From the IMG/VR virus record IMGVR_UViG_3300017786_003484, positions 124,001 through 188,000 of that record: a stretch of 64,000 nucleotides of DNA. The stretch is one strand, 5' to 3'. The notes under the pieces were generated by a model. It saw only the letters and a program-made list of their open reading frames with translations. It made no database searches and was not told the DNA's origin. Both the position numbers and the translations under genes were made by a program. Shown here in pieces: positions 1 through 64,000 of this stretch. Position 1 is the first letter of the stretch; every line of letters begins with the position of its first letter.

Positions 1-2
1 AT

Positions 3-683
3 GTCTTTGGAGAAATGTCAGCTAATGTTGATCTATCCTCAGACGGAGCAGACGATGTAACAACTCGGTTTGGTTATATTGGCGTAGGTACCAATGCATT
101 GGGAGAAATTTCACTTGGACGTACAATGAGCATTATGGATTCATTTGTTGATAAAGCAGATGTGTTTATGGGTGCAGGAAATCAAGGAGTTCAGAAGACT
201 CCTTTTACTATGAATAACAGTTTGAAGTATACTGGTAGTTTTAGCGGAGTCGATGTTGGCTTTCAAACACAAATGACTGATGATGCACAAGACCATGACT
301 TGGATTTATATCAAATTGGTTTAGGCTACAAAGGCATTGGTGTTGCATATGCAAGAGATGAAATTAATTCATCTGACTACTATGGCTTGGGTGTTTCTCA
401 AAAGTTTGGAAAAATTGGAGCATATGCTAGTGTATCGGTATTAGATGATGATACACAAGCAAATGATGCAGTTGGATATGAACTTGCTGGTTCATATGAT
501 TTAAACGAAAAACTAACACTACAAGGCGGTTGGCAAGATACTGATGTTACATCAGATGACGGTAACTTGACAATTGAATCACAGTATGAGATTGCAACTC
601 AATCAGTATTTTTTACTAATATTGATTATGACTTAACAACAGAAGATGCAACTCTTCGAACAGGTCTTAGCTTTACATTCTAA
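3..683 (+). CDS. Gram-negative-type outer-membrane porin (5' end truncated by the window)
   Basis: Frame is open to the window edge; TRFGYIG..G.ISLGR and NNSLKY motifs, amphipathic beta strands, C-terminal Phe (TGLSFTF). Confidence 0.85.
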   Translation, partial: VFGEMSANVDLSSDGADDVTTRFGYIGVGTNALGEISLGRTMSIMDSFVDKADVFMGAGNQGVQKTPFTMNNSLKYTGSFSGVDVGFQTQMTDDAQDHDLDLYQIGLGYKGIGVAYARDEINSSDYYGLGVSQKFGKIGAYASVSVLDDDTQANDAVGYELAGSYDLNEKLTLQGGWQDTDVTSDDGNLTIESQYEIATQSVFFTNIDYDLTTEDATLRTGLSFTF

Positions 684-698
684 GCTAGTTTTGAATAC

Positions 699-745
699 TT
701 ACCCTCCTCTAGTAATGATATATAATATTATATAGAGGAGGGTAA
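699..745 (+). promoter_or_regulatory. 13-bp perfect hairpin covering the SD of the next gene, with an AT-rich promoter-like loop
   Basis: TTACCCTCCTCTA (699-711) pairs with TAGAGGAGGGTAA (733-745); GAGGAGG lies in the 3' arm; TTG start at 749. Confidence 0.6.
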
Positions 746-748
746 AGT

Positions 749-1471
749 TTGCCACTAATAGAGCAATATCCTAATTATAAATTCTTAGAAACCGTGTTTA
801 GACTCGGACATCTAGATAAACTCAAAAAAGCATTTTATGACAGCAAGCCAGTATGGAACCAAAGAGCAACAAAAACATTCTTTGCTGATTGCGGCTGGTA
901 TAAGTATCCTTATTGTTGTTTCGTTCCTGGTTATGAAGAATTAAATGCTCCAAACGTTATTGGTTTACTGCAATCTGAGATATACAATGCAACAGTTAAC
1001 ATTGTTAAAGAACTGTGGGTAGCACTATATAAAGAAACTGACGAAGAATGGATGCCTTTCGGAGCAGAACTTAACTTAGTAAATCCTGGCAGGAAAATTC
1101 AACCTCACACAGATAATCATTTCTATAGCAATTATGCAACTAGATGTCATGTTGTATTAGAAACTAATAGTAATGTAGAATTTACATTTGGAAACAACGA
1201 ATCACCAACATTTAATGTAGGACATTCTTTTATTTTCAACAATAAAAGAAGGCACGAAATATGCAATTTTGGAAGCACAAACAGAGTTCATTTAGTAGTA
1301 GATTTTTTACCCAAGAACATATTTCCTTATACAGAAAGAACTCTTGCTCCGTTTGGTACTGACAACTCGTGTCATATCATTAATACTATACGTTCAAGAG
1401 ATCATCCTTTGCATAATAAATATGTAGACTATGTTGATAATATACCTATACCTAAAAGAAAAACTATATGA
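749..1471 (+). CDS. AspH-like 2OG-Fe(II) oxygenase
   Basis: PHTD...RCHVVL...HEICN..NRVHLVVD (HxD..H..R). Confidence 0.8.
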   Translation: MPLIEQYPNYKFLETVFRLGHLDKLKKAFYDSKPVWNQRATKTFFADCGWYKYPYCCFVPGYEELNAPNVIGLLQSEIYNATVNIVKELWVALYKETDEEWMPFGAELNLVNPGRKIQPHTDNHFYSNYATRCHVVLETNSNVEFTFGNNESPTFNVGHSFIFNNKRRHEICNFGSTNRVHLVVDFLPKNIFPYTERTLAPFGTDNSCHIINTIRSRDHPLHNKYVDYVDNIPIPKRKTI

Positions 1472-2127
1472 TTTCAGACAATGTTAATCAACCTGTTCAG
1501 GCACATCCTGAATATTTTATCCCTCTAAATTTAACACTACCTCAAGTAGATATCGAAGCACTTAAAGGCGGCATTATTGCTGATTTAAGCGTCAAGCACA
1601 AGGATAGCGATAGATTATGGTTTAATACTGCTATCGCATCTGGTAATCCATTAGAAGAAACGCAGAGAGTAGCAAATGATTTCTTAGAACAATATAATCT
1701 TGAGGCAAGTACTATGGGAATATTTGTTGTTAATGCTAATACATACGATTGGAATATACATAGCGATTCTCAACTTTTAGAAACTAGATTAAATTTTTAT
1801 GAGCTAACAACGGCACCTGGAATAGTAAGATGGTTTCCGGATACAAATGATGGGTATGAAGAGATACATAAAAATATAGAAGGCAATGAATTTGTTGACT
1901 ATGTATGGCCCTGGGTAATAGAATTCAAGCAACAACATAGAGATTGGAGCAAAGTACCACCGGCTATTTGGTCAACTTCTACATCTTGCACTAGTGCATT
2001 GGTTAGAACAAATTTGCCTCATCATGTAGTACAAGGAAACGGAACTAGAATAACCATTACTTGTAAGGTAGTAGATAAAGATACAAAGAGTACAGTTAAT
2101 ACATGGAGCAGATTACAAAAATGTTAA
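1468..2127 (+). CDS. Putative 2OG-Fe(II)/DSBH-fold oxygenase
   Basis: IHSD...RLNF...VRTNLPHHV...RITITCK. Confidence 0.6.
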   Translation: MISDNVNQPVQAHPEYFIPLNLTLPQVDIEALKGGIIADLSVKHKDSDRLWFNTAIASGNPLEETQRVANDFLEQYNLEASTMGIFVVNANTYDWNIHSDSQLLETRLNFYELTTAPGIVRWFPDTNDGYEEIHKNIEGNEFVDYVWPWVIEFKQQHRDWSKVPPAIWSTSTSCTSALVRTNLPHHVVQGNGTRITITCKVVDKDTKSTVNTWSRLQKC

Positions 2128-2555
2128 AAAGAGTTACAAACTTAACTTATGGCATGGCCGAAGAGTTAAAGAAAGATCCTGTTAGGCCGAAGATTTCGCC
2201 TTCAAAGAGGATTGGCAGAAATAAAGACGTTTTCTACGAAATGTCCAATGAGGGAGAAATTGATGCAGTAGTTTGTGTTACATATACAAATGATGTACCT
2301 ACTGATGAATCAAATTTATTTGATATGCCAGGTAAAGACGTTGCTATTTTTTATAGTGTCTGGAGTAACAAGGCCGGTGCTGGACGCAAGATAATCTTTG
2401 ATACAGTCGATGTAATAACAAATGAAAATAAAAATATACAACGTTTTGTAACACTAAGCCCAGACACTAAAATAGCAGAAAGATTTCATCTAAGAAACGG
2501 AGCAATAGTATTCCGTACCAATGACAATACTGTAAATTATGAGTATTTAAAGTAA
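2121..2555 (+). CDS. Small GNAT-fold protein with malonyl-CoA decarboxylase-like motifs
   Basis: AIFYSVWS, RFVTLSP, AERFHLRNGA; alternative start at 2103. Confidence 0.55.
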   Translation: MLKRVTNLTYGMAEELKKDPVRPKISPSKRIGRNKDVFYEMSNEGEIDAVVCVTYTNDVPTDESNLFDMPGKDVAIFYSVWSNKAGAGRKIIFDTVDVITNENKNIQRFVTLSPDTKIAERFHLRNGAIVFRTNDNTVNYEYLK

Positions 2556-2567
2556 TATGCATAAACT

Positions 2568-2598
2568 GGTTGACAGACACAATATATTGTGTTAGTAT
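2568..2598 (+). promoter_or_regulatory. Sigma70-type (early) promoter with a palindromic spacer
   Basis: GG-TTGACA-17 nt-TAGTAT; the spacer contains ACACAATATATTGTGT. Confidence 0.7.
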
Positions 2599-2633
2599 AC
2601 ATTATAAAGTTAAAAAAATGAAAGGACTTTAAT

Positions 2634-2849
2634 ATGAATAAAACAAAATATATCGCAACTAGATTATCCTTAATTGCACTTGCAACATTACTATTCGTAC
2701 AAGTAGTAAGGTTTATTGCAGTACTTGGAACAGACTATGGATTTACTCTACAACAAGTAGGTGCTGGTATTAGTCTTGTTGTAATATTTTCAGTTATGGG
2801 CTTTTGGTTGTCTTCCGATTATGACATGAAGAAGTTAGGTGATAAGTAG
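2634..2849 (+). CDS. Small membrane protein (2 TM), unknown function
   Basis: AAGGA SD; two hydrophobic segments. Confidence 0.7.
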   Translation: MNKTKYIATRLSLIALATLLFVQVVRFIAVLGTDYGFTLQQVGAGISLVVIFSVMGFWLSSDYDMKKLGDK

Positions 2850-2863
2850 AACGGAAATAAAGT

Positions 2864-2939
<76 letters not shown>

Positions 2940-2966
2940 CTTATAACGTAGAAAGAAAAAATAATA

Positions 2967-3212
2967 ATGAAATGGTTTTTTATATTAATGGTAATGACAC
3001 AAAATACTCCTGTGCAAGATCACCTATACCTTATCCAAGATCCAAAGTTTAGTACTGCTCCTGAATGTTTGCAGTTTGTTAATAATCAAATACAAATGTT
3101 AAAGGCTTTACAGATGCAAAAATTTCCTACTCAGGATATTGAAAATGTATATTGTATGACTCAGGATGCTTTAGATGAATTAGTTAAAGATAGAAGTAAG
3201 AAGGACATATAA
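2967..3212 (+). CDS. Hypothetical protein
   Basis: Hydrophobic N-terminus, two Cys; TAATG coupling to the next gene. Confidence 0.65.
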   Translation: MKWFFILMVMTQNTPVQDHLYLIQDPKFSTAPECLQFVNNQIQMLKALQMQKFPTQDIENVYCMTQDALDELVKDRSKKDI

Positions 3213-3865
3213 TGGAAATATTAAATAAAGACGGCATGCTAGATAAAAGAAATACAATGTACCCTTCTTATGCCGAAAAGATTACAAATGCATTTAAAAC
3301 TTCTGAGGCCTATAGTTCAACTTATGGATATGTACTAAACGGAGAAGTTGAATTACCAAATAAATGGATTGCAAGAGAGAAGGAATATTTTTCTTTTGCA
3401 AGTCATGAATCAACAGATTTTGAAGTAACAGGGACGGCAGTATTTTTTACTAGACTAGGACATATGCATCAAAACAACTTAGGAGGTCCTATTGAAGACA
3501 GTGGACGACTTTGTTATATAGATGGTTGTAGTGATAGTTTATTAATATATCCAAGTCGTGCAGGAGATCCAAGTGTTAACCTTTTAGCTTTCCCTGCAGG
3601 CATTAACCAAACATTTCATATTCACCCTAGTGTAAGATTAGGATTTGTTGCTGAAGGATCAGGTAATGCAGAAATGATAACAGGTGAAGTGTATCCGTTA
3701 GAAGCAGGAAGTATCTTTTGTATTGAAGAAAGAGAAAATCATAGATTTCAAACAATAAACGATACAATGAAAATTATTGCATACCATCCAGATGGAGATT
3801 GGGGACCAACTGATCAAAATCATACAATGTTAAATCGTACATATATACTCGACGGTGGCCAATAA
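3212..3865 (+). CDS. Cupin-domain protein
   Basis: YIDGCSDSLL...QTFHIHPSVRLG...HRFQT...IAYHPD. Confidence 0.75.
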   Translation: MEILNKDGMLDKRNTMYPSYAEKITNAFKTSEAYSSTYGYVLNGEVELPNKWIAREKEYFSFASHESTDFEVTGTAVFFTRLGHMHQNNLGGPIEDSGRLCYIDGCSDSLLIYPSRAGDPSVNLLAFPAGINQTFHIHPSVRLGFVAEGSGNAEMITGEVYPLEAGSIFCIEERENHRFQTINDTMKIIAYHPDGDWGPTDQNHTMLNRTYILDGGQ

Positions 3866-4569
3866 TGTTCACAACAGAACCAACACTACAATATCTAATT
3901 GTAGATGGTAGAACTAATATCATTCTAGTTGGAACAACAAATGCAGATGTAGCATCTGCATTGATGCTAAGAAGATCCTATTATAGATCAGAAGTAGACT
4001 ACATGAACAATTCAAATAAGAACAAAGGTCTTTTTGCTACTGGTTTAGATAGAGAGTTTGCTCAGATGCAAGTCACCTATAGAATGAATTATCATGTTAA
4101 GTGGGGCGGTACTCCAAACAAATCAGGTCGGCATGAAATAGAGACTGTTAGGGATTGGACTAATCTTAATAAACATGATGTTACAGAAACTAGACAAGAA
4201 GCAATGACAGCTGAAACATTCTATGCTAGTGCATGGCAGATTCTTATGCATTCTTTAAGATGGACACCTCCAGAAAATGACATGGTGATTAGATTTTATC
4301 CTGAACTGTTAGATGCAGTTAATAAATGTATCCCACTCCAAGATTATTATGTTGATGATATTATTGAATATGCTTCTATTACTGGAATAACACCTAAGCA
4401 AGCCTATAATGAAATTAACAACCAACTAATACCTATACGCAAACAACGTATTCGTGCGTATGCCCTCTGGCAAAAATATACCCAAAAGATGCTAATGGTA
4501 GACACTAAACAAGAATTTCAGAATATACTTTCAGAAATTAGAAACAACGTATTTTTAGGAACAGAGTAG
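3865..4569 (+). CDS. Hypothetical protein; candidate partner of the downstream PP-loop ATPase
   Basis: 234 aa; similar size and position to 12790 and 25314, but sequence similarity is weak. Confidence 0.65.
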   Translation: MFTTEPTLQYLIVDGRTNIILVGTTNADVASALMLRRSYYRSEVDYMNNSNKNKGLFATGLDREFAQMQVTYRMNYHVKWGGTPNKSGRHEIETVRDWTNLNKHDVTETRQEAMTAETFYASAWQILMHSLRWTPPENDMVIRFYPELLDAVNKCIPLQDYYVDDIIEYASITGITPKQAYNEINNQLIPIRKQRIRAYALWQKYTQKMLMVDTKQEFQNILSEIRNNVFLGTE

Positions 4570-4570
4570 A

Positions 4571-4888
4571 ATGTATAGACCATTACCAGACGGATTAACA
4601 ATAAGAGAATCAAATGTACAAGGATTAGGATTATTTGCAACCAAAGATTTTGATGCAGATGTAGTATTAGGAATTGTACATGTTATGAATAAAAACTTTC
4701 CTCATGGAAGTATTAGAACGGCATTAGGTGCTTTTTATAATCATTCAGATGACCCTAATTGCAAAAACCATGAAGGCTTCTGGCATCAGATTCCTGTCCG
4801 TTATTTAACTACAACTAAACCTATCAAAGCAGGTGATGAATTAACTGCAAAGTACACTTTATATAATAATTTTGAGGATGTAGCATAA
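4571..4888 (+). CDS. SET-domain protein (minimal lysine methyltransferase fold)
   Basis: GLGLFATKD, FYNHSDDPNC, IKAGDELTAKY. Confidence 0.85.
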   Translation: MYRPLPDGLTIRESNVQGLGLFATKDFDADVVLGIVHVMNKNFPHGSIRTALGAFYNHSDDPNCKNHEGFWHQIPVRYLTTTKPIKAGDELTAKYTLYNNFEDVA

Positions 4889-5979
4889 TGGGCGAATTGT
4901 TATTATCTACAGTTTCTAGTCAAGTACATACCGCAACAAACAAAACACAAGACCAACTGGATTTTTATTCCATTTATAAGGTTATTGCTCCAACAGTTAA
5001 TTTATGTGACAGAACTGGTCACGTTATAACTCCTTACAATTATAAAATTACATTACCATTACCAGATAATGGTAAAGTAGGAACATTTGAAGAAATTGCA
5101 ATCGCCAGGGCAAAAGAGTTATTAGAGTTAAGTAGGGCAACTAATAAGCCTTGTTTAGTTTTGTGGAGTGGAGGCATTGATAGTACAACAGTATTAACAG
5201 CATTAATTATAGCCGCTGATGGAGATTATAGTAATATTAAAGTTTGTATGAATGCTCAATCAATAAGAGAAAATCCTAAATTTTATTATAATTATGTTAG
5301 AGGTAAAATGGAAATTGCTCCTAGTGAAATAATGTTTGATTATATTAACAAAGATCATATTATTTGTAGCGGAGAGGGTTGTGATCAGTTATTTGGAACT
5401 GACATATATCTAGCAATTCAGGGCTGGGATAATAATGCAAGTATGTTCCAACCATATAGTTTTGAAAATGTTGGTGCATTTTTCGTACACAAAGGAATGT
5501 CTAACAGACAAGCAAGAATTTGGTTTGATATAATGGATAACCAAATTAAAGCAAAACAGCCTTGTGAAATTACAGATTTTAAAGATTTCTTTTGGTGGTA
5601 CAACTTCTGTTATAAATGGCAAAATGTATATTATAGACTTTTTAATATGGGAAAGAGAATGTCTATAACACTTGACCAAGATTTCTTTGATAACAACTAC
5701 CATAACTTTTTTATGAATGACGACTTTCAAAGATGGAGTATAAACAATCCTGATAAGAAAATTACAAAGGACTGGGCTTCTTATAAATTTACAGCCAAAG
5801 AGTTTATATATTCATTTGATAAGGATGAGGAATACTTTAATAATAAAGTTAAGATTCCAAGTCTGATAAACGTGTTTCGAACTATAGAGCATGTTGGCGG
5901 ACTAAATTCTGATTTTGAATTTTTACCTAAAAACTTTGATATTGAACCTTATATTAACAAAACAAACAGTTTTACTTAG
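4888..5979 (+). CDS. Asparagine-synthetase-like PP-loop ATPase lacking a glutaminase domain, paralog A
   Basis: WSGGIDST, SGEGCDQLFG, DFFWW, FQRWS, YK..AKEFIY. Confidence 0.8.
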   Translation: MGELLLSTVSSQVHTATNKTQDQLDFYSIYKVIAPTVNLCDRTGHVITPYNYKITLPLPDNGKVGTFEEIAIARAKELLELSRATNKPCLVLWSGGIDSTTVLTALIIAADGDYSNIKVCMNAQSIRENPKFYYNYVRGKMEIAPSEIMFDYINKDHIICSGEGCDQLFGTDIYLAIQGWDNNASMFQPYSFENVGAFFVHKGMSNRQARIWFDIMDNQIKAKQPCEITDFKDFFWWYNFCYKWQNVYYRLFNMGKRMSITLDQDFFDNNYHNFFMNDDFQRWSINNPDKKITKDWASYKFTAKEFIYSFDKDEEYFNNKVKIPSLINVFRTIEHVGGLNSDFEFLPKNFDIEPYINKTNSFT

Positions 5980-6015
5980 GCTAACAATGTCACCCAAAAA
6001 CTAATATATACTAAC

Positions 6016-6957
6016 ATGGAATATGGATTAGACAACAAACAAGAATTTTATGTTGATTATACATCTTGTACTAGACCAGTAGGTAACATGCGAGATGAAA
6101 TGGAAATTGCATGTACTAACTTAGCAGAAGATGCACAAAGTAGAAATACTTCTGTACTCATCAGCCTTAGTAGTGGATTAGATAGTCAGGTATTGTTGCA
6201 CACATTTCATTCTTTAGGACTGCCATTTAGTACAGCCTTCTGCCATTGGCCAGGTTATAATGATAACGAACGTAGTAATATAGATATACTAGATAACAAG
6301 TATAATAATAAAACTACTATTATTGAAATTAATCCAGATGATCATAAAGAAGAAGTTGAAAAACTAGCAATCAGTACTGGAATTCCAGCAGAACATCATT
6401 TAATGAAAATGTTTTTAAAGCAACTACCAAATGAATTAGATATATTACAAGGTATTGAGAGTTTTGATTTTATATTCCGTAATAAAAAAACATATTGTAT
6501 GGAAAGTTGGACTGCAATAGAAATAGCAAGTCAAAGAGCATTACAAGAAGTTGACCGAGAAGGTAAGATAGTATCAATTGACAGACGTTCTAATTTTAAC
6601 GAGTTTACACTAGCATTGTTAAGTGATTCAATAGTTGAAGGCTATTGCAATTCTATTAGGTATATTGCTGGCAATGGATTAATTGAGAAAAAATCAGGAG
6701 AGTCACCTCCTCTAATATTTTCATGGGAATATTATGTCAAACCTTTATTATATGGTTTATATTGGAAAGGTGAATTGGAGTTATTTCCAAAAGATGTTAG
6801 TGCAAATAATATTGCTTGGATAATGAATCCAAGCGACAACAGGCTAAGGCACAATTATAAAAATAAATGCGCCTATGTTGAAAGGAACGAATTAATAAAC
6901 CATCTAAAAGATTTTGGGTCTAATAAGACTCGTAGATGGCATCAGTATAAAGGATAA
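6016..6957 (+). CDS. PP-loop (adenine-nucleotide alpha-hydrolase-like) protein
   Basis: ISLSSGLDSQ. Confidence 0.6.
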   Translation: MEYGLDNKQEFYVDYTSCTRPVGNMRDEMEIACTNLAEDAQSRNTSVLISLSSGLDSQVLLHTFHSLGLPFSTAFCHWPGYNDNERSNIDILDNKYNNKTTIIEINPDDHKEEVEKLAISTGIPAEHHLMKMFLKQLPNELDILQGIESFDFIFRNKKTYCMESWTAIEIASQRALQEVDREGKIVSIDRRSNFNEFTLALLSDSIVEGYCNSIRYIAGNGLIEKKSGESPPLIFSWEYYVKPLLYGLYWKGELELFPKDVSANNIAWIMNPSDNRLRHNYKNKCAYVERNELINHLKDFGSNKTRRWHQYKG

Positions 6958-6961
6958 AAAT

Positions 6962-8272
6962 ATGCCGGCACCACTTATAGATCCAAACGGATCTTTACCA
7001 GAAAAGAATATAATTGTAAATCCTTATATTAATAAGAAGTTAGGATATTATATTGTAGACGGCTTTGAATTTGATTCAAAAATTAGAGCAGGGTTACATT
7101 CTGTTAAAGTAAATAAGCCAGTACAATGGATATTTAACAACAAAGAATTTAGATCGCACGACTGGAGTGTTGAACCTAGTGAAACTTTAGATCAGTTATA
7201 TGATGCAAGAGCTTTTGACCTAAGAGTAAAATATGATTATCTTATTTTAAGTTTTAGTGGAGGAAGCGATTCTTGGAATATTTATAAAGCATTTCAACGA
7301 CAAGGCTTACATATTGACGAGGTAATTGTTAATACAATGTCTAAGGCAAGTAAAGGATTAGTAACAGATACTAGTACTAAAGCATTTAATGCTCCTGAAA
7401 GCGAACATGTAAGAAACACAGTACCTAGGCTTAAAGAAATACAAAAAGAAATGCCTATGACAAAGATTACTGTTACTGATCAAAGTGACTATCTGTTTGA
7501 AAGCCTAGAGGCGGCCGGAGATGCTAGTTGGGTATTAGAGAAACGTGAGGGATTAAATCCTGCAGGTATTACTAGATTCAATTATTTGCATTTTATGGAA
7601 GTAAGAAAGAGATTTGATAAAGATAAAAAGATAGGGCTGATAGTTGGTATTGAAAAGCCTAGAACACTTGTTCACCAAGGACGTTTCTTTGTTAGATTTG
7701 CAGACAGAAGTACCAATATGATTACAGTAGCAGAACATTTAAAAGACTATCCTAATTCAACAGTTGAATTCTTTTACTGGTCTCCAGATTGTGTTCCTTT
7801 GCTTATTAAACAAGCTCATGTTGTTAAGAAATACCTTGAGGCTAATCCTTCTATGCAAGTTCATTTCAATAGTGAAAATTCTACAGGAAAAGTATATAGA
7901 TTATTGCACGAGCCTTTACTTAGAAACTTATTATACAGTACCTGGGATCAACGTTGGTTCCAAGCAGAGAAAGCAGTATTAGATTGGGATAGTGAATTTG
8001 ATCAATGGTTTAGAGTTGGTTATCAAGATACTAAAGCATATCAAGTTTGGATGGAAGGTCTAAAGTATGTAGCAGACAACTTAAAGCCCTTTCTACGTTA
8101 TGTAGAAGATCCTGATAATGATATATGGAATACTAGTGTAATGAATTCTTTTATTGATAGGGGTGATGAATTAGTTGGACAACGTCCGGATGGTTTGGCT
8201 CCGGTCCTTCATAACTACGAAGTTGGTAGAATGAAAGTAACCGGGCCAGGTGTTAATACGTTTATGCGTTAG
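6962..8272 (+). CDS. PP-loop ATPase family protein
   Basis: YDYLILSFSGGSDSWN, GIEKPR, EFFYWSPD; start moved to ATG 6962 after AAGGA. Confidence 0.7.
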   Translation: MPAPLIDPNGSLPEKNIIVNPYINKKLGYYIVDGFEFDSKIRAGLHSVKVNKPVQWIFNNKEFRSHDWSVEPSETLDQLYDARAFDLRVKYDYLILSFSGGSDSWNIYKAFQRQGLHIDEVIVNTMSKASKGLVTDTSTKAFNAPESEHVRNTVPRLKEIQKEMPMTKITVTDQSDYLFESLEAAGDASWVLEKREGLNPAGITRFNYLHFMEVRKRFDKDKKIGLIVGIEKPRTLVHQGRFFVRFADRSTNMITVAEHLKDYPNSTVEFFYWSPDCVPLLIKQAHVVKKYLEANPSMQVHFNSENSTGKVYRLLHEPLLRNLLYSTWDQRWFQAEKAVLDWDSEFDQWFRVGYQDTKAYQVWMEGLKYVADNLKPFLRYVEDPDNDIWNTSVMNSFIDRGDELVGQRPDGLAPVLHNYEVGRMKVTGPGVNTFMR

Positions 8273-9189
8273 TTCTTCTGTAATGGAATATTATTGTCTA
8301 TTAAAAATGCTTTTAATTTAACATTATTACGGAAAGCAAAAAGTTTTGTTTCTAAGTCTGTTCCTGCAATAGGAAACAATCCAATATTTTTAAGTCCTTG
8401 AACAAACTCTTTTCTCTTAAAAACATTGCTAATATCTTCTTTAATACTATCTAAGTTAGGCGACTTCCTTGATGCAATTAATCCAATAGGACTAACAAAC
8501 GGAAACTCTTCCTTGTACACATCTTGCCATGTAGGAATGTCTAATCCTAGATCTTGACTTGACATGATACTTGTAATATTAGCATTTAAATGATTTTTTA
8601 CAGTTGGATAATTTGCAAACATACAATCAATATTTCCTGCAAGTAGATCACTTAATGCAGTAGTTCCTCCTTTGGCATAAGGAATAACCTTACTTTCAAT
8701 TTTTAAGTTTTTAATAAGAACTTCAGTAGCAAGATGCTCACTACTACCATATCCTGCCGCTCCAAAAAGAATTTTGCCTTTGCTGAATTTTTCAAGGTCG
8801 CTAACAGTAAAAAACTTTCTGTCGTTGTTGCAGACTAGTACGTTTGGCATTGTAGCAACAACACCAACTAGTTCAAAGTCTTTAATAGGATCATATGGTA
8901 AATCGTTAAACCTAATTTCGTTAGTAACATAGATTTGTGCCATTGTTGCTGTAATAATAGCATTATTGGTTTTTAACATATGTTTGATTGCAATTTTGCC
9001 TGCGGCACCTGGCCTGTTTACAACATTATATTTGTTATCAGAATTAATAACATTTTTTTCAATTAGTCTTGTAGTCTGATCACTTGGGCCTCCGGGTCCG
9101 TGATGTACTGTAAATTCAATATCTGCGGCTGAGGCAGTCGAAACAGCAAATGCCATAATTGCGGCACTAGTTAAAATATTTTTAATCAT
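8269..9189 (-). CDS. Tripartite tricarboxylate transporter substrate-binding protein (TctC/Bug family)
   Basis: Signal peptide, PGGPSD, NRPGAAG, IPYAKGG..ALSDLLAG. Confidence 0.85.
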   Translation of the reverse strand: MIKNILTSAAIMAFAVSTASAADIEFTVHHGPGGPSDQTTRLIEKNVINSDNKYNVVNRPGAAGKIAIKHMLKTNNAIITATMAQIYVTNEIRFNDLPYDPIKDFELVGVVATMPNVLVCNNDRKFFTVSDLEKFSKGKILFGAAGYGSSEHLATEVLIKNLKIESKVIPYAKGGTTALSDLLAGNIDCMFANYPTVKNHLNANITSIMSSQDLGLDIPTWQDVYKEEFPFVSPIGLIASRKSPNLDSIKEDISNVFKRKEFVQGLKNIGLFPIAGTDLETKLFAFRNNVKLKAFLIDNNIPLQKN

Positions 9190-9208
9190 GTATCTTTCTT
9201 CTCTTTTA

Positions 9209-9239
9209 GGTTGACTTCTTTGTCAATATGCTATACTAT
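9209..9239 (+). promoter_or_regulatory. Sigma70-type promoter
   Basis: GG-TTGACT-17 nt-TACTAT. Confidence 0.6.
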
Positions 9240-9285
9240 ATATTATAAATTAACCATTGGTGTTTACCAAGAAAGTGAGATATGA

Positions 9286-9594
9286 GTGACATATGATAAG
9301 AAGCTAGATGATAAGATTGCTGATCTTAATTCTACTAGGGTCTATAAGAAAATTACTCCATTGCATACTACTGATTGGTATATTAAGTGGGCCGCCTCCG
9401 GAGTTATACTTCTAGCAGTTATGTGCCGTAGTGTTGAAGAAGTTCCAAAGATATACGATCTTGTATTATCCTTTGTTGGATGTAGTGGATGGGCTTTAGT
9501 TGGCTATCTATGGCATGATAGAGCATTATTAATGCTTAATAGTGTATTGTTGTTTGTATTAGGAACGGGAATCTTAACATACATATTTAAATAG
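9286..9594 (+). CDS. Small membrane protein (DUF6552-like)
   Basis: WYIKWAAS...GW..VGYLWHDRAL..LN; 3 TM. Confidence 0.6.
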   Translation: MTYDKKLDDKIADLNSTRVYKKITPLHTTDWYIKWAASGVILLAVMCRSVEEVPKIYDLVLSFVGCSGWALVGYLWHDRALLMLNSVLLFVLGTGILTYIFK

Positions 9595-9629
9595 CCAAAC
9601 CGGTAAATAGTTATACGGAGGATATTTAA

Positions 9630-10067
9630 ATGGATGCAACAAAACTTGGGATTGATTTTGCAGAACTTATAACACCTGGTTTAACAATTTTAATCGCACT
9701 AGTATTTACTATGTGGTTTAAAGATCTAGCAACAAAAATGGCAAAAGGTGTAATGTTCAAAATGAACAGAGCATTTAACGAAGGCGATTCTGTTATCATT
9801 GATGGACAAGATGCAGTTATTGTTCGCATTGGAATGACAGAAACAGTTTTTGGAATATACGGAGAAAAAGGCTATACCTGGAGATATGTTCCTAACGAAC
9901 GTATTCCTATGTTAAAATTGGAAAAAATTGTTAATAAAGATGTACATTTAGATACTCCAATGGAAAAGGCTCTACAAATACAAAAACAACTTGACGAGTT
10001 ACAGAATCAACGTATCAGCGAAAATCAAGCAAAAATTGACGAAATGTCTAAATCAAAAAAGAAGTAA
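9630..10067 (+). CDS. Truncated MscS-like mechanosensitive channel protein
   Basis: One TM, then FNEGDSVIIDG..AVIVRIG beta domain; GGAGG SD. Confidence 0.6.
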   Translation: MDATKLGIDFAELITPGLTILIALVFTMWFKDLATKMAKGVMFKMNRAFNEGDSVIIDGQDAVIVRIGMTETVFGIYGEKGYTWRYVPNERIPMLKLEKIVNKDVHLDTPMEKALQIQKQLDELQNQRISENQAKIDEMSKSKKK

Positions 10068-10207
10068 TGGTATATACAAAACAACAAATTGATAGACTAC
10101 TAACAAATGCTAGAATTGCCTATGATACATGTAAAGGTGATTGGGGTAAAAATTATTGGTCAAATGTTTTATATGAATTACAGAAGAAATTTAATTTGTT
10201 AAACTAG
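10067..10207 (+). CDS. 46-aa hypothetical protein (not in the ORF track)
   Basis: TAATG-coupled start; MVYTKQQIDRLLTNARIAYDTCKGDWGKNYWSNVLYELQKKFNLLN. Confidence 0.6.
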   Translation: MVYTKQQIDRLLTNARIAYDTCKGDWGKNYWSNVLYELQKKFNLLN

Positions 10208-10855
10208 ATAGCCTTTTTTGTCTAAACGTTCTACAAGTTCTATCCATGAAATTTGTGGTTCAAGTTCAACAGTAATATTAACTCTATGTTCTTGTATATC
10301 ATCAAGATCTAACTTATGAGCCTTATCAACATGGTTCCAACAAGGTCCAGGATCTTGTTCAACATGTACTGGTTCGCCCCAGTCCCCATCTCCTGCCAAG
10401 TAACTGAAACCTCGTTCCATTCTTTGTGTTTTACTATTCCATTGCTCAAATTTTCTTTCTAGCATTTTAGGATCTTCTACGCCAGTTTTCCACCAACTTA
10501 TTTTAGCACCAACAATTCCTTGTATTGGTACGTTTAGCCTAGCAATCATAGGTATATCAAATTTATGTGCGTCACAATGTGGTTTTGCGGCATGAGCACC
10601 TTTATAACCAATAAACAAACAAAATCTTCTAAAGCCTAATTCTAATTCTTCTACATGATCTTTCATACGTTTACCAATAGGACTGTTATCAAATATAGCC
10701 TGATCTAAATTTGCTTTATCAAATTTTGCTCCGTACTTTTCATATAATTTATCTAGTGCTACCTGTGCATGTGGCATTAAGTCAGTTTTAGCCCATTCCA
10801 ACTCTTCTTTAGTTGGTTCTAAGTGTGGCATTGGTATATGATAATCTAAGTTCAT
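10199..10855 (-). CDS. Putative 2OG-Fe(II)/DSBH-fold oxygenase
   Basis: PHCD...RLNVP...AHKL...RVNITV. Confidence 0.6.
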   Translation of the reverse strand: MNLDYHIPMPHLEPTKEELEWAKTDLMPHAQVALDKLYEKYGAKFDKANLDQAIFDNSPIGKRMKDHVEELELGFRRFCLFIGYKGAHAAKPHCDAHKFDIPMIARLNVPIQGIVGAKISWWKTGVEDPKMLERKFEQWNSKTQRMERGFSYLAGDGDWGEPVHVEQDPGPCWNHVDKAHKLDLDDIQEHRVNITVELEPQISWIELVERLDKKGYLV

Positions 10856-11610
10856 TTAATATTGTTTCCATATTTTTCAATACTACGGTCTAATAGTTCT
10901 TCGTAACCTTTCCATTCCCAACTAAGACTAATACTACACAGAATTTTACTATAGAAACTACCATCTTCTTTTTGTAGTTTATGAGCTCCATGACACCATG
11001 TATCATTGTTGTAAACAAAGGCACTACTTTCTAAACCTCTTGTTTCAACATAACAAGCTCTTTCTGTATCAAATGGAATTCTTTCTGCTCCAATACCTTG
11101 TGATCCTTCGCCTAATGGCTGTAACCAAAATGTTGGTGTAGGATTTTCGTCTTGTATCATAATTCTGAGACTATTTGGATAAGGTAACTGCTCGTTTTTA
11201 TCTTTGTGTATTCCAATAGGTCGTTGGTTACTCCAAAATAATATTTGACTTATTCCGTTTGTTGGAATGTTTGTATGAAGGTAATCAATAAACTTAGGTA
11301 GTATATTTTTACCATCTATCATTGGTTTTGTCCAACGGTCATCTGCTCCTGGGCTATCAATAATATTAATGCCATTCCAATTTGGCATTGTATATTCATT
11401 TAGTTTTCCTGTCAGTTTATGCATACGTTCTGCTTCGTAAGGACTATCAGTATATCTTTCATCTGGTTTTAGTCTAACGATAGGAGCATTATGAGTATTC
11501 CACATTTCCTGAAATGCATCATCCATAACAACAGGAGGAATGTCTAAAACCACAAATGGAATTCCTTTATATTTCTCCGCAAAGTGTCTTGGATAGTTAC
11601 TGTTTCTCAT
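10852..11610 (-). CDS. Putative 2OG-Fe(II)/DSBH-fold oxygenase, paralog of 56061
   Basis: IHKD..PNSLRIMIQDENPTPTF...CHGA; probable start MRNSNY, 5 nt after TATAAATA. Confidence 0.6.
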   Translation of the reverse strand: MRNSNYPRHFAEKYKGIPFVVLDIPPVVMDDAFQEMWNTHNAPIVRLKPDERYTDSPYEAERMHKLTGKLNEYTMPNWNGINIIDSPGADDRWTKPMIDGKNILPKFIDYLHTNIPTNGISQILFWSNQRPIGIHKDKNEQLPYPNSLRIMIQDENPTPTFWLQPLGEGSQGIGAERIPFDTERACYVETRGLESSAFVYNNDTWCHGAHKLQKEDGSFYSKILCSISLSWEWKGYEELLDRSIEKYGNNIK

Positions 11611-11615
11611 ACTAC

Positions 11616-11623
11616 TATTTATA
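11616..11623 (-). promoter_or_regulatory. T4-late-type promoter motif TATAAATA
   Basis: TATAAATA-GTAGT-ATG on the minus strand. Confidence 0.55.
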
Positions 11624-11685
11624 TTTAGGTAATACAAGGGTTGCTCAAAACTATAATTATTAGTATAAAAACATTGGGGACTACA

Positions 11686-11880
11686 TTGGCAGAAAATAAA
11701 AAACCTAAAGCACAAAAAACAACAGAAGAAGAAATTGCAGAATTTCTAGCAAAAGGTGGAGTAATAAAAAAGATTCCAATGGGAGAAAAAGGATATACTG
11801 CCGTTAATGTTTGGGGCAGACGTGTTAAGAAGCCTGACACAAAAACACCTTCTAAGACTACTAAAACTAAGAAAAAGTAA
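11686..11880 (+). CDS. Small basic protein with a SutA-like RNA-polymerase-binding motif
   Basis: EEEIAEFLAKGGVIKKIP; TTG start after GGGGA. Confidence 0.55.
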   Translation: MAENKKPKAQKTTEEEIAEFLAKGGVIKKIPMGEKGYTAVNVWGRRVKKPDTKTPSKTTKTKKK

Positions 11881-11922
11881 TAGTACGCCTTTAACTCAAT
11901 ATAAAACTATTTTAAATATTAG

Positions 11923-12081
11923 ATGAAAAACATAATCTCATTCGTAGGTGTCTTTCATATTTGTGTTTTCCTATTTTTCTATACATTTTTATGGGTAGAA
12001 TATCCTCCCTTAATGTATATGATGTTAATATGGGCAATTCCTGCTTGGCTACTTTTATTATATATTTCTATTACTAAATAA
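11923..12081 (+). CDS. 52-aa membrane protein (not in the ORF track)
   Basis: MKNIISFVGVFHICVFLFF...WLLLLYISITK, 2 TM; preceded by TTTAAATA-TTAG. Confidence 0.5.
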   Translation: MKNIISFVGVFHICVFLFFYTFLWVEYPPLMYMMLIWAIPAWLLLLYISITK

Positions 12082-12146
12082 TTGGTAAGGCAAACTTATA
12101 AAGAAATGTTAAGTAACATTATAAGCAAATTCGTAGGAGAATACAC

Positions 12147-12512
12147 ATGGCAGAATATTGGGGTTATCATACACTCTTTGACTGTTTACACGGCGATATT
12201 GATAAAGTACGTTCTGGAGAAAATATTAAAAACTTCATAGAAGAACTAGTTGATGCTATCGGAATGAAAGCATATGGCGATCCTATAATTGAACATTTTG
12301 CAACACATGATCCAGATGCGGCAGGACATAGTTTAGTTCAACTAATTGAAACAAGTTCTATAACAGGACATTTCGTTGATAAAAACGGAGACCTTTATAT
12401 AGATGTGTTTTCCTGTATGGAATATGATGTACAAGTAGCACAGTCTGTTGTACAAAAATATTTTTCTCCTGAAAGAATTAGAGTAAATTACTTAACTAGA
12501 CAGGCTAGTTAA
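12147..12512 (+). CDS. speD: Pyruvoyl-dependent AdoMetDC (SpeD/SpeH)-family decarboxylase
   Basis: WGYH..FD, G.SLVQLIETSSITGHF, YIDVFSC; substrate uncertain. Confidence 0.8.
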   Translation: MAEYWGYHTLFDCLHGDIDKVRSGENIKNFIEELVDAIGMKAYGDPIIEHFATHDPDAAGHSLVQLIETSSITGHFVDKNGDLYIDVFSCMEYDVQVAQSVVQKYFSPERIRVNYLTRQAS

Positions 12513-12513
12513 T

Positions 12514-12786
12514 ATGTCAAAGAAAAAATACCCCTTCTGGGCTAGAGCAAATCATCACTTAGATCATTCTAATATGGGATATTGGTATCACCTTTGGCAT
12601 TCGTTTTATAACGGAAGTAGACTTTTGGCATTTGTTCTAACCAGTTATATTCATGGTATTTTTCCTTGGTTGTTTAAGTTTCATGCCGCCCACGGAGTCA
12701 TTCGTATTAATGAGGAATTAAAAAGAATGCCTCATTTAAAAAAGGCAATGGACGAGATAGCAGAAGAGTATAAAAAGAAGGATTAA
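12514..12786 (+). CDS. DUF6356-like small protein, paralog of 46968
   Basis: HL....MGYWYHL...IHGIFPWLF. Confidence 0.6.
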   Translation: MSKKKYPFWARANHHLDHSNMGYWYHLWHSFYNGSRLLAFVLTSYIHGIFPWLFKFHAAHGVIRINEELKRMPHLKKAMDEIAEEYKKKD

Positions 12787-12789
12787 GTT

Positions 12790-13590
12790 TTGTCTTGGGG
12801 TAACCAAATTAAAGAGAAGGTCTCTTTCTTCCATATGAATGCATGGAAAAGAAGGCCTAATGCTAACATATTTTATAGTCCAGGAGTTGACAGATGTTTT
12901 GCAGTCGACACCTTTGATCCTTATACAGCATTTGATGTTGCTAAGATATTAAGCAGTAAAATGCCAGCCATTGCAGTAATTGTATTACATTTTGAAGATA
13001 GAACAGATGTTAATAATAGTAATGTTACAGATTTTACAATAACAGATAAACAAGTAATTGGTGGAGCCGCTGGGTTATTATTCAGTAGGCAGACTCCTGT
13101 ATTTAGAAAAATGCAAAAGCCAGTTTTAGAATTCTGTGAAAGTATGCCTTTAGATTATATGCCAGGCTCAAATGGATATAATACTTTTATGAAGTTCTCA
13201 GAATATACTAAATTTGTAATACGTTGTTGGCATGCAACAAAATTGTTTGATATGGTGCATAACTTTTTACCAATGGAAGAGTTTGCAAACGAATATCTTT
13301 CTGGAGAAGTACCAGACGATATGTGCTTACCAGCAGATAGTAGTAACACAACAACATCTGACTTAGGACCTAAAAATGAAATTCGTAGAATACTTTATAA
13401 TGCAGATTCTATAGACGAAGCAATGTCTAAGATTGCTGATATGTGGAGAAATAACAATACTCCACATTCCTTTCCTATGCGAAAGATGTTTTATGCAATA
13501 CTTAATCACCCTGACTATCCAGAACCAGAAGATTTAGGTAAGTCACAATCAGATACTGATTTAACACATTACTCAGGTTATCTATTATGA
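12790..13590 (+). CDS. Unknown protein; partner of PP-loop paralog B, paralog of 25314
   Basis: YSPGVDR...AKILSSK.P and RILY...IDEA.S.I..W shared with 25314; ATGA overlap with the next gene. Confidence 0.75.
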   Translation: MSWGNQIKEKVSFFHMNAWKRRPNANIFYSPGVDRCFAVDTFDPYTAFDVAKILSSKMPAIAVIVLHFEDRTDVNNSNVTDFTITDKQVIGGAAGLLFSRQTPVFRKMQKPVLEFCESMPLDYMPGSNGYNTFMKFSEYTKFVIRCWHATKLFDMVHNFLPMEEFANEYLSGEVPDDMCLPADSSNTTTSDLGPKNEIRRILYNADSIDEAMSKIADMWRNNNTPHSFPMRKMFYAILNHPDYPEPEDLGKSQSDTDLTHYSGYLL

Positions 13591-14888
13591 ACTTAGATAC
13601 AAAGTTATATTACACATCAGTTAATTGGGACGGCCAGGAAGGAAATAAGTTTTGGGAGAAAACTTACGACGAAGTAGGAGCAGGAGGCAAGTTTGTAATT
13701 GACTTTGCCAGAAGAATTAATCCAAATAGATTCTCTACAAGAGATAATTCAACATGGACTCTTCCTTGGCCTGACGAGATTTTACCCAAGTACAAACTAG
13801 TTCAATACGATCCTAACTATACAGGTTCTTTTGCTGAAGCGTCAGATAGTAAAGCAATGGAATATGCTAGACGTATTGATAAGAATAATGAGAAATTTGC
13901 TATCATGTATTCCGGAGGATTAGACTCAACAATCATTACAACGGCGTTAATTAAAAATTTAACAAAAGAACAACTTAAAAACGTTTCTATCTGTACTAGT
14001 GTTCAGGCAGTAGTTGAAAATCCAAATTACTGGAGAAAGTTTATCTTTGGTAAATTTAAAATTATTGATTCGATGGTAAACAAATATGATACTTTACTAG
14101 AACTAGGATATACTCCAGTAACAGCAGATGACGGAGATTGTATTCATGGAACAGTATTAGGTTTAAACTTTTATCATGCATGGGAACAAAAGATTGGCGA
14201 AAGGTTAACAGCAGATCAGAGGGCTCATGTAAGAAACAACTTGCATAAACTTAGTGATAAAGACACACATTTTAGTGTATTTGAAGATGCATTAGTTGAG
14301 TACTTTCAGTATAGCAATACACCATGGTGGCCTGTTCCTAAGAATTTAAATCCAGATCCAATGTTTGGTCGTAAACTATACGACAAGTATGCCTTAAATG
14401 CAAAAACAGCATCTTGTCCTGTTATTAGTTTGCAAGATTTCTTTTGGTGGTTAATTTTTAATGTTAAAATGATAAACTGTGGAGTTCGAGGTGCAATGTA
14501 TTATAACGATCGTTATGATATGAATATAGCAATAAACAAGATTGAGAATTGGTACTTATGGCCAGCATATCAACAGTGGTCAATGAATAACAATAATAAC
14601 GGACAAAAAATTGGATACGGTGCTGGTACATATAAGAAAGTCGCAAGGGACTATATTTTTGAGTTAGATCAAAATATATGGTATAGAGATTTTAAGTTGA
14701 AACTTGAAAGCATGGGACAGAATAGTGTTCGTCAAAAAGTTGATACAACTGTTTACCCAAAACCCATGCATAGGTTTGGTATTACAACTGACTACAAGAT
14801 GTTAGATGTATTAGATGTAAATGTACAAGATTATATTAAGCATCATTTGTCCAAATTTGAGATTACTTGGAGTGAGGAAACAAAATGA
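13587..14888 (+). CDS. Asparagine-synthetase-like PP-loop ATPase, paralog B
   Basis: YSGGLDST, TADDGDCIHGT, DFFWWLIFNVK, YQQWSM, YK..ARDYI. Confidence 0.8.
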   Translation: MNLDTKLYYTSVNWDGQEGNKFWEKTYDEVGAGGKFVIDFARRINPNRFSTRDNSTWTLPWPDEILPKYKLVQYDPNYTGSFAEASDSKAMEYARRIDKNNEKFAIMYSGGLDSTIITTALIKNLTKEQLKNVSICTSVQAVVENPNYWRKFIFGKFKIIDSMVNKYDTLLELGYTPVTADDGDCIHGTVLGLNFYHAWEQKIGERLTADQRAHVRNNLHKLSDKDTHFSVFEDALVEYFQYSNTPWWPVPKNLNPDPMFGRKLYDKYALNAKTASCPVISLQDFFWWLIFNVKMINCGVRGAMYYNDRYDMNIAINKIENWYLWPAYQQWSMNNNNNGQKIGYGAGTYKKVARDYIFELDQNIWYRDFKLKLESMGQNSVRQKVDTTVYPKPMHRFGITTDYKMLDVLDVNVQDYIKHHLSKFEITWSEETK

Positions 14889-15457
14889 GAATAAAAGGTA
14901 GAGTGAAACAAGATGCTAAAGGTATGGATGTTCAAATATGGCACACAGATACCATTGGGCAGGAACCACTTTTAACAGCATCTTATTATAGAGCAACATT
15001 ATTTTTACTAGAAAAAGGTTGGGGTATGACTCCTTATGAATTAGCATCAAGTTCACATAGAGCAATATTTTTAACAACTACAACAGAACCAGAAGAATTT
15101 TTAGGTGGAGTTATTTGGGAATATCATTCTTATAACAAACAGGCAATGATTGTTTTAATCTGGACAGAGGACAAGTGGAGAGGTAGACACTTATATACTT
15201 TACTACAACACGAACTTGAAAGAGAAAGTGTAATATGCGGAGGTACTAGTATTGCAAGTATGGCTCATGCTGATAACGAGCCAAGACTAAAAGCTGGAGC
15301 AAGAGAAGGCATGTTTCCTCAATTTCATAGGCTTTATAAAGATCTAACTCCAGATCTATTTGAGAGAAAAAAGCAAATATCCGAAGAAGCCGGAAAGCCC
15401 TGGAGAGAAATTAATCGAGACAGATATAAATTAGAATCTCGTATGACAACAAAATAG
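14885..15457 (+). CDS. GNAT-family acyltransferase
   Basis: IWTEDKWRGRHLY (acyl-CoA motif), HADN...K.G. Confidence 0.7.
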   Translation: MRIKGRVKQDAKGMDVQIWHTDTIGQEPLLTASYYRATLFLLEKGWGMTPYELASSSHRAIFLTTTTEPEEFLGGVIWEYHSYNKQAMIVLIWTEDKWRGRHLYTLLQHELERESVICGGTSIASMAHADNEPRLKAGAREGMFPQFHRLYKDLTPDLFERKKQISEEAGKPWREINRDRYKLESRMTTK

Positions 15458-15487
15458 GTTGACAGCAGTATTCTAATAGTGTATTAT
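15457..15487 (+). promoter_or_regulatory. Sigma70-type promoter for tRNA-Arg
   Basis: GG-TTGACA-17 nt-TATTAT. Confidence 0.7.
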
Positions 15488-15506
15488 AACGAACAATTTG
15501 GAATAA

Positions 15507-15583
15507 CTGCCCTTAGCTCAGCTGGATAGAGCAACTGCCTTCTAAGCAGTAGGTCGCAAGTTCGAATCTTGCAGGGCAGGCCA
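15507..15583 (+). tRNA. tRNA-Arg(UCU)
   Basis: CTGCCCT/AGGGCAG acceptor stem, ACTGC-CT-TCT-AA-GCAGT, T-loop, CCA. Confidence 0.97.
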
Positions 15584-15599
15584 AATGCAAGGATTAATA

Positions 15600-16259
15600 A
15601 TGTCTGAGAAAAGAATACTAACATTTGAAGAGACAGAGCGAGATCAAAAATTACACGTTGACTGGGTTTTAGAAAAAACAAATTTTAAAAGAAATGGCTT
15701 CTTTGTTGAAATGGGTGCAGTTGATGGCATCAGACTGAGTAATACATTAACATTAGAACGAGATTATAATTGGTCAGGAATCTTAGCAGAGCCTGATCCA
15801 AGACATCACGAAAGCCTAAAAAACAATAGACCTGGTAGTAGTATTGAGTTTGATTGTGTTTGGGCAAACTCTGGAAAAACAAAAACATTCTTTCAATCTA
15901 AAAAAATTACAGATCAACGCAGTACACTTTCAGATTTTGCAGAAGAAGGCGATGCAAAAGAAATTCGAAAAAAATGGCCTACATTTGATGTTAAAACTAT
16001 AAGCCTATTAGATATGCTTGATAAGCATAATGCACCAAAGTATATAGACTATCTTAGCCTTGACACTGAAGGTAGTGAATATCAAATTCTTAGAACTTTT
16101 GATTTTAGCAAATACAAGTTTGGATTGATTACAGTAGAGTGGAATCATCATAAAAGAAGAGGACAACGTATCTGCGATCTTCTAACATCTAATGGTTATT
16201 ACATACCTGAAGACTCGAAAGACATATTTGAATTTGACTATGCATTTGTTAATAAATAG
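15600..16259 (+). CDS. FkbM-family methyltransferase
   Basis: FFVEMGAVDG..SNT, GILAEP, IDYLSLDTEGSE. Confidence 0.9.
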   Translation: MSEKRILTFEETERDQKLHVDWVLEKTNFKRNGFFVEMGAVDGIRLSNTLTLERDYNWSGILAEPDPRHHESLKNNRPGSSIEFDCVWANSGKTKTFFQSKKITDQRSTLSDFAEEGDAKEIRKKWPTFDVKTISLLDMLDKHNAPKYIDYLSLDTEGSEYQILRTFDFSKYKFGLITVEWNHHKRRGQRICDLLTSNGYYIPEDSKDIFEFDYAFVNK

Positions 16260-16263
16260 TGGT

Positions 16264-16626
16264 ATGGAAGCCGTTTTTCTTTTCTTATTAATATTCAAAC
16301 ATGCCATAGTAGACGTTGGACTACAAAGACACTTGGGTGTACAAAAGAAACACCAATGGCTTAGCCCTAAAGCCCAAATACATTATCTAAGTCACGGTGC
16401 TGGTACTTTTATAGTATTAGTGACACTTGATCCTGCTCTAGCATTAATTGCTGGATTATGTGATTGGATTGCACATTGGCATATTGACTTTACAAAAACT
16501 AACATTAACAACAAATACGAACTAAACAATGCAGATTATGCTTATTGGTGGCTCCTTACTATTGATCAATTATTGCATTACACAACATATTTTCTTATAA
16601 TATATTTTATATTTTTGAATCTTTAA
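16264..16626 (+). CDS. DUF3307-like membrane protein
   Basis: KH..VD..LQ, HWHID..K, IDQLLH; start after AATAAATA-GTGGT. Confidence 0.7.
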   Translation: MEAVFLFLLIFKHAIVDVGLQRHLGVQKKHQWLSPKAQIHYLSHGAGTFIVLVTLDPALALIAGLCDWIAHWHIDFTKTNINNKYELNNADYAYWWLLTIDQLLHYTTYFLIIYFIFLNL

Positions 16627-16681
16627 ATGTCTAGTTTATCCTTTATTTTGGTAAATATTGACGTTATAAAGGATTTAAAAT

Positions 16682-17464
16682 ATGCTATCAGAAATGGATT
16701 TTAAGGAGCAATCTCATCTATTTTCGCTCCTAGCGGGTATCGCTTACAAGGATGAAAAACAAGCCACTAAAGAATACAAGAGTCACGGTTTTACTCAAGT
16801 TAAATTTGTTGATGTTGATTCAAGTCAGGCATATGTTATCTGGAACACGAAAGATCTAGTTATATGCTGTCGAGGAACTGAACCAACTGAATTTAAGGAT
16901 ATTGCCGCTGATGTTAGATGTTTTTTAGTTCGGCCAGCTACAGGTCAAAAAGGAAGAGTACACAAAGGATTTAAAGTAAGTGTTGATAGAATCTGGCCTA
17001 GTATTACAAGCACATTAAAATTAAAAAAACAAAAAGTATGGGTTTGTGGACATTCATTAGGAGGTGCTATGGCATGCCTAATAGGAAATCGTTTCCACGA
17101 AATAGAAGACTTACCTTTGGTTGAAGGAGTATTTACTTACGGAGAACCACGGTCAGGTAATAAAAAGTTTGTCAACCATAGTCTTAGTGTACCGCATATT
17201 AGGTGGGTTAATGGTGCTGATATTGTGCCTAAGGTTCCACCGGATATCCTAAACCGATATAAGCATCACGGAGATTTACATTATATGAACCATTGGGGTA
17301 ATGTAAGAACTATGACATATTGGCAAGCAGTAAAGGATCAATGGAGAGGATTTTGGAAAGGAATTGTAAGAGGTAAAATCAATTTTTTTATCAACCACAG
17401 CATTGATAGATATCAAGCAAATTTAGAACGTTATAAGAACGGCGACGAACGCCCTCAAATATAA
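16682..17464 (+). CDS. Class 3 lipase (alpha/beta hydrolase)
   Basis: CRGTE, VHKGF, GHSLGGA, TYGEPR, DIVPKVP, C-terminal His. Confidence 0.9.
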   Translation: MLSEMDFKEQSHLFSLLAGIAYKDEKQATKEYKSHGFTQVKFVDVDSSQAYVIWNTKDLVICCRGTEPTEFKDIAADVRCFLVRPATGQKGRVHKGFKVSVDRIWPSITSTLKLKKQKVWVCGHSLGGAMACLIGNRFHEIEDLPLVEGVFTYGEPRSGNKKFVNHSLSVPHIRWVNGADIVPKVPPDILNRYKHHGDLHYMNHWGNVRTMTYWQAVKDQWRGFWKGIVRGKINFFINHSIDRYQANLERYKNGDERPQI

Positions 17465-17483
17465 AGCAAAGGTAATTCATTAA

Positions 17484-19019
17484 ATGGAACAATCAGAAAC
17501 AGGCAACAAAGATACTGGTGCATCAGCATCAGCAGAAGCAGAGGCTCATGCCGAAGCAAACGCCCACGCAGGAACAGAAGTCACTGATTCAAGTGTTAGT
17601 GCAGAAGCAGGAGCCCATGCAGAAGCAGGAGTATCCGCTGGTGCAGATGGCGAAGCTCATGCAACTCAAGGAGCATTGAGTGAAACTGCCGAAGGTAGTG
17701 CCGGTGTTAGTGCAACTGCTGAAGTAACTGCAGAAGCATATGCCGGAGCAGGGTTTGATGGTAGCGACGCTAGTATTGGAGCAGGTGCTATGGTTGAAGC
17801 AAGAGCAGAAACAGAAGCTCATGTAGATGGTAGTGCAGAAGCCACAGTTGATGCTGGACCATTAGGAGATGTTACTCTTGCCGGAGCAGAAGGCGAAGCT
17901 CATGCTGGAGCATATGCAGAAACTCATGCCGGTGTAGAAGCTCATGCAAGTGTTGGAGAACATGGTGTTGATGTTGGCGGTGGAGCAATAGCAGGCGCAA
18001 GCACAGGAGTTGATGCTGGTGCATCAGGTACAATAGACACTCCAATTGGATCAGTTGGCGGAGAAGCCGAAGCAGGAGTTAGTGTTGGTACACAAGTAGG
18101 TATAGAAGGCGAAGGTCATGCAACAATGAATGATGGTGTTGCAAGTGTAGGTGTTAGTGGCAAGGCCGCAGTACTAGCAGGAATAGATGCAGACTTAAAT
18201 GTTGAAGTTGATCTCAATCCAATTCTTGATATTAGTAAATGTACATATAATGTAATTACTCATCCAAACGAAGCAATTTCTGAAGCTAGAAATATTATGT
18301 CTGATGCAGAAAAACAGGTAGACTCTGCAATGGCCAATGCTGAAAAAATGAAGAATGCAACTATTAAAGCCGCAAACGATGAAGCAGACAGAGTTAAGAA
18401 AGAAGCAACCAGAGAACTAAAAGCAACAGAAGAACATTGTCAAGGTGTAATTGCTGGTGCTCAAAGAGCTCTAAATGAAGCCGCTGAAGAAACAGCAAGA
18501 CTGGCGGCCGAACAAGCACAGAAAGCAAAAGAAGCCGCTGAATTGGCCGCAAAGCAAGCCGCGGATCAAGCACAGAAACAGGCCGCTGAAGCCGCCCACA
18601 GAGCTGAAATGGTTAAGCAGAAAGCCGCTGAACAAGCCGCTAAAGCACAAGCCGAAGCTCAACGTGCCGCAGAGTTAGCTCAACAGCAAGCACTTCAAGC
18701 TCGTAGACAAGCAGAAGCACAAGCACAAGCCGCCGCAAATGCCGCTCAAAGATCTGCAAATGCCGCAAAGGATGCCGCTAAAAAATCTGGTAGAAAGATT
18801 AAGAAATTCTTTAGTGATATTAGAGTAAAAGAAAATATTAAATTAGAGAACGTTGATGCTGTTACAGGACTTTCATGGTATTCATATAATTATGTTTGGG
18901 ATAGCGAAGTAAGACAAACAGGTGTTATGGCTCAAGACTTATTAGGTACAAAATATCAAGATGCTGTTAGTGTCCATCATGGACATTTTGTAGTTGATTA
19001 TAGTAAACTTCCTAACTAG
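17484..19019 (+). CDS. Ala/Gly-rich repeat and coiled-coil protein with a C-terminal peptidase S74 (autocleaving chaperone) domain
   Basis: AEAHAGA-type repeats, AEQAAK coiled coil, FSDIRVKENI...GVMAQD...VDYSKL. Confidence 0.75.
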   Translation: MEQSETGNKDTGASASAEAEAHAEANAHAGTEVTDSSVSAEAGAHAEAGVSAGADGEAHATQGALSETAEGSAGVSATAEVTAEAYAGAGFDGSDASIGAGAMVEARAETEAHVDGSAEATVDAGPLGDVTLAGAEGEAHAGAYAETHAGVEAHASVGEHGVDVGGGAIAGASTGVDAGASGTIDTPIGSVGGEAEAGVSVGTQVGIEGEGHATMNDGVASVGVSGKAAVLAGIDADLNVEVDLNPILDISKCTYNVITHPNEAISEARNIMSDAEKQVDSAMANAEKMKNATIKAANDEADRVKKEATRELKATEEHCQGVIAGAQRALNEAAEETARLAAEQAQKAKEAAELAAKQAADQAQKQAAEAAHRAEMVKQKAAEQAAKAQAEAQRAAELAQQQALQARRQAEAQAQAAANAAQRSANAAKDAAKKSGRKIKKFFSDIRVKENIKLENVDAVTGLSWYSYNYVWDSEVRQTGVMAQDLLGTKYQDAVSVHHGHFVVDYSKLPN

Positions 19020-19692
19020 GAATTTTTAGGTTGGCCCATGGTTGTTGAAATCTTATTGATAAAAGCAATCGTGGGCTTTTACCATCCCAATTAATAGAAT
19101 GTAAGATATCAGTTCTAACAAAAGAAGATTCTTGATTTAACTTGGCTAAAGTATTGCATTTGAAATCCGGATCTCCTAATAATTTATATTGTCCAGCTCT
19201 ACTTTTTTCAGCACCACCTTTGGCTTGTAAACGTTTAGCAGGAACACCATTAGGTCTTGGAAATTCAGCAACACGAACCTTCCAATGATCTCTATCACAA
19301 TTCCACCAAAACATCTCTTGGTCTTCGTCGCCATTTAATAAAACATTAAAGCGAACTGGTATATCATATTTGTCTCCGGTATATCTATCAGGACCAGTAG
19401 TATCAATATGTGGATTACCACGAGGATCTTCTAAAGGTTCGTTAAGTGACTTATAAATGAAGAAATTTACCTCTCCATCTTCTAGTCCATATGTTTTTGT
19501 AAAGGCATTAATTTCAGCATATGCTTTTGACTCTTTCCAAGCCTGTATCATATCAGGTTCCGGTGTTATTAATGCCGCTGAAAGAGGAGCATTATCTTGG
19601 TAGTCTTGAACCATTGGTTTGGTTATTTCCTGAGCCCACGACCAGGCTTCAGGTGAAAGTTTAAAAGAAACGGTTAAATAAGGTTGCTCCAT
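19012..19692 (-). CDS. Putative 2OG-Fe(II)/DSBH-fold oxygenase
   Basis: PHID...RFNV...VRTDILHSI...RLLLSIRF; start MEQPY, 5 nt after CATAAATA. Confidence 0.6.
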   Translation of the reverse strand: MEQPYLTVSFKLSPEAWSWAQEITKPMVQDYQDNAPLSAALITPEPDMIQAWKESKAYAEINAFTKTYGLEDGEVNFFIYKSLNEPLEDPRGNPHIDTTGPDRYTGDKYDIPVRFNVLLNGDEDQEMFWWNCDRDHWKVRVAEFPRPNGVPAKRLQAKGGAEKSRAGQYKLLGDPDFKCNTLAKLNQESSFVRTDILHSINWDGKSPRLLLSIRFQQPWANLKIPS

Positions 19693-19704
19693 ACCAATAT
19701 TTAT

Positions 19705-19735
19705 GGTTGACATTATAGATAATATACCATATAAT
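19705..19735 (+). promoter_or_regulatory. Consensus sigma70 promoter for tRNA-Gly
   Basis: GG-TTGACA-17 nt-TATAAT. Confidence 0.85.
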
Positions 19736-19745
19736 AGTAAAATAA

Positions 19746-19819
19746 GCGGGTATTGTGTAGTGGTAAGACCTTAGCCTTCCAAGCTAATGACAGGAGTTCG
19801 ATTCTCCTTACCCGCTCCA
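19746..19819 (+). tRNA. tRNA-Gly(UCC)
   Basis: GCGGGTA/TACCCGC acceptor stem, TTAGC-CT-TCC-AA-GCTAA, U73, CCA. Confidence 0.96.
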
Positions 19820-19835
19820 ACTATGAGGAATAAAA

Positions 19836-20114
19836 ATGATTGGTTCAAAAGATATAGTCCATATTGATGTGGGCATTGATAAAAGAGAAGGCAAATGGCT
19901 AGGAGAATGGACACCTAAGAATCCTGATGCTGTCGCACAATTATATAATGAGGAGCCTTCAACTCATCATATTACAGCCAACAGGCGTGAGGAACTTGAA
20001 CGTAAACTTGAGAAAGCATTACGTCTTGCTTTTCCTAAAGCAAATTATATAGTTCAGCATCGTGAATCGTTGACAGAAGCACAAGATCCTTTAACAGGTT
20101 ATATCAATGCGTGA
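19836..20114 (+). CDS. Hypothetical protein
   Basis: GAGGA SD. Confidence 0.65.
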   Translation: MIGSKDIVHIDVGIDKREGKWLGEWTPKNPDAVAQLYNEEPSTHHITANRREELERKLEKALRLAFPKANYIVQHRESLTEAQDPLTGYINA

Positions 20115-20373
20115 TACCAACCATGAAAAGATAGGTATTAGGATAATGCGTTCTTTAATGGGATGGTTGATGGTATTTGGTACAATTGGTTTACTTCTAG
20201 GTTCTCAAATTTGGGTATGGGAAAATTATAGTGCCACTCCTGGATTATTGGTACTATTTGAAGGTTTATGGTGTATTGGATCTGCTATATTTTTAGGTAT
20301 AATCGTATCAGCCGCTGAAAAAAGTTTACCTTTAGGCAAAATTAATTTACAACCTCTTGATAAACAAGACTAA
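20107..20373 (+). CDS. Small membrane protein
   Basis: 2 TM. Confidence 0.6.
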   Translation: MRDTNHEKIGIRIMRSLMGWLMVFGTIGLLLGSQIWVWENYSATPGLLVLFEGLWCIGSAIFLGIIVSAAEKSLPLGKINLQPLDKQD

Positions 20374-20395
20374 TTTTTCCTACTATTTTCAACAA

Positions 20396-20449
20396 AAAGG
20401 TTGACCTTTGGGCCTGTTTGTCATATACTGTATATAATAAGAAATTAGG
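20396..20449 (+). repeat. Early-promoter cassette, copy 1 (52/54 identical to 32512-32565)
   Basis: AAAGG-TTGACC-17 nt-TATACT-GTATATAATAAGAAATTAGG. Confidence 0.9.
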
Positions 20450-20469
20450 TTAATTAGGAGATACATTAT

Positions 20470-20982
20470 ATGGCTTATTTAAGTGCAAAAGATACCCAAG
20501 CAATTAGAAAAGAACTTAAAGTACAATTTCCAGAGTTTAGATTTAATGTTAGCAAAAGATCAGGTGGTGCCTGTATTGTAACTATAACAAGCGGTCCTAC
20601 TGATTTCTCAGATATTTACAGACAAGATGCATATGGAGATGACGGCTATTGTCAAGTTAATGTTTATCATATAAAAGGAGACAATTATAATAAGCATACA
20701 GAATTCTTAGCAGATGTTCTTAACGTGATTAAAACTGCTCCTGCAAAAGGAGAAGGTTTTCATAAAGGTAGAGGTTGGTTTGATGAGTCAGATAGTATGT
20801 CTGACTATTTCCATACTGCTTTTTATATTGATTTAAACATTGGACAATACTCAAAGCCTTATGTGCAAAGTGGTTGTGCAAAAAAAGCTCCTACTAAAGA
20901 AGTAAAAACTTTAGAACAATTAGTTGGTGCTGAAATGGCTTCAACCTTAAGAGAACTTGCAATGGTTAAGGAAAACGTATAA
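20470..20982 (+). CDS. Early phage protein, LPD29-like domain
   Basis: IRKELKVQFPEFRFNV...DESDSMSDYFH..FY. Confidence 0.6.
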   Translation: MAYLSAKDTQAIRKELKVQFPEFRFNVSKRSGGACIVTITSGPTDFSDIYRQDAYGDDGYCQVNVYHIKGDNYNKHTEFLADVLNVIKTAPAKGEGFHKGRGWFDESDSMSDYFHTAFYIDLNIGQYSKPYVQSGCAKKAPTKEVKTLEQLVGAEMASTLRELAMVKENV

Positions 20983-21941
20983 TGAATATTAATTTTAAAA
21001 ATATTGCATTAGCAATTACTTCGGTAGCAGTTCTTAGTGCATGTCAAACAACTAATTCACTAGCAGTTAATAACGAAACATCTGCTATACAGTATGATGG
21101 TAAAGCAGTTACTAATAATAATGTATCTGTTATGCCTGGATATGCTCATTATATGAAACTAAATCCTTTGAAATCTCAAATTCCAAGTTATGACGGTAAA
21201 GGTTTACTTGCCGCAAGTTGGAATCCTTCCGATGATGTTGCTAATAATCCAACTATTGTTATAATGCATGGTGGACATGGCGTTGGTAGCGGTATGTGGA
21301 TTAAAGCAAGAGATCTAAAGCAACGTATTAATGCCAACGTATTACTTCTTGATAGTTTTATGTCACGTGATATGCCTAATAATTGGGATAGAGGTGTAGA
21401 AGCTGATGCAATCGTTCGTACATTTGATGTTATTGCAGTTGGTAAATGGTTAAAGACACAAGGGTCTGATCCTAGCAAAACTTATATGATGGGCGGTTCA
21501 CAAGGTGGATGGACAACTCTTAAGGCAATGTCTGCAGGAGCAACTCAACTTGCTGAAGTAAAGCCTCTTTATGCAGGTGGTATTGCATACTATCCTGTTT
21601 GCGACAACTACAATCGTAATGGTAACCTAAGAGCAGGACAACGATTTGTTTCGTTAGCAAAGAATGGTTTCTGGGGACCTGTACTACTTCTAACTGGTGA
21701 TGAGGACTATGCTACTCGTATTGAAGATTGTCAACAGTCTGTAGTTGAACATGCCACTAAGCATGTTAGGTTTGAAAGAGGAACACATGGTTGGGAAATC
21801 CGTTGGAGAGAAAACGGAGAGATGAACAAGGATGGTTCTTGTAAGTGGTCTGGTAACAAAAACTTTAAGATGTGTTATGATGCCAAGCACACTACTGAAA
21901 TGTATATTGAAATGACTAAATTTATAAATGGAGCAAAATAA
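20982..21941 (+). CDS. Dienelactone-hydrolase-like alpha/beta hydrolase lipoprotein
   Basis: Lipobox LSAC, MHGGHG, GGSQGG, YYPVC, GTHGW. Confidence 0.8.
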   Translation: MNINFKNIALAITSVAVLSACQTTNSLAVNNETSAIQYDGKAVTNNNVSVMPGYAHYMKLNPLKSQIPSYDGKGLLAASWNPSDDVANNPTIVIMHGGHGVGSGMWIKARDLKQRINANVLLLDSFMSRDMPNNWDRGVEADAIVRTFDVIAVGKWLKTQGSDPSKTYMMGGSQGGWTTLKAMSAGATQLAEVKPLYAGGIAYYPVCDNYNRNGNLRAGQRFVSLAKNGFWGPVLLLTGDEDYATRIEDCQQSVVEHATKHVRFERGTHGWEIRWRENGEMNKDGSCKWSGNKNFKMCYDAKHTTEMYIEMTKFINGAK

Positions 21942-23074
21942 TGAATAGTAAATTTATATTTGGTACCTTAACAGTTTTAACAACTGTTTGGGTTGTTTCG
22001 GGTGTTGTACAAAGTGCATTAGCAAAAGAAGCAAAGGTAAACGTTGTCCGTACTACAGGAGGCAATGCAGTAGAGTTTCCTAACGTTCATTTACAAAGTG
22101 GTATGGGAAGAAACCTGCTTCAACCTTTCAATGAAGAACTGCAAACAACACATGACATAAAATCAGCAGACAGAGCTCAACGAATGATGGAACGAAACAG
22201 TTCAGCTCTTACTGGATTATTAATTAATAAAGGACGTATTGTATTTGAAGGTTATAGAGAACCAGCTAGGCGCAATAGCAAAATGCATAGTATGTCAATG
22301 TCAAAGAGTCTAACTGCTCTTGTAATTGGTAACCTATATTGTGACGGCAAGATCAATAGCCTCGATGATAAAGCAGTAAAATATGCTCCTCAATTAGAAG
22401 GAACTCCATATGGAGATACTTCAATCCGTAATCTACTAATGATGGCTAGTGGTATAAAGAAGCTTGGCAGTCACGGACAGCCTAAACATAAAACTTATGT
22501 TAGGATGAGGAATCAGCGAGCAACTGGATTGTTTATGCTAAAAGGACACACAAGACAATATGAAGAAGGAACCAATCATCTTTATAACTCAGGAGATACA
22601 TTAGCATTATCTCAAGTAATGGAGTCAATGGGAGGACTAGTTAATAACTTTAATTTTTATATTTGGTCTAGGATTGGTACTGAAACAGGTGGATCCTGGA
22701 TGGTGGATAAACGGGGTCAGCCAATTGCCTTTGCTGGATTTAATGCAAGTCTAAGAGACTGGGGTAAACTTGGAATGTATACAATAGATATGGTAAAAGG
22801 CCGAGGCGGTTCGTGTATGCAAGAATTTGCTACAGACATGAACTCTAAGCAAATTAGGAATGAGAGGCGTCCGGGAGAAGCAGGAAGAGCATTCTCGCAC
22901 TATGGTTACCAAACTTGGATTATGCAAAATGGAAATGCATGGTGGATTGGCTATGGCGGACAACGAGTAGGATTAAATTTTGAATTAGAAAAAGTAATGG
23001 TAGTACATAGTTACATTGAAAACTATATGACTGAAGCACATGACGTGTTTAATTATTTTGCAGATTGGGATTAA
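21941..23074 (+). CDS. Secreted serine hydrolase, beta-lactamase/AmpC-like fold
   Basis: Signal peptide, SMSK (SxxK), LLMMASG, YNS, YGYQTW, GYGGQ. Confidence 0.85.
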   Translation: MNSKFIFGTLTVLTTVWVVSGVVQSALAKEAKVNVVRTTGGNAVEFPNVHLQSGMGRNLLQPFNEELQTTHDIKSADRAQRMMERNSSALTGLLINKGRIVFEGYREPARRNSKMHSMSMSKSLTALVIGNLYCDGKINSLDDKAVKYAPQLEGTPYGDTSIRNLLMMASGIKKLGSHGQPKHKTYVRMRNQRATGLFMLKGHTRQYEEGTNHLYNSGDTLALSQVMESMGGLVNNFNFYIWSRIGTETGGSWMVDKRGQPIAFAGFNASLRDWGKLGMYTIDMVKGRGGSCMQEFATDMNSKQIRNERRPGEAGRAFSHYGYQTWIMQNGNAWWIGYGGQRVGLNFELEKVMVVHSYIENYMTEAHDVFNYFADWD

Positions 23075-23343
23075 TGGAAGAAGTTTTAATAAAAATATTA
23101 AACATGGGAGACCCTGATGACTGGGATTTATATGCCAACTTAGCAATAGGCGAATGGACCAAGTCAGATGAATATGCAAAAATTAAAGCATATGGATTAA
23201 CGGCTCAATCCTACAAGTACTTAGAACAAAATAGCTGGGGAGGTGATTATAATCTCTCCGGCTGTGGTGTATATTGCTTAGATTATGATCCTAAAGATCT
23301 TATGATGGCAAAATTAGCAGGTGTAATTCCACATTACGGTTAA
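23074..23343 (+). CDS. Hypothetical protein
   Basis: TAATG-coupled start. Confidence 0.6.
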   Translation: MEEVLIKILNMGDPDDWDLYANLAIGEWTKSDEYAKIKAYGLTAQSYKYLEQNSWGGDYNLSGCGVYCLDYDPKDLMMAKLAGVIPHYG

Positions 23344-23395
23344 ACCTGCAACTTATTCGACAGTAAGTAATTTATTAAACAAAAGGAGGAACAAT

Positions 23396-24001
23396 ATGTT
23401 CTCATTTAAAGACGTAGATAAAAGTATGCTATTAAAACTAGTAGCATTACATGTTTTAGTTATTGTAGTTAGTAATGCCTTAGTTAGTATTCCAGTTGAA
23501 ATTTTTGGTGTTAAACTAACATGGGCGGCATTTACTTTTCCACTAGTGGTATTAGCAACTGATTTGACAGTACGACTATTAGGAAAGGAAATTGCTCGAA
23601 GTACAATTACCGCGGCATATCCGCTGGCTATTATTGGATCTATTCTAGTAGTACTAGCAGAAGGTGCTCCTACAAGTGTAGCACTTCGTATTGGTTTTGC
23701 CAGTGCAACAGCCTATGCAGTAGGTACAATGCTTGACGTATATGTATTCCAACATATTAGAGAAAAGTTAGTAGACAACTGGTGGTTAGCACCGGCTGTA
23801 TCAACAGTAGCCGCTAACGTTATTGACACTTATGCATTCTTTGCAGTAGCCTTTCACAATTCAGCAGACGAGTATATGTCAGCAAACTGGATGGAAGTAG
23901 CAGGTTCGCAAGTCATAATTAAGATTGCAGTAGGACTAATTGTCTTCCTACCAGCTTATGGTGTATTACTAAGACACCTTAAAAATAAAGTAGAAGGATA
24001 A
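23396..24001 (+). CDS. yhhQ: Queuosine-precursor (preQ0/preQ1) transporter, YhhQ/VUT family
   Basis: SNALV.IP, TWAAFTFP...ATDLTVR, RIGFAS..AY..G..LD, WWLAP..ST, DTY.FF. Confidence 0.88.
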   Translation: MFSFKDVDKSMLLKLVALHVLVIVVSNALVSIPVEIFGVKLTWAAFTFPLVVLATDLTVRLLGKEIARSTITAAYPLAIIGSILVVLAEGAPTSVALRIGFASATAYAVGTMLDVYVFQHIREKLVDNWWLAPAVSTVAANVIDTYAFFAVAFHNSADEYMSANWMEVAGSQVIIKIAVGLIVFLPAYGVLLRHLKNKVEG

Positions 24002-24005
24002 ACGT

Positions 24006-24689
24006 ATGAGCTTAAATACAGATGGTTTATTTTTAGCACCAGCTAATCCTCAACTGTCAAAGTATGATGGGGTTAAACTTCCTCCGTTAGTTATACCGGA
24101 CGGAAGTGGCCCCTGGGCTCTGCGATATATCTGGGTAAAGCATAAAACTAAAAACGATGAATTTGTAAAAAATTATTTTAACAAAGGAAATAATGCAACA
24201 GGTTCCGGACTAAATTTAAGAAAACAAACATCTCACATGAAAGAGACAGCATGGAATCCTCATAACAATATTTTTGATACTAGCAGAGAAAACGGTAACT
24301 TGATTTGGAGAGTTAAAGTACATAATCATTTAGCCGATACGATTGATTATATTGAGATATGGCGTAGCAAAGAAATTATTAAAGAAACATTTGGTGTTAA
24401 AAAAGGCGACACTACAAAAAATGATGTTCCTGTAACCGAATCAGAAAGTAAATCAGATTTAGCAAGATCTGCAGAAGAAATTATTACATTAAGAAAAGGA
24501 TTAGAAGAAGCAGGTTTTGAGCCAAGAGCTTGGTCTACCTTTCCTAATGTCCATCCAATTGTTGCAATGAGATGGTATCTTTACTTTTTAGACAGACGAA
24601 ATGGAAATAAGCAATGTGTTATAAACACACCTTATAATAAAAAATTAAACGATTGGGAACCTTTTAAAAATAACAAAGGAGTTAATTAA
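24006..24689 (+). CDS. Hypothetical protein
   Basis: 227-aa ORF in operon-like context. Confidence 0.65.
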
Positions 24690-24690
24690 A

Positions 24691-25317
24691 ATGGCACTTG
24701 TACCTATGGTAGTAGAAAAGACCTCTGAAGGAGAAAGAGCATACGATATCTATAGTCGTTTGCTTAAAGAAAGAATTGTTATGGTTGAAGGAGTAGTAAA
24801 CGATAACATGGCTAATTTAATTGTTGCACAATTACTTTACCTTGAGGCAGAAAACGATAACGATATTACAATGTTTGTTAACAGTCCAGGCGGATCAGTT
24901 ACTGCTGGCTTAGCAATTTATGATACTATGCAATTTATTGGTTGTGATGTTGCAACTTATGCTATGGGCCAAGCATGTTCTATGGGATCAGTATTAGCAA
25001 TGGCAGGTGCAAATGGAAAGAGATATGTATTGCCTAGCTGTCGTACAATGATTCATAGAGTTAGTTCTGGAACACACGGAACAAGCGGAAGTGTTCATGT
25101 ACAAGAATTACAGTTTGAAGATGCTATTCGTAGTATGGAAGAATCTAAAAAACTTAACGAACGTTTAACTCAACTATATGTTACCCACAATACAAAAGGT
25201 AAGACATATGATCAGATGTTTGAAACTATGAAGTTTGATACTTTTCTTGACGCCGCCGCAACTGTTGAATTTGGACTTGCAGATAAAGTTATTGCAAACA
25301 GGGCTGATGTAAAATGA
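24691..25317 (+). CDS. clpP: ATP-dependent Clp protease proteolytic subunit
   Basis: [37 protein letters not shown]. Confidence 0.96.
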
Positions 25318-26048
25318 GTATAATGACTGAACAAGGTTTAAAGGAACTAGTCGCTAAACAAGATACTTTAGGTAGAGTTCCTTTTGATGGTAGTAGATTT
25401 TATTCAGCAGATGCAAACTACCTTATATATTCTGTTGGAGTAGACAGATTTATATTATCTGATAGACTTGATCTATGGACTACATTAGAAACTGCTAAGA
25501 TACTTTCTTCAAAGATTCCATTAACTTTAATTGCACTCACAAACTGTAGTAAAGATATTAACAACGAAAATTGTTTGTTTTATACAGTATCTGAGAAAAC
25601 TGGTTGGAAGATGTCTGAGAATGCATGTCCAGAATTAGGTGCAGTATCAGGCGAGGATGCAGTAGAAGAGGCTGGCATTGCTTTAGACTTTAAAGATCCT
25701 ATTAGTGCTAATTGGTTAGTTAACTTACAAAACTATGCATTCTTTTGCCAGAGGATATTACATGCAATTAGAATTGCTGATGCTGAAACCAATTCAGACG
25801 ATGCAGTATTTTTCAAAGAGTTACTAGATCACGGAATTGCGGCAGTATTACAATCAAGAGCTGATCATACAAGAACTCCGCAAGGAGCATTACTTTGGAC
25901 TAAAAGGGTACTATATACTTCAAAGAATATTGACGAAGCAATCAGTGGTATTAATAAGATATGGGATAGCAGGGTACTTAGAGATAAAGATATAAGAGAT
26001 AGATTTTTTGAGTATTCAGGATTACCTTTTAATCCTGGAGACAATTAA
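25314..26048 (+). CDS. Unknown protein; partner of PP-loop paralog C, paralog of 12790
   Basis: YSVGVDR...AKILSSKIP; RVLY...[11 protein letters not shown]. Confidence 0.75.
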
Positions 26049-26049
26049 T

Positions 26050-27474
26050 ATGTCTGAAAATTTTACCCATGATACTTTTAGTACTGAGCAATATTATTAT
26101 GATGAACAGGCAAGAAAACATCCTACAACGGTAGCAGTTAAGTCTAAACTACCAAAAGCAAAAGTAACATCTTCTGGCTTAAAAGTAGGAGATAGTTTAT
26201 TTCATCATGGTATAACATGGAATGTAAGAACAGAAGAAATATACACTCCAATATATAATGATTTGCCATTAGCAGGAAAATATCATGTTGACTTCGCAAA
26301 GCAGTTTACATATAATAGATTTTCTCCTAGGCACGGTCATTGGGCTCAACCTTATCCTGTAATTCCTTTACCAGAATTAGCTATGCCGTCTTTTGATCCT
26401 AATCACAATAAAACATGGACAGAATGTACAGATGAAAGAGCTCAATGGGTTAAGGCTTTATTAGAAAAAGAGTCCAATCGTAAAATTGCATTATACTATT
26501 CAGGTGGAATTGATAGTTTGGTTGTTCTTATTGCATTACTAAAAGCATTAGATACGAAAGAACTCCGTTCACGTTTAACTATTTGTTGCAGTATGGAAAG
26601 TGTAATTGAATATCCTGTTTTCTTTGAAAAAGAAGTGCTTGGAAAATTTAAGATTATAGATCTTAAAATGGGTACTGTTCGTTTTAATAATTTAATCAAT
26701 GAAGGATATACAGTTATTACAGCCGACTTAGGTGATGCTATGTTTGGAACTGAAGTGTCTACACAATTTTATTATACTTTTAGGAACCATGCTGAACGTT
26801 TAGGTTTTCAAGGAAGAAAAATGGTATCTGATTTACTTGAAGATATAGGTAAACCAGATGCACACTATTCTGTTTATAAAGATGTTTTAATTGCATATTT
26901 AGAAACTCCAAATGTTTATTCTATGCCAACTAAAAGTAGAGAGAATATATTAACACCAGGCTTTGGAGAATGGTATTATAATAAACTAGACAAATTAGCA
27001 CAGACATCTGATTATACGGTTCATAGTTTACATGATTTCTTTTGGCAGATTATTTTTAATGTTAAATGGATGCATTGCTCATGTCGTTGTTTTATGTTCT
27101 TTGGTGACCATACTAATAACAAACCATTGTTTCAACATAAACGGTATATAAACTGGTTTCAGTCTGATGATTATCAACGTTGGTCTATGGTTAATAACAA
27201 TACAGGACAAAAGATTAAAGGTGTAACTGCTTCTACATATAAGTGGGCGGCCAGAGAATACATATACGATTATACAAAAGATGAATGGGCATTATATTTT
27301 AAACTTAAGATTGCATCTTTTCAAAAGATTGCTCCTGTTCACAGTTATCCACATGCTATGGACATTATAGATAGATTTGCTTTAAACACAGATTATACTG
27401 TAGTTCGTCATAGCGATCCTGGAGTGATTGATTATATACATCATCACCTTTTTAACTACAATGACTTACTCTAA
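26050..27474 (+). CDS. Asparagine-synthetase-like PP-loop ATPase, paralog C
   Basis: YSGGIDSL, TADLGDAMFGT, DFFWQIIFNVK, YQRWSM, YK..AREYIY; GGAG SD. Confidence 0.8.
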   Translation: MSENFTHDTFSTEQYYYDEQARKHPTTVAVKSKLPKAKVTSSGLKVGDSLFHHGITWNVRTEEIYTPIYNDLPLAGKYHVDFAKQFTYNRFSPRHGHWAQPYPVIPLPELAMPSFDPNHNKTWTECTDERAQWVKALLEKESNRKIALYYSGGIDSLVVLIALLKALDTKELRSRLTICCSMESVIEYPVFFEKEVLGKFKIIDLKMGTVRFNNLINEGYTVITADLGDAMFGTEVSTQFYYTFRNHAERLGFQGRKMVSDLLEDIGKPDAHYSVYKDVLIAYLETPNVYSMPTKSRENILTPGFGEWYYNKLDKLAQTSDYTVHSLHDFFWQIIFNVKWMHCSCRCFMFFGDHTNNKPLFQHKRYINWFQSDDYQRWSMVNNNTGQKIKGVTASTYKWAAREYIYDYTKDEWALYFKLKIASFQKIAPVHSYPHAMDIIDRFALNTDYTVVRHSDPGVIDYIHHHLFNYNDLL

Positions 27475-27793
27475 ACTTACAATATGTATAGCAGATTATA
27501 ATATACAAACTTTGATGGATGCATATAGCGTCAAAGATCTAAAAGGCTATAAAGAAATTGATATTGCTGATGAGGATTTTGCTCCTATACCCACATCACT
27601 TAGTATGATACAATATCTAGCAGATTCAACACTAGCAAATATATCTGCAACAACCAAAGGACAAGACCGAGGATCTAGGTTCTGGGAGGAATTAGCCTTT
27701 GTTCCTAAATTGGTAGTTGAATTTGAAACTAATACTAGATCATTCCGCACATTTAAGCAATTTAATGGTACTTTTTTATTAAAAAACGGTTGA
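27461..27793 (+). CDS. Hypothetical protein
   Basis: Stop TGA lies inside the GGTTGAC of the next promoter. Confidence 0.55.
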   Translation: MTYSKLTICIADYNIQTLMDAYSVKDLKGYKEIDIADEDFAPIPTSLSMIQYLADSTLANISATTKGQDRGSRFWEELAFVPKLVVEFETNTRSFRTFKQFNGTFLLKNG

Positions 27794-27818
27794 CCTTTCG
27801 GATAGAAGGTGTTATACT
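27788..27818 (+). promoter_or_regulatory. Sigma70-type early promoter
   Basis: GG-TTGACC-TTTCGGATAGAAGGTGT-TATACT. Confidence 0.8.
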
Positions 27819-27848
27819 GTAAAGACAATAAGGAATTAGGAGTAGGGT

Positions 27849-28151
27849 TTGACAGGCGAGATTATTAATATGCCTCTTCATATTATGAGGCCTAAATTAG
27901 ATTTTTCAAAAACTAGTTTAACAGTCGAGACACAAGCAGGTCTGTCTCGTTATATTCTCGATCATAAAGAGCCGGGCGGATACCTAAGAGCAGTATTAGA
28001 AAACGATCTAATGACAGCAATACAAACTGCTGATCCACAAAACTTAAAGCAATTAAAAAACCTATGTAAATGGATATTTAATAATGCTCCAGGAGATAGT
28101 TGGGGAGATCAATTTACAGTTGATAATTGGATATATGGTGAGGAACTTTAA
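27849..28151 (+). CDS. Hypothetical phage protein
   Basis: RY...H.EPGGYL.AVLENDL..A...AD; AGGAG SD, TTG start. Confidence 0.7.
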   Translation: MTGEIINMPLHIMRPKLDFSKTSLTVETQAGLSRYILDHKEPGGYLRAVLENDLMTAIQTADPQNLKQLKNLCKWIFNNAPGDSWGDQFTVDNWIYGEEL

Positions 28152-28648
28152 TGAATTTGGTTGAGAAAGCAAAACTATTTGCAACAAAAGAACACGAAGG
28201 ACAAGTTCGCAAATACACTGGCGAGCCCTATATCATTCATCCAATTGAAGTTTCTGAGATTGTAGAAAGGTATAACGGCTCCAGAGAAATGATTGCGGCC
28301 GCCCTATTACATGATGTTGTTGAAGATACAGATGTTACTATTGAAGAAATTCGTAATGAGTTTGGTAACTCGGTTGCAATGTTAGTTGATGACTTAACAG
28401 ATGTTAGTAAAAAAGAAGACGGTAACAGAGCAGTAAGAAAAGCTATGGATCGAGAGCATACTGCAAAAGCAAGTGCCGCCGCAATGGTTGTTAAGGCCGC
28501 TGATATGATTAGCAATGGAAAGGATATTAAAGTAAATGATCCTCATTTTGCTAAAGTATATCTTAAAGAGATGAAAGCATTACTTGATGTAATGTTTAAG
28601 ATTAAAGAGATGGAAATTTATAAAGAAGCAAAAGGAGTAGTTGAATGA
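28151..28648 (+). CDS. HD-domain hydrolase, small alarmone ((p)ppGpp) hydrolase/Mesh1-like
   Basis: H.GQ.RK..GEPYI.HP, AALLHDVVEDT, VK.AD...N. Confidence 0.85.
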   Translation: MNLVEKAKLFATKEHEGQVRKYTGEPYIIHPIEVSEIVERYNGSREMIAAALLHDVVEDTDVTIEEIRNEFGNSVAMLVDDLTDVSKKEDGNRAVRKAMDREHTAKASAAAMVVKAADMISNGKDIKVNDPHFAKVYLKEMKALLDVMFKIKEMEIYKEAKGVVE

Positions 28649-28821
28649 ACGATATTTTAAATGATGTTTCAGATTTAGAAGGTGCAGTAGATTGTCTTAA
28701 AAAGCTAGACCATACTCCTGATGTTATAAATGCTATTATAAAAATAGATGATATTATTGAACGTAAAAAAACAGAATTTAATGATTATGAAAAATATATC
28801 GAGTCGTCATTTTCTGGTTGA
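28645..28821 (+). CDS. 58-aa hypothetical protein (not in the ORF track)
   Basis: AAGGAG SD, ATGA overlap; MNDILNDVSDLEG...ESSFSG; ends in the promoter's GGTTGA. Confidence 0.65.
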   Translation: MNDILNDVSDLEGAVDCLKKLDHTPDVINAIIKIDDIIERKKTEFNDYEKYIESSFSG

Positions 28822-28846
28822 CATTTCGGATAGCAGATGCTATACT
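28816..28846 (+). promoter_or_regulatory. Sigma70-type early promoter
   Basis: GG-TTGACA-TTTCGGATAGCAGATGC-TATACT; spacer related to 27788. Confidence 0.8.
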
Positions 28847-28872
28847 ATAAAAATAATAAAGGATTGGACAGT

Positions 28873-29673
28873 ATGGAAATATCAGACTTAAAAGAAGGCA
28901 GAACAGTTGAACTTAAAGTAAAGAATGTTATGTATCCTTACAGGGATCGGTATTCTGTGAATATGATTATTCCTGAGTTTAACTATTACACAGGTCAAGT
29001 TGTATATGAAAAATGGTATAAGCCTACTCAGGTCGGACTTACAACCGGAGAAGCATGGTTTAAGGTTCGTAGGATTGACATGCACCGTATTGTTGAAATT
29101 AATGGTGTAGAAATTGAACCTGTACCTGAGGAGATTCCAACTACTGCTAAAGTCTTTACTGTTTTAGGATCCAAAGGAGAAGAGTACGAAGTTACTTTTG
29201 ACGGACCTAACTCAAAGTGTACTTGCAAAGGTTTTCAGTTTAGAGGAACTTGCAAACACATTGCACAACAATTCAGCACCGTCCCTGACGTTGCTATTAA
29301 ACCTAATTTTACTGCAAGAGCAGTTGAATCCGAGCAGGCGGAACCTGTTATTGAAGAAGTAAAGGAAGAAAATATGTCTGAGAAACTTTTCACTGTCACT
29401 GGTTTTAGTACTAAAGACGGTAAGATTAAAGCACGTTTCGCAACTGATATGACTCGTATTAAGACTCTTATTAAAACTGGCCACACAGATATTCAATTGT
29501 ATGATCTATCAAAGCCGGCAACAAAATTAGAAGCTCTTAAATACTTGCATGATAAGAATATCCCTGGTGAAGCTGGTAGTGCGATTGCAAAAGAATATGC
29601 AAAACGTTCTAAAAGAGCCGTTGCTGATCTTGTCAAAGATGGCCCAGCTATCGAACAAGAAGCAGTAGCATAA
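28873..29673 (+). CDS. SWIM zinc-finger protein, multidomain
   Basis: GSKG..Y.V...CTCKGFQFRGTCKH; start moved downstream of the promoter. Confidence 0.75.
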   Translation: MEISDLKEGRTVELKVKNVMYPYRDRYSVNMIIPEFNYYTGQVVYEKWYKPTQVGLTTGEAWFKVRRIDMHRIVEINGVEIEPVPEEIPTTAKVFTVLGSKGEEYEVTFDGPNSKCTCKGFQFRGTCKHIAQQFSTVPDVAIKPNFTARAVESEQAEPVIEEVKEENMSEKLFTVTGFSTKDGKIKARFATDMTRIKTLIKTGHTDIQLYDLSKPATKLEALKYLHDKNIPGEAGSAIAKEYAKRSKRAVADLVKDGPAIEQEAVA

Positions 29674-29685
29674 TTATTTTGCCTA

Positions 29686-29717
29686 GGGGGCAGGCTAGAT
29701 AGAGGCCCCCCATTTCT
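29686..29717 (+). terminator. Possible intrinsic terminator
   Basis: GGGGGC/GCCCCC stem with a weak U-tract. Confidence 0.3.
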
Positions 29718-29737
29718 ATACTAAGGAGACAAGAAGT

Positions 29738-30274
29738 ATGATCGTAGGATTTAAACTACCTCACGTTACATTTAAGACCCGTGTTCGTGATGATTCAATT
29801 GAAGGGTCTAATCCATTTCGTTGGGAGGACAAAACTACCGACGATTATTTTAAAGGTAAACGAGTAGTATTGTTTAGCCTTCCTGGAGCATTTACACCAA
29901 CTTGCTCAACGTATCAGTTACCAGGTTTTGAAGAAAACTACAATAAAATTAAAGAGAATGGTATTGACGAAATTTATTGTATGAGTGTTAATGATGCCTT
30001 TGTTATGAATGCTTGGGCAAAAGCACAATGCGTCGAACGTGTAAAAGTTATTCCTGATGGCAGTGGTAACATGACACGTTTTATGGGTATGCTTATTGGT
30101 AAAAATCATTTAGGCTTTGGCAGTCGTAGTTGGCGTTTTATGGCTATTATCAATGATGGCGTTGTTGAGAAATGGTGGCAGGAACCAGGCATTAACAACG
30201 ACGGAGAAGACGAAGATCCGTATGTTGAGTCGACACCTGAAAACTGTCTAGAATATCTGTTAAATAAAGGTTAA
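29738..30274 (+). CDS. Peroxiredoxin (Prx5 family)
   Basis: LPGAFTPTCS, SVNDAFVMNAW, PDG, RSWR. Confidence 0.93.
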   Translation: MIVGFKLPHVTFKTRVRDDSIEGSNPFRWEDKTTDDYFKGKRVVLFSLPGAFTPTCSTYQLPGFEENYNKIKENGIDEIYCMSVNDAFVMNAWAKAQCVERVKVIPDGSGNMTRFMGMLIGKNHLGFGSRSWRFMAIINDGVVEKWWQEPGINNDGEDEDPYVESTPENCLEYLLNKG

Positions 30275-30316
30275 CCACAATCTAACAAAGTCGTACTCTA
30301 TAAAAGGAGTAACACT

Positions 30317-30712
30317 ATGAGACCTATATGTTGTAACCATGGATGCGATAAACTAGTATGTTGTAGTATTGGAAAAATCAGCGATCCAAATCCAAGATGG
30401 AGACCGGTCTGCGGACATTGTCAACAGGCAAGTTACGGTAAACGTCCTTATAGAGATGGTGTTACTCCCTTTGTTACTGGAATATGTAGTAACAAGGATG
30501 GTCATCTTGGATTTGTATGCTGGACGAACTTTAAGAAAATGCCTAAAGATTTTAAAGGTAGAACTCAAATAGATCATGTCGACGGCGATCATAGTAATAA
30601 TGTTTTAGAAAATTTAGACGAATTATGCACTTCTTGCCATCAATATAAAGGTCAAAGAAATGGTGATCACAATGGTTGGAGAAACGGAAATCGACGAATG
30701 CTAGTGGAATAG
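30317..30712 (+). CDS. Cys-rich HNH endonuclease-like protein
   Basis: IDHVDGDHSNN..ENL..LCTSCH. Confidence 0.75.
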   Translation: MRPICCNHGCDKLVCCSIGKISDPNPRWRPVCGHCQQASYGKRPYRDGVTPFVTGICSNKDGHLGFVCWTNFKKMPKDFKGRTQIDHVDGDHSNNVLENLDELCTSCHQYKGQRNGDHNGWRNGNRRMLVE

Positions 30713-30714
30713 AT

Positions 30715-31956
30715 ATGCTAGTATTTGCCTTTGATAAAGAATTCCCACAGAACCACATTCAACGTCGCGACGGGCCGGATCAGAATGGAGTTATGCATCA
30801 TCCTGATCAGTTACAAGCAAAAGGAAATGGTGCATTTCTACGTTGGTTAGATAGCCTTATAGAATATGAAATATCTGACAGTTATTCTTTTGACGATAAT
30901 CCTATAGCCTTATATACTATCTGGGCAGGCAGAGGTCAGACATTCTTTGAAAAACTTAATATAATATCTGACCATCTTCGTAACTCCTCAATAGTTAGAC
31001 ATAAGAATTTTAAAATATGGATTGACTTCTCAACTGAAGGTTGGGTTATAGGTAGAGAATTCCATGATTGGGTTGTTGCAAATGATCTGCAAGGTAGAGT
31101 ATTATATACAAGTGGTCAATTTGACCAGAAACGTATGTACGAAGCAGATATCTATCCAGAACAAACTGTAATGGATTTTATTCCTACTTCTATGTGGAGA
31201 AAGTTAATTCCACCTAATGAGGTCAAGCATCTGTCTGGACAAGAATTACTGCAAAGTTTTCCTAGTTACCGTCCTACTCAAAATAGAGTTATGTGTTTTA
31301 ATAGAATAGTCAGGGACCATAGGGTCCAAATAGCACTTGAACTAGAAAATTTAAATATACTAGATAAGATTACGTTTAGTCTAACAGATAAACTAGGTGA
31401 CGAATATGATAGTATAGGCAACCAATACAAAGATTATATTAGCAAAGATGTATTTGATAGATTAAAAGCAAAACTTCCGTTGGTAGTAGACACCGACCAG
31501 TTTGATTATAATTGGATTTATGTTGAGAAAGAACACACCTACAACATATTTAAATCTCATCCTATTAATGTTGTAACAGAAACTATGTATAGGAATGATG
31601 GTAGGTTCTTATCTGAAAAATCATTTAAGCCTATGGCACTTAGACAAATTTTTCTTATTGCTGGCAACAAAGGTACATTAGAACTTCTAAGGCATTATGG
31701 CTTTAAAACTTTTGCACAATGCGGAATAGATGAGAGCTACGATACAGTATTAGATCCAACTAAAAGAATGAAAGCATTAACATTAGAAATACAAAGATTA
31801 GTAAACCTATCTGAACATAAGTTTCAAGACATATTACTAAAAGCAGAAGAAGTAATAGAGCATAATCATATATTAGTATGGGACGATGAACATGTATTAA
31901 AGAATTCCTGGGGAGAATTAGTAAATTATTTGGATCTTTTTAATAAAAAAGGTTGA
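30715..31956 (+). CDS. Putative glycosyltransferase-like protein, paralog of 38112
   Basis: CFNR..R.HR, VTET, FLSEKSFKP, GFKTF, DESYD. Confidence 0.55.
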   Translation: MLVFAFDKEFPQNHIQRRDGPDQNGVMHHPDQLQAKGNGAFLRWLDSLIEYEISDSYSFDDNPIALYTIWAGRGQTFFEKLNIISDHLRNSSIVRHKNFKIWIDFSTEGWVIGREFHDWVVANDLQGRVLYTSGQFDQKRMYEADIYPEQTVMDFIPTSMWRKLIPPNEVKHLSGQELLQSFPSYRPTQNRVMCFNRIVRDHRVQIALELENLNILDKITFSLTDKLGDEYDSIGNQYKDYISKDVFDRLKAKLPLVVDTDQFDYNWIYVEKEHTYNIFKSHPINVVTETMYRNDGRFLSEKSFKPMALRQIFLIAGNKGTLELLRHYGFKTFAQCGIDESYDTVLDPTKRMKALTLEIQRLVNLSEHKFQDILLKAEEVIEHNHILVWDDEHVLKNSWGELVNYLDLFNKKG

Positions 31957-32003
31957 CTTCTGGTCCTAAATGTCGTATAGTATATACATAATAAGAATTT
32001 AGG
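31948..32003 (+). promoter_or_regulatory. Early-promoter cassette, diverged copy
   Basis: AAAGG-TTGACT-17 nt-TATAGT...ATAATAAGAATTTAGG. Confidence 0.8.
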
Positions 32004-32011
32004 AGAAACAT

Positions 32012-32362
32012 ATGTACAAAGGTTACCAAGAAGAATTGTTTAATAGTAATTGGGGTGTTAATTCTGGTTTTAAGAATCTAGCAGATAAACTTAATGAACT
32101 TTTACCATTTGACGGTAAGTGCGAAAATGCTAGAACTACTAGTAAAAAATTAGATAAGTTCAGAAGAGCACAAAATTGTGTATATGATTTGTTCAACAAT
32201 GGTCTTTGTAATAGACGTGGTGAGTTTAGAAGAATGTTTAATGGATATTCTCCTGCTCAAAATCATATGACTGATATGGCATGGCACAATACAGAACAAA
32301 GAGTAGAAGAGATGCTTACTCCAATTATATTAGAAGCCGCTAAAGAACAGGGGATTAAATAA
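32012..32362 (+). CDS. Hypothetical early phage protein
   Basis: AGGAG SD; FRRAQN.VYDLFNNGLCN. Confidence 0.7.
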   Translation: MYKGYQEELFNSNWGVNSGFKNLADKLNELLPFDGKCENARTTSKKLDKFRRAQNCVYDLFNNGLCNRRGEFRRMFNGYSPAQNHMTDMAWHNTEQRVEEMLTPIILEAAKEQGIK

Positions 32363-32520
32363 TGAAAATAAAAGGTGCAATGACAGTTCTTAAAAAGGAC
32401 TGTGAGTTTTTAGGATTAACATTTGAAGAATTGTGTATCTTTATTGAACGCAATCCTTATGCTATGAAGAATAGTACTATTGATGCATATGCAGTCTATA
32501 AAAAGGAAAATAAAGGTTGA
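32362..32520 (+). CDS. 52-aa hypothetical protein (not in the ORF track)
   Basis: TAATG coupling; MKIKGAMTVLKKDCEFLG...KENKG; ends in GGTTGA. Confidence 0.65.
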   Translation: MKIKGAMTVLKKDCEFLGLTFEELCIFIERNPYAMKNSTIDAYAVYKKENKG

Positions 32521-32565
32521 CTTTTGGTCCTGTTTGTCATATACTGTATATAATAAGAAATTAGG
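32512..32565 (+). repeat. Early-promoter cassette, copy 2
   Basis: 52/54 identity with 20396-20449. Confidence 0.9.
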
Positions 32566-32573
32566 GAGATTGA

Positions 32574-33884
32574 ATGTTTAATATAATTTCAAAACTAGAA
32601 GCTACTGCAAGCAAATTAGAAAAAGAAGCGATTGTTAGAGAACAAGCAGTTGCTAATAATACAGTATTCTTTGAAGGCTGTAGATTAGCATATGATGCTC
32701 TGGTAGTATTTGGTGTTAAGCAGGTCCCTGAAAAGAAGGAGCCAGGAGGAGAAGGTCTTGCATGGGACGATTTTATGGACCTTTGCAAAAGACTAATGAC
32801 TAGAGAAGTTACTGGACATGCGGCCGCTGATGCAATCCTTGTTGCTATGGTACAATCAACACAAGAAGAATGGAACGGTTGGTATCGTAGAATCCTCATC
32901 AAAGATATGAGAGCTGGCTTTCAAATTGGTACAATTAATCGTGTAGTTAAGAAAGACTTTCCTGATTATACAATCCCAGTATTTGAATGTCAGTTAGCTC
33001 ATGATAGTGCAAAGCATGAATCTAAAGTATCTGGTAAGAAACTAGTTGAAGTTAAGCTCGATGGTGTTAGAGTTATTACTATTGTATATCCAAACGGTGA
33101 TGTTACACAATACAGTCGTAATGGTAAAGAGCTTGTAAACTTCCCTCACATTAAAGAACAGTTTGCCGCAACTACATGTCATGAAGTGCCAATGGTGTTT
33201 GATGGTGAAGTTATGTCTGCAAACTTTCAAGACCTCATGCAAGTTATTCATAAGAAGAATGGTTCAACTGCCGCTAAAGATGCAGTTCTACATTTGTTTG
33301 ATATACTTACATTAGAAGATTTTCTTAATGGTATTAGCAATGTAACACAAATAGACAGAACGGCAGAATTAAAACGTTGGTTTGGTGTAGTAAGCTCTAC
33401 AGGTAAAGTAAATAACATTGCAATACTAGATCAAGAATTAATTGATTTAGATACTGATGAAGGGCAAAAAGCATATAGCGATATTAATGCAAAAGCAATC
33501 GCAGGTGGTTACGAAGGTATTATGATTAAAGATCTTGATGCACCATATGAGTGCAAAAGATCTGCTTCATGGTTAAAGTTAAAGCCTTTTATAGAGGTTT
33601 CGTTGGAGGTAATTGATGTCGAAGAAGGTACAGGTAAAAACAAAGGACGTTTGGGGGCTCTTGTTTGCGAAGGAAACGATGATGGGACGGATATTACCGT
33701 CAACGTTGGCTCGGGTCTTAGCGATAGTATGCGAGATAGTATTTGGGCTAACCGCGATAGTACTATTGGCCGTATTTGCGAAGTTCGTGCTGATGCTATA
33801 ACACAAAATAAAGACGGAACATATAGTTTACGTTTTCCAAGATTTAAAACATTTAGAGGCTTTGAAGCCGGAGAAAAAATATAA
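32574..33884 (+). CDS. ATP-dependent DNA ligase
   Basis: EVKLDGVR, FDGE, GYEGIMIK, WLKLKP, SLRFPRF. Confidence 0.95.
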   Translation: MFNIISKLEATASKLEKEAIVREQAVANNTVFFEGCRLAYDALVVFGVKQVPEKKEPGGEGLAWDDFMDLCKRLMTREVTGHAAADAILVAMVQSTQEEWNGWYRRILIKDMRAGFQIGTINRVVKKDFPDYTIPVFECQLAHDSAKHESKVSGKKLVEVKLDGVRVITIVYPNGDVTQYSRNGKELVNFPHIKEQFAATTCHEVPMVFDGEVMSANFQDLMQVIHKKNGSTAAKDAVLHLFDILTLEDFLNGISNVTQIDRTAELKRWFGVVSSTGKVNNIAILDQELIDLDTDEGQKAYSDINAKAIAGGYEGIMIKDLDAPYECKRSASWLKLKPFIEVSLEVIDVEEGTGKNKGRLGALVCEGNDDGTDITVNVGSGLSDSMRDSIWANRDSTIGRICEVRADAITQNKDGTYSLRFPRFKTFRGFEAGEKI

Positions 33885-34312
33885 TGAGAATTGCAATAGG
33901 AAATGATCACGGTGGATTAGAACTCGCAGATGCTTGCCGTGATTGGTTACAAGATAACGGCTATAGTGTTATTGATGTTGGAACCAATAACTCAGATAGT
34001 GTAGATTATCCTGTTTATGCAAAAAAGGTTGTTGAAGAAATAATTAGAGGACGAGTTGAATATGGCATACTAATATGCGGAACGGGCATAGGTATAAGCA
34101 TAGCGGCTAATAAATGGCCAGAGATACGGTGTGGTTTGTGCCATGATACAACTACTGCAAGGCTAACAAGGCTTCACAATGACGCTAATATCGTTGCTAT
34201 GGGCGGTCGTATAGTAGGAACTGAAGTAGGATTAGATATAATTAAGACATTTCTTAATACCGAATTCGAAGGTGGTAGGCATCAAAATCGTATTAACATG
34301 ATTGAAAGATAA
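33884..34312 (+). CDS. rpiB: Ribose-5-phosphate isomerase B
   Basis: GNDHGG, VDYP, ICGTGIG, AANK, HNDAN, FEGGRH. Confidence 0.95.
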   Translation: MRIAIGNDHGGLELADACRDWLQDNGYSVIDVGTNNSDSVDYPVYAKKVVEEIIRGRVEYGILICGTGIGISIAANKWPEIRCGLCHDTTTARLTRLHNDANIVAMGGRIVGTEVGLDIIKTFLNTEFEGGRHQNRINMIER

Positions 34313-34374
34313 GACCCATATTTTTCCAACATTATCTATAAGTATACTTGACGAATTAAGTTAGGAATAGAACA

Positions 34375-34761
34375 ATGAATGAAGGACTTTTCCAGTTCGA
34401 AATTATTGTATCGTTACTATTCTTGAAGCATTTTTTATTTGATTATGTATTACAAAGTAAGGCAATGTTGTTATCGAAGCACATCTACGGAAGATGGTCT
34501 GGAATATTACATGCGATTGCCCATGGCGCTGGCACGTTTTTTGTATTATCAATAACTTCTTTAACCTGTGCTCTTTTCTTTGCAGTATTAGATACTGTCG
34601 TACATTATCATATAGATTGGATAAGAGGACGATTCGGAAGTAAAGATGTGACATCCGATTGTTTTTGGGTTCATATAGGTTTAGATCAGTTAGCACACGG
34701 ATTCACTTATATAGCTATTACTTCGGCGGTTGTCCATAATGTAATAGGTTTCAACCTTTAG
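34375..34761 (+). CDS. DUF3307-like membrane protein, paralog of 16264
   Basis: KHFLFD..LQ, HYHIDW, GLDQLAH. Confidence 0.75.
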   Translation: MNEGLFQFEIIVSLLFLKHFLFDYVLQSKAMLLSKHIYGRWSGILHAIAHGAGTFFVLSITSLTCALFFAVLDTVVHYHIDWIRGRFGSKDVTSDCFWVHIGLDQLAHGFTYIAITSAVVHNVIGFNL

Positions 34762-34796
34762 GCTATCCATTCTTAAAAGTTTCAAGTAAGTAGTGT

Positions 34797-35093
34797 ATGC
34801 AAGAAAATATAGAAGAAGCATTAAAACAAGTATACGATCCAGAGATAAGCATCAACGTTTTTGATCTGGGACTTATCTATGATATTGATATCTCAAAAAT
34901 TCCACATGTAAATATTTTAATGACATTAACAAGTGCATTCTGTCCTTATGCAGATCAGTTAATTGAAGATGTTGAGCAAGCAGTATCTTCAGTTGAAGGT
35001 GTTGACACTTGTAAGGTTGAAGTTACCTTTGACCCGCCATTTGGTCCAGATAAAATGACAGAAGAAGTTAGAATGGTATTAGGTATTTTTTAA
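34797..35093 (+). CDS. DUF59/SufT-like Fe-S cluster assembly factor
   Basis: LKQVYDPEI..NVFDLGLIY, MTLTSAFCP, FDPP. Confidence 0.9.
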   Translation: MQENIEEALKQVYDPEISINVFDLGLIYDIDISKIPHVNILMTLTSAFCPYADQLIEDVEQAVSSVEGVDTCKVEVTFDPPFGPDKMTEEVRMVLGIF

Positions 35094-36637
35094 TGAGGAA
35101 TTGGGAAAAAAGTTGGAAAGATAAACTTAAAGAAGTAAAAGATCCAGTACAAATTGATAGGATGTCTCCTGATGAAGTAGAACGTGCTAAGAAAGAATAC
35201 TTGCTTAAACGTGGAGACGAAAACACAATAGAAGCCGGCAAGTTTAAAAGTGTTTATCAGTCAGATGCTAAGGCTGTCTTTGGTAAATTAAATCAGATAT
35301 CTCCTAGTTTCTGTTTAGCAAAATGGTTTAATGTTTCTTTACATATTCCAACTGGTAGAACACATTCCTGTTACCATCCTCCTGCACATTACGTTCCTCC
35401 GGGCGAACTTATAAACAATCCTAGTGCATTACATAACACAGAACATAAAAAGAAGCAACGAGAGATGATGCTTAACGGAGAACGTCCTAAGGAATGTTTC
35501 TTTTGTTGGAATATTGAAGATTCAGGCAATGAACTAAGTGACAGGGCATATAGAAGTAAAGATGTTTATCGTCCTGGTGTGTTTGAAGAAGTAGGAGAGC
35601 TAGGATCAACTGGAGATGCAAAGCCTAGGTATGTAGAGGTTAACTTTAACCAAGCCTGCAATTTAAAATGCTCTTACTGTAGTCCACATCTAAGTACAGC
35701 CTGGCATAAAGAAATAGACGAGAAAGGTCCTCTTAAATTAGCAGATGGTAGGGTGCATAATTCTACTGACTGGATGAAAAAAGATAACATGTGGCCTAAC
35801 AATAGTCCTGATAACATTTATCTAAAAGCATTTTGGGATTGGTTTCCAGATATATATCCTACATTACAAACTTTCCGAATGACAGGCGGAGAACCTTTGA
35901 TGGATAAAAATACTTTTAAAGTATTTGACTATGTCTTAGAAAGAAACGATAATCCGAAGTTACATTTAAGTATTACTAGTAATTGTTGTCCACCAGGTAA
36001 ACAATGGGAAAAGTTTTTAGTAAGTCTCAATCAATTAGAAGAAGCAAACGCCATTGATCACTTTATGCTATACTGTAGCCTCGATAGTTGGGGTAAACAA
36101 GCAGAGTACATAAGAACTGGTATGGACTTTGATATGCTACACAACAACGTTACAGAGTACTTAAATCGCGGTGTAAAGCATAGTCTAAACTTTATTGCAA
36201 CATTCTGTGCTATGAGCATACCTGGTTTTCAAACTTATTTAGAAAACATACTTGCATTAAGGAAAAAGTATAATACCAATAGACAACTTATTTGGTTTGA
36301 CACTCCTATGCTAATGGATCCAAATTGGTTGAGTTTAAAACTGCTTGACAAAGAGCAGTTAAATAGCTTGTTAACATGTATTGAATATATGGAAGATAAT
36401 AAAGAAGTAGTAGGCGAGCAATTTAAAGGATTTAAAGATTTTGAGATTGCCAAAGTAAAAAGATTATACGACTGGGCAATAGTACCAGATGACAATGTTG
36501 ATCAACTTCGTGCAAATTTCTATTCGTACATTGAACAACACGATACAAGGAGAGGGACAAATTTCTTAGAAACTTTTCCAGAGTTTGAAAAACTTTATAT
36601 TGAATCTAAGAAACAGTTTGATAGGTTAAAAACTTGA
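35093..36637 (+). CDS. Radical SAM protein with N-terminal twitch-like domain
   Basis: SFCLAKW..SCYHP..C..CW; CNLKCSYC; GGEP. Confidence 0.88.
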   Translation: MRNWEKSWKDKLKEVKDPVQIDRMSPDEVERAKKEYLLKRGDENTIEAGKFKSVYQSDAKAVFGKLNQISPSFCLAKWFNVSLHIPTGRTHSCYHPPAHYVPPGELINNPSALHNTEHKKKQREMMLNGERPKECFFCWNIEDSGNELSDRAYRSKDVYRPGVFEEVGELGSTGDAKPRYVEVNFNQACNLKCSYCSPHLSTAWHKEIDEKGPLKLADGRVHNSTDWMKKDNMWPNNSPDNIYLKAFWDWFPDIYPTLQTFRMTGGEPLMDKNTFKVFDYVLERNDNPKLHLSITSNCCPPGKQWEKFLVSLNQLEEANAIDHFMLYCSLDSWGKQAEYIRTGMDFDMLHNNVTEYLNRGVKHSLNFIATFCAMSIPGFQTYLENILALRKKYNTNRQLIWFDTPMLMDPNWLSLKLLDKEQLNSLLTCIEYMEDNKEVVGEQFKGFKDFEIAKVKRLYDWAIVPDDNVDQLRANFYSYIEQHDTRRGTNFLETFPEFEKLYIESKKQFDRLKT

Positions 36638-38112
36638 ATATAAGATTAAAATCAGACAAAGGCGGAGAACGGGTTTATAGAACCGACTTAGAAATTAAAG
36701 AACTTCTTGGTACAGTTAGTCCGTCATTCTGTATGGCTAAATGGTACAATGCTACAGTATGGCTTGGTTCAGGTCAAACTACTAGCTGTCATCACCCTTT
36801 ACCTCATCAGGCTGACTTAGAAGAAATTAAAAAGAATCCAAAAGCATTACACAATACCCAGCAAAAGAAAAAAGAACGTGCTATGATGCTGAAAGGCCAA
36901 AGGCCTGCTGGATGCGAATATTGCTGGAAAGTAGAGGACATTGGTAGAAATAATATTAGTGATAGAGTTTACAAAAGTGCAATCTATAATATGCCGTTGT
37001 TAGACGGGGCCGCAAAATTAGATCCTATGGAATCTGATTTTAATCTTCGTACTATGGAAATCAGTTTTGATAGGACTTGCCAGTTCGCATGTAGTTACTG
37101 CAACCCTGCATTCTCTACAACTTGGGTAAAAGACATTAGAAAAAACGGCCCTTATAAAGGTCTTAAAACAGACGGAGCGGGCCATTACGACCACGAAGCA
37201 GGTGATGCCGGAAAGTACGATAACAAAGATGATAACCCGTATGAAGAAGCATTTTTTAAATGGTGGGAAAGTGATTTACACAAGACATTAAAAGAATTAA
37301 GAGTTACAGGCGGAGAGCCATTAATGTCTAGAGGTACATGGAGATTGTTAGATTGGTTTGCAGAAGCATATCAGGACAAAGAAAAATATCCAGATTTTAA
37401 TAGACAGATGAGGCTTGCAATTAATAGCAATCTTTGTCCTAAGGACGACTTAATCGATAAGCTCGTTGAAAAAGCAATACACATTCCTGACTTAGACATT
37501 TATACATCTAACGAATCAACTAAAGAACATGCAGAATATATTCGAGACGGTTTAGATTGGGATCAATGGCTTAAAAACATTGAGAAGTTATGGACAGCAG
37601 GTCGTTTAACAAGATTCCATATGATGTGTACAGTTAATGCCTTATGCTTAGAAAGTCTACCAGAATTCTTAGAAATTTGTGTAGATATGAAAGAAAAATA
37701 TAATAGAGATTTTCCTACCTTTACGTTAAACATTTTAAGATTTCCTTCTTTTCAATCAGCAGTAGTTTTACCAGATGAGATCAGACAGAAGCATAAAGTT
37801 CGTTTAGAAAACTTTCTTAACAAGTATAAAGAGCATCCTTTGCAACATGAAATGGAGTGTAATCAAGTACAACGTTTGATAGACTACCTCGATGTAGTAA
37901 AAACTCCACATGCTGATTCATATGAACAAGCACAATTACAAGTAGACTTTAAACGTTACTATACACAATACGATAAAAGACGTGGCAAAGACTTTTGCTC
38001 TACTTTCCCTGGCTTAGCAGATTGGTATAGAACTATACCAGACCAGTATAGAAAGCCGTTGGATCCTAGTATAGAAGCCAAAAGGAAAAAGTCAATATTT
38101 GGTAGTATTTAA
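36634..38112 (+). CDS. Radical SAM protein with twitch-like domain (paralog)
   Basis: SFCMAKW..SCHHP..CEYCW; CQFACSYC; GGEP. Confidence 0.88.
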   Translation: MNIRLKSDKGGERVYRTDLEIKELLGTVSPSFCMAKWYNATVWLGSGQTTSCHHPLPHQADLEEIKKNPKALHNTQQKKKERAMMLKGQRPAGCEYCWKVEDIGRNNISDRVYKSAIYNMPLLDGAAKLDPMESDFNLRTMEISFDRTCQFACSYCNPAFSTTWVKDIRKNGPYKGLKTDGAGHYDHEAGDAGKYDNKDDNPYEEAFFKWWESDLHKTLKELRVTGGEPLMSRGTWRLLDWFAEAYQDKEKYPDFNRQMRLAINSNLCPKDDLIDKLVEKAIHIPDLDIYTSNESTKEHAEYIRDGLDWDQWLKNIEKLWTAGRLTRFHMMCTVNALCLESLPEFLEICVDMKEKYNRDFPTFTLNILRFPSFQSAVVLPDEIRQKHKVRLENFLNKYKEHPLQHEMECNQVQRLIDYLDVVKTPHADSYEQAQLQVDFKRYYTQYDKRRGKDFCSTFPGLADWYRTIPDQYRKPLDPSIEAKRKKSIFGSI

Positions 38113-39443
38113 TGACTATAGATGAAATTAAAAATGATGATGTTGTACTTGCAATAGAATCTTGGAACGGAAAGTATAACGTCTTCTCTCCTAATGCCTG
38201 GCCAAAGAATTGGATCGTAGATGGCGTTAGAACAATTCCTCCGCTTGAAGGTAGAGATTGGTTTGATCTCAAGCCAGGTGATGCTACATTATCAGACGAA
38301 GAAGTAATGTTAAACAGAAAGCCAGGAAAGCAGATGTTTCTTTCACATTACAAAGATGAGTTTAAACATAGGTTACTCGAAGATGTTCCAGTAAATAGGA
38401 AATACTTATATCCAATTGAAATCAATAGACCGGGTGCATTAGTTAGCAATGAACATCTTAATGATTTTATGCATGTCAGTCCAACAGTAAAGCAAGATGT
38501 AAGGAATGGTCGTGCTAAGATTATATTGCTTATGCCATATGAAGGAGATTATCCTGTAGAAGTATTTGACAAGTTACATACTTGGTGTACCAACTGTGAG
38601 TTTAATAAAGATGATGTATACTTTGTCAATGCAAATATAAAAAGTGAGAAGTTAAGTAAAGATTTAAACTTTTCTGTAAAAGTACTTCCAACTATATTTA
38701 CATCTATGTTTCCTATGTACAGAGCAAACTATGATGAGAATATCTATACTAACGAATGTACATATGAACCTACTTCTAATTTAACAAATTTGTATGTTTG
38801 TTACAATAGACGTCCTAGGTACCATAGGCTCATAATGCTATGTTCTTTGTTGTCTAATAATATATGGCACAGGGGATTAATTAGTCATAGGCCGGACAAC
38901 TTTAAACAGGACCTTAGTCAAATTAATTGGGAGTTTCAGAGCTATGTAAAGATGCTAGAAGCAATAGGACCAAAAGAACTTGATATGGATTTACTTGATA
39001 ATAATCCTGCTATACAATATAATATAGATCATTACAGCCAAACGTTTTTGAGTCTTATTCCTGAAACTGGATTTTCATCTCATAGTGTTTTCTTATCTGA
39101 GAAAATTTGGAAGTCAATTCGAGTTGGACATCCTTTTGTAGTAGTTGGAAATCCAGGAACATTAACAGAGTTACACAACTTAGGATTTAAAACATTTGGT
39201 GATTGGTGGGACGAAAGTTATGACGAAGAAATTAATTTAGAGAAACGTATTAAGAAAATATCGAAGGTGCTAGTAAAACTTTCACAACTAAGTATACTTG
39301 AGTTGAAGAACTTACGACGTGATCTAAGAGATACAGTTGAGTTTAATCAAAATTTAATTAATTCCTTTGGGTTAGAAAATCCTATGGACAAAATAGCAAC
39401 AGTGGTAAAAGAAATAAATGATTCCTTTCTTCCAAGAGATTAA
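38112..39443 (+). CDS. Putative glycosyltransferase-like protein, paralog of 30715
   Basis: CYNRRPR.HR, IPET, FLSEKIWK, HPF, GFKTF..WWDESYD. Confidence 0.55.
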   Translation: MTIDEIKNDDVVLAIESWNGKYNVFSPNAWPKNWIVDGVRTIPPLEGRDWFDLKPGDATLSDEEVMLNRKPGKQMFLSHYKDEFKHRLLEDVPVNRKYLYPIEINRPGALVSNEHLNDFMHVSPTVKQDVRNGRAKIILLMPYEGDYPVEVFDKLHTWCTNCEFNKDDVYFVNANIKSEKLSKDLNFSVKVLPTIFTSMFPMYRANYDENIYTNECTYEPTSNLTNLYVCYNRRPRYHRLIMLCSLLSNNIWHRGLISHRPDNFKQDLSQINWEFQSYVKMLEAIGPKELDMDLLDNNPAIQYNIDHYSQTFLSLIPETGFSSHSVFLSEKIWKSIRVGHPFVVVGNPGTLTELHNLGFKTFGDWWDESYDEEINLEKRIKKISKVLVKLSQLSILELKNLRRDLRDTVEFNQNLINSFGLENPMDKIATVVKEINDSFLPRD

Positions 39444-40767
39444 AGATAAATTAGATGCAGTTAGTCCGTCATTTTGTATTGCCAAATGGAAAACTCTCAC
39501 CTTACATTTAGGCTTAGGAGAAAACCATTCGTGCTATCACCCACCAATGCATAAGATTGATCCTTGGGCAATTAAAAGAGATCCAAGTGCATTACATAAT
39601 ACAGAACATAAAAAGCAAATTCGTAAATTAATGCTAGAAGGTGTTAGGCCAACAGAATGTGATTATTGCTGGCACGTTGAAAACTTACCTGGTAACCAAG
39701 CAAGTGATAGAGTCCGTCATAGTAGTAGCCCTGATATGTTTGGAGAATTAGACAAAATTAAAAGTTCTGCATTTGATGTTAATATTAATCCAAGTTGGTT
39801 AGAGTTAAGTTTTAGTAACCATTGTAATCTAAGATGTAGTTACTGTGGCCCTGGTGCAAGTAGTCGTTGGAGAGATGAGATAAAACGTTTTGGCGGGTAT
39901 CCTGTAAGAAATGATGCACAAGGTAACGGCCCTGATGCATTACACAAGCAGTATAAAGAAGAAGAAAATCCATATGTAGAAGCATTTTGGAAGTGGTGGC
40001 CTGATCTGTATCCAGATTTACGCACCTTGCGTATTACCGGTGGCGAGCCAATGATGACTACAGGATACTTTAAAATATTTGATTATGCAATGGAACATCC
40101 TAATAAGGAATTGTCGTTTAATGTTAATACTAATTTAAGTGTACCAACAAAAACTATTGAAAAGTTTATTAACGTTGCACAAAAATTAGAAGCAAGTGGC
40201 AATGTAAAAAGTATTGGATTGTTTACCAGTATTGACACAGGTAGCAAGCCAGCTGAATATATTAGAGACGGTTTATCAAACGAAAGATATTATAATCATT
40301 TAAAAATGATTATGGATGCAGTACCTAATATTGAAGTTAGTTTTATGATTACATTTGGTCCACTAAGTTTGTTTAACTTTACAGAACTCTTAGATTTTAT
40401 TGTAACATTGAGAGAAAGATATCCTAACAATAAAATTGGAATAGGAATTGCTGTTTTAAACTATCCTAGTCACTTTGATTTAAAAATATTACCTGAACGT
40501 TTTAGGCCTTGGTTTGATAAAATTACAGCTCATTTTGAAAACCCAATGAACAAATGGCCGCAATATGAAAGAGATTACTGGAAAACATTATTAACACATT
40601 GGGAAACAACCAAAGACGATAACGGACACCTTGATGACAGAATTGACTTTTATAGATTTTTTAAAGAACATGACTTTAGACGCAAGACAAGTATACTACT
40701 AAGTGTACCTGAGATTGAAGAATTTTATCTAGAGTGTGAGGAATTAAGTTATGCAAGAAACTACTAG
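39418..40767 (+). CDS. Radical SAM protein with twitch-like domain (paralog)
   Basis: SFCIAKW..SCYHP..CDYCW; CNLRCSYC; GGEP. Confidence 0.88.
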   Translation: MIPFFQEIKDKLDAVSPSFCIAKWKTLTLHLGLGENHSCYHPPMHKIDPWAIKRDPSALHNTEHKKQIRKLMLEGVRPTECDYCWHVENLPGNQASDRVRHSSSPDMFGELDKIKSSAFDVNINPSWLELSFSNHCNLRCSYCGPGASSRWRDEIKRFGGYPVRNDAQGNGPDALHKQYKEEENPYVEAFWKWWPDLYPDLRTLRITGGEPMMTTGYFKIFDYAMEHPNKELSFNVNTNLSVPTKTIEKFINVAQKLEASGNVKSIGLFTSIDTGSKPAEYIRDGLSNERYYNHLKMIMDAVPNIEVSFMITFGPLSLFNFTELLDFIVTLRERYPNNKIGIGIAVLNYPSHFDLKILPERFRPWFDKITAHFENPMNKWPQYERDYWKTLLTHWETTKDDNGHLDDRIDFYRFFKEHDFRRKTSILLSVPEIEEFYLECEELSYARNY

Positions 40768-41932
40768 ATGTGTTAATGCAGAACACGGAATTTCTTTAGA
40801 AAATCACGGAGCGGCAAAACCTTGTTGTATGGTAAACAAAAACTATAACTGGTTATCTGATAATACTAAACACTCTATCACTCAATCGAGTTTACAAGAT
40901 TGTTATACTAACGAAGTGTCCACTCAACTTAGAGAAAATTTAAAAAATGGTATAAGAGATCCTAATTGCTCAAGGTGTTGGGACGAAGAAGATGCTGGTA
41001 GACGTAGTAAACGTATGAGAGATAATGAACGTTATGAAGATGTAGAACTAACAGGACTTGCAATACTTGAATTGAATCTTGGCAATACATGTAATCTTGC
41101 ATGTAAAACTTGTGGTCCTACAGTTAGTACTGGATGGATTAAAGAAGCCTTTGTACATTCTAAAAGAACTGACCAAAAAGAATTCAATAAGCAATTTAAA
41201 AAGTTTCAAAGAGCATATGATGATGACGCAGACTTTTGGAAGCAACTTGAAGATAATTTGCCTAATGTAAGAGAGTTATTATTTTACGGAGGTGAACCTT
41301 TTATGATTAAGAGAATGTGGAAAGTACTCCAGCTCTGTGTAGATAAGGGATATGCTAAAGATATAGAAATACATTTTAATACTAACGGAACACATTGGCC
41401 TAAAGAAACAAGTGTATTTGAACACTTTAAACATGTTCATTTGTCATTCAGCATCGACGGTATAGGCGAACGTTTTAATAGTATGAGGTTTAACGCAGAC
41501 TGGATTCTAGTTTGTGACAACATGAGAAAAGCATCTGCAATAAGAGATAAGGTAAACATTAACTTGTCATGGTGTATTACTGTTAGTAGTCTTAATATCT
41601 ATTATATTGATGAGGTTATAAAAGAGATAGAAGAAAATTGGGAAGATTTAGGATTTCATTATTACCTAAATTTAGTACATCAGCCTGCACATTGGAACGT
41701 ACAAAATATTCCAAATAATATTAAAAATAAAATTAAAGAGCATTTATCAAAGTTTAATAAAGGCATGTCCACAGATTCTTATCAAGCAATTATTAATTTT
41801 ATGATGCAAGGAAATAGTGATCCAAAGCAATGGGAGTTATTTAAACATAACATTGACAAGCAGAATAAGACTCGTAACGAAGATTGGATTGCTATTAATA
41901 AAGATTACGGGAAGTTGATTTTAGATGGATAA
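40751..41932 (+). CDS. Radical SAM protein with twitch-like domain
   Basis: KPCC..CSRCW; CNLACKTC; GGEPF. Confidence 0.88.
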   Translation: MQETTRCVNAEHGISLENHGAAKPCCMVNKNYNWLSDNTKHSITQSSLQDCYTNEVSTQLRENLKNGIRDPNCSRCWDEEDAGRRSKRMRDNERYEDVELTGLAILELNLGNTCNLACKTCGPTVSTGWIKEAFVHSKRTDQKEFNKQFKKFQRAYDDDADFWKQLEDNLPNVRELLFYGGEPFMIKRMWKVLQLCVDKGYAKDIEIHFNTNGTHWPKETSVFEHFKHVHLSFSIDGIGERFNSMRFNADWILVCDNMRKASAIRDKVNINLSWCITVSSLNIYYIDEVIKEIEENWEDLGFHYYLNLVHQPAHWNVQNIPNNIKNKIKEHLSKFNKGMSTDSYQAIINFMMQGNSDPKQWELFKHNIDKQNKTRNEDWIAINKDYGKLILDG

Positions 41933-43250
41933 TTTTTGGAGTTATCAAAATATTAGACAAGTTCATATTGAACTAACAAATGCATGTAATGCAGGTTGTC
42001 CGATGTGTGTCCGTTTTTATCAAAGTAGTCCCTTAACTAGACCTGATATTGAAATAGGACAAATAACATTGGAGGACTTTAAAAAATTCTTTCCTCCTAA
42101 ATTTATAAAACAGTTGACAACGATACTTTTCTGTGGAGTATCAGGTGATGCAGGTACTGCTAGAGATACATTAGAGATAATGGAATATATTGCGTCTTGT
42201 GATAGTAGAGTATCAATAAGAATGAATACTAACGGAGGTATGCGTAAACCAGACTGGTGGACAAAACTAGGTAAAGTGTTTAAAAAACAAGAAAAATATA
42301 ATTGGGGGTTAACATTTAGTGTTGACGGTCTCAGAGATACTAATCATTTATATAGAAGGAATGTTGTTTGGAAAAATTTAATTAACAACATGGAGGCGTT
42401 TACTGATACAGGTGCTGATACTACATGGGATTATTTAATATTTGAACACAACGAACATCAAATTGAAACCGCAAGAGATATAGCCGAATCTATGGGAATA
42501 GCCTTTAGGCCAAAAAGAGCATTAGGAGTTGATGATGGAGAATACCTAAAACCAATTGCTGTAAGAAATAAATTAGGAACTATAGATTATTTTATTAGAG
42601 CTCCTAAAGATCCTGAAAACAGAAATTTAAAAAATCCTGTAGGTGTAAGAGATGATATGTATAATATCCGTCCTGATTTTGACACAGAAGAATATTGGAA
42701 TGTTAGAAATAAAAAGAAACCATTAGTAGGAAATCATGGACTTACTGAAGAGGCAGGATTAGCACATAACCAAGTTACGTTTGAAAAAAATATGAGCGAC
42801 GTTTATAAAACACTAGACTTAGTAGATACTACAAAACAAGATAAAACAGAAATAGATTGTAAAAGTAGTATGGATAATGGCGGCACAGAAATATTTGTTG
42901 ATCAAGCAGGTATTGTTCATCCGTGCTGTTACATAGGTACACATTTAAATAGTAAATTTTTTGCTCCAGTCACAACACAATTACATGATACAATGAATAA
43001 GCACGATGGATGGAAAAAAGTAAACCTTTATAATTATAGCTTAGAGCAAATTTTAAATTCAGGCGCCTTAAATACAATGTGGGCAAAGGCTTGGAATAAA
43101 CCAACAGTTCAACAAGGCAAGACAATGTTTTGTGCTGATACTTGTCCTAAAAATAAATTAAGTGCAGTTGATAAAATTTTCAGGCACAAAGACGACCCTA
43201 GGCCCGACGAAGGATCCTATCAAAGAAAAAAAGCACATATAAAGGAGTAA
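41925..43250 (+). CDS. Radical SAM/SPASM-type protein
   Basis: CNAGCPMC, TNGG, SVDG, C-terminal PCC..C...C. Confidence 0.85.
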   Translation: MDNFWSYQNIRQVHIELTNACNAGCPMCVRFYQSSPLTRPDIEIGQITLEDFKKFFPPKFIKQLTTILFCGVSGDAGTARDTLEIMEYIASCDSRVSIRMNTNGGMRKPDWWTKLGKVFKKQEKYNWGLTFSVDGLRDTNHLYRRNVVWKNLINNMEAFTDTGADTTWDYLIFEHNEHQIETARDIAESMGIAFRPKRALGVDDGEYLKPIAVRNKLGTIDYFIRAPKDPENRNLKNPVGVRDDMYNIRPDFDTEEYWNVRNKKKPLVGNHGLTEEAGLAHNQVTFEKNMSDVYKTLDLVDTTKQDKTEIDCKSSMDNGGTEIFVDQAGIVHPCCYIGTHLNSKFFAPVTTQLHDTMNKHDGWKKVNLYNYSLEQILNSGALNTMWAKAWNKPTVQQGKTMFCADTCPKNKLSAVDKIFRHKDDPRPDEGSYQRKKAHIKE

Positions 43251-43252
43251 AC

Positions 43253-43414
43253 ATGAATACCCGACCAACACTATATACATGTGAATGCGGACGCATTTTT
43301 GGAGCAGAGCTGAGTGGAGATATAGGAGTTGATCCTGATTTTCTTCCAAAGTTTAAATGTGATGATTGCTCAAAAAAACAAAAAGAGGAGAGTGTTGATG
43401 TTCATATGGCATGA
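43253..43414 (+). CDS. 53-aa Zn-ribbon-like microprotein (not in the ORF track)
   Basis: AAGGAG SD; MNTRPTLYTCECG...KCDDCSKK. Confidence 0.6.
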   Translation: MNTRPTLYTCECGRIFGAELSGDIGVDPDFLPKFKCDDCSKKQKEESVDVHMA

Positions 43415-44054
43415 TTTTGTTATAGTAGGAGATAGTTTTTGTATGTCTAGAAAAGCAAAAACAGACTGGCCGCAGTTAGTTTTATCAGGTCTTACTGGTG
43501 AGCCATTTGAGGATAATAAACCAGTTAGAGGTAGAGGTGTTGCAGGAGGGTCCTGGTGGAAAGCAAGAAGAATACTAAACCAAGAAGCATTTAGTAATGG
43601 TAGACCCAGAGTAATTATATTTTGTCATTCAGACTCCGCTAGAATTAACCATGATGGAAATGAACCATATAATGCCGCTACTATGGATTCTTATCCAGAA
43701 GTCAAGAGTTATTATGATCATATGTTTTCTCCTGATTTTCATAAATGGGCAAAGATTGCTTATTTTAGAGAATTAAATGCAAGATGGGACACTTCCTTAT
43801 GTTTACACTTTCATTGTTTTGACGAATTTCTAGATGACGAAGTACAACTTAACGGATTAGTTTATAAAAAGTCACTAACTAGTTTAGTTGGAGAAGATAG
43901 GTTAAAGGTAAAAGAATCTGGAATATCAAACCATATGACAAAGGACCAACAGAAAACATTTGCTGACAACATTATTAAAATGATAACTGAAAATAAAGTT
44001 GACAATACTATAGATATTATTAATGGAAATAGTAACGATGATCCGATGGACTAG
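43398..44054 (+). CDS. SGNH/GDSL-like protein
   Basis: VGDSF, RGVAGGS, SNH; GAGGAG SD. Confidence 0.65.
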   Translation: MFIWHDFVIVGDSFCMSRKAKTDWPQLVLSGLTGEPFEDNKPVRGRGVAGGSWWKARRILNQEAFSNGRPRVIIFCHSDSARINHDGNEPYNAATMDSYPEVKSYYDHMFSPDFHKWAKIAYFRELNARWDTSLCLHFHCFDEFLDDEVQLNGLVYKKSLTSLVGEDRLKVKESGISNHMTKDQQKTFADNIIKMITENKVDNTIDIINGNSNDDPMD

Positions 44055-44166
44055 AAATAGATTATTTGTTCAGTATTTTATCAACTTATGGACTAAGTTT
44101 AAAAGAAAACGCCGAATGGCACAAAATATCAAAGAAGCAAAAAAACGAGACCCGTTTATATACTAA
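44038..44166 (+). CDS. Small basic protein ending in KRDPFIY, coupled to the carbamoyltransferase (not in the ORF track)
   Basis: MIRWTRNRLF...KEAKKRDPFIY; TAATG overlap; alternative start at 44023. Confidence 0.65.
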   Translation: MIRWTRNRLFVQYFINLWTKFKRKRRMAQNIKEAKKRDPFIY

Positions 44167-45647
44167 TGAAAATACTTGGCATCACAACTCAAAACCATGA
44201 CGCTAGTTTAGCACTAGTAAGTGGAAATAGAATACTCTGGGCAGGCCACTCGGAAAGATATTCTCGCAACAAAAATGATTCTATTTTAAATCAAGACATA
44301 GTTGATGAGATGCTTTCATATGGAAAGCCTCAAAAAATTGTATTCTTTGAAGATGTAATTGAAAAGAGTTGGAGAAAATGGAGAGCAAGCGAAACACCTT
44401 ATAACCATCACAATTTAGTTAAAGAAGAACTTAGAAAGTATGGCTTGCTAGATACAGGTTGGAATTATGTAAAACATCATAGAGCTCATGCCGCCGGAGG
44501 ATTTTATACATCTGGCTTTAGGAATGCTCTAGTAATTAGCATTGATGCAATAGGAGAAAGAGATACGACTACATTCTGGAAAGCAAAGGACGGTGTATTA
44601 GATAAGAAGCCTTTCCTGCGTCAAAGTTATCCTGATAGTATTGGATTATTTTATAGTGCATTAACAGATTTTGTTGGGCTAAAAGCAAACGAAGAAGAAT
44701 ATATTTTTATGGGGATGGCGGCATATGGAAAAGTTATTCCTGAACTTAAGAAACTTATGCTACAGGACTTCTTTAAACAACTCAATCCTCCTTACTTTAA
44801 ACTAAGACATAACTTACATAGAGGTTGTCGTTGGTGGGAAGTTCCTAAAGAAATTAGTTATGGACATTATGATATAGCGGCCTGTGCCCAATCTATTGTA
44901 GAGGATTATCTTATTGATTCTGTAAATTATTTAAAAAAATATTGGACAGTATCATCCAATTTAGTGTTCATGGGAGGCGTTGCATTAAATTGTGTTGCGA
45001 ATACAAAACTATCTAAATTATTTAAAAATACATACATCATGCCTAACCCAGGGGATTCAGGAAGTGCTATTGGAGCAGTAGCGGCTTACCTAGATAAACC
45101 ATTATCGTGGAAAGGTCCTTACCTAGGAACTAATATTGAAGGAGAACTTAATATTAAAAAAGCAATAGCCTCATTGATGCAAGGAAATGTTATAGGAATT
45201 GCCAAAGGTCGTGCTGAATTTGGTCCTAGAGCATTAGGCAATAGAAGTTTACTATGCGATCCACGAGGTGCCAATGCTAAGAACAAAATGAATGAAATAA
45301 AGAAAAGGCAAAAATTTAGACCCTTTGCACCTGCAGTATTAGCGGAACATGCAAACACATATTTTGATATGCCAATGAAAGAAACGCCTTACATGCAGTA
45401 TGTAACTCAGTGCAAACAGCCTAACGAGTTTCCTGCTATATGTCATGTGGACAATAGTAGCAGAGTTCAAACTGTAAATAATACAACAGATAATAAAATG
45501 TTTAGAGCCTTACTAGAAGAATGGTATAAAGTATCAGGTTGCCCAATGTTAATGAATACTAGTTTAAACATCAAAGGAGAGCCTTTAGTAAACTCATGGG
45601 AAGATGCTAAACGTTTTGAAGAATTACATAATATTGAGATTTTTTAA
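44166..45647 (+). CDS. Carbamoyltransferase (NodU/CmcH/TobZ family)
   Basis: HDAS, ERYSR.K, HH.AH, GGVALNC.AN, EFGPRALGNRS, FRPFAP, NTSLN..GEP. Confidence 0.95.
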   Translation: MKILGITTQNHDASLALVSGNRILWAGHSERYSRNKNDSILNQDIVDEMLSYGKPQKIVFFEDVIEKSWRKWRASETPYNHHNLVKEELRKYGLLDTGWNYVKHHRAHAAGGFYTSGFRNALVISIDAIGERDTTTFWKAKDGVLDKKPFLRQSYPDSIGLFYSALTDFVGLKANEEEYIFMGMAAYGKVIPELKKLMLQDFFKQLNPPYFKLRHNLHRGCRWWEVPKEISYGHYDIAACAQSIVEDYLIDSVNYLKKYWTVSSNLVFMGGVALNCVANTKLSKLFKNTYIMPNPGDSGSAIGAVAAYLDKPLSWKGPYLGTNIEGELNIKKAIASLMQGNVIGIAKGRAEFGPRALGNRSLLCDPRGANAKNKMNEIKKRQKFRPFAPAVLAEHANTYFDMPMKETPYMQYVTQCKQPNEFPAICHVDNSSRVQTVNNTTDNKMFRALLEEWYKVSGCPMLMNTSLNIKGEPLVNSWEDAKRFEELHNIEIF

Positions 45648-46483
45648 TGATAATAAGAAAAAGAAGCAAAGTTAACACACCTGATAAGACTATTCTAATA
45701 TTAGGAGATAGTTTTGCTTTTGGTCACGGATGCTCTGATAGGTCTTATTGGGTTGATGAAGATGGAAACGAACATGGCAAAAAGTTTGATTTTAGATACC
45801 CAAGTGAATATTGCTATGCTTCTCTAATTGCAAAAGACAATCCAACTTGGAGAGTAATTAATAAAGGCAAACCTGGTTTAGATAGTTTATCTATGTTTCA
45901 GGACGTATTAAAATGTAGGAAAGAAATAGGACATATTGACTATATTTTGGTTTCTTTGAGTTTTGACGATCGTATATTAGTTAGGAATCCTCATTTAGAG
46001 GAAGATAAAAGCAAGTTTCTTTCTTGGCCAAGATTTGGCTTTTCACCTAAAAACGAAAAAGATCATATTTTTGGTTATCCAGAACCTATGGTGTTTAGAC
46101 TAGCGAGTAGTGATAACGAAATTCCAACAATAGAACAAGAACATCACGAAGCACTAAAGGCATATAGAAATGAACTGTTTAATCCAAGAGTTACAAACCT
46201 TGCTTCTTTAAGTTTAGTTCATGCTTTTTATTCAATTTGTATTACTAATGATACACAATATAATTGGTCAGCTCCACCTAATTCATCACTTTCAAAGACC
46301 GATATGTATGATCATATATCAGACACAATCAGAAACAGCCAGGTCCCTGGAATTCTTACACATTTAAATTATAACAATACACCACCTTTCTCAAAATACA
46401 GGGCGCCAGATGGTCATGCAAATGACTTAGGACATAGTAAGTACTACGAAGATGTTCTAAAGCCAATTATGGACCGTTTATAA
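45647..46483 (+). CDS. SGNH/GDSL-like protein
   Basis: LGDSFAFGHG, N.G.PG, DGHAN..GH. Confidence 0.75.
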   Translation: MIIRKRSKVNTPDKTILILGDSFAFGHGCSDRSYWVDEDGNEHGKKFDFRYPSEYCYASLIAKDNPTWRVINKGKPGLDSLSMFQDVLKCRKEIGHIDYILVSLSFDDRILVRNPHLEEDKSKFLSWPRFGFSPKNEKDHIFGYPEPMVFRLASSDNEIPTIEQEHHEALKAYRNELFNPRVTNLASLSLVHAFYSICITNDTQYNWSAPPNSSLSKTDMYDHISDTIRNSQVPGILTHLNYNNTPPFSKYRAPDGHANDLGHSKYYEDVLKPIMDRL

Positions 46484-46521
46484 TAAATAATGTTACGTTT
46501 TAACGAAAGGTAACATTAGTA

Positions 46522-46971
46522 ATGTATGAGTATAAAGCAAAATTAGTCAAAGTCGTAGACGGAGACACAGTAGATGTAGATATTGATTTAGGATTTGGAA
46601 TGTGGATGCTAGACGAAAGAGTTCGTATAATGGGCATTGATACTCCAGAATCTAGAACAAGAGATTTAGTAGAAAAGCAATTTGGATTGGCCGCTAAAGC
46701 AAGGCTTAAAGAGTTATTAGGTAAGACTTGTATTTTAAAAACTCAAGTAGGTAAAGGCGGAGAAGATATGAAAGGTAAGTTTGGAAGAATACTAGGAGAC
46801 TTTTTAGTAGAGGGACATGACATACCAGCTGGTGAAGTTCTGATTCAAGAAGGACATGCAGTACCATATGAAGGACAAGCTAAAGAAGACGTAGATGCTC
46901 TTCACTTAATTAACAGAGAACGATTAATAAAAGAGGGCAAAGTAGTCTTGAAAGAAAAGAAAAAGAAATGA
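46522..46971 (+). CDS. Thermonuclease (SNase-like)
   Basis: VVDGDT, RVRIMGIDTPE, GKFGRILG. Confidence 0.9.
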   Translation: MYEYKAKLVKVVDGDTVDVDIDLGFGMWMLDERVRIMGIDTPESRTRDLVEKQFGLAAKARLKELLGKTCILKTQVGKGGEDMKGKFGRILGDFLVEGHDIPAGEVLIQEGHAVPYEGQAKEDVDALHLINRERLIKEGKVVLKEKKKK

Positions 46972-47180
46972 TAAACAGAAAACATCCGTCCGATGTTGGA
47001 TTGACATATTGGTCACATCTAAAGTTTGCTTGGGGCGAATGTTTCCGTTTAATTTGTATAAGTCTTGTAATGTTTATACATGGTTTTATACCTTGGGTGT
47101 GGGACTGGAAATATTCAGACTATATAGATAGAGCAAAGAAAAGAATTGAGCCACAGGACGATTTTAGAAACAGGAAGTAA
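46968..47180 (+). CDS. DUF6356-like small protein
   Basis: HP..VG.TYW.HL.FA...IHGFIPW. Confidence 0.65.
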   Translation: MINRKHPSDVGLTYWSHLKFAWGECFRLICISLVMFIHGFIPWVWDWKYSDYIDRAKKRIEPQDDFRNRK

Positions 47181-47181
47181 A

Positions 47182-47952
47182 ATGCAACATTGGAAACAAA
47201 GTATTAATAAAGAAAATAGGAAAGATGGATTTCTATTTGTACACGGAAAGACAGATGGCCCAAACAATCCAATTTGTGGCTATTCAGATGCAATTGAAGA
47301 GTTCTGCAAAAATAACTTAGTGGACTATAGAGAGTATCCTTGGGGATATTCAGATCCTTATAGTGAAGACTTCTTAGAATCTATGAAATATATTAATGAT
47401 GCAAAGAAGTCCTTAATTGAGCAAGGAGCAACTCATATACATGTTTTAGGACATTCTTTAGGTTGTACTGCTATATTACTTTATGCAACTCAGGTTGTTG
47501 ATATATCAAGTTTAATAATGATGTCACCTGGACATAATGCTCACTTGCCTAGTATTAGAAAAAATGTTGTTTGGTCTATTGCAGAAGCTAATCGTTTAAT
47601 CGAAGAAGGAAACAATGAGCCTGCACATTTTATTGATTTTAACAATGGTATGATTATGCCAATAAAAGCAAGACCCTCAAATTATCTAAGTTACTTCTAT
47701 CACGAAGGTCCGGGTAGTGCTACAAATAGTGCAATTACAATCAAACAGAAGTATGGTAACAACCCTCCTTTTTCTATTATATTAGTCAGCGGAACCGATG
47801 ATATGACACAAGGAACTGTTAAAGGAGGTATATGGGATATACTTCCTAAGAACAAGCAAAGCAAGTATATAGAGAAGATTGGGTACGATCATTTTCAAAC
47901 TGTACCATTTACTCTCGATTATATGCCAGAATTAATGAAATTTGTTAATTAA
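47182..47952 (+). CDS. Alpha/beta hydrolase
   Basis: FVHGK, GHSLG, SGTDD, YDH. Confidence 0.8.
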   Translation: MQHWKQSINKENRKDGFLFVHGKTDGPNNPICGYSDAIEEFCKNNLVDYREYPWGYSDPYSEDFLESMKYINDAKKSLIEQGATHIHVLGHSLGCTAILLYATQVVDISSLIMMSPGHNAHLPSIRKNVVWSIAEANRLIEEGNNEPAHFIDFNNGMIMPIKARPSNYLSYFYHEGPGSATNSAITIKQKYGNNPPFSIILVSGTDDMTQGTVKGGIWDILPKNKQSKYIEKIGYDHFQTVPFTLDYMPELMKFVN

Positions 47953-48020
47953 GTACTAATAAAACCCCTAAAAACAAGCGATCTAACGCCGTATGATATT
48001 GTGCCATAGGTACATTTTCT

Positions 48021-48051
48021 GGTTGACATCTGTTAAATATTTTGCTATAAT
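48021..48051 (+). promoter_or_regulatory. Consensus sigma70 promoter, ATG 9 nt after the -10 box
   Basis: GG-TTGACA-17 nt-TATAAT. Confidence 0.85.
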
Positions 48052-48060
48052 GAAATCATA

Positions 48061-48576
48061 ATGAAAGTAATTAATGTTTTATCAGGACCAGGCGCAGGAA
48101 AATCGACACTAGCGGCTGGGCTTTATTATACAGCAAAGTGTAAGAAATTGCACGTTGAATTAGTCACTGAGGTCGCGAAAGACCTTGTGTGGGAAGGAAG
48201 GGAAAAGGCGTTAAAGAATCAAGCATATGTATTTGGACGTCAAGTACAACGAGTGGATAGAGTTTCACATAATGATCTCGTTATAACTGACAGTCCTTTT
48301 TTACTAAGTGCAACTTATGCTCCTAAAGATTATCCTAAATCTTGGGAGGATGTAGTCGTGCAGATTTGGAAGAAGTATAACAATTATGTAATATTTCTTA
48401 ACCGCGGTCACAAATACGAAAGTGAAGGCCGTCTGCATAATTTCCAAGAGTCGTTGGAGATTGATACGATGATAGTAGACTTGCTGGCGAGGCATGATAT
48501 ACAATACACAAGTGTTGATCATGACTATAGCAATCTAGACGAATTGCTCGAAATTGTTTTACAAAAACGAGCTTAG
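48061..48576 (+). CDS. P-loop kinase/ATPase (NadR-like AAA_28)
   Basis: GPGAGKST, E.AKD, ITDSP, GR. Confidence 0.8.
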   Translation: MKVINVLSGPGAGKSTLAAGLYYTAKCKKLHVELVTEVAKDLVWEGREKALKNQAYVFGRQVQRVDRVSHNDLVITDSPFLLSATYAPKDYPKSWEDVVVQIWKKYNNYVIFLNRGHKYESEGRLHNFQESLEIDTMIVDLLARHDIQYTSVDHDYSNLDELLEIVLQKRA

Positions 48577-48606
48577 TTAACTATTAAGATTGAGATTGAA
48601 AGGGCA

Positions 48607-49473
48607 ATGTTAATGAGACGATTAATTAGACAAACATGTATTATACTTTCCGTAGTTGGATTAATGTTTTTAGTTTTTGCAAACGGAAAAGATTCTACAG
48701 AAGAAGAAACTAAAGTAGTAGAAGCTAAACAAACAACAAGTGTTTGGATAGTAGAGAGAAACAAAGAAACACATACAGAAACATGGACCAGACTGGATAA
48801 ACCAGTATTGTTTGACAGACATATCAAACCTCCAGCAGTTCCTGTAGCAAAAGTAAAGTACACAAAGACATTTGTTGACAACGACGTAAAACAAAATGTC
48901 AGTATTGAAAAGCCAGTAGAAAAACCAGAAGATAAGATTAGACACGAGTCAATTACAAAGACCATTGAATTTTATCTAACCAGATTAGACGAGTTAGGAG
49001 GATCTGCTCGTATAGCATCTGATGAGTTATACTGTATGGCTGAAAACATTTACTATGAAGCAAGAAGCGAACCATTAGAAGGTCAAGTCGCTGTCGCTCT
49101 AGTAACAATGAATAGAGTTAATAGCCCGGATTACCCTAGTACAGTTTGTGGTGTAATCAAGCAAGGGCCAATGGTTGAGTCCTGGAAAACAAGAGGTAAA
49201 GATATTCCGGACGAAGACAGGAAGTACTATCCTAGACGTCATAAATGTCAGTTCAGTTGGTGGTGTGATGGTAAGGCAGAAGGCCGTAAAGTACCTAAAT
49301 ACTGGGACACGGCGCTTGCAATATCTTTAGCAGTAGTTATGGATAAGGCCATTTCAGACTTAACAAATGGAGCAACACATTATCATGCAACTTATGTTAA
49401 TCCAAAATGGGCAAAGAAAGCACTTGTTAAACACCAGATTGGTGAGCATATATTTTATAGACTAAAGGATTAA
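48607..49473 (+). CDS. SleB/Hydrolase_2 cell-wall hydrolase, membrane-anchored
   Basis: CMAENIYYEAR.E, NRV..P.TVC.V, CQFSW, GATHYHA.YV.P.W, IG.HIFY. Confidence 0.92.
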   Translation: MLMRRLIRQTCIILSVVGLMFLVFANGKDSTEEETKVVEAKQTTSVWIVERNKETHTETWTRLDKPVLFDRHIKPPAVPVAKVKYTKTFVDNDVKQNVSIEKPVEKPEDKIRHESITKTIEFYLTRLDELGGSARIASDELYCMAENIYYEARSEPLEGQVAVALVTMNRVNSPDYPSTVCGVIKQGPMVESWKTRGKDIPDEDRKYYPRRHKCQFSWWCDGKAEGRKVPKYWDTALAISLAVVMDKAISDLTNGATHYHATYVNPKWAKKALVKHQIGEHIFYRLKD

Positions 49474-49475
49474 AC

Positions 49476-49829
49476 ATGAAAAGAATATACCCTGCAAAGT
49501 TAGTTGAAGTTAGAGGATCAGATACAGTCGAAGTTGATGTAGATCTAGGCTTTAACATGTTTACAAAGCAAAAGGTACGTTTGTTTGGCGTTAAAACTGC
49601 CGGCAAAGATTCAGAGGTTAGAAAAGTACTTCTAGAGCTATGTGAAGGTGGAATCATTATTGAACCTATCATTACAAAACGAGCAAAATTAGGAAGAATA
49701 CTAGGGTGGGCTTATATACCTACTTCAGATACTGGTGAACCTGGATTAAATATAAACCAAGTTCTAGTAGAAAAAGGTTTAGCAGAAGGATTTTCTGCTC
49801 CTGAAGAGCAATATGAGGCTGAGGAATAA
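49476..49829 (+). CDS. Degenerate SNase-like protein
   Basis: GSDTVEVDVDLGF, VRLFGVKT, LGRILG; catalytic acidic residues lost. Confidence 0.7.
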   Translation: MKRIYPAKLVEVRGSDTVEVDVDLGFNMFTKQKVRLFGVKTAGKDSEVRKVLLELCEGGIIIEPIITKRAKLGRILGWAYIPTSDTGEPGLNINQVLVEKGLAEGFSAPEEQYEAEE

Positions 49830-49831
49830 AT

Positions 49832-50590
49832 TTGTACGAAGAAGGGTTAACATGTCGTAAGGTTGCTTACTTTGATGATTCGATCTTTGACCAATTTAGA
49901 CTTGAGTTATCTGAGTTTAATTGGAACCCAATTGAGTACAAAGGAAAACCTAATTTTAAAAAGCATTTAAGGCCTGACGGAACTTATATGATATACTTTC
50001 CTAACAATGCTGAACGTATTGTTGGGTTTGCAAAAGAAATGAATCCAATATGGGAACCAGTTATGGACTTAACCGGTACCATACTACCAGCTATCCGGCA
50101 TCTATTGTTGTTAACTGGTATTGAAGATCCATATCTAGCTCAGTTAGATTTAGCACATATGCCTCCTGGAGGACGTACTATTTTACATACTGATACTAGA
50201 GTAGTACAACGTTATAGCCGACGTTATAACGTAGCCATTGCAACAAACGATAATTGTTTTCTGTATCATAACAGTTACAATATTGAGGATGGCGGAACAA
50301 GAGATCACATCGCTCTCGGCGAAATGTATGAGTTGAATAATAAGATTCCGCATGATGCCGTAAATGATGGCAATGAATGGCGTACACATTTAGTATTAGA
50401 TGTTATGCCTAAAATGTATTGGGATAGGTTATTAGAATTGCATCCTGATCCGTTTGAAAAAGTACCAAATCCACAAGGGTTAAATACAACATACGATTAT
50501 GACGAGAACAATAATCTAATTAATTTTCCTAGTTTATTTGAGGATAAGGAACATTGCTTTAAAGCGAGGATAGATACACATGATGAATAA
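49832..50590 (+). CDS. AspH-like 2OG-Fe(II) oxygenase
   Basis: LHTD, ELNNKIPHDAVN.G..WRTHLVLD. Confidence 0.8.
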   Translation: MYEEGLTCRKVAYFDDSIFDQFRLELSEFNWNPIEYKGKPNFKKHLRPDGTYMIYFPNNAERIVGFAKEMNPIWEPVMDLTGTILPAIRHLLLLTGIEDPYLAQLDLAHMPPGGRTILHTDTRVVQRYSRRYNVAIATNDNCFLYHNSYNIEDGGTRDHIALGEMYELNNKIPHDAVNDGNEWRTHLVLDVMPKMYWDRLLELHPDPFEKVPNPQGLNTTYDYDENNNLINFPSLFEDKEHCFKARIDTHDE

Positions 50591-52415
50591 AACAAGTATT
50601 AAACATGATGTAGCATTAGGATTTCTAGTTTTAATCACGGCACTTACGATTAGTGCGGTGGCGATTTACTATTCTGTTGCTGGTTTAGCCGCGATATTTG
50701 CGGCCGCAGTTATACCTATTATTATAATGGGTAGCATTTTAGAGGTTGCGAAACTAGTAACGGCAGTATGGCTTCATAGATTTTGGTCTGAAACAATGTG
50801 GTGGTTAAAAGCCTATTTGTCAGCGGCTGTTATAATCTTAATGTTTATAACAAGTATGGGTATTTTTGGATTTTTATCAAAAGCTCACGTTGAACAGACA
50901 AGTGCAAGTACAGAGTCCTTAGCACAAGTAGAACGCATTGATAGCGAACTTGCTAGATTTGAAGATATTATTGTTAAATCTGAGAAAAAGATCAAAACAC
51001 TTGAAACAAGTGGAACAGGAGCAGATCAGAATATACAATCTCAGATTGATAAAGAGCAAAAACGTATTGATACAGCCTACAGTAGAATAGAGCCTGCTAT
51101 TCAAGAACAAAAAGATATAATAAAAGGTCAAACTTCACTTTATACTTCGCAAATAGAAGCACTTGATAAAAGTGTAAACACATTACAGAAATATATTGAC
51201 CAAGGTGAAATTAAAAAAGCACAAGGTATGATTGGTGCTAAAGCAGATGGAGCATTTGGTCCTAAAACTGCTGAAGCATTTAAGGCTTGGCAAGATGCAA
51301 AGAAAATTGAGAGGGCTGAATTAGTTACTAAGGTTGAAACACTTTCTAAAAATAATGACGCTATTAAAGATGCAAGAAAAGAAATTAAACGTCTAAGAAG
51401 AAATGCTGAAATAGAAATTGCTGAATCAAATAAGTTAATTAATAGACTTAGAGCTAATGTAGGTGCAAGCGAAACAGATAAAGCTAATATTGATACTCTT
51501 GTAGACGAACAGATCAAGAGGATTAAAAATGCAAACAACGAAATTGAAATTCTTACTAATAAGAAATATGAAATTGAAGGAGAATATCGTAAGTTAGAAG
51601 CAGAAGTAGGTCCTATCAAATATATTGCTGAATTTATATACGGAGAAGCAGATAAGAATATTTTAGAAGAAGCAGTTCGTTGGGTTATTATGACAATTAT
51701 ATTTGTTTTTGATCCACTTGCAGTTTTACTTCTTATTGCTAGTCAGTATACCTTTGCATGGTCTAGGCAACGTAGAGAAGAGGAAGGAGAGGATCCAAAA
51801 GATCCTACTCCGGACAATACAGACGAAGAACGTTTTGAAGATGTTAGTGATGAAGAACTAAGAAACGAAGAATTGTCTGATGAAGATAAACAACAAAGAG
51901 ACTTTATGTTCCTAGCCAATGCAGGAGCACCGGTTGGTAATGTTTCAAGTTATGTTATAAAGCCTGAAGACATTAAAATTACTATGCCTGAGGCAGTTAC
52001 TGTTGATGAACCAGATTACGTTCCTATTGAAGAGGATTTATTTGACGAACCAGAAGATGAAGGTGAAGATGATCCGTTTGAAGAACTGTTTGCTGAAATT
52101 GATGCTAAAGAAGAAGCAGAAGCCAAAGCCAAGGATGAACCTGCACATGCAGTAACAGAATCTATATATGAAGATCCTGCAGAAGTTGATCAAGAAGTAG
52201 AAACTACTGTAGATCCTCGTATTGAAGATTTGCCAAGAGCACCTCAAGGAACTCCAGAAGAAGTTTGGATAGAGCCTAATGAGGAAACTGTAGGAAACGA
52301 TGAACAAGAGCCTGATGAGATGGATAAAATATATAGTGAGGCACAACAGGAGTCAGCTCGTACAGTACGATCTAAGAGTTGGTTATCTGGAGGCTTTCCT
52401 ACTAAAGAGGAATAA
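50580..52415 (+). CDS. Membrane-anchored coiled-coil protein with a peptidoglycan-binding-like motif and acidic tail
   Basis: 3 N-terminal TM (LEVAK, TSMGIFGFLSKAH), AQ..IG.KADG.FGPKT, EAEVGPIKY, FDPLAV. Confidence 0.7.
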   Translation: MMNKTSIKHDVALGFLVLITALTISAVAIYYSVAGLAAIFAAAVIPIIIMGSILEVAKLVTAVWLHRFWSETMWWLKAYLSAAVIILMFITSMGIFGFLSKAHVEQTSASTESLAQVERIDSELARFEDIIVKSEKKIKTLETSGTGADQNIQSQIDKEQKRIDTAYSRIEPAIQEQKDIIKGQTSLYTSQIEALDKSVNTLQKYIDQGEIKKAQGMIGAKADGAFGPKTAEAFKAWQDAKKIERAELVTKVETLSKNNDAIKDARKEIKRLRRNAEIEIAESNKLINRLRANVGASETDKANIDTLVDEQIKRIKNANNEIEILTNKKYEIEGEYRKLEAEVGPIKYIAEFIYGEADKNILEEAVRWVIMTIIFVFDPLAVLLLIASQYTFAWSRQRREEEGEDPKDPTPDNTDEERFEDVSDEELRNEELSDEDKQQRDFMFLANAGAPVGNVSSYVIKPEDIKITMPEAVTVDEPDYVPIEEDLFDEPEDEGEDDPFEELFAEIDAKEEAEAKAKDEPAHAVTESIYEDPAEVDQEVETTVDPRIEDLPRAPQGTPEEVWIEPNEETVGNDEQEPDEMDKIYSEAQQESARTVRSKSWLSGGFPTKEE

Positions 52416-52847
52416 ATGGCAGTAAAAAAAGATTTATCTGTATACTTGGTGGCGCCGCCTACATTACACCTTCCGCCATCAGGTTTCAGTATCTGTTTAA
52501 TGAGTAACGACGAGTCTTTTCAAACAGAGCTAGTTAACTTATTAGACAAAGGTATTGCAAGAGAGCAACTTACCATCTATCTAAATCCCAATTTTAAATC
52601 AGTAGATCCAAAGTTATGGATATGGTATTGGCATATTATTAATTTTACTGACTTGACTATTATTGATACTAAGAATGTAACAGAGCAAGAACTAAGAATG
52701 TCAATAGCCATAGCAAACACTAAACCTATTATATTTAAAACTGGATATGATGATGAATTAGATACACTTTTTAAAACAATTAGATGTCCAACATACAGTA
52801 CACTTGAACAACTTGACTTTTTCATGGAAGGTATTTTTGGAGAATGA
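52416..52847 (+). CDS. Hypothetical protein
   Basis: GAGGA SD; ATGA overlap with clpX. Confidence 0.65.
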   Translation: MAVKKDLSVYLVAPPTLHLPPSGFSICLMSNDESFQTELVNLLDKGIAREQLTIYLNPNFKSVDPKLWIWYWHIINFTDLTIIDTKNVTEQELRMSIAIANTKPIIFKTGYDDELDTLFKTIRCPTYSTLEQLDFFMEGIFGE

Positions 52848-54112
52848 GTGATAAAAAGAAACAAGATAAGTTAGAATGTAGTTTTTGTGGTAAATCAAGA
52901 GAGCTGGTTACTAGTTTAATTGCCGGAGAGAAAAGTTTTATTTGTAATGAGTGTGTTGATCTTTGTGTTCAGGTTTTAGCAGGAGAAGAAGACCCTAGAG
53001 AACATAGTTTTGATAATGCAACAACTCCTAGCCAAATTAAAGAATACTTAGATAGATTTATTGTTAGTCAGGATAGTGCTAAAATAGCCCTTAGTGTAGA
53101 AGTAAGAAATCATTACAAAAGAGTACACCAGAAAAAGAAAAATATTATTAAAAAAAGTAACGTATTGTTAATTGGTCCTACTGGGTCCGGCAAAACTTTA
53201 TTAGCTCAGAAGTTAGCAGAAAATTTAAATGTTCCTTTTGCCGTTGCAGATGCAACTACTCTAACAGAATCTGGGTATGTAGGTGATGATGTTGAAAATG
53301 TTATTCACAGGTTATTACAAAATGCAAACTATGATATTAGGTTAGCAGAACGTGGTATCATATACATTGATGAAATTGATAAAAAAGGACGTAAAAGCGA
53401 AGGCTCTAGTATCACAAGAGATGTTTCCGGCGAAGGTGTGCAACAAGCATTACTTAAACTTATTGAAGGATCAGAAATACGAGTACCTCCGCAAGGTGGA
53501 AGAAAACATCCTGGTAAAGAAACAATATTGATTAACACTAAGAATATACTGTTTATACTTGGTGGTGCTTTTATTGGATTAGAAGAATCTGTTAATAAAC
53601 GTATACAAGGTAATGGAAGTACTATGGGCTTTGGTGCAAAATTACAAAATAAAGAAAAAAGTACAGATGACTGGCTTAGAAATGTAGAACCAGAAGATTT
53701 TGTTAAGTATGGCATGATTCCAGAGTTTATAGGTCGTATTCCTGTAATTACTGCATTAAAATCATTAGATGTTAACGACCTAGTTCGTATATTAAGTGAG
53801 CCCGAAGATAGTATTATCAAAGAGTTTATTGAGATATTTGATATGGATCATGTAGAACTAGAATTTACCAAAGAAGCACAATACTGGATAGCACAAGAGT
53901 CGGTAAATAAAAAAACAGGTGCAAGAGGTTTAAGAAACATCATCGAAGACCTTTTGAGGGAAGTACAATTTACACTTCCGGAACAAGCCCTAGATGGGCT
54001 TACAAAGGTTATTGTCCAAGCACCTAGAGATGGCAATGATAAACTAGTATTACTATATAGGCAGAGTCCTAAAAGAAAAAATAGTAATGCCACCAAACAA
54101 CAAGAGAGTTAA
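52844..54112 (+). CDS. clpX: Clp protease ATP-binding subunit
   Basis: CSFCGK..ICNEC, GPTGSGKT, GYVG, IDEIDK, RDVSGEGVQQALLK, RKH, MGF loop, GARGLR. Confidence 0.96.
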   Translation: MSDKKKQDKLECSFCGKSRELVTSLIAGEKSFICNECVDLCVQVLAGEEDPREHSFDNATTPSQIKEYLDRFIVSQDSAKIALSVEVRNHYKRVHQKKKNIIKKSNVLLIGPTGSGKTLLAQKLAENLNVPFAVADATTLTESGYVGDDVENVIHRLLQNANYDIRLAERGIIYIDEIDKKGRKSEGSSITRDVSGEGVQQALLKLIEGSEIRVPPQGGRKHPGKETILINTKNILFILGGAFIGLEESVNKRIQGNGSTMGFGAKLQNKEKSTDDWLRNVEPEDFVKYGMIPEFIGRIPVITALKSLDVNDLVRILSEPEDSIIKEFIEIFDMDHVELEFTKEAQYWIAQESVNKKTGARGLRNIIEDLLREVQFTLPEQALDGLTKVIVQAPRDGNDKLVLLYRQSPKRKNSNATKQQES

Positions 54113-54409
54113 ATGGCTTACCAAAAGAAAATGAGACGCGGAAATAAAGAGACTATTGGAAACGGAATTTATGTTGCTGTCAAAGATGGCAATGTAGAAA
54201 AAGCAATTAAACGTTTTAAGAAGAAAGTACAAGAGTCTGGTATTCTAGATGAGTATCGTGCAAAGAAAGAATATGTTAAACCAAGTACAGTAAAAAGGCT
54301 TGCTAAGAATGCCGCAAAAAGGCGTGCTACAAAGCAAAGACTAAAAGATGAAGCTGAGGGTTTAAACGGTTATAATCCAAATACGCCACGTAAAGGCAAA
54401 AAACGGTAA
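54113..54409 (+). CDS. rpsU: Ribosomal protein bS21 with terminal extensions
   Basis: V.V.DGNVEKAIKRFKKK..ESGIL.E.R....YVKPS. Confidence 0.9.
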   Translation: MAYQKKMRRGNKETIGNGIYVAVKDGNVEKAIKRFKKKVQESGILDEYRAKKEYVKPSTVKRLAKNAAKRRATKQRLKDEAEGLNGYNPNTPRKGKKR

Positions 54410-54427
54410 AATAAACCTAAAAAACCA

Positions 54428-54457
54428 CTTGACTTTTAGGTTGAGAATAACTATATT
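54428..54457 (+). promoter_or_regulatory. hsp20 promoter (sigma70- or sigma32-like)
   Basis: CTTGACT-17 nt-TATATT. Confidence 0.55.
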
Positions 54458-54463
54458 ATAGTA

Positions 54464-54555
54464 GTAGGCATTGCTCATGAGAGAATGCTACATTACTCGA
54501 GAAAGTCCATTATGGATTTCTCATTACAATCTTGCTTAATAAAGGAGATAAAATT
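54464..54555 (+). ncRNA. ROSE-like RNA thermometer in the hsp20 5' UTR
   Basis: Three hairpins; in the last, ATCTTGCTT pairs with AAGGAGAT with a bulged G (UUGCU motif). Confidence 0.7.
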
Positions 54556-55002
54556 ATGACAAGAATTACTACACTAGACCTACCATTTTTATTTAAAAGC
54601 GGTATCGGTTTCGACAGAGTTTTTAACCAAATGGAAACTCAATTTGCAAATAGCAAAACCCAAAATTACCCACCATATAATATTATTAGGAATAGTAACG
54701 AAAACTACCTAATCGAAATTGCGGCCGCTGGTTTCCTAAAACCGGATATTGCAATTACTATGGAAAACGGTACATTAACTGTAAATGGTCAACAGACTAA
54801 AGAAGATACTGATGGCGAAGACGAAGCCAATGGTATTGAATATTTGCACAGGGGACTTTCAAGACGTAACTTTGTATTGACATTTAACTTAGCAGAATAT
54901 GTAGAAGTTAAAAGTGCTGATATGAATAACGGAATCTTGAGTATTCACTTAGAGAAAAAGATCCCAGAAGCAATGAAGCCTCAAGTTATTTCTATTAAAT
55001 AA
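54556..55002 (+). CDS. Small heat-shock protein (Hsp20/IbpA family)
   Basis: IGFD, YPPYNI, IEIA.AGF, YLHRGLS.RNF, A.M.NGIL.I.L. Confidence 0.95.
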   Translation: MTRITTLDLPFLFKSGIGFDRVFNQMETQFANSKTQNYPPYNIIRNSNENYLIEIAAAGFLKPDIAITMENGTLTVNGQQTKEDTDGEDEANGIEYLHRGLSRRNFVLTFNLAEYVEVKSADMNNGILSIHLEKKIPEAMKPQVISIK

Positions 55003-55020
55003 CTTAAATGCATAACATGA

Positions 55021-55049
55021 AGAGGGAGGATAACACCTCCCTCTTTTTC
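55021..55049 (+). terminator. Intrinsic terminator
   Basis: AGAGGGAGG-ATAACA-CCTCCCTCT-TTTT. Confidence 0.85.
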
Positions 55050-55051
55050 TT

Positions 55052-55059
55052 TATAAATA
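55052..55059 (+). promoter_or_regulatory. TATAAATA late-type promoter motif
   Basis: Directly after the terminator, upstream of clpS. Confidence 0.5.
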
Positions 55060-55089
55060 TCATTGTAGCAAATGAGAAAGGTTACCTAA

Positions 55090-55407
55090 ATGAATACAAC
55101 AGACACCGCACTTGAAGTAGTAAAGGAAGTTACAGAAGAAGTTTTTTTAAAGGAGCCAGATAGATTTAGAGTGGTTATCTTAAATGATAATACAACTCCA
55201 ATGGAATTTGTTATTGAGCTTTTAGGAGTTATTTTCCATCATTCAAATGAAACGGCTACGGCTATTATGATGCAAATACATGAAAAGGGAAAAGGAACTG
55301 CTGGTGTCTACACGTTTGAAATTGCAGAACAGAAAGCACAAGAAAGTACACAGATTGCAAGAACTAACGGTCACACCCTAGGAGTTACTGTTGAGCTTGA
55401 CAGTTAA
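55090..55407 (+). CDS. clpS: Clp adaptor (N-degron recognin)
   Basis: VVILNDNTTPMEFV..LL..IF, M.IH.KG.G.AG.Y.FEIAE.K. Confidence 0.93.
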   Translation: MNTTDTALEVVKEVTEEVFLKEPDRFRVVILNDNTTPMEFVIELLGVIFHHSNETATAIMMQIHEKGKGTAGVYTFEIAEQKAQESTQIARTNGHTLGVTVELDS

Positions 55408-56056
55408 AAATGTTAAACACTCAAAGATAATTTCATCTAACAATCCAAATCCAGTTTTATTTGTTGATGTAGATGACACCTGCCTAGAGTTACTTGGTGG
55501 CTTAGTAATGTGGCTTAATAAACTAAACCGTTTAAAAGATTATAAGCCCGGAAAAATAATCAAAGATAGAAGCAACCTACATGATTGGTTAAACATACCA
55601 GAGCCCTTAATGAACACATGGAAACATGAGTTCACTACATACTCATGGGAATGGGGAGCATTAAACGGTAGAGCAGATGCTTCTGAGGCTTTTAAAGTTT
55701 TTAGATATTATGGTTGGAGAGTAATTGGAGTTGGACACGGCTCTTCGACAGTTGATAGAGCTATCTTAAGACGTGCTAATTTAGAATTAGTATATCCAGG
55801 TGTATTTGAAGATTATTTTATTGCTCCTGGAGATAAAAGTTTTTCTCCATACATGAGAGATTATGAAGATCCAATATGCATTACTTCTGTTGTAAAATAT
55901 GCCAAAGACATGGTTGATGCTGGACACATTACTTTCTTGTTAAAGCAACCGTGGAATAAAGAGCATAAAGATATTCGCATAAAGTCCTTTAATAATTGGA
56001 AACAGATATGCGATAATATTATGGCTAACCATCACAAAATCATCAAAGATAATTAG
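55391..56056 (+). CDS. HAD-family 5'(3')-nucleotidase-like protein
   Basis: FVDVDDT (DxDxT), G...FL..QPWN, NNW..I. Confidence 0.65.
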   Translation: MSLTVKNVKHSKIISSNNPNPVLFVDVDDTCLELLGGLVMWLNKLNRLKDYKPGKIIKDRSNLHDWLNIPEPLMNTWKHEFTTYSWEWGALNGRADASEAFKVFRYYGWRVIGVGHGSSTVDRAILRRANLELVYPGVFEDYFIAPGDKSFSPYMRDYEDPICITSVVKYAKDMVDAGHITFLLKQPWNKEHKDIRIKSFNNWKQICDNIMANHHKIIKDN

Positions 56057-56060
56057 TAGT

Positions 56061-57041
56061 ATGAACAACAACATTCCAAGTTCACTATGGGGACAATATG
56101 ATACAGTAACCTTTAGGTTTAATGGCAATTTGGAATGGCAACCAACTCCTCCAGGATCTAATTGGAATAAACTGCAGGTTGCTAATGTTATGAGTTTTAT
56201 TTCTGGTGATATTCCTTGGAATCATCTAGCAAGAACAAGTAGAAGTACAATAGCAGTTATTGATCCGTCTGTTGATTTAAGGTACCTTCATCATATTCCT
56301 TCACATGTTTGGCAAGGTAGTAATTTTGTAAGTGAAAGATGGACTAAGGTTCCGTACATACCTGTTGATGTTCCTAAGATAGAACCTGATAACTGGGATT
56401 TATTTTGGGAATTATGGGATAAAGAAAAAGATAGAATTAAGAGAGAAGCCAACGAGCCAGACTATTGGCGAGGAGTAATGATATATTTAAATGAGACTAT
56501 AGACCCTTCTAACTTTAATTTTAATACTACTCCAATTTCAGATTGGACTATGCATTTTCCTAAGATGTTTGATGCTATACGAAATGCAGTCCCTTTTAAA
56601 TTTATTGAAAAGATTGTTCTCTGGCAAAATGTAAGAGAAATAGATCCTCATTTTGATCCAGACCATTGGGTACTTCCGTGGCCTGATAGTTTAAGAGTTA
56701 TGTTGCATGACACTAATAAGAAGCCAACATTGTACATGACTAAATGGCCTGAACGTGATGACAACTATAACCCTTCTCCAGTAACATCTATAAAAGGAGG
56801 AGACTTTGGAACTAATGCAAGTAATGTAGACAACAAAGATAAATTTTATGTAGAAGTTCCAGAAGAAACAAACACCTTTCTATTAAATAACGGTGCGTTC
56901 TTACATGGAGCAGATATGGGAACAGAAAAAATTATAATGGCTATCAAAGGAACACCGGATCACTTTACTTGGCTAAAAAGTTTAGAATCTAGTTACAACA
57001 AATATAAAAGGGATGACTATGACAGTTTCTTTAAATCTTAG
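56061..57041 (+). CDS. Putative 2OG-Fe(II)/DSBH oxygenase, paralog of 10852
   Basis: PHFD..WPDSLRVML.D.N..PT...LHGA. Confidence 0.6.
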   Translation: MNNNIPSSLWGQYDTVTFRFNGNLEWQPTPPGSNWNKLQVANVMSFISGDIPWNHLARTSRSTIAVIDPSVDLRYLHHIPSHVWQGSNFVSERWTKVPYIPVDVPKIEPDNWDLFWELWDKEKDRIKREANEPDYWRGVMIYLNETIDPSNFNFNTTPISDWTMHFPKMFDAIRNAVPFKFIEKIVLWQNVREIDPHFDPDHWVLPWPDSLRVMLHDTNKKPTLYMTKWPERDDNYNPSPVTSIKGGDFGTNASNVDNKDKFYVEVPEETNTFLLNNGAFLHGADMGTEKIIMAIKGTPDHFTWLKSLESSYNKYKRDDYDSFFKS

Positions 57042-57951
57042 AAGAAATACAAACGAACATAATGTATCAGGGTCTCTAAATCATAGAGCACCATTTCTAA
57101 AAAATCAGATGAAACCATCTAAAACTTTTAATGATTTAATTAAGTTTGAAATGACTGAAACAGATTGTATTAAGTTAAAAGAAGATACACTAGGTGCGGT
57201 TGAGAAGTTTGGTAATTGGGGATATAGATTAAAAAACTATAAAGATGATGCTGGATATTTAGGAACAGGTTTAACCTATAATCCAAGGCACATTGATAGC
57301 ACAAACGATTTCAAAGAACAAGATATACATCAACAAGTACAAGGAAACTATGACCCTGGTGCAAAAGGTCTTAATGGACAAAATCCTTATAGTAGGCTTA
57401 CTGGCAAAGATTCTGTATTTGCTAAAGTAAATACCCATTATGACACCTTCTCGATGTGTTACCGTACTCCTGCTAGTAAACATGGCTATTTGGGCGACTT
57501 TTGTAATACTTTTAAAAGAAGCATGGTTAGAAGCAGTATAAGGGTTATTAACGCCGCCGCTACGGGTCATAATATGGGTAAAGATATTAATGACAAGAAA
57601 ATGAGAGCAGGAGTAGCATGGCATACAGACGAATCAATTTTTGAGAATTTAAGGATTAATATTCCTGTTGAAACTCATCCTATTTTTGTATTAGAACAAA
57701 AAGGATATCCACCTCAACATTTACAAGCAAATTATGCTTACAGTTGGAACACATCATTATTACATAGAGCATATTGTACAGAGAGAACACAAAGTCCGTT
57801 ATACAGAACACATATTATGTTAGGCTTTTCATGTTGGTGGGATTTTAATGAAACAACAGAAACTTGGACACAAAATGAATTTTTTGGTAAAAAACATCCA
57901 TGGGATATGTTACATGACGGAGAAGTTATACCAGGGTTAAAATTGGTATAA
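57013..57951 (+). CDS. AspH-like oxygenase
   Basis: WHTD..LRINIPV...WNT..LHR...RTHIMLG. Confidence 0.7.
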   Translation: MTMTVSLNLRRNTNEHNVSGSLNHRAPFLKNQMKPSKTFNDLIKFEMTETDCIKLKEDTLGAVEKFGNWGYRLKNYKDDAGYLGTGLTYNPRHIDSTNDFKEQDIHQQVQGNYDPGAKGLNGQNPYSRLTGKDSVFAKVNTHYDTFSMCYRTPASKHGYLGDFCNTFKRSMVRSSIRVINAAATGHNMGKDINDKKMRAGVAWHTDESIFENLRINIPVETHPIFVLEQKGYPPQHLQANYAYSWNTSLLHRAYCTERTQSPLYRTHIMLGFSCWWDFNETTETWTQNEFFGKKHPWDMLHDGEVIPGLKLV

Positions 57952-57981
57952 CAGTTAGTAGAAAGGAAAATATATAGTAGT

Positions 57982-58731
57982 ATGAGTGTATTCAGTAGTC
58001 AAAATCCAAATGCCGTGCAGGGAGTTGGTGCTTCGCATAGTAAGCAAGGAATTAGAGTTAATGATCTAAAATTAGAGAACGTTGCCGCTGAGGTTGCATT
58101 GTCAGCAATAGGCAACTTTGAACCTCTGGACTATAAGTTAGACATTCATGGGATTCATAGTGTTATTAATGAAAAATATGGAAATGATTGGGTTGACTAT
58201 CTTCCTCGTACAGACAGACCTAATAATAGAAAAGCTATGTCTCTAACAACAATACCAGGATGGACGCATCAAAGTCCACCAAGTATACCAGAAGCTATAA
58301 AGCATATGAAAAGAGATGTAAAGGAGTTTGAATTTTCAACTCCAACAGATTTGTATAAAGATTGCGATCGTGCATACCCAGGCAATACAAGTTTGAAATC
58401 ATTCTTAGACGAATGGCAACCCCTAGGACGTACCTTTATTGTTAATGCTGGCATTGGCGGATATTTTGTACCTCATAGAGACCATCCTGGAATGCCTCGA
58501 CCAGCTCTACGCCTAATTGCATTTTTACAAAATTGCGGTCCTATGGATTATGACTGGATGATGGACAACAGAAAGGTTGACATTGAACTTGGAAGAGTGT
58601 ATTATGTTAATACTAGAATGACTCATAGAACTATGAGTTGGGTTAATGACAGTTGGCATCTTATATTGAACGTTCCTTTTAATGCAAGTAATGTTTCAAA
58701 AGTACTAGAAAATTTACAACACCGTCATTAA
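57982..58731 (+). CDS. AspH-like oxygenase
   Basis: GGYFVPHRD...VNTRMTHRT...HLILNV. Confidence 0.7.
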   Translation: MSVFSSQNPNAVQGVGASHSKQGIRVNDLKLENVAAEVALSAIGNFEPLDYKLDIHGIHSVINEKYGNDWVDYLPRTDRPNNRKAMSLTTIPGWTHQSPPSIPEAIKHMKRDVKEFEFSTPTDLYKDCDRAYPGNTSLKSFLDEWQPLGRTFIVNAGIGGYFVPHRDHPGMPRPALRLIAFLQNCGPMDYDWMMDNRKVDIELGRVYYVNTRMTHRTMSWVNDSWHLILNVPFNASNVSKVLENLQHRH

Positions 58732-58750
58732 AATAACATAGGAGAAATAA

Positions 58751-59383
58751 ATGCGATATTATAATATTGATCTTAGTGGCTATGGCGGTGAAGTAGTCTA
58801 CGGAAAACTTACAAAAGAACAACACGATTTTTGGCACGATAAAGAAGAGAGTGATATTACAGCTCATGCTTTTTGGGATCCGTTTGATGAAGGTGATGAA
58901 AACTTAGTTCAAGACGAAGAAGATCCTAGGTGGTTAGGTTATTGGCATGACCTTGATGATATTGTACATCTAAATGGAGGCACAATGTCCGATGCTTGGA
59001 TTACTGTTGAAGAAGTTTCAAGTGCAGACTATGCCGCCTCAAGTATAAAAGAAATTGTTGATAGAGTTGATGTAGCAGAATTTATTAAAACTAATAAGAA
59101 TGAGTTAACACAAGAAGCTATCGACTTAGATGATTATGCAAACGAAGATGGACATAACTATATCTTTTATGGCATGAGTATTGAAAAAGGACAGTTCCAT
59201 TTATCAACTATTGAGCTTCCTGATGATGAAGAATTTGATCTTTCTAAGATTAATTTCTGTGCAACTGAGCTTGATAATGGTGATAACATTGTTGAAGTGT
59301 TGTCGTATGGAGATATTGATTTAGATAACGTAGGCGGTGATTCAACTGGAAAAGGTTATAGTACAACCATATTTGATTACTAA
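58751..59383 (+). CDS. Highly acidic hypothetical protein
   Basis: AGGAG SD; GYGGE, EKG, STGKG motifs. Confidence 0.7.
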   Translation: MRYYNIDLSGYGGEVVYGKLTKEQHDFWHDKEESDITAHAFWDPFDEGDENLVQDEEDPRWLGYWHDLDDIVHLNGGTMSDAWITVEEVSSADYAASSIKEIVDRVDVAEFIKTNKNELTQEAIDLDDYANEDGHNYIFYGMSIEKGQFHLSTIELPDDEEFDLSKINFCATELDNGDNIVEVLSYGDIDLDNVGGDSTGKGYSTTIFDY

Positions 59384-59394
59384 TAAATAACGAT

Positions 59395-60021
59395 ATGAAA
59401 CTTACAGTAGGTCCATCTGATTGTATTAGAGAAATAGAAGTCTTGTTACCAGATGTCTTAGATGTTGGGGTTATGTTAAGTGGAGGTGCTGACTCTGCTA
59501 TACTACTTTACATGTTAATTGAAGAAAGACGAAATACAAATTCACAACATATAATTAGACCTTTTACTGTTGCTCGTCCTGATGGTGCTTGGAATTATGT
59601 TGCTCCTATAGTAGATTGGATTAGAACAAAAACTGATATTCATATTGATGCTCCAATTAAAGTAGGCAATCCAGACTTACATCATAGTAAACAAGGACGT
59701 TCAGGAGCAGATGAAGCCTTTAGTAAATATGGAATTGAGCATATCTTCTATGGTAGTCAAGCACATCCTCCTGTAAAAATGCCAGGTGATTACCCATCAA
59801 GACCTAGTGCAGTTAACCTACCTCATACTACTTGTCCTTTTGCACTTGTTGATAAAAGACATACGTTACATTTATATGATAAACTTCAAGTATGGGATCT
59901 AATTAAACTAACTCATTCATGTACACATAGAACCGAAGGCCGATGCGGAGAGTGTTATAATTGTACAGAACGTTCCTGGGCATTAGAAGAGCTTGGGTTC
60001 GCTGACCCTGGAGAAAAATAA
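59395..60021 (+). CDS. QueC-like PP-loop ATPase with C-terminal Zn motif
   Basis: LSGGADS, PF...DK, THSC......CGECYNC.ER. Confidence 0.75.
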   Translation: MKLTVGPSDCIREIEVLLPDVLDVGVMLSGGADSAILLYMLIEERRNTNSQHIIRPFTVARPDGAWNYVAPIVDWIRTKTDIHIDAPIKVGNPDLHHSKQGRSGADEAFSKYGIEHIFYGSQAHPPVKMPGDYPSRPSAVNLPHTTCPFALVDKRHTLHLYDKLQVWDLIKLTHSCTHRTEGRCGECYNCTERSWALEELGFADPGEK

Positions 60022-61595
60022 TGGCTCAGATAATAATTTGTGCTGGCATATCAGTTATTCCATATATTAGACCTGTTGGAACATTTCAATTAGCAAATGT
60101 ATTAAGACAAGCTGGATACACAGTTCAAGTTATTGATCAATATCCATGGATTGCACATTTAGGTTTAGATGTTGTTAAGCAGTTATTAGATAAGTTTGTA
60201 GGACCCGAAACATTATGGATTGGGTATAGTAGCACTTGGTTTCGTAAGATTGAACAGATGGTTCCTGGCTCTCCAATGGCCTGGCACCTGCCAAGTAAGC
60301 CAGGAACAACTCCTGGTAATGAAGATTTAAGAACTAATACATTATTATTTTCAGAAGAGGAAATACATGACTTACGAGCATTTGTACATAAGAAAAATCC
60401 TAATGTTAAATTTGTATTAGGAGGTGCTAGATCTCCCAAAGGACGTATTGCTTTATTTTCTCCATTGGTTGACATTTATATAGAAGGTTATGCTGATAAT
60501 ACAGTAGTACGACTTAGTAAGTATTTAGAAGGAAAACTTCCTAGCCTAGATGCCAAGCCAGTTAGTTACGGAGGCAAAGAAATACCAGATGTATATATGA
60601 TTAATGATGATGTTAAAGCAGAATCATTTGATTATAATAACTTTAAATTTTCTTGGCATGATTCTGATTTAGTTAATTGGGGAGAAACCTTACCTATGGA
60701 AATTGCTCGAGGTTGTATTTTTAATTGTGCTTTTTGTTCATACCCATTAAACGGACGTAAGAAAATGGATTACTTAAAGGATCCGCTAATATTAAGAGAA
60801 CAAATGATAGAAAACTATGAAAGATTTGGTACAACAAACTATTTCTTTTTAGACGATACATTCAATGAAAGTGTAGACAAACTTGAGATATTAGCAGAAC
60901 ATACATTTTCTAACTTAGATTTTAGGCCACGGTTTGGAGCCTTTATGAGGGCAGACTTAATTGCACATAATCCTAGGCAGATACAACTATTAAAAGATAT
61001 AGGTGTCAGCGGTGCATTCTTTGGCATTGAAAGTTTAAATTATGAAGCAAACAAATCTGTAGGTAAAGGTATTAAGAAGGATAAACTTTATGATTCCTTG
61101 TGTAGAATTAGAGAAGAATGGCCAGATGATGTTGTTACTGACTCTCAGTTTATTATGGGGTTGCCTAATGATAGCGAAGAAACAATTACAGAATGGGTTA
61201 CAGAATTATTACATCCTGACTTTCCTTTAGATGCGGCAAAGATTGAACCACTTGCATTAGATAAAGATCAAGTTAAGTCTACATGGGTAAGCAGTTTTGC
61301 CCGATTCCCTGACAGGTATGGATTTAGTTTTCCAGATGATACAAAACCTTGGCTTTGGGTAAACAATACAGGATTTTCCAGTGATGATGCACAAAAACTT
61401 AAAATGAAAATGGCCTCACAATGGAGAGTTAAAGATAAGCCTGCATGGGTAGGAGACTACGGATTAATGAATGTTGGTGTACCAGCAGATGTTATTGAGG
61501 ATAGGAAAAAAGGTGCAAAATTTGATGGTAGGGACCGTGGTAGACGTATATCTTTTGTAAAGGAATATATTAAGAAGCTATTGGCTCTACCTTAA
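60021..61595 (+). CDS. Radical SAM protein with B12-binding-like N-terminus (class B-like)
   Basis: R..G...LA..LR..G, VLGG, EIARGCIFNCAFC, DDTFN, FGIES, IMGLP. Confidence 0.85.
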   Translation: MAQIIICAGISVIPYIRPVGTFQLANVLRQAGYTVQVIDQYPWIAHLGLDVVKQLLDKFVGPETLWIGYSSTWFRKIEQMVPGSPMAWHLPSKPGTTPGNEDLRTNTLLFSEEEIHDLRAFVHKKNPNVKFVLGGARSPKGRIALFSPLVDIYIEGYADNTVVRLSKYLEGKLPSLDAKPVSYGGKEIPDVYMINDDVKAESFDYNNFKFSWHDSDLVNWGETLPMEIARGCIFNCAFCSYPLNGRKKMDYLKDPLILREQMIENYERFGTTNYFFLDDTFNESVDKLEILAEHTFSNLDFRPRFGAFMRADLIAHNPRQIQLLKDIGVSGAFFGIESLNYEANKSVGKGIKKDKLYDSLCRIREEWPDDVVTDSQFIMGLPNDSEETITEWVTELLHPDFPLDAAKIEPLALDKDQVKSTWVSSFARFPDRYGFSFPDDTKPWLWVNNTGFSSDDAQKLKMKMASQWRVKDKPAWVGDYGLMNVGVPADVIEDRKKGAKFDGRDRGRRISFVKEYIKKLLALP

Positions 61596-62532
61596 ATTTA
61601 TCTAATTGCAAGTCGACAGCAGTCTTACAATATCTTTTAGTACATATAATATTTTCCTGTAGTAAGTCAAATTTATCTATACGTCCTAACTTTTGTATAC
61701 TACAAATACCAGCATATGCATTACCATCAAAGTTTACACGAATACCACTATTACCAGCAGTACAACTCCAGCCTTGCATTTGATGCTGATTGGTAGTTAC
61801 AAGATCAAAAGGATTAACTAAATTGTAAGAAGTTTGATCATCGTTATAAGCAAATACTTTTCTATCTACTTCATCAAATCTTCTCATTATACCTGACCAG
61901 CCGCTTTTCTTTTCTCTAATATATTGCAACTGACTTTCTTCGTATTCATAAGGCTTGCCATCATTTATACCGCCGGAATGATCTGTTAGTATCTTTCCAT
62001 TTACTTGTTTCTTAAGTCTGTCTGTTAATGCGTCATATAAATGCTTAACCGTTTCCCATTGTATTGGATCACACATCATATTAAACGATACATCACAACC
62101 ATTATCTAGTAAGTATTCTCCTAGTAAATTAATACGATCCATCTTACTAAACCCTGGATGTAAGCTCATAGTCACCTTGTCCGGTAGGCTTTCTAATCCT
62201 TGCCACCATTTTAAAGCACGACTGCCATTACTTACAGTTTCCAATATACCGTGTGGTTTAAGTCTGTGTATAATTTCTCCATACATAGGATGCAATGTTG
62301 GCTCACCGCCTGATAAACATACCTGTAAAAACCTATCACCTTTGTGTACATTTATTAGCCTGTCTAAGAAACCATCTATTTCTTCGTTAGTTGGGTAACC
62401 CATTTTACGTCCGTGATGATGATCACCTGAATGTAGGTTAGTAGGACAATAAGCACATTCAAAATTGCAGAAATCAGTAATTGTCCAATACACATATAAT
62501 GTAGGAGTAACCTTTCTTATTTCTCTAAGCAC
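61570..62532 (-). CDS. Radical SAM protein
   Basis: CNFECAYC, SGGEPTL, SNGS, C-terminal Cys cluster. Confidence 0.88.
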   Translation of the reverse strand: MLREIRKVTPTLYVYWTITDFCNFECAYCPTNLHSGDHHHGRKMGYPTNEEIDGFLDRLINVHKGDRFLQVCLSGGEPTLHPMYGEIIHRLKPHGILETVSNGSRALKWWQGLESLPDKVTMSLHPGFSKMDRINLLGEYLLDNGCDVSFNMMCDPIQWETVKHLYDALTDRLKKQVNGKILTDHSGGINDGKPYEYEESQLQYIREKKSGWSGIMRRFDEVDRKVFAYNDDQTSYNLVNPFDLVTTNQHQMQGWSCTAGNSGIRVNFDGNAYAGICSIQKLGRIDKFDLLQENIICTKRYCKTAVDLQLDKFKVEPIAS

Positions 62533-63364
62533 TTTTTTCTTTCCATGTTTTATTATGCTCTTCTAATTGTTCTGATAATATTTTTTGCTTAGGAGGCTGT
62601 ACCATTTGAGGTGAGTCTTTTGTAGCCCAATCCCAATGTTTATCTGCATCAGTTAGTTTTTTACTTGTAAAGATACTTAATCCAATTTTACGTTTAACAC
62701 CCCATCTAGGAAATGCAGTACTACAATGTAGCCTGTCTCTTGGAAATGTCATTGGTATCCCAGGTGTCCATTGAAAATGTTTATCTACTGATAGTCCTTC
62801 GAATGTACTTTGTGGTATATGTTTAGCATATTTTAATAGTATAGGATCAAAATAGCCATCTTCTTTTAATCCAATTACATCACTATAATCAGTAACATCA
62901 GTATTCCATTCTTTTCTATCAGTCTTCCAACCTTTGTTATCATTTTTCATTCTATCTTTGTTTACGTTTCCTTTTGCAAAGAAACCTGCATCTTTCTTCC
63001 ATTGCTGATCCATTACTATAAATCTATTATTTTCTGGAAAATATTCTAATTCTAAATTACGTTCAATGAATAAAGGAAATACAAATGTTTGCAAAACCTG
63101 ATCTGGGGATTCTCCTCTTCCTGTATCAGTATGCACCATATACCCTGCTTCTGTTGAAAAATAGTTTCCACCGGTAACCACCCATTCTTCTCCTAGGTAT
63201 TCGTTTATCATAGGACCTAGTAAATGCAAAGCACTAGTCATTCCAAAAGCAAATTTTCTTCCAAATGCATGTTCGGTGGTGTGTACGTTATTTTCAAATT
63301 CATAAAGTAACTTATCAATTACACTTTGATCTATTTCATTTAATGTGGTTACGGGAGTTCTCAT
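62525..63364 (-). CDS. Putative 2OG-Fe(II)/DSBH oxygenase
   Basis: VHTD...FVFPL...W.PG...F.RDRLHCS...K.GLSIF. Confidence 0.6.
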   Translation of the reverse strand: MRTPVTTLNEIDQSVIDKLLYEFENNVHTTEHAFGRKFAFGMTSALHLLGPMINEYLGEEWVVTGGNYFSTEAGYMVHTDTGRGESPDQVLQTFVFPLFIERNLELEYFPENNRFIVMDQQWKKDAGFFAKGNVNKDRMKNDNKGWKTDRKEWNTDVTDYSDVIGLKEDGYFDPILLKYAKHIPQSTFEGLSVDKHFQWTPGIPMTFPRDRLHCSTAFPRWGVKRKIGLSIFTSKKLTDADKHWDWATKDSPQMVQPPKQKILSEQLEEHNKTWKEKSA

Positions 63365-64000
63365 CTTCTGTTTTCATAACTTCCTGGCTGAGCCATTTTA
63401 GGAACAGGAAATATCACGTCTACCTGTTCTTTTATACTATTAGTTATCTTCGGTACAAACTCTCCTGCTTTTAAATTATCTATTAGGTGAGGAATTTTAT
63501 GGCTTCTTGGTATTGATACTGCCCACGGAAACCTTAGATTAAAATATGCAATTAAGAATTGAGGAACCGTTGCTCCAATGCTTTCTGCTATAGGTTCTAC
63601 TTGCTTCAATTCAGGCATATCCCAAAAGTCTCCTCTATAAGATTCTGTTGGATTCTGTTGCGGTCTTTGATATCCACTAGCTCTACCTCCACCAAATACA
63701 CTATGTGGCATACCTGTTAGTTCTGCATCAAATTTAGTGTTCCATGAAACAACTCTCTCATATCCATTAGCACCTTTTTCTGTGTAAAATTGATCCGGAT
63801 ATCTATGCTTAGGTCCGTAACGAAATTGTATAACTTGCAGTCTTTGTTCTTTAGGATAGTTTTCAGCCTCTTCAAAAGTTCTCCATTCATGTATTGCTCT
63901 GCCTTTTAAATTACTACAACCTACACTCCTAATTGTTCCTTCGGATTGACATTCAGCCATCCATTCTGCACATTTTTCTATACTAACACCTTCCATAAAA
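63361..64000 (-). CDS. Aldo/keto reductase (5' part outside the window)
   Basis: G.IRSVGCSN, Q..Y, T.PQ, IPRS...HL.DNL.A. Confidence 0.75.
   Translation of the reverse strand, partial: FMEGVSIEKCAEWMAECQSEGTIRSVGCSNLKGRAIHEWRTFEEAENYPKEQRLQVIQFRYGPKHRYPDQFYTEKGANGYERVVSWNTKFDAELTGMPHSVFGGGRASGYQRPQQNPTESYRGDFWDMPELKQVEPIAESIGATVPQFLIAYFNLRFPWAVSIPRSHKIPHLIDNLKAGEFVPKITNSIKEQVDVIFPVPKMAQPGSYENRR

What the first reader, a model, noticed from the sequence alone, without database searches (positions are those of the whole stretch)
34797..43250. Five-gene radical-SAM array headed by its own Fe-S assembly factor
Seen: a SufT/DUF59 gene is TAATG-coupled to an overlapping run of five radical-SAM genes plus a glycosyltransferase-like gene. 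Three are close paralogs with an N-terminal Cys domain (SPSFCxAKW, SCxHP, CxxCW) ahead of CxxxCxxC. The run continues into SGNH and carbamoyltransferase genes. Inference: an iron-expensive pathway, probably building or decorating a glycan or virion surface, with dedicated cluster delivery. Similar arrays occur in large aquatic phages, but I know of no defined product.
Basis: partly seen in the sequence, partly recalled or inferred. Interest (0 to 1): 0.62.

Follow-up and report, generated by a model that had tools for sequence, protein, structure and literature searches.

The report
Phage radical-SAM sugar operon with SufT
A widespread marine jumbo phage carries one tightly packed operon: an iron-sulfur maturation factor (SufT), five radical-SAM enzymes, and a glycosyltransferase-fold protein. 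It most likely builds or decorates an unknown sugar structure, and a close relative places a complete SufBCD iron-sulfur assembly machine at the head of the same operon.

Summary
The run SufT(DUF59)-rSAM-rSAM-GT-rSAM-rSAM-rSAM is real. It is on one strand and joined by overlaps of 1 to 26 nt.

- **rSAM families:** four genes, not three, belong to NCBIfam NF033640 (N-terminal-twitch rSAM, no known function). The fifth is a different rSAM with a Cys-rich C-terminus. The three "close" paralogs are only 32-36% identical and sit in separate old subfamilies.
- **Middle gene:** it has a GT-B glycosyltransferase fold.
- **Extent:** the operon continues through an overlooked 53-aa four-Cys ORF, two DUF6071/GDSL-like genes and a carbamoyltransferase.
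- **Genome:** the record is a gp23-type jumbo myovirus, found near-identical in seawater metagenomes of at least 13 studies.
- **Glycan link:** related viral loci embed N-twitch rSAMs among GT7, NDP-sugar dehydratase/epimerase, methyltransferase and sulfotransferase genes. This supports a carbohydrate substrate.
- **Fe-S link:** a relative with 85-90% identical rSAMs has sufB-sufC-sufD-sufT fused by overlaps to the same array. Viral SufT genes lie near rSAM genes more often than a control gene does.

The product, acceptor and chemistry remain unknown. MoaA and other housekeeping families are excluded. I rate it a new variant of a known kind, with moderately high interest.

The parts
33884..34312 (+). 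RpiB/LacAB-type sugar-phosphate isomerase. It lies upstream in conserved synteny and may supply a sugar-phosphate precursor.
   Evidence: PF02502 at 1.6e-57. The same position is kept in relatives L129 and L297.
34375..34761 (+). DUF3307 protein of unknown role, syntenic with the array.
   Evidence: PF11750 at 9e-08. It is conserved upstream of SufT or SufBCD in L129 and L297.
34797..35093 (+). SufT-type DUF59 Fe-S maturation factor (98 aa). Its stop codon overlaps the start of rS1 (TAATG).
   Evidence: PF01883 at 3e-20. TIGR02945 scores 117.6 bits, below its cut-off of 143.4. The ortholog in L297 follows sufBCD. dN/dS is 0.06-0.18.
35093..36637 (+). rS1, an N-terminal-twitch radical SAM enzyme (514 aa).
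   Evidence: NF033640 at 312.7 bits against a cut-off of 170. Motifs SPSFCLAKW, SCYHP, CFFCW and CNLKCSYC are present. It is 89% identical to its L297 ortholog, with dN/dS 0.06.
36634..38112 (+). rS2, an N-terminal-twitch radical SAM enzyme (492 aa, TTG start overlapping the rS1 stop by 4 nt).
   Evidence: NF033640 at 313.2 bits. It sits in a supported clade with viral orthologs of up to 58% identity.
38112..39443 (+). X3, a GT-B-fold glycosyltransferase-like protein (443 aa) with no sequence family.
   Evidence: The AF2 model has pLDDT 87.8. All 50 listed VIA entries are glycosyltransferases, essentially all GT-B, with Z of 9.9-11.8 and FUT9 on top. Homologues are fused to NDP-sugar epimerase/dehydratase domains. 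It co-occurs with N-twitch rSAMs in 32 of 47 non-redundant viral loci.
39418..40767 (+). rS4, an N-terminal-twitch radical SAM enzyme (449 aa).
   Evidence: NF033640 at 300.8 bits. The AF2 model has pLDDT 92.5. Cys 20, 39, 81, 84 and 136, 140, 143 are invariant in 27 sequences.
40751..41932 (+). rS5, a divergent N-terminal-twitch radical SAM enzyme (393 aa). The second N-domain Cys is missing.
   Evidence: NF033640 at 280 bits. It is 23-27% identical to rS1, rS2 and rS4. It falls in a separate supported clade.
41925..43250 (+). rS6, a different radical SAM enzyme (441 aa). The core is at the N-terminus and the C-terminus is Cys-rich and SPASM/twitch-like.
   Evidence: PF04055 matches residues 15-182. 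NF033640 scores only 48.9 bits. phrog_21308 at 5.5e-15. rS6-like genes are the commonest neighbours of viral SufT, in 26 of 80 loci.
43253..43414 (+). Overlooked 53-aa ORF with CxC...CxxC. It could be a small metal-binding protein or, less likely, a substrate peptide.
   Evidence: AAGGAG lies 6 nt upstream of its ATG. It is conserved in L129, and a 45% identical homologue is present in L297.
43398..44054 (+). S7, a DUF6071/GDSL-like protein (218 aa from the ATG at 43398).
   Evidence: It carries a GDSF block but has no Pfam hit. Atlas gives a feature score of 0.95-0.96 and TM 0.65-0.73 to DUF6071 and Lipase_GDSL clusters.
44166..45647 (+). NodU/NolO-family carbamoyltransferase (493 aa).
   Evidence: PF16861 at 5.9e-53, PF02543 at 2.9e-38. 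phrog_1601 at 2e-104.
45647..46483 (+). S9, a DUF6071/SGNH-like protein (278 aa). Its start overlaps the carbamoyltransferase stop.
   Evidence: It carries a GDSF block. Atlas gives 0.96 to a DUF6071 cluster and 0.95 to a 'putative SGNH hydrolase-type esterase' cluster. No Pfam hit.

Best explanation
This is a translationally coupled operon of an uncultured marine gp23-type jumbo phage, and it most likely encodes a carbohydrate-tailoring pathway.

**Proposed roles (inferred).**
- Four N-terminal-twitch radical SAM enzymes each hold the SAM-cleaving [4Fe-4S] cluster on CxxxCxxC. They probably hold an auxiliary cluster on four conserved Cys of the N-terminal domain. Together with one C-terminal Cys-rich radical SAM enzyme, they perform successive radical modifications of a sugar, nucleotide-sugar or glycan.
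- The GT-B protein X3 transfers the sugar.
- The carbamoyltransferase and the two DUF6071/GDSL-like proteins decorate its hydroxyl groups.
- The DUF59/SufT protein at the head is an Fe-S maturation accessory factor. It raises the supply of clusters for about ten [4Fe-4S] sites per enzyme set, working with the host Suf system. In relatives it works with a phage-encoded SufBCD scaffold.

**Shown here:** gene order, overlaps, family memberships, folds, purifying selection, conserved synteny, and the glycan and Suf gene neighbourhoods.

**Inferred only:** carbohydrate as the substrate, the order of steps, cluster stoichiometry, the SufT-client relation, and the target (virion or host surface).
For: **Operon structure.**
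- Overlaps are -1, -4, -1, -26, -17 and -8 nt.
- No terminator-like site lies on the + strand between 32403 and 48000.
- RNA-library contigs identical to the window bridge X3/rS4 (39329-39602) and rS4/rS5 (40648-40798).

**Family and fold.**
- NF033640 is above cut-off for four genes.
- Seven Cys are invariant.
- The rS4 model has pLDDT 92.5 and an rSAM core. Its top structural neighbour is BlsE, a sugar-nucleoside rSAM, at Z 13.3. DesII scores 11.1, but these are tied with peptide maturases.
- X3 has a GT-B fold with Z of 11-12, and its homologues are fused to NDP-sugar epimerase/dehydratase domains.

**Glycan context.** Among 149 sampled neighbours from 47 non-redundant viral loci:

| Neighbour family | Count |
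|---|---|
| GT7 | 27 |
| ConA-like lectin | 21 |
| NDP-sugar epimerase/dehydratase | 11 |
| Methyltransferase | 9 |
| Polysacc_synt_2 | 8 |
| RmlD | 7 |
| DUF6071 | 5 |
| RmlC | 2 |
| Sulfotransferase | 1 |

Among the 25 commonest families the only protease is a single Clp protease. No ABC transporter or RiPP-recognition family is listed.

**Fe-S link.**
- L297 and L298 carry sufB-sufC-sufD-sufT-rS1-rS2-X3-rS4, all overlapping.
- SufT-centred viral loci hold an rSAM in 34 of 80 cases against 3 of 80 for the control (p = 2.7e-9). After de-replication this is 9 of 28 against 3 of 56 (p = 0.002).
- In L161, a 322-kb contig, SufT sits inside an N-twitch array.
- SufT is an accessory factor needed when Fe-S demand is high (PMC4982691).

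**Selection.** dN/dS is 0.06 for rS1, rS2 and rS4 at saturated dS. The four paralogs occupy separate old clades.
Against: - No substrate, product or cluster content was measured.
- The structural neighbours of the rSAM core are tied between sugar-acting enzymes (BlsE, DesII, anSME-like) and peptide-acting ones (SkfB, SuiB, CteB).
- In Bdellovibrionota the same family forms arrays of up to 16 to about 20 copies per genome. The neighbours there are mixed: an S9 peptidase-ABC fusion, an asparagine synthase homologue, Asp/Arg hydroxylases, flagellins, GT2 and DegT.
- No nucleotidyltransferase, flippase or initiating transferase was seen in this window.
- The SufT-rS1 complex prediction gave no verdict.
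- Most viral sufBCDT operons (49 of 54) have no rSAM within 10 kb. Viral Suf genes are therefore not exclusively tied to these arrays.
- RNA-library contigs cannot exclude DNA carry-over.
Confidence: 0.5

Rival explanations
1. The radical SAM enzymes are peptide or protein maturases in the style of RiPP systems. They would install thioether, C-C or epimerised residues in a small peptide (for example the 53-aa four-Cys ORF) or in a virion protein. The GT, carbamoyltransferase and esterases would tailor that product further.
For: - Foldseek's best matches are the peptide maturases SkfB, CteB and SuiB. By VIA, SkfB scores Z 12.8 and SuiB 12.1.
- A conserved small Cys-containing ORF follows rS6 directly.
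- Arrays in Bdellovibrionales lie near an ABC ATPase, an S9 peptidase-ABC2 fusion, an asparagine synthase homologue and Asp/Arg hydroxylases.
Against: - No PqqD/RRE or other peptide-recognition domain is detected, only PF04055.
- Viral neighbours are overwhelmingly nucleotide-sugar and glycosyltransferase genes. Among the 25 commonest neighbour families the only protease is a single Clp protease, and no ABC transporter family is listed.
- The small ORF was not found in the other viral loci I held.
- Its Cys pattern changes in L297.
- The structural ranking is a tie and covers only the common core.
Confidence: 0.2
2. The pathway does make a glycan, but its target is the infected cell's envelope (LPS, capsule or S-layer glycan) rather than the virion. 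The purpose would be to block superinfection or to alter the surface during a long infection.
For: - The same glycan-context evidence as the main explanation applies.
- The block lies among metabolic and auxiliary genes (peroxiredoxin, ligase, RpiB, nuclease, hydrolases), not structural genes.
- X3 and S9 are the fastest-diverging genes between near-identical phages. They are 87% and 91% identical, against 98-100% for their neighbours. This is what one expects of surface-specificity determinants.
Against: - No lipid-carrier initiating transferase, flippase, polymerase or ligase was seen near the array.
- The same fast divergence fits virion epitopes equally well.
- The timing of expression is unknown.
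Confidence: 0.2
3. The operon hypermodifies phage DNA. A GT-B enzyme like T4 beta-glucosyltransferase would attach a sugar to a modified base. The radical SAM enzymes and the carbamoyltransferase would elaborate it to evade restriction.
For: - T4 BGT and the phage HY126 glycosyltransferase are among X3's top structural matches, at Z 11.3-11.5.
- A DNA ligase and a nuclease flank the block.
Against: - These Z scores are tied with dozens of unrelated GT-B enzymes.
- Neighbours in related loci are lectin-fused GT7, sulfotransferases, and NDP-sugar dehydratases and epimerases of 6-deoxyhexose type. These are typical of complex glycans, not of DNA modification.
- No base-hydroxymethylase or DNA-modification hallmark was noted near the array, although I did not search for one specifically.
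Confidence: 0.07
4. The array is housekeeping or cofactor biosynthesis (MoaA, PqqE or NirJ-like) picked up from a host. SufT would be an unrelated passenger gene.
For: Weak partial hits to MoaA, NrdG, QueE and NirJ models, as every rSAM core gives.
Against: - All such hits score 12-42 bits against cut-offs of 131-650.
- The family is phage-dominated, with Atlas clusters 97-100% viral.
- Orthologs keep their gene order in divergent phages.
- The SufT linkage recurs.
Confidence: 0.02

Closest known systems
NCBIfam NF033640 'twitch domain-containing radical SAM protein' (N_Twi_rSAM)
   Same: rS1, rS2, rS4 and rS5 match end to end above the curated cut-off. They carry the N-terminal Cys domain ahead of CxxxCxxC. 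One Atlas cluster of structural twins carries Pfam SPASM hits in 48% of its members.
   Different: The family has no assigned function, and I found no paper on it. Here four old subfamilies are arrayed with a GT-B gene and headed by SufT. rS5 lacks the second N-domain Cys.
Twitch/SPASM radical SAM enzymes acting on sugars or sugar-nucleosides (BlsE, BtrN, DesII, AprD4) and on peptides (SkfB, SuiB, CteB, anSME)
   Same: They share the partial TIM-barrel rSAM core: BlsE Z 13.3, SkfB 12.8, anSME 12.2, SuiB 12.1, DesII 11.1. An auxiliary Cys-ligated cluster domain is probably present too.
   Different: The auxiliary domain is N-terminal instead of C-terminal, and it was not aligned to any solved structure (only residues from about 100 to 400 matched). 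Sequence identity is 13-17%. No peptide-recognition domain is present.
SufT / DUF59 Fe-S maturation accessory factor (S. aureus SufT, M. tuberculosis Rv1466)
   Same: It is a single-domain DUF59 protein of about 100 aa with the DPE and TSxxCP motifs. In relative L297 it sits directly after sufBCD, as in bacterial suf operons. Its established role is greatest under high Fe-S demand (PMC4982691).
   Different: It is phage-encoded and translationally coupled to client-like rSAM genes rather than to sufBCD in this genome. It scores below the TIGR02945 equivalog cut-off.
Phage-encoded Fe-S assembly auxiliary genes (for example SufB in freshwater amoC-phages, bioRxiv 10.64898/2026.06.18.733297; an Fe-S assembly protein beside a viral ferredoxin in Lake Baikal viruses, PMC7678222)
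   Same: A virus carries Fe-S biogenesis genes, and these are proposed to serve a virus-encoded Fe-S protein.
   Different: Here the assembly genes are physically fused by gene overlaps to an array of five Fe-S enzymes. The clade shows both the full form (sufBCDT) and the reduced form (sufT only).
GT-B glycosyltransferases (GT10 fucosyltransferase FUT9, GT4 enzymes, T4 BGT)
   Same: X3 has the two-Rossmann-domain GT-B fold over residues 10-441, with Z of 10-11.8.
   Different: No Pfam or PDB sequence match was found. X3 belongs to a phage-rich uncharacterised family, some members of which are fused to NDP-sugar epimerase/dehydratase or UDP-glucose dehydrogenase domains.

Membership tests
NCBIfam NF033640 N_Twi_rSAM | Full-length HMM match at or above the curated cut-off of 170 bits | tested here: met
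   rS1 312.7, rS2 313.2, rS4 300.8 and rS5 280.0 bits. rS6 scores 48.9 bits and is not a member.
NCBIfam NF033640 N_Twi_rSAM | CxxxCxxC radical-SAM motif preceded by an N-terminal Cys-rich (twitch-like) domain | tested here: met
   C20, C39, C81, C84 and C136, C140, C143 are invariant in 27 sequences. rS5 lacks the second Cys.
NCBIfam NF033640 N_Twi_rSAM | The N-terminal domain binds an auxiliary Fe-S cluster | not testable with these tools
   This needs Fe/S analysis, EPR or Mossbauer spectroscopy of purified protein.
SufT (TIGR02945 SUF_assoc equivalog) | HMM score at or above the curated cut-off of 143.4 bits | tested here: not met
   It scores 117.6 bits at E = 2.6e-34, full length but below the cut-off. 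The Pfam DUF59 domain PF01883 is met, at 72.7 against 23.5 bits.
SufT (TIGR02945 SUF_assoc equivalog) | Gene neighbourhood with sufBCD | tested here: inconclusive
   No SUFBD_core was found in the 244-kb record, which is 74% complete. The syntenic ortholog in L297 and L298 directly follows sufB-sufC-sufD. In 22 of 54 viral SufB loci SufT lies downstream.
MoaA (TIGR02666) | HMM score at or above 284 bits | tested here: not met
   The best score is 30.7 bits, and the matches are only local.
C-terminal SPASM/twitch radical SAM (for rS6) | Pfam SPASM or a related model, or the CX9-15GX4C...CX2CX5CX3C motif | tested here: inconclusive
   No SPASM hit at E <= 0.01. The sequence shows C-x16-G-x4-C followed later by CxxxC. 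That is only a partial motif.
GT-B glycosyltransferase (for X3) | Two-Rossmann GT-B fold | tested here: met
   pLDDT is 87.8. All 50 listed VIA entries are glycosyltransferases, essentially all of GT-B fold, with Z of 9.9-11.8.
GT-B glycosyltransferase (for X3) | Membership of a curated GT sequence family, or a demonstrated donor-binding site | tested here: not met
   No Pfam, NCBIfam or PHROG hit. A profile search against PDB sequences found nothing relevant.
NodU/NolO-type carbamoyltransferase | Carbam_trans_N and Carbam_trans_C domains | tested here: met
   132.6 and 179.3 bits. The NodU equivalog NF041651 is not met, at 136 bits against 1000.
SGNH/GDSL hydrolase (for S7 and S9) | HMM match or the four SGNH blocks | tested here: inconclusive
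   No Pfam hit even at E <= 1. A GDSF block I is present. Atlas feature and structure similarity to DUF6071 and Lipase_GDSL clusters is a lead only.
RiPP radical-SAM maturase system | A precursor peptide plus a peptide-recognition (RRE/PqqD) domain | tested here: not met
   No PqqD/RRE family was detected in any of the five rSAMs. A 53-aa Cys-containing ORF exists but is not conserved outside close relatives.

The most novel reading that the evidence does not exclude
A cosmopolitan clade of marine jumbo phages runs its own iron-sulfur assembly line. The full form is sufBCDT and the reduced form is sufT alone. It is joined by gene overlaps to an array of phage-specific N-terminal-twitch radical SAM enzymes. 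These enzymes would carry out carbohydrate radical chemistry that has not been described, making an unusual sugar for the virion or the infected-cell surface. NF033640 has thousands of members and its Atlas clusters are almost wholly viral. It would then be the largest uncharacterised phage-borne radical SAM family, and the first case of a virus coupling cofactor biogenesis to its own client enzymes in one operon.
Probability: 0.35. Interest if true: 0.8.

Novelty: new variant of a known kind. Interest (0 to 1): 0.62.

Why it matters
Radical SAM enzymes are rare and costly cargo for a virus. This 244-kb record has eight of them, five in one operon. Together they need roughly ten [4Fe-4S] clusters per enzyme set, in iron-poor seawater.

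The comparative data give a concrete, testable case of a virus that brings both the Fe-S enzymes and part or all of the machine that loads them.

The N-twitch family (NF033640) is very large. More than 6,800 clusters at 90% identity hit one query, 526 IMG/VR contigs carry close relatives, and the Atlas clusters are 97-100% viral. It has no known reaction. Its steady company of glycosyltransferases and nucleotide-sugar enzymes points to new carbohydrate radical chemistry and to phage-made glycans, whose roles in adsorption, immune or defence evasion and particle stability are barely explored.

The phage itself is common. Seawater metagenomes of at least 13 studies hold it nearly letter for letter.

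Tried and rejected
- **Megablast of the array against 50,697 phage records:** no match.
- **tblastn against cultured phages:**
  - rS1 finds only Ralstonia jumbo phage RsoM2USA gp349, at 37% identity.
  - SufT finds only unannotated records labelled Listeria, Staphylococcus or Enterococcus phage and human faecal 'Bacteriophage sp.', mostly short. I suspect host DNA.
  - rS6 finds only weak core matches.
- **Structure searches for rS4** (Foldseek PDB, VIA wide): only the common rSAM core aligns, and sugar-acting and peptide-acting enzymes are tied. No substrate call is possible.
- **Profile search of X3 against PDB sequences:** nothing relevant.
- **Complex prediction, SufT with rS1:** no verdict (score 0.00, controls not run). 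This counts neither for nor against binding.
- **Neighbour tally around Bdellovibrionota arrays:** heterogeneous, with no dominant theme.
- **A strict regex signature for rSAM ORFs:** it missed rS6 and the B12-type rSAM in the window, so I dropped it in favour of tblastn.
- **Peroxiredoxin-centred control loci:** they come from the same broad phage clade, so they are not a neutral sample. rSAMs were detected only by similarity to this window's own rSAMs. Both points are limits on the enrichment figure.
- **Literature searches** for the family, for jumbo-phage rSAM/GT clusters and for viral SufT: nothing specific.
- **Promoter and terminator scans:** counts are at or below the shuffled expectation, so they give no positive evidence for transcript boundaries.
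- **Own genome:** no MetK, 2Fe-2S ferredoxin or SufBD.
- **GT10 motif:** the resemblance of X3's '...FLSEKIWK' segment to the GT10 fucosyltransferase motif is from memory only and was not tested.

Full report
**1. What is there**

The window is bases 124001-188000 of a 244,432-bp IMG/VR virus record that CheckV estimates to be 74% complete. The record encodes a T4 gp23-type major capsid protein (PF07068, 6e-98) and a large terminase. It has no NCLDV capsid. The capsid protein is 63-66% identical to those of jumbo myoviruses such as Pseudomonas PA5oct, Sinorhizobium Phosso and Vibrio 2.275.O. The genome is therefore an uncultured jumbo phage, not a giant eukaryotic virus. Runs from seawater, marine and viral metagenomes in at least 13 studies hold 97-100% of the sampled 31-mers of the array. 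The phage is common in the sea.

On the + strand the genes run as follows.

| Gene | Coordinates | Note |
|---|---|---|
| SufT | 34797-35093 | |
| rS1 | 35093-36637 | |
| rS2 | 36634-38112 | TTG start |
| X3 | 38112-39443 | |
| rS4 | 39418-40767 | |
| rS5 | 40751-41932 | |
| rS6 | 41925-43250 | |
| S7 | from 43398 | |
| carbamoyltransferase | 44166-45647 | |
| S9 | 45647-46483 | |

The junctions from SufT to rS6 are -1 (TAATG), -4, -1, -26, -17 and -8 nt. The 53-aa ORF has AAGGAG 6 nt before its ATG. It overlaps the better-supported start of S7, an ATG at 43398 preceded by GAGGAG, which is the start used in relatives. The block is therefore almost continuous from 34797 to 46483.

**2. Family assignments**

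- **SufT.** It is a full-length DUF59 domain (PF01883, 3e-20). It matches the SufT equivalog model end to end but below its cut-off, at 117.6 against 143.4 bits.
- **N-twitch rSAMs.** rS1, rS2, rS4 and rS5 all exceed the curated cut-off of NCBIfam NF033640, 'twitch domain-containing radical SAM protein', at 280-313 against 170 bits. The family has four members here, not three.
- **Divergence of the paralogs.** rS1, rS2 and rS4 are 32-36% identical to each other, and rS5 is 23-27% identical to them. In a 124-row tree the four occupy four separate places. rS1, rS2 and rS5 fall in supported clades with orthologs from other viral contigs of up to 58% identity (FastTree, local supports only). They are old subfamilies, not recent duplicates. 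This argues for distinct steps or substrates.
- **Conserved Cys.** In a 27-sequence alignment the four N-domain Cys (C20, C39, C81, C84 in rS4) and the three SAM-cluster Cys (C136, C140, C143) are invariant.
- **rS6.** It is a different enzyme. Its core is at the N-terminus and its C-terminus is Cys-rich with a partial SPASM-like motif.
- **Housekeeping families.** They are excluded. MoaA reaches at most 30.7 bits against a cut-off of 284.
- **X3.** It has no sequence family. A confident model (pLDDT 87.8) matches only glycosyltransferases. By VIA, all 50 listed entries are glycosyltransferases, essentially all of GT-B fold, with Z of 9.9-11.8 and FUT9 on top.
- **Carbamoyltransferase.** It is a clear NodU/NolO-family member.
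- **S7 and S9.** They have a GDSF block and resemble viral DUF6071/GDSL clusters only by Atlas features and shape. 'SGNH' remains a lead.

**3. Is it functional and co-expressed?**

A near-identical phage (L129, 96.5% nt identity) keeps the whole order from RpiB to SNase, with dN/dS of 0.02-0.24. In that comparison X3 (87% aa) and S9 (91%) stand out against 98-100% for their neighbours.

A more distant relative (L297, about 80% nt identity over the array) gives dN/dS of 0.06 for rS1, rS2 and rS4 at saturated dS. These are the most constrained genes of the block.

No terminator-like site lies on the + strand between 32403 and 48000. However, the scan counts do not exceed the shuffled expectation.

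Four marine RNA libraries from three studies hold contigs identical to parts of the array. They include pieces that bridge X3/rS4 (39329-39602) and rS4/rS5 (40648-40798). Contigs cannot prove transcription, and DNA carry-over is not excluded.

**4. What the relatives say about the substrate**

One word search with rS4 returned more than 6,800 clusters, almost all unnamed. A narrow pattern scan found 526 IMG/VR contigs. Atlas clusters with the same shape (TM 0.90-0.95) are 97-100% viral.

Among 47 non-redundant viral loci, 32 carry an X3-like gene on the same strand and 16 carry two to seven N-twitch copies. The order 'N-twitch, rS2-type, X3, rS5-type' recurs.

I scanned a random 149 of the 502 same-strand neighbours against Pfam.

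| Neighbour family | Members |
|---|---|
| GT7 | 27 |
| ConA-like lectin domain | 21 |
| NDP-sugar epimerase/dehydratase | 11 |
| Methyltransferase | 9 |
| Polysacc_synt_2 | 8 |
| RmlD | 7 |
| DUF6071 | 5 |
| TPP enzymes | 3 |
| RmlC | 2 |
| UDP-glucose dehydrogenase | 1 |
| Sulfotransferase | 1 |

Among the 25 commonest families the only protease is a single Clp protease. No ABC transporter or peptide-recognition family is listed.

One locus read in detail shows two GT7 genes (one also carrying a lectin domain), the rSAM, two DUF6071 genes, a HAD-nucleotidyltransferase fusion, the X3-like gene and a sulfotransferase. X3 homologues occur fused to NDP-sugar epimerase/dehydratase domains and to a UDP-glucose/GDP-mannose dehydrogenase. 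In RsoM2USA, the only cultured carrier, an NDP-sugar dehydratase lies 7 kb upstream.

This is guilt by association, but it is consistent and points to carbohydrate chemistry.

Structure does not decide the question. Only the rSAM core aligns, and BlsE (Z 13.3), SkfB (12.8), anSME (12.2), SuiB (12.1), MoaA (11.9) and DesII (11.1) are effectively tied.

In cellular genomes the family is concentrated in Bdellovibrionota. There it is hugely expanded: 16 copies above the cut-off in a 1.9-Mb genome and about 20 in another. The neighbours there are mixed, which keeps a peptide or protein substrate alive as a rival.

**5. What the relatives say about SufT**

Contigs L297 and L298 carry X3 at 73% identity, and rS1, rS2 and rS4 at 85-90%. 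Their order is RpiB, DUF3307, SufB, SufC, SufD, SufT, rS1, rS2, X3, rS4, and the junctions from SufB to rS4 are -4, -17, -4, -13, -4, -1 and -26 nt. In that phage a complete SufBCD scaffold plus SufT is therefore fused to the same array. It lacks rS5, rS6 and S7, so the array is modular.

The window's own record has no SufBD. It also has no MetK and no 2Fe-2S ferredoxin.

Among 80 viral loci centred on a SufT relative (45-56% identity, median length 8 kb), 34 hold an rSAM similar to one of this window's. The rSAM is often abutting and on the same strand. One 322-kb contig (L161) has rS1-SufT-rS2-rS5x3. Among 80 loci centred on the peroxiredoxin gene, with longer flanks, only 3 hold an rSAM. 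Fisher's test gives p = 2.7e-9. After clustering near-identical loci the counts are 9 of 28 against 3 of 56, p = 0.002. The control is imperfect, as explained under Tried and rejected.

Viral sufBCD operons are themselves a feature of this broad clade. There are 54 contigs, and 22 have SufT downstream, often followed by the peroxiredoxin. Only 5 of the 54 have an rSAM within 10 kb. Phage Suf genes therefore serve more than these arrays, or their clients lie elsewhere in those genomes.

SufT is established as an accessory factor whose role is greatest when Fe-S demand is high (PMC4982691). Phage-borne SufB has been reported once as an auxiliary gene (bioRxiv 10.64898/2026.06.18.733297). A viral Fe-S assembly protein has been proposed to serve a viral ferredoxin (PMC7678222). 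A complex prediction for SufT with rS1 returned no verdict.

**6. Most likely mechanism**

- **Shown:** the operon architecture, family and fold assignments, strong purifying selection, conserved synteny, a glycan-gene neighbourhood in many viral lineages, and a Suf-gene neighbourhood in relatives.
- **Inferred:**
  - The five rSAMs act in sequence on a sugar, nucleotide-sugar or nascent glycan.
  - X3 transfers it.
  - The carbamoyltransferase and the DUF6071/GDSL-like proteins add or remove O-substituents.
  - SufT improves cluster loading of these enzymes during infection.
  - The 53-aa four-Cys protein may be a small metal-binding or redox partner. This last point is speculative.

I put 0.5 on this overall reading. 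The rivals are a peptide or protein substrate at 0.2, a host-envelope rather than virion target at 0.2 as a sub-question, DNA hypermodification at 0.07, and housekeeping at 0.02.

**7. Novelty**

The sequence family is catalogued but functionless. Viral glycan clusters and sporadic viral Fe-S assembly genes are known. The new elements are:
- the physical fusion of an Fe-S assembly module (sufT, or sufBCDT in relatives) to an array of phage-specific N-twitch rSAMs with a dedicated GT-B partner;
- the evidence that this family lives mainly in phage glycan loci.

I rate it a new variant of a known kind, with interest 0.62.

Noticed in passing
window 60021-61595 (+) and 61570-62532 (-); G000:C1:234111-234590: There are three more radical SAM genes. 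One has a weak B12-binding N-terminus (524 aa) and is 31% identical to a gene in viral locus L011. One is a 320-aa gene on the opposite strand with a C-terminal Cys motif. One lies outside the window. The 244-kb record has eight rSAM genes in all.
   Followed up: partly
window 38112-39443 and 45647-46483, compared with L129: Between two phages that are 96.5% identical in DNA, X3 (87% aa) and S9 (91% aa) are much more diverged than their neighbours (98-100%). dS is also raised in X3, at 0.36. This suggests allele replacement or recombination at specificity-determining genes.
   Followed up: partly
L299-L352 (IMG/VR contigs, some 216-340 kb): Many large marine phage contigs carry a sufB-sufC-(sufD)-sufT-peroxiredoxin module. 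The peroxiredoxin is homologous to window 29738-30274. In the window that gene sits 4.5 kb upstream of SufT with no SufBCD between them, which looks like a reduced version of the module.
   Followed up: partly
G001 (1.9-Mb Bdellovibrionales chromosome) and G002: NF033640 is massively expanded in predatory bacteria. G001 has 16 copies above the cut-off, in arrays of up to eight. G002 has about 20. Some arrays end in a different N-terminal-core rSAM, as the phage array ends in rS6.
   Followed up: partly
window 30317-30712 and 30676-31956: An HNH endonuclease gene is followed by a 403-426-aa ORF with no family, between the peroxiredoxin and the DNA ligase. It may be a homing-endonuclease insertion.
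   Followed up: no
window 49832-50590: A weak Asp/Arg beta-hydroxylase-like (cupin) ORF, at E = 4.7e-4. The same Pfam family appears three times among the neighbours of Bdellovibrionota N-twitch arrays.
   Followed up: no
window 2864-2939, 15507-15583, 19746-19819: Three tRNA genes: Thr-TGT, Arg-TCT and Gly-TCC.
   Followed up: no
window 48000-48051: A terminator-like hairpin at 48000-48014 is followed at once by a perfect 12/12 sigma-70-like promoter with an extended -10 TG, at 48023-48051. This may be the downstream boundary of the transcription unit that holds the array.
   Followed up: no
L097 (Pelagibacterales MAG contig, 23 kb) and L098 (Beijerinckia sp. L45 contig, 28 kb): These are N-twitch rSAM loci, with an X3-like gene in L097, on short contigs binned as bacteria. 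They look like phage DNA in bacterial bins, so they should not be read as host assignments.
   Followed up: no
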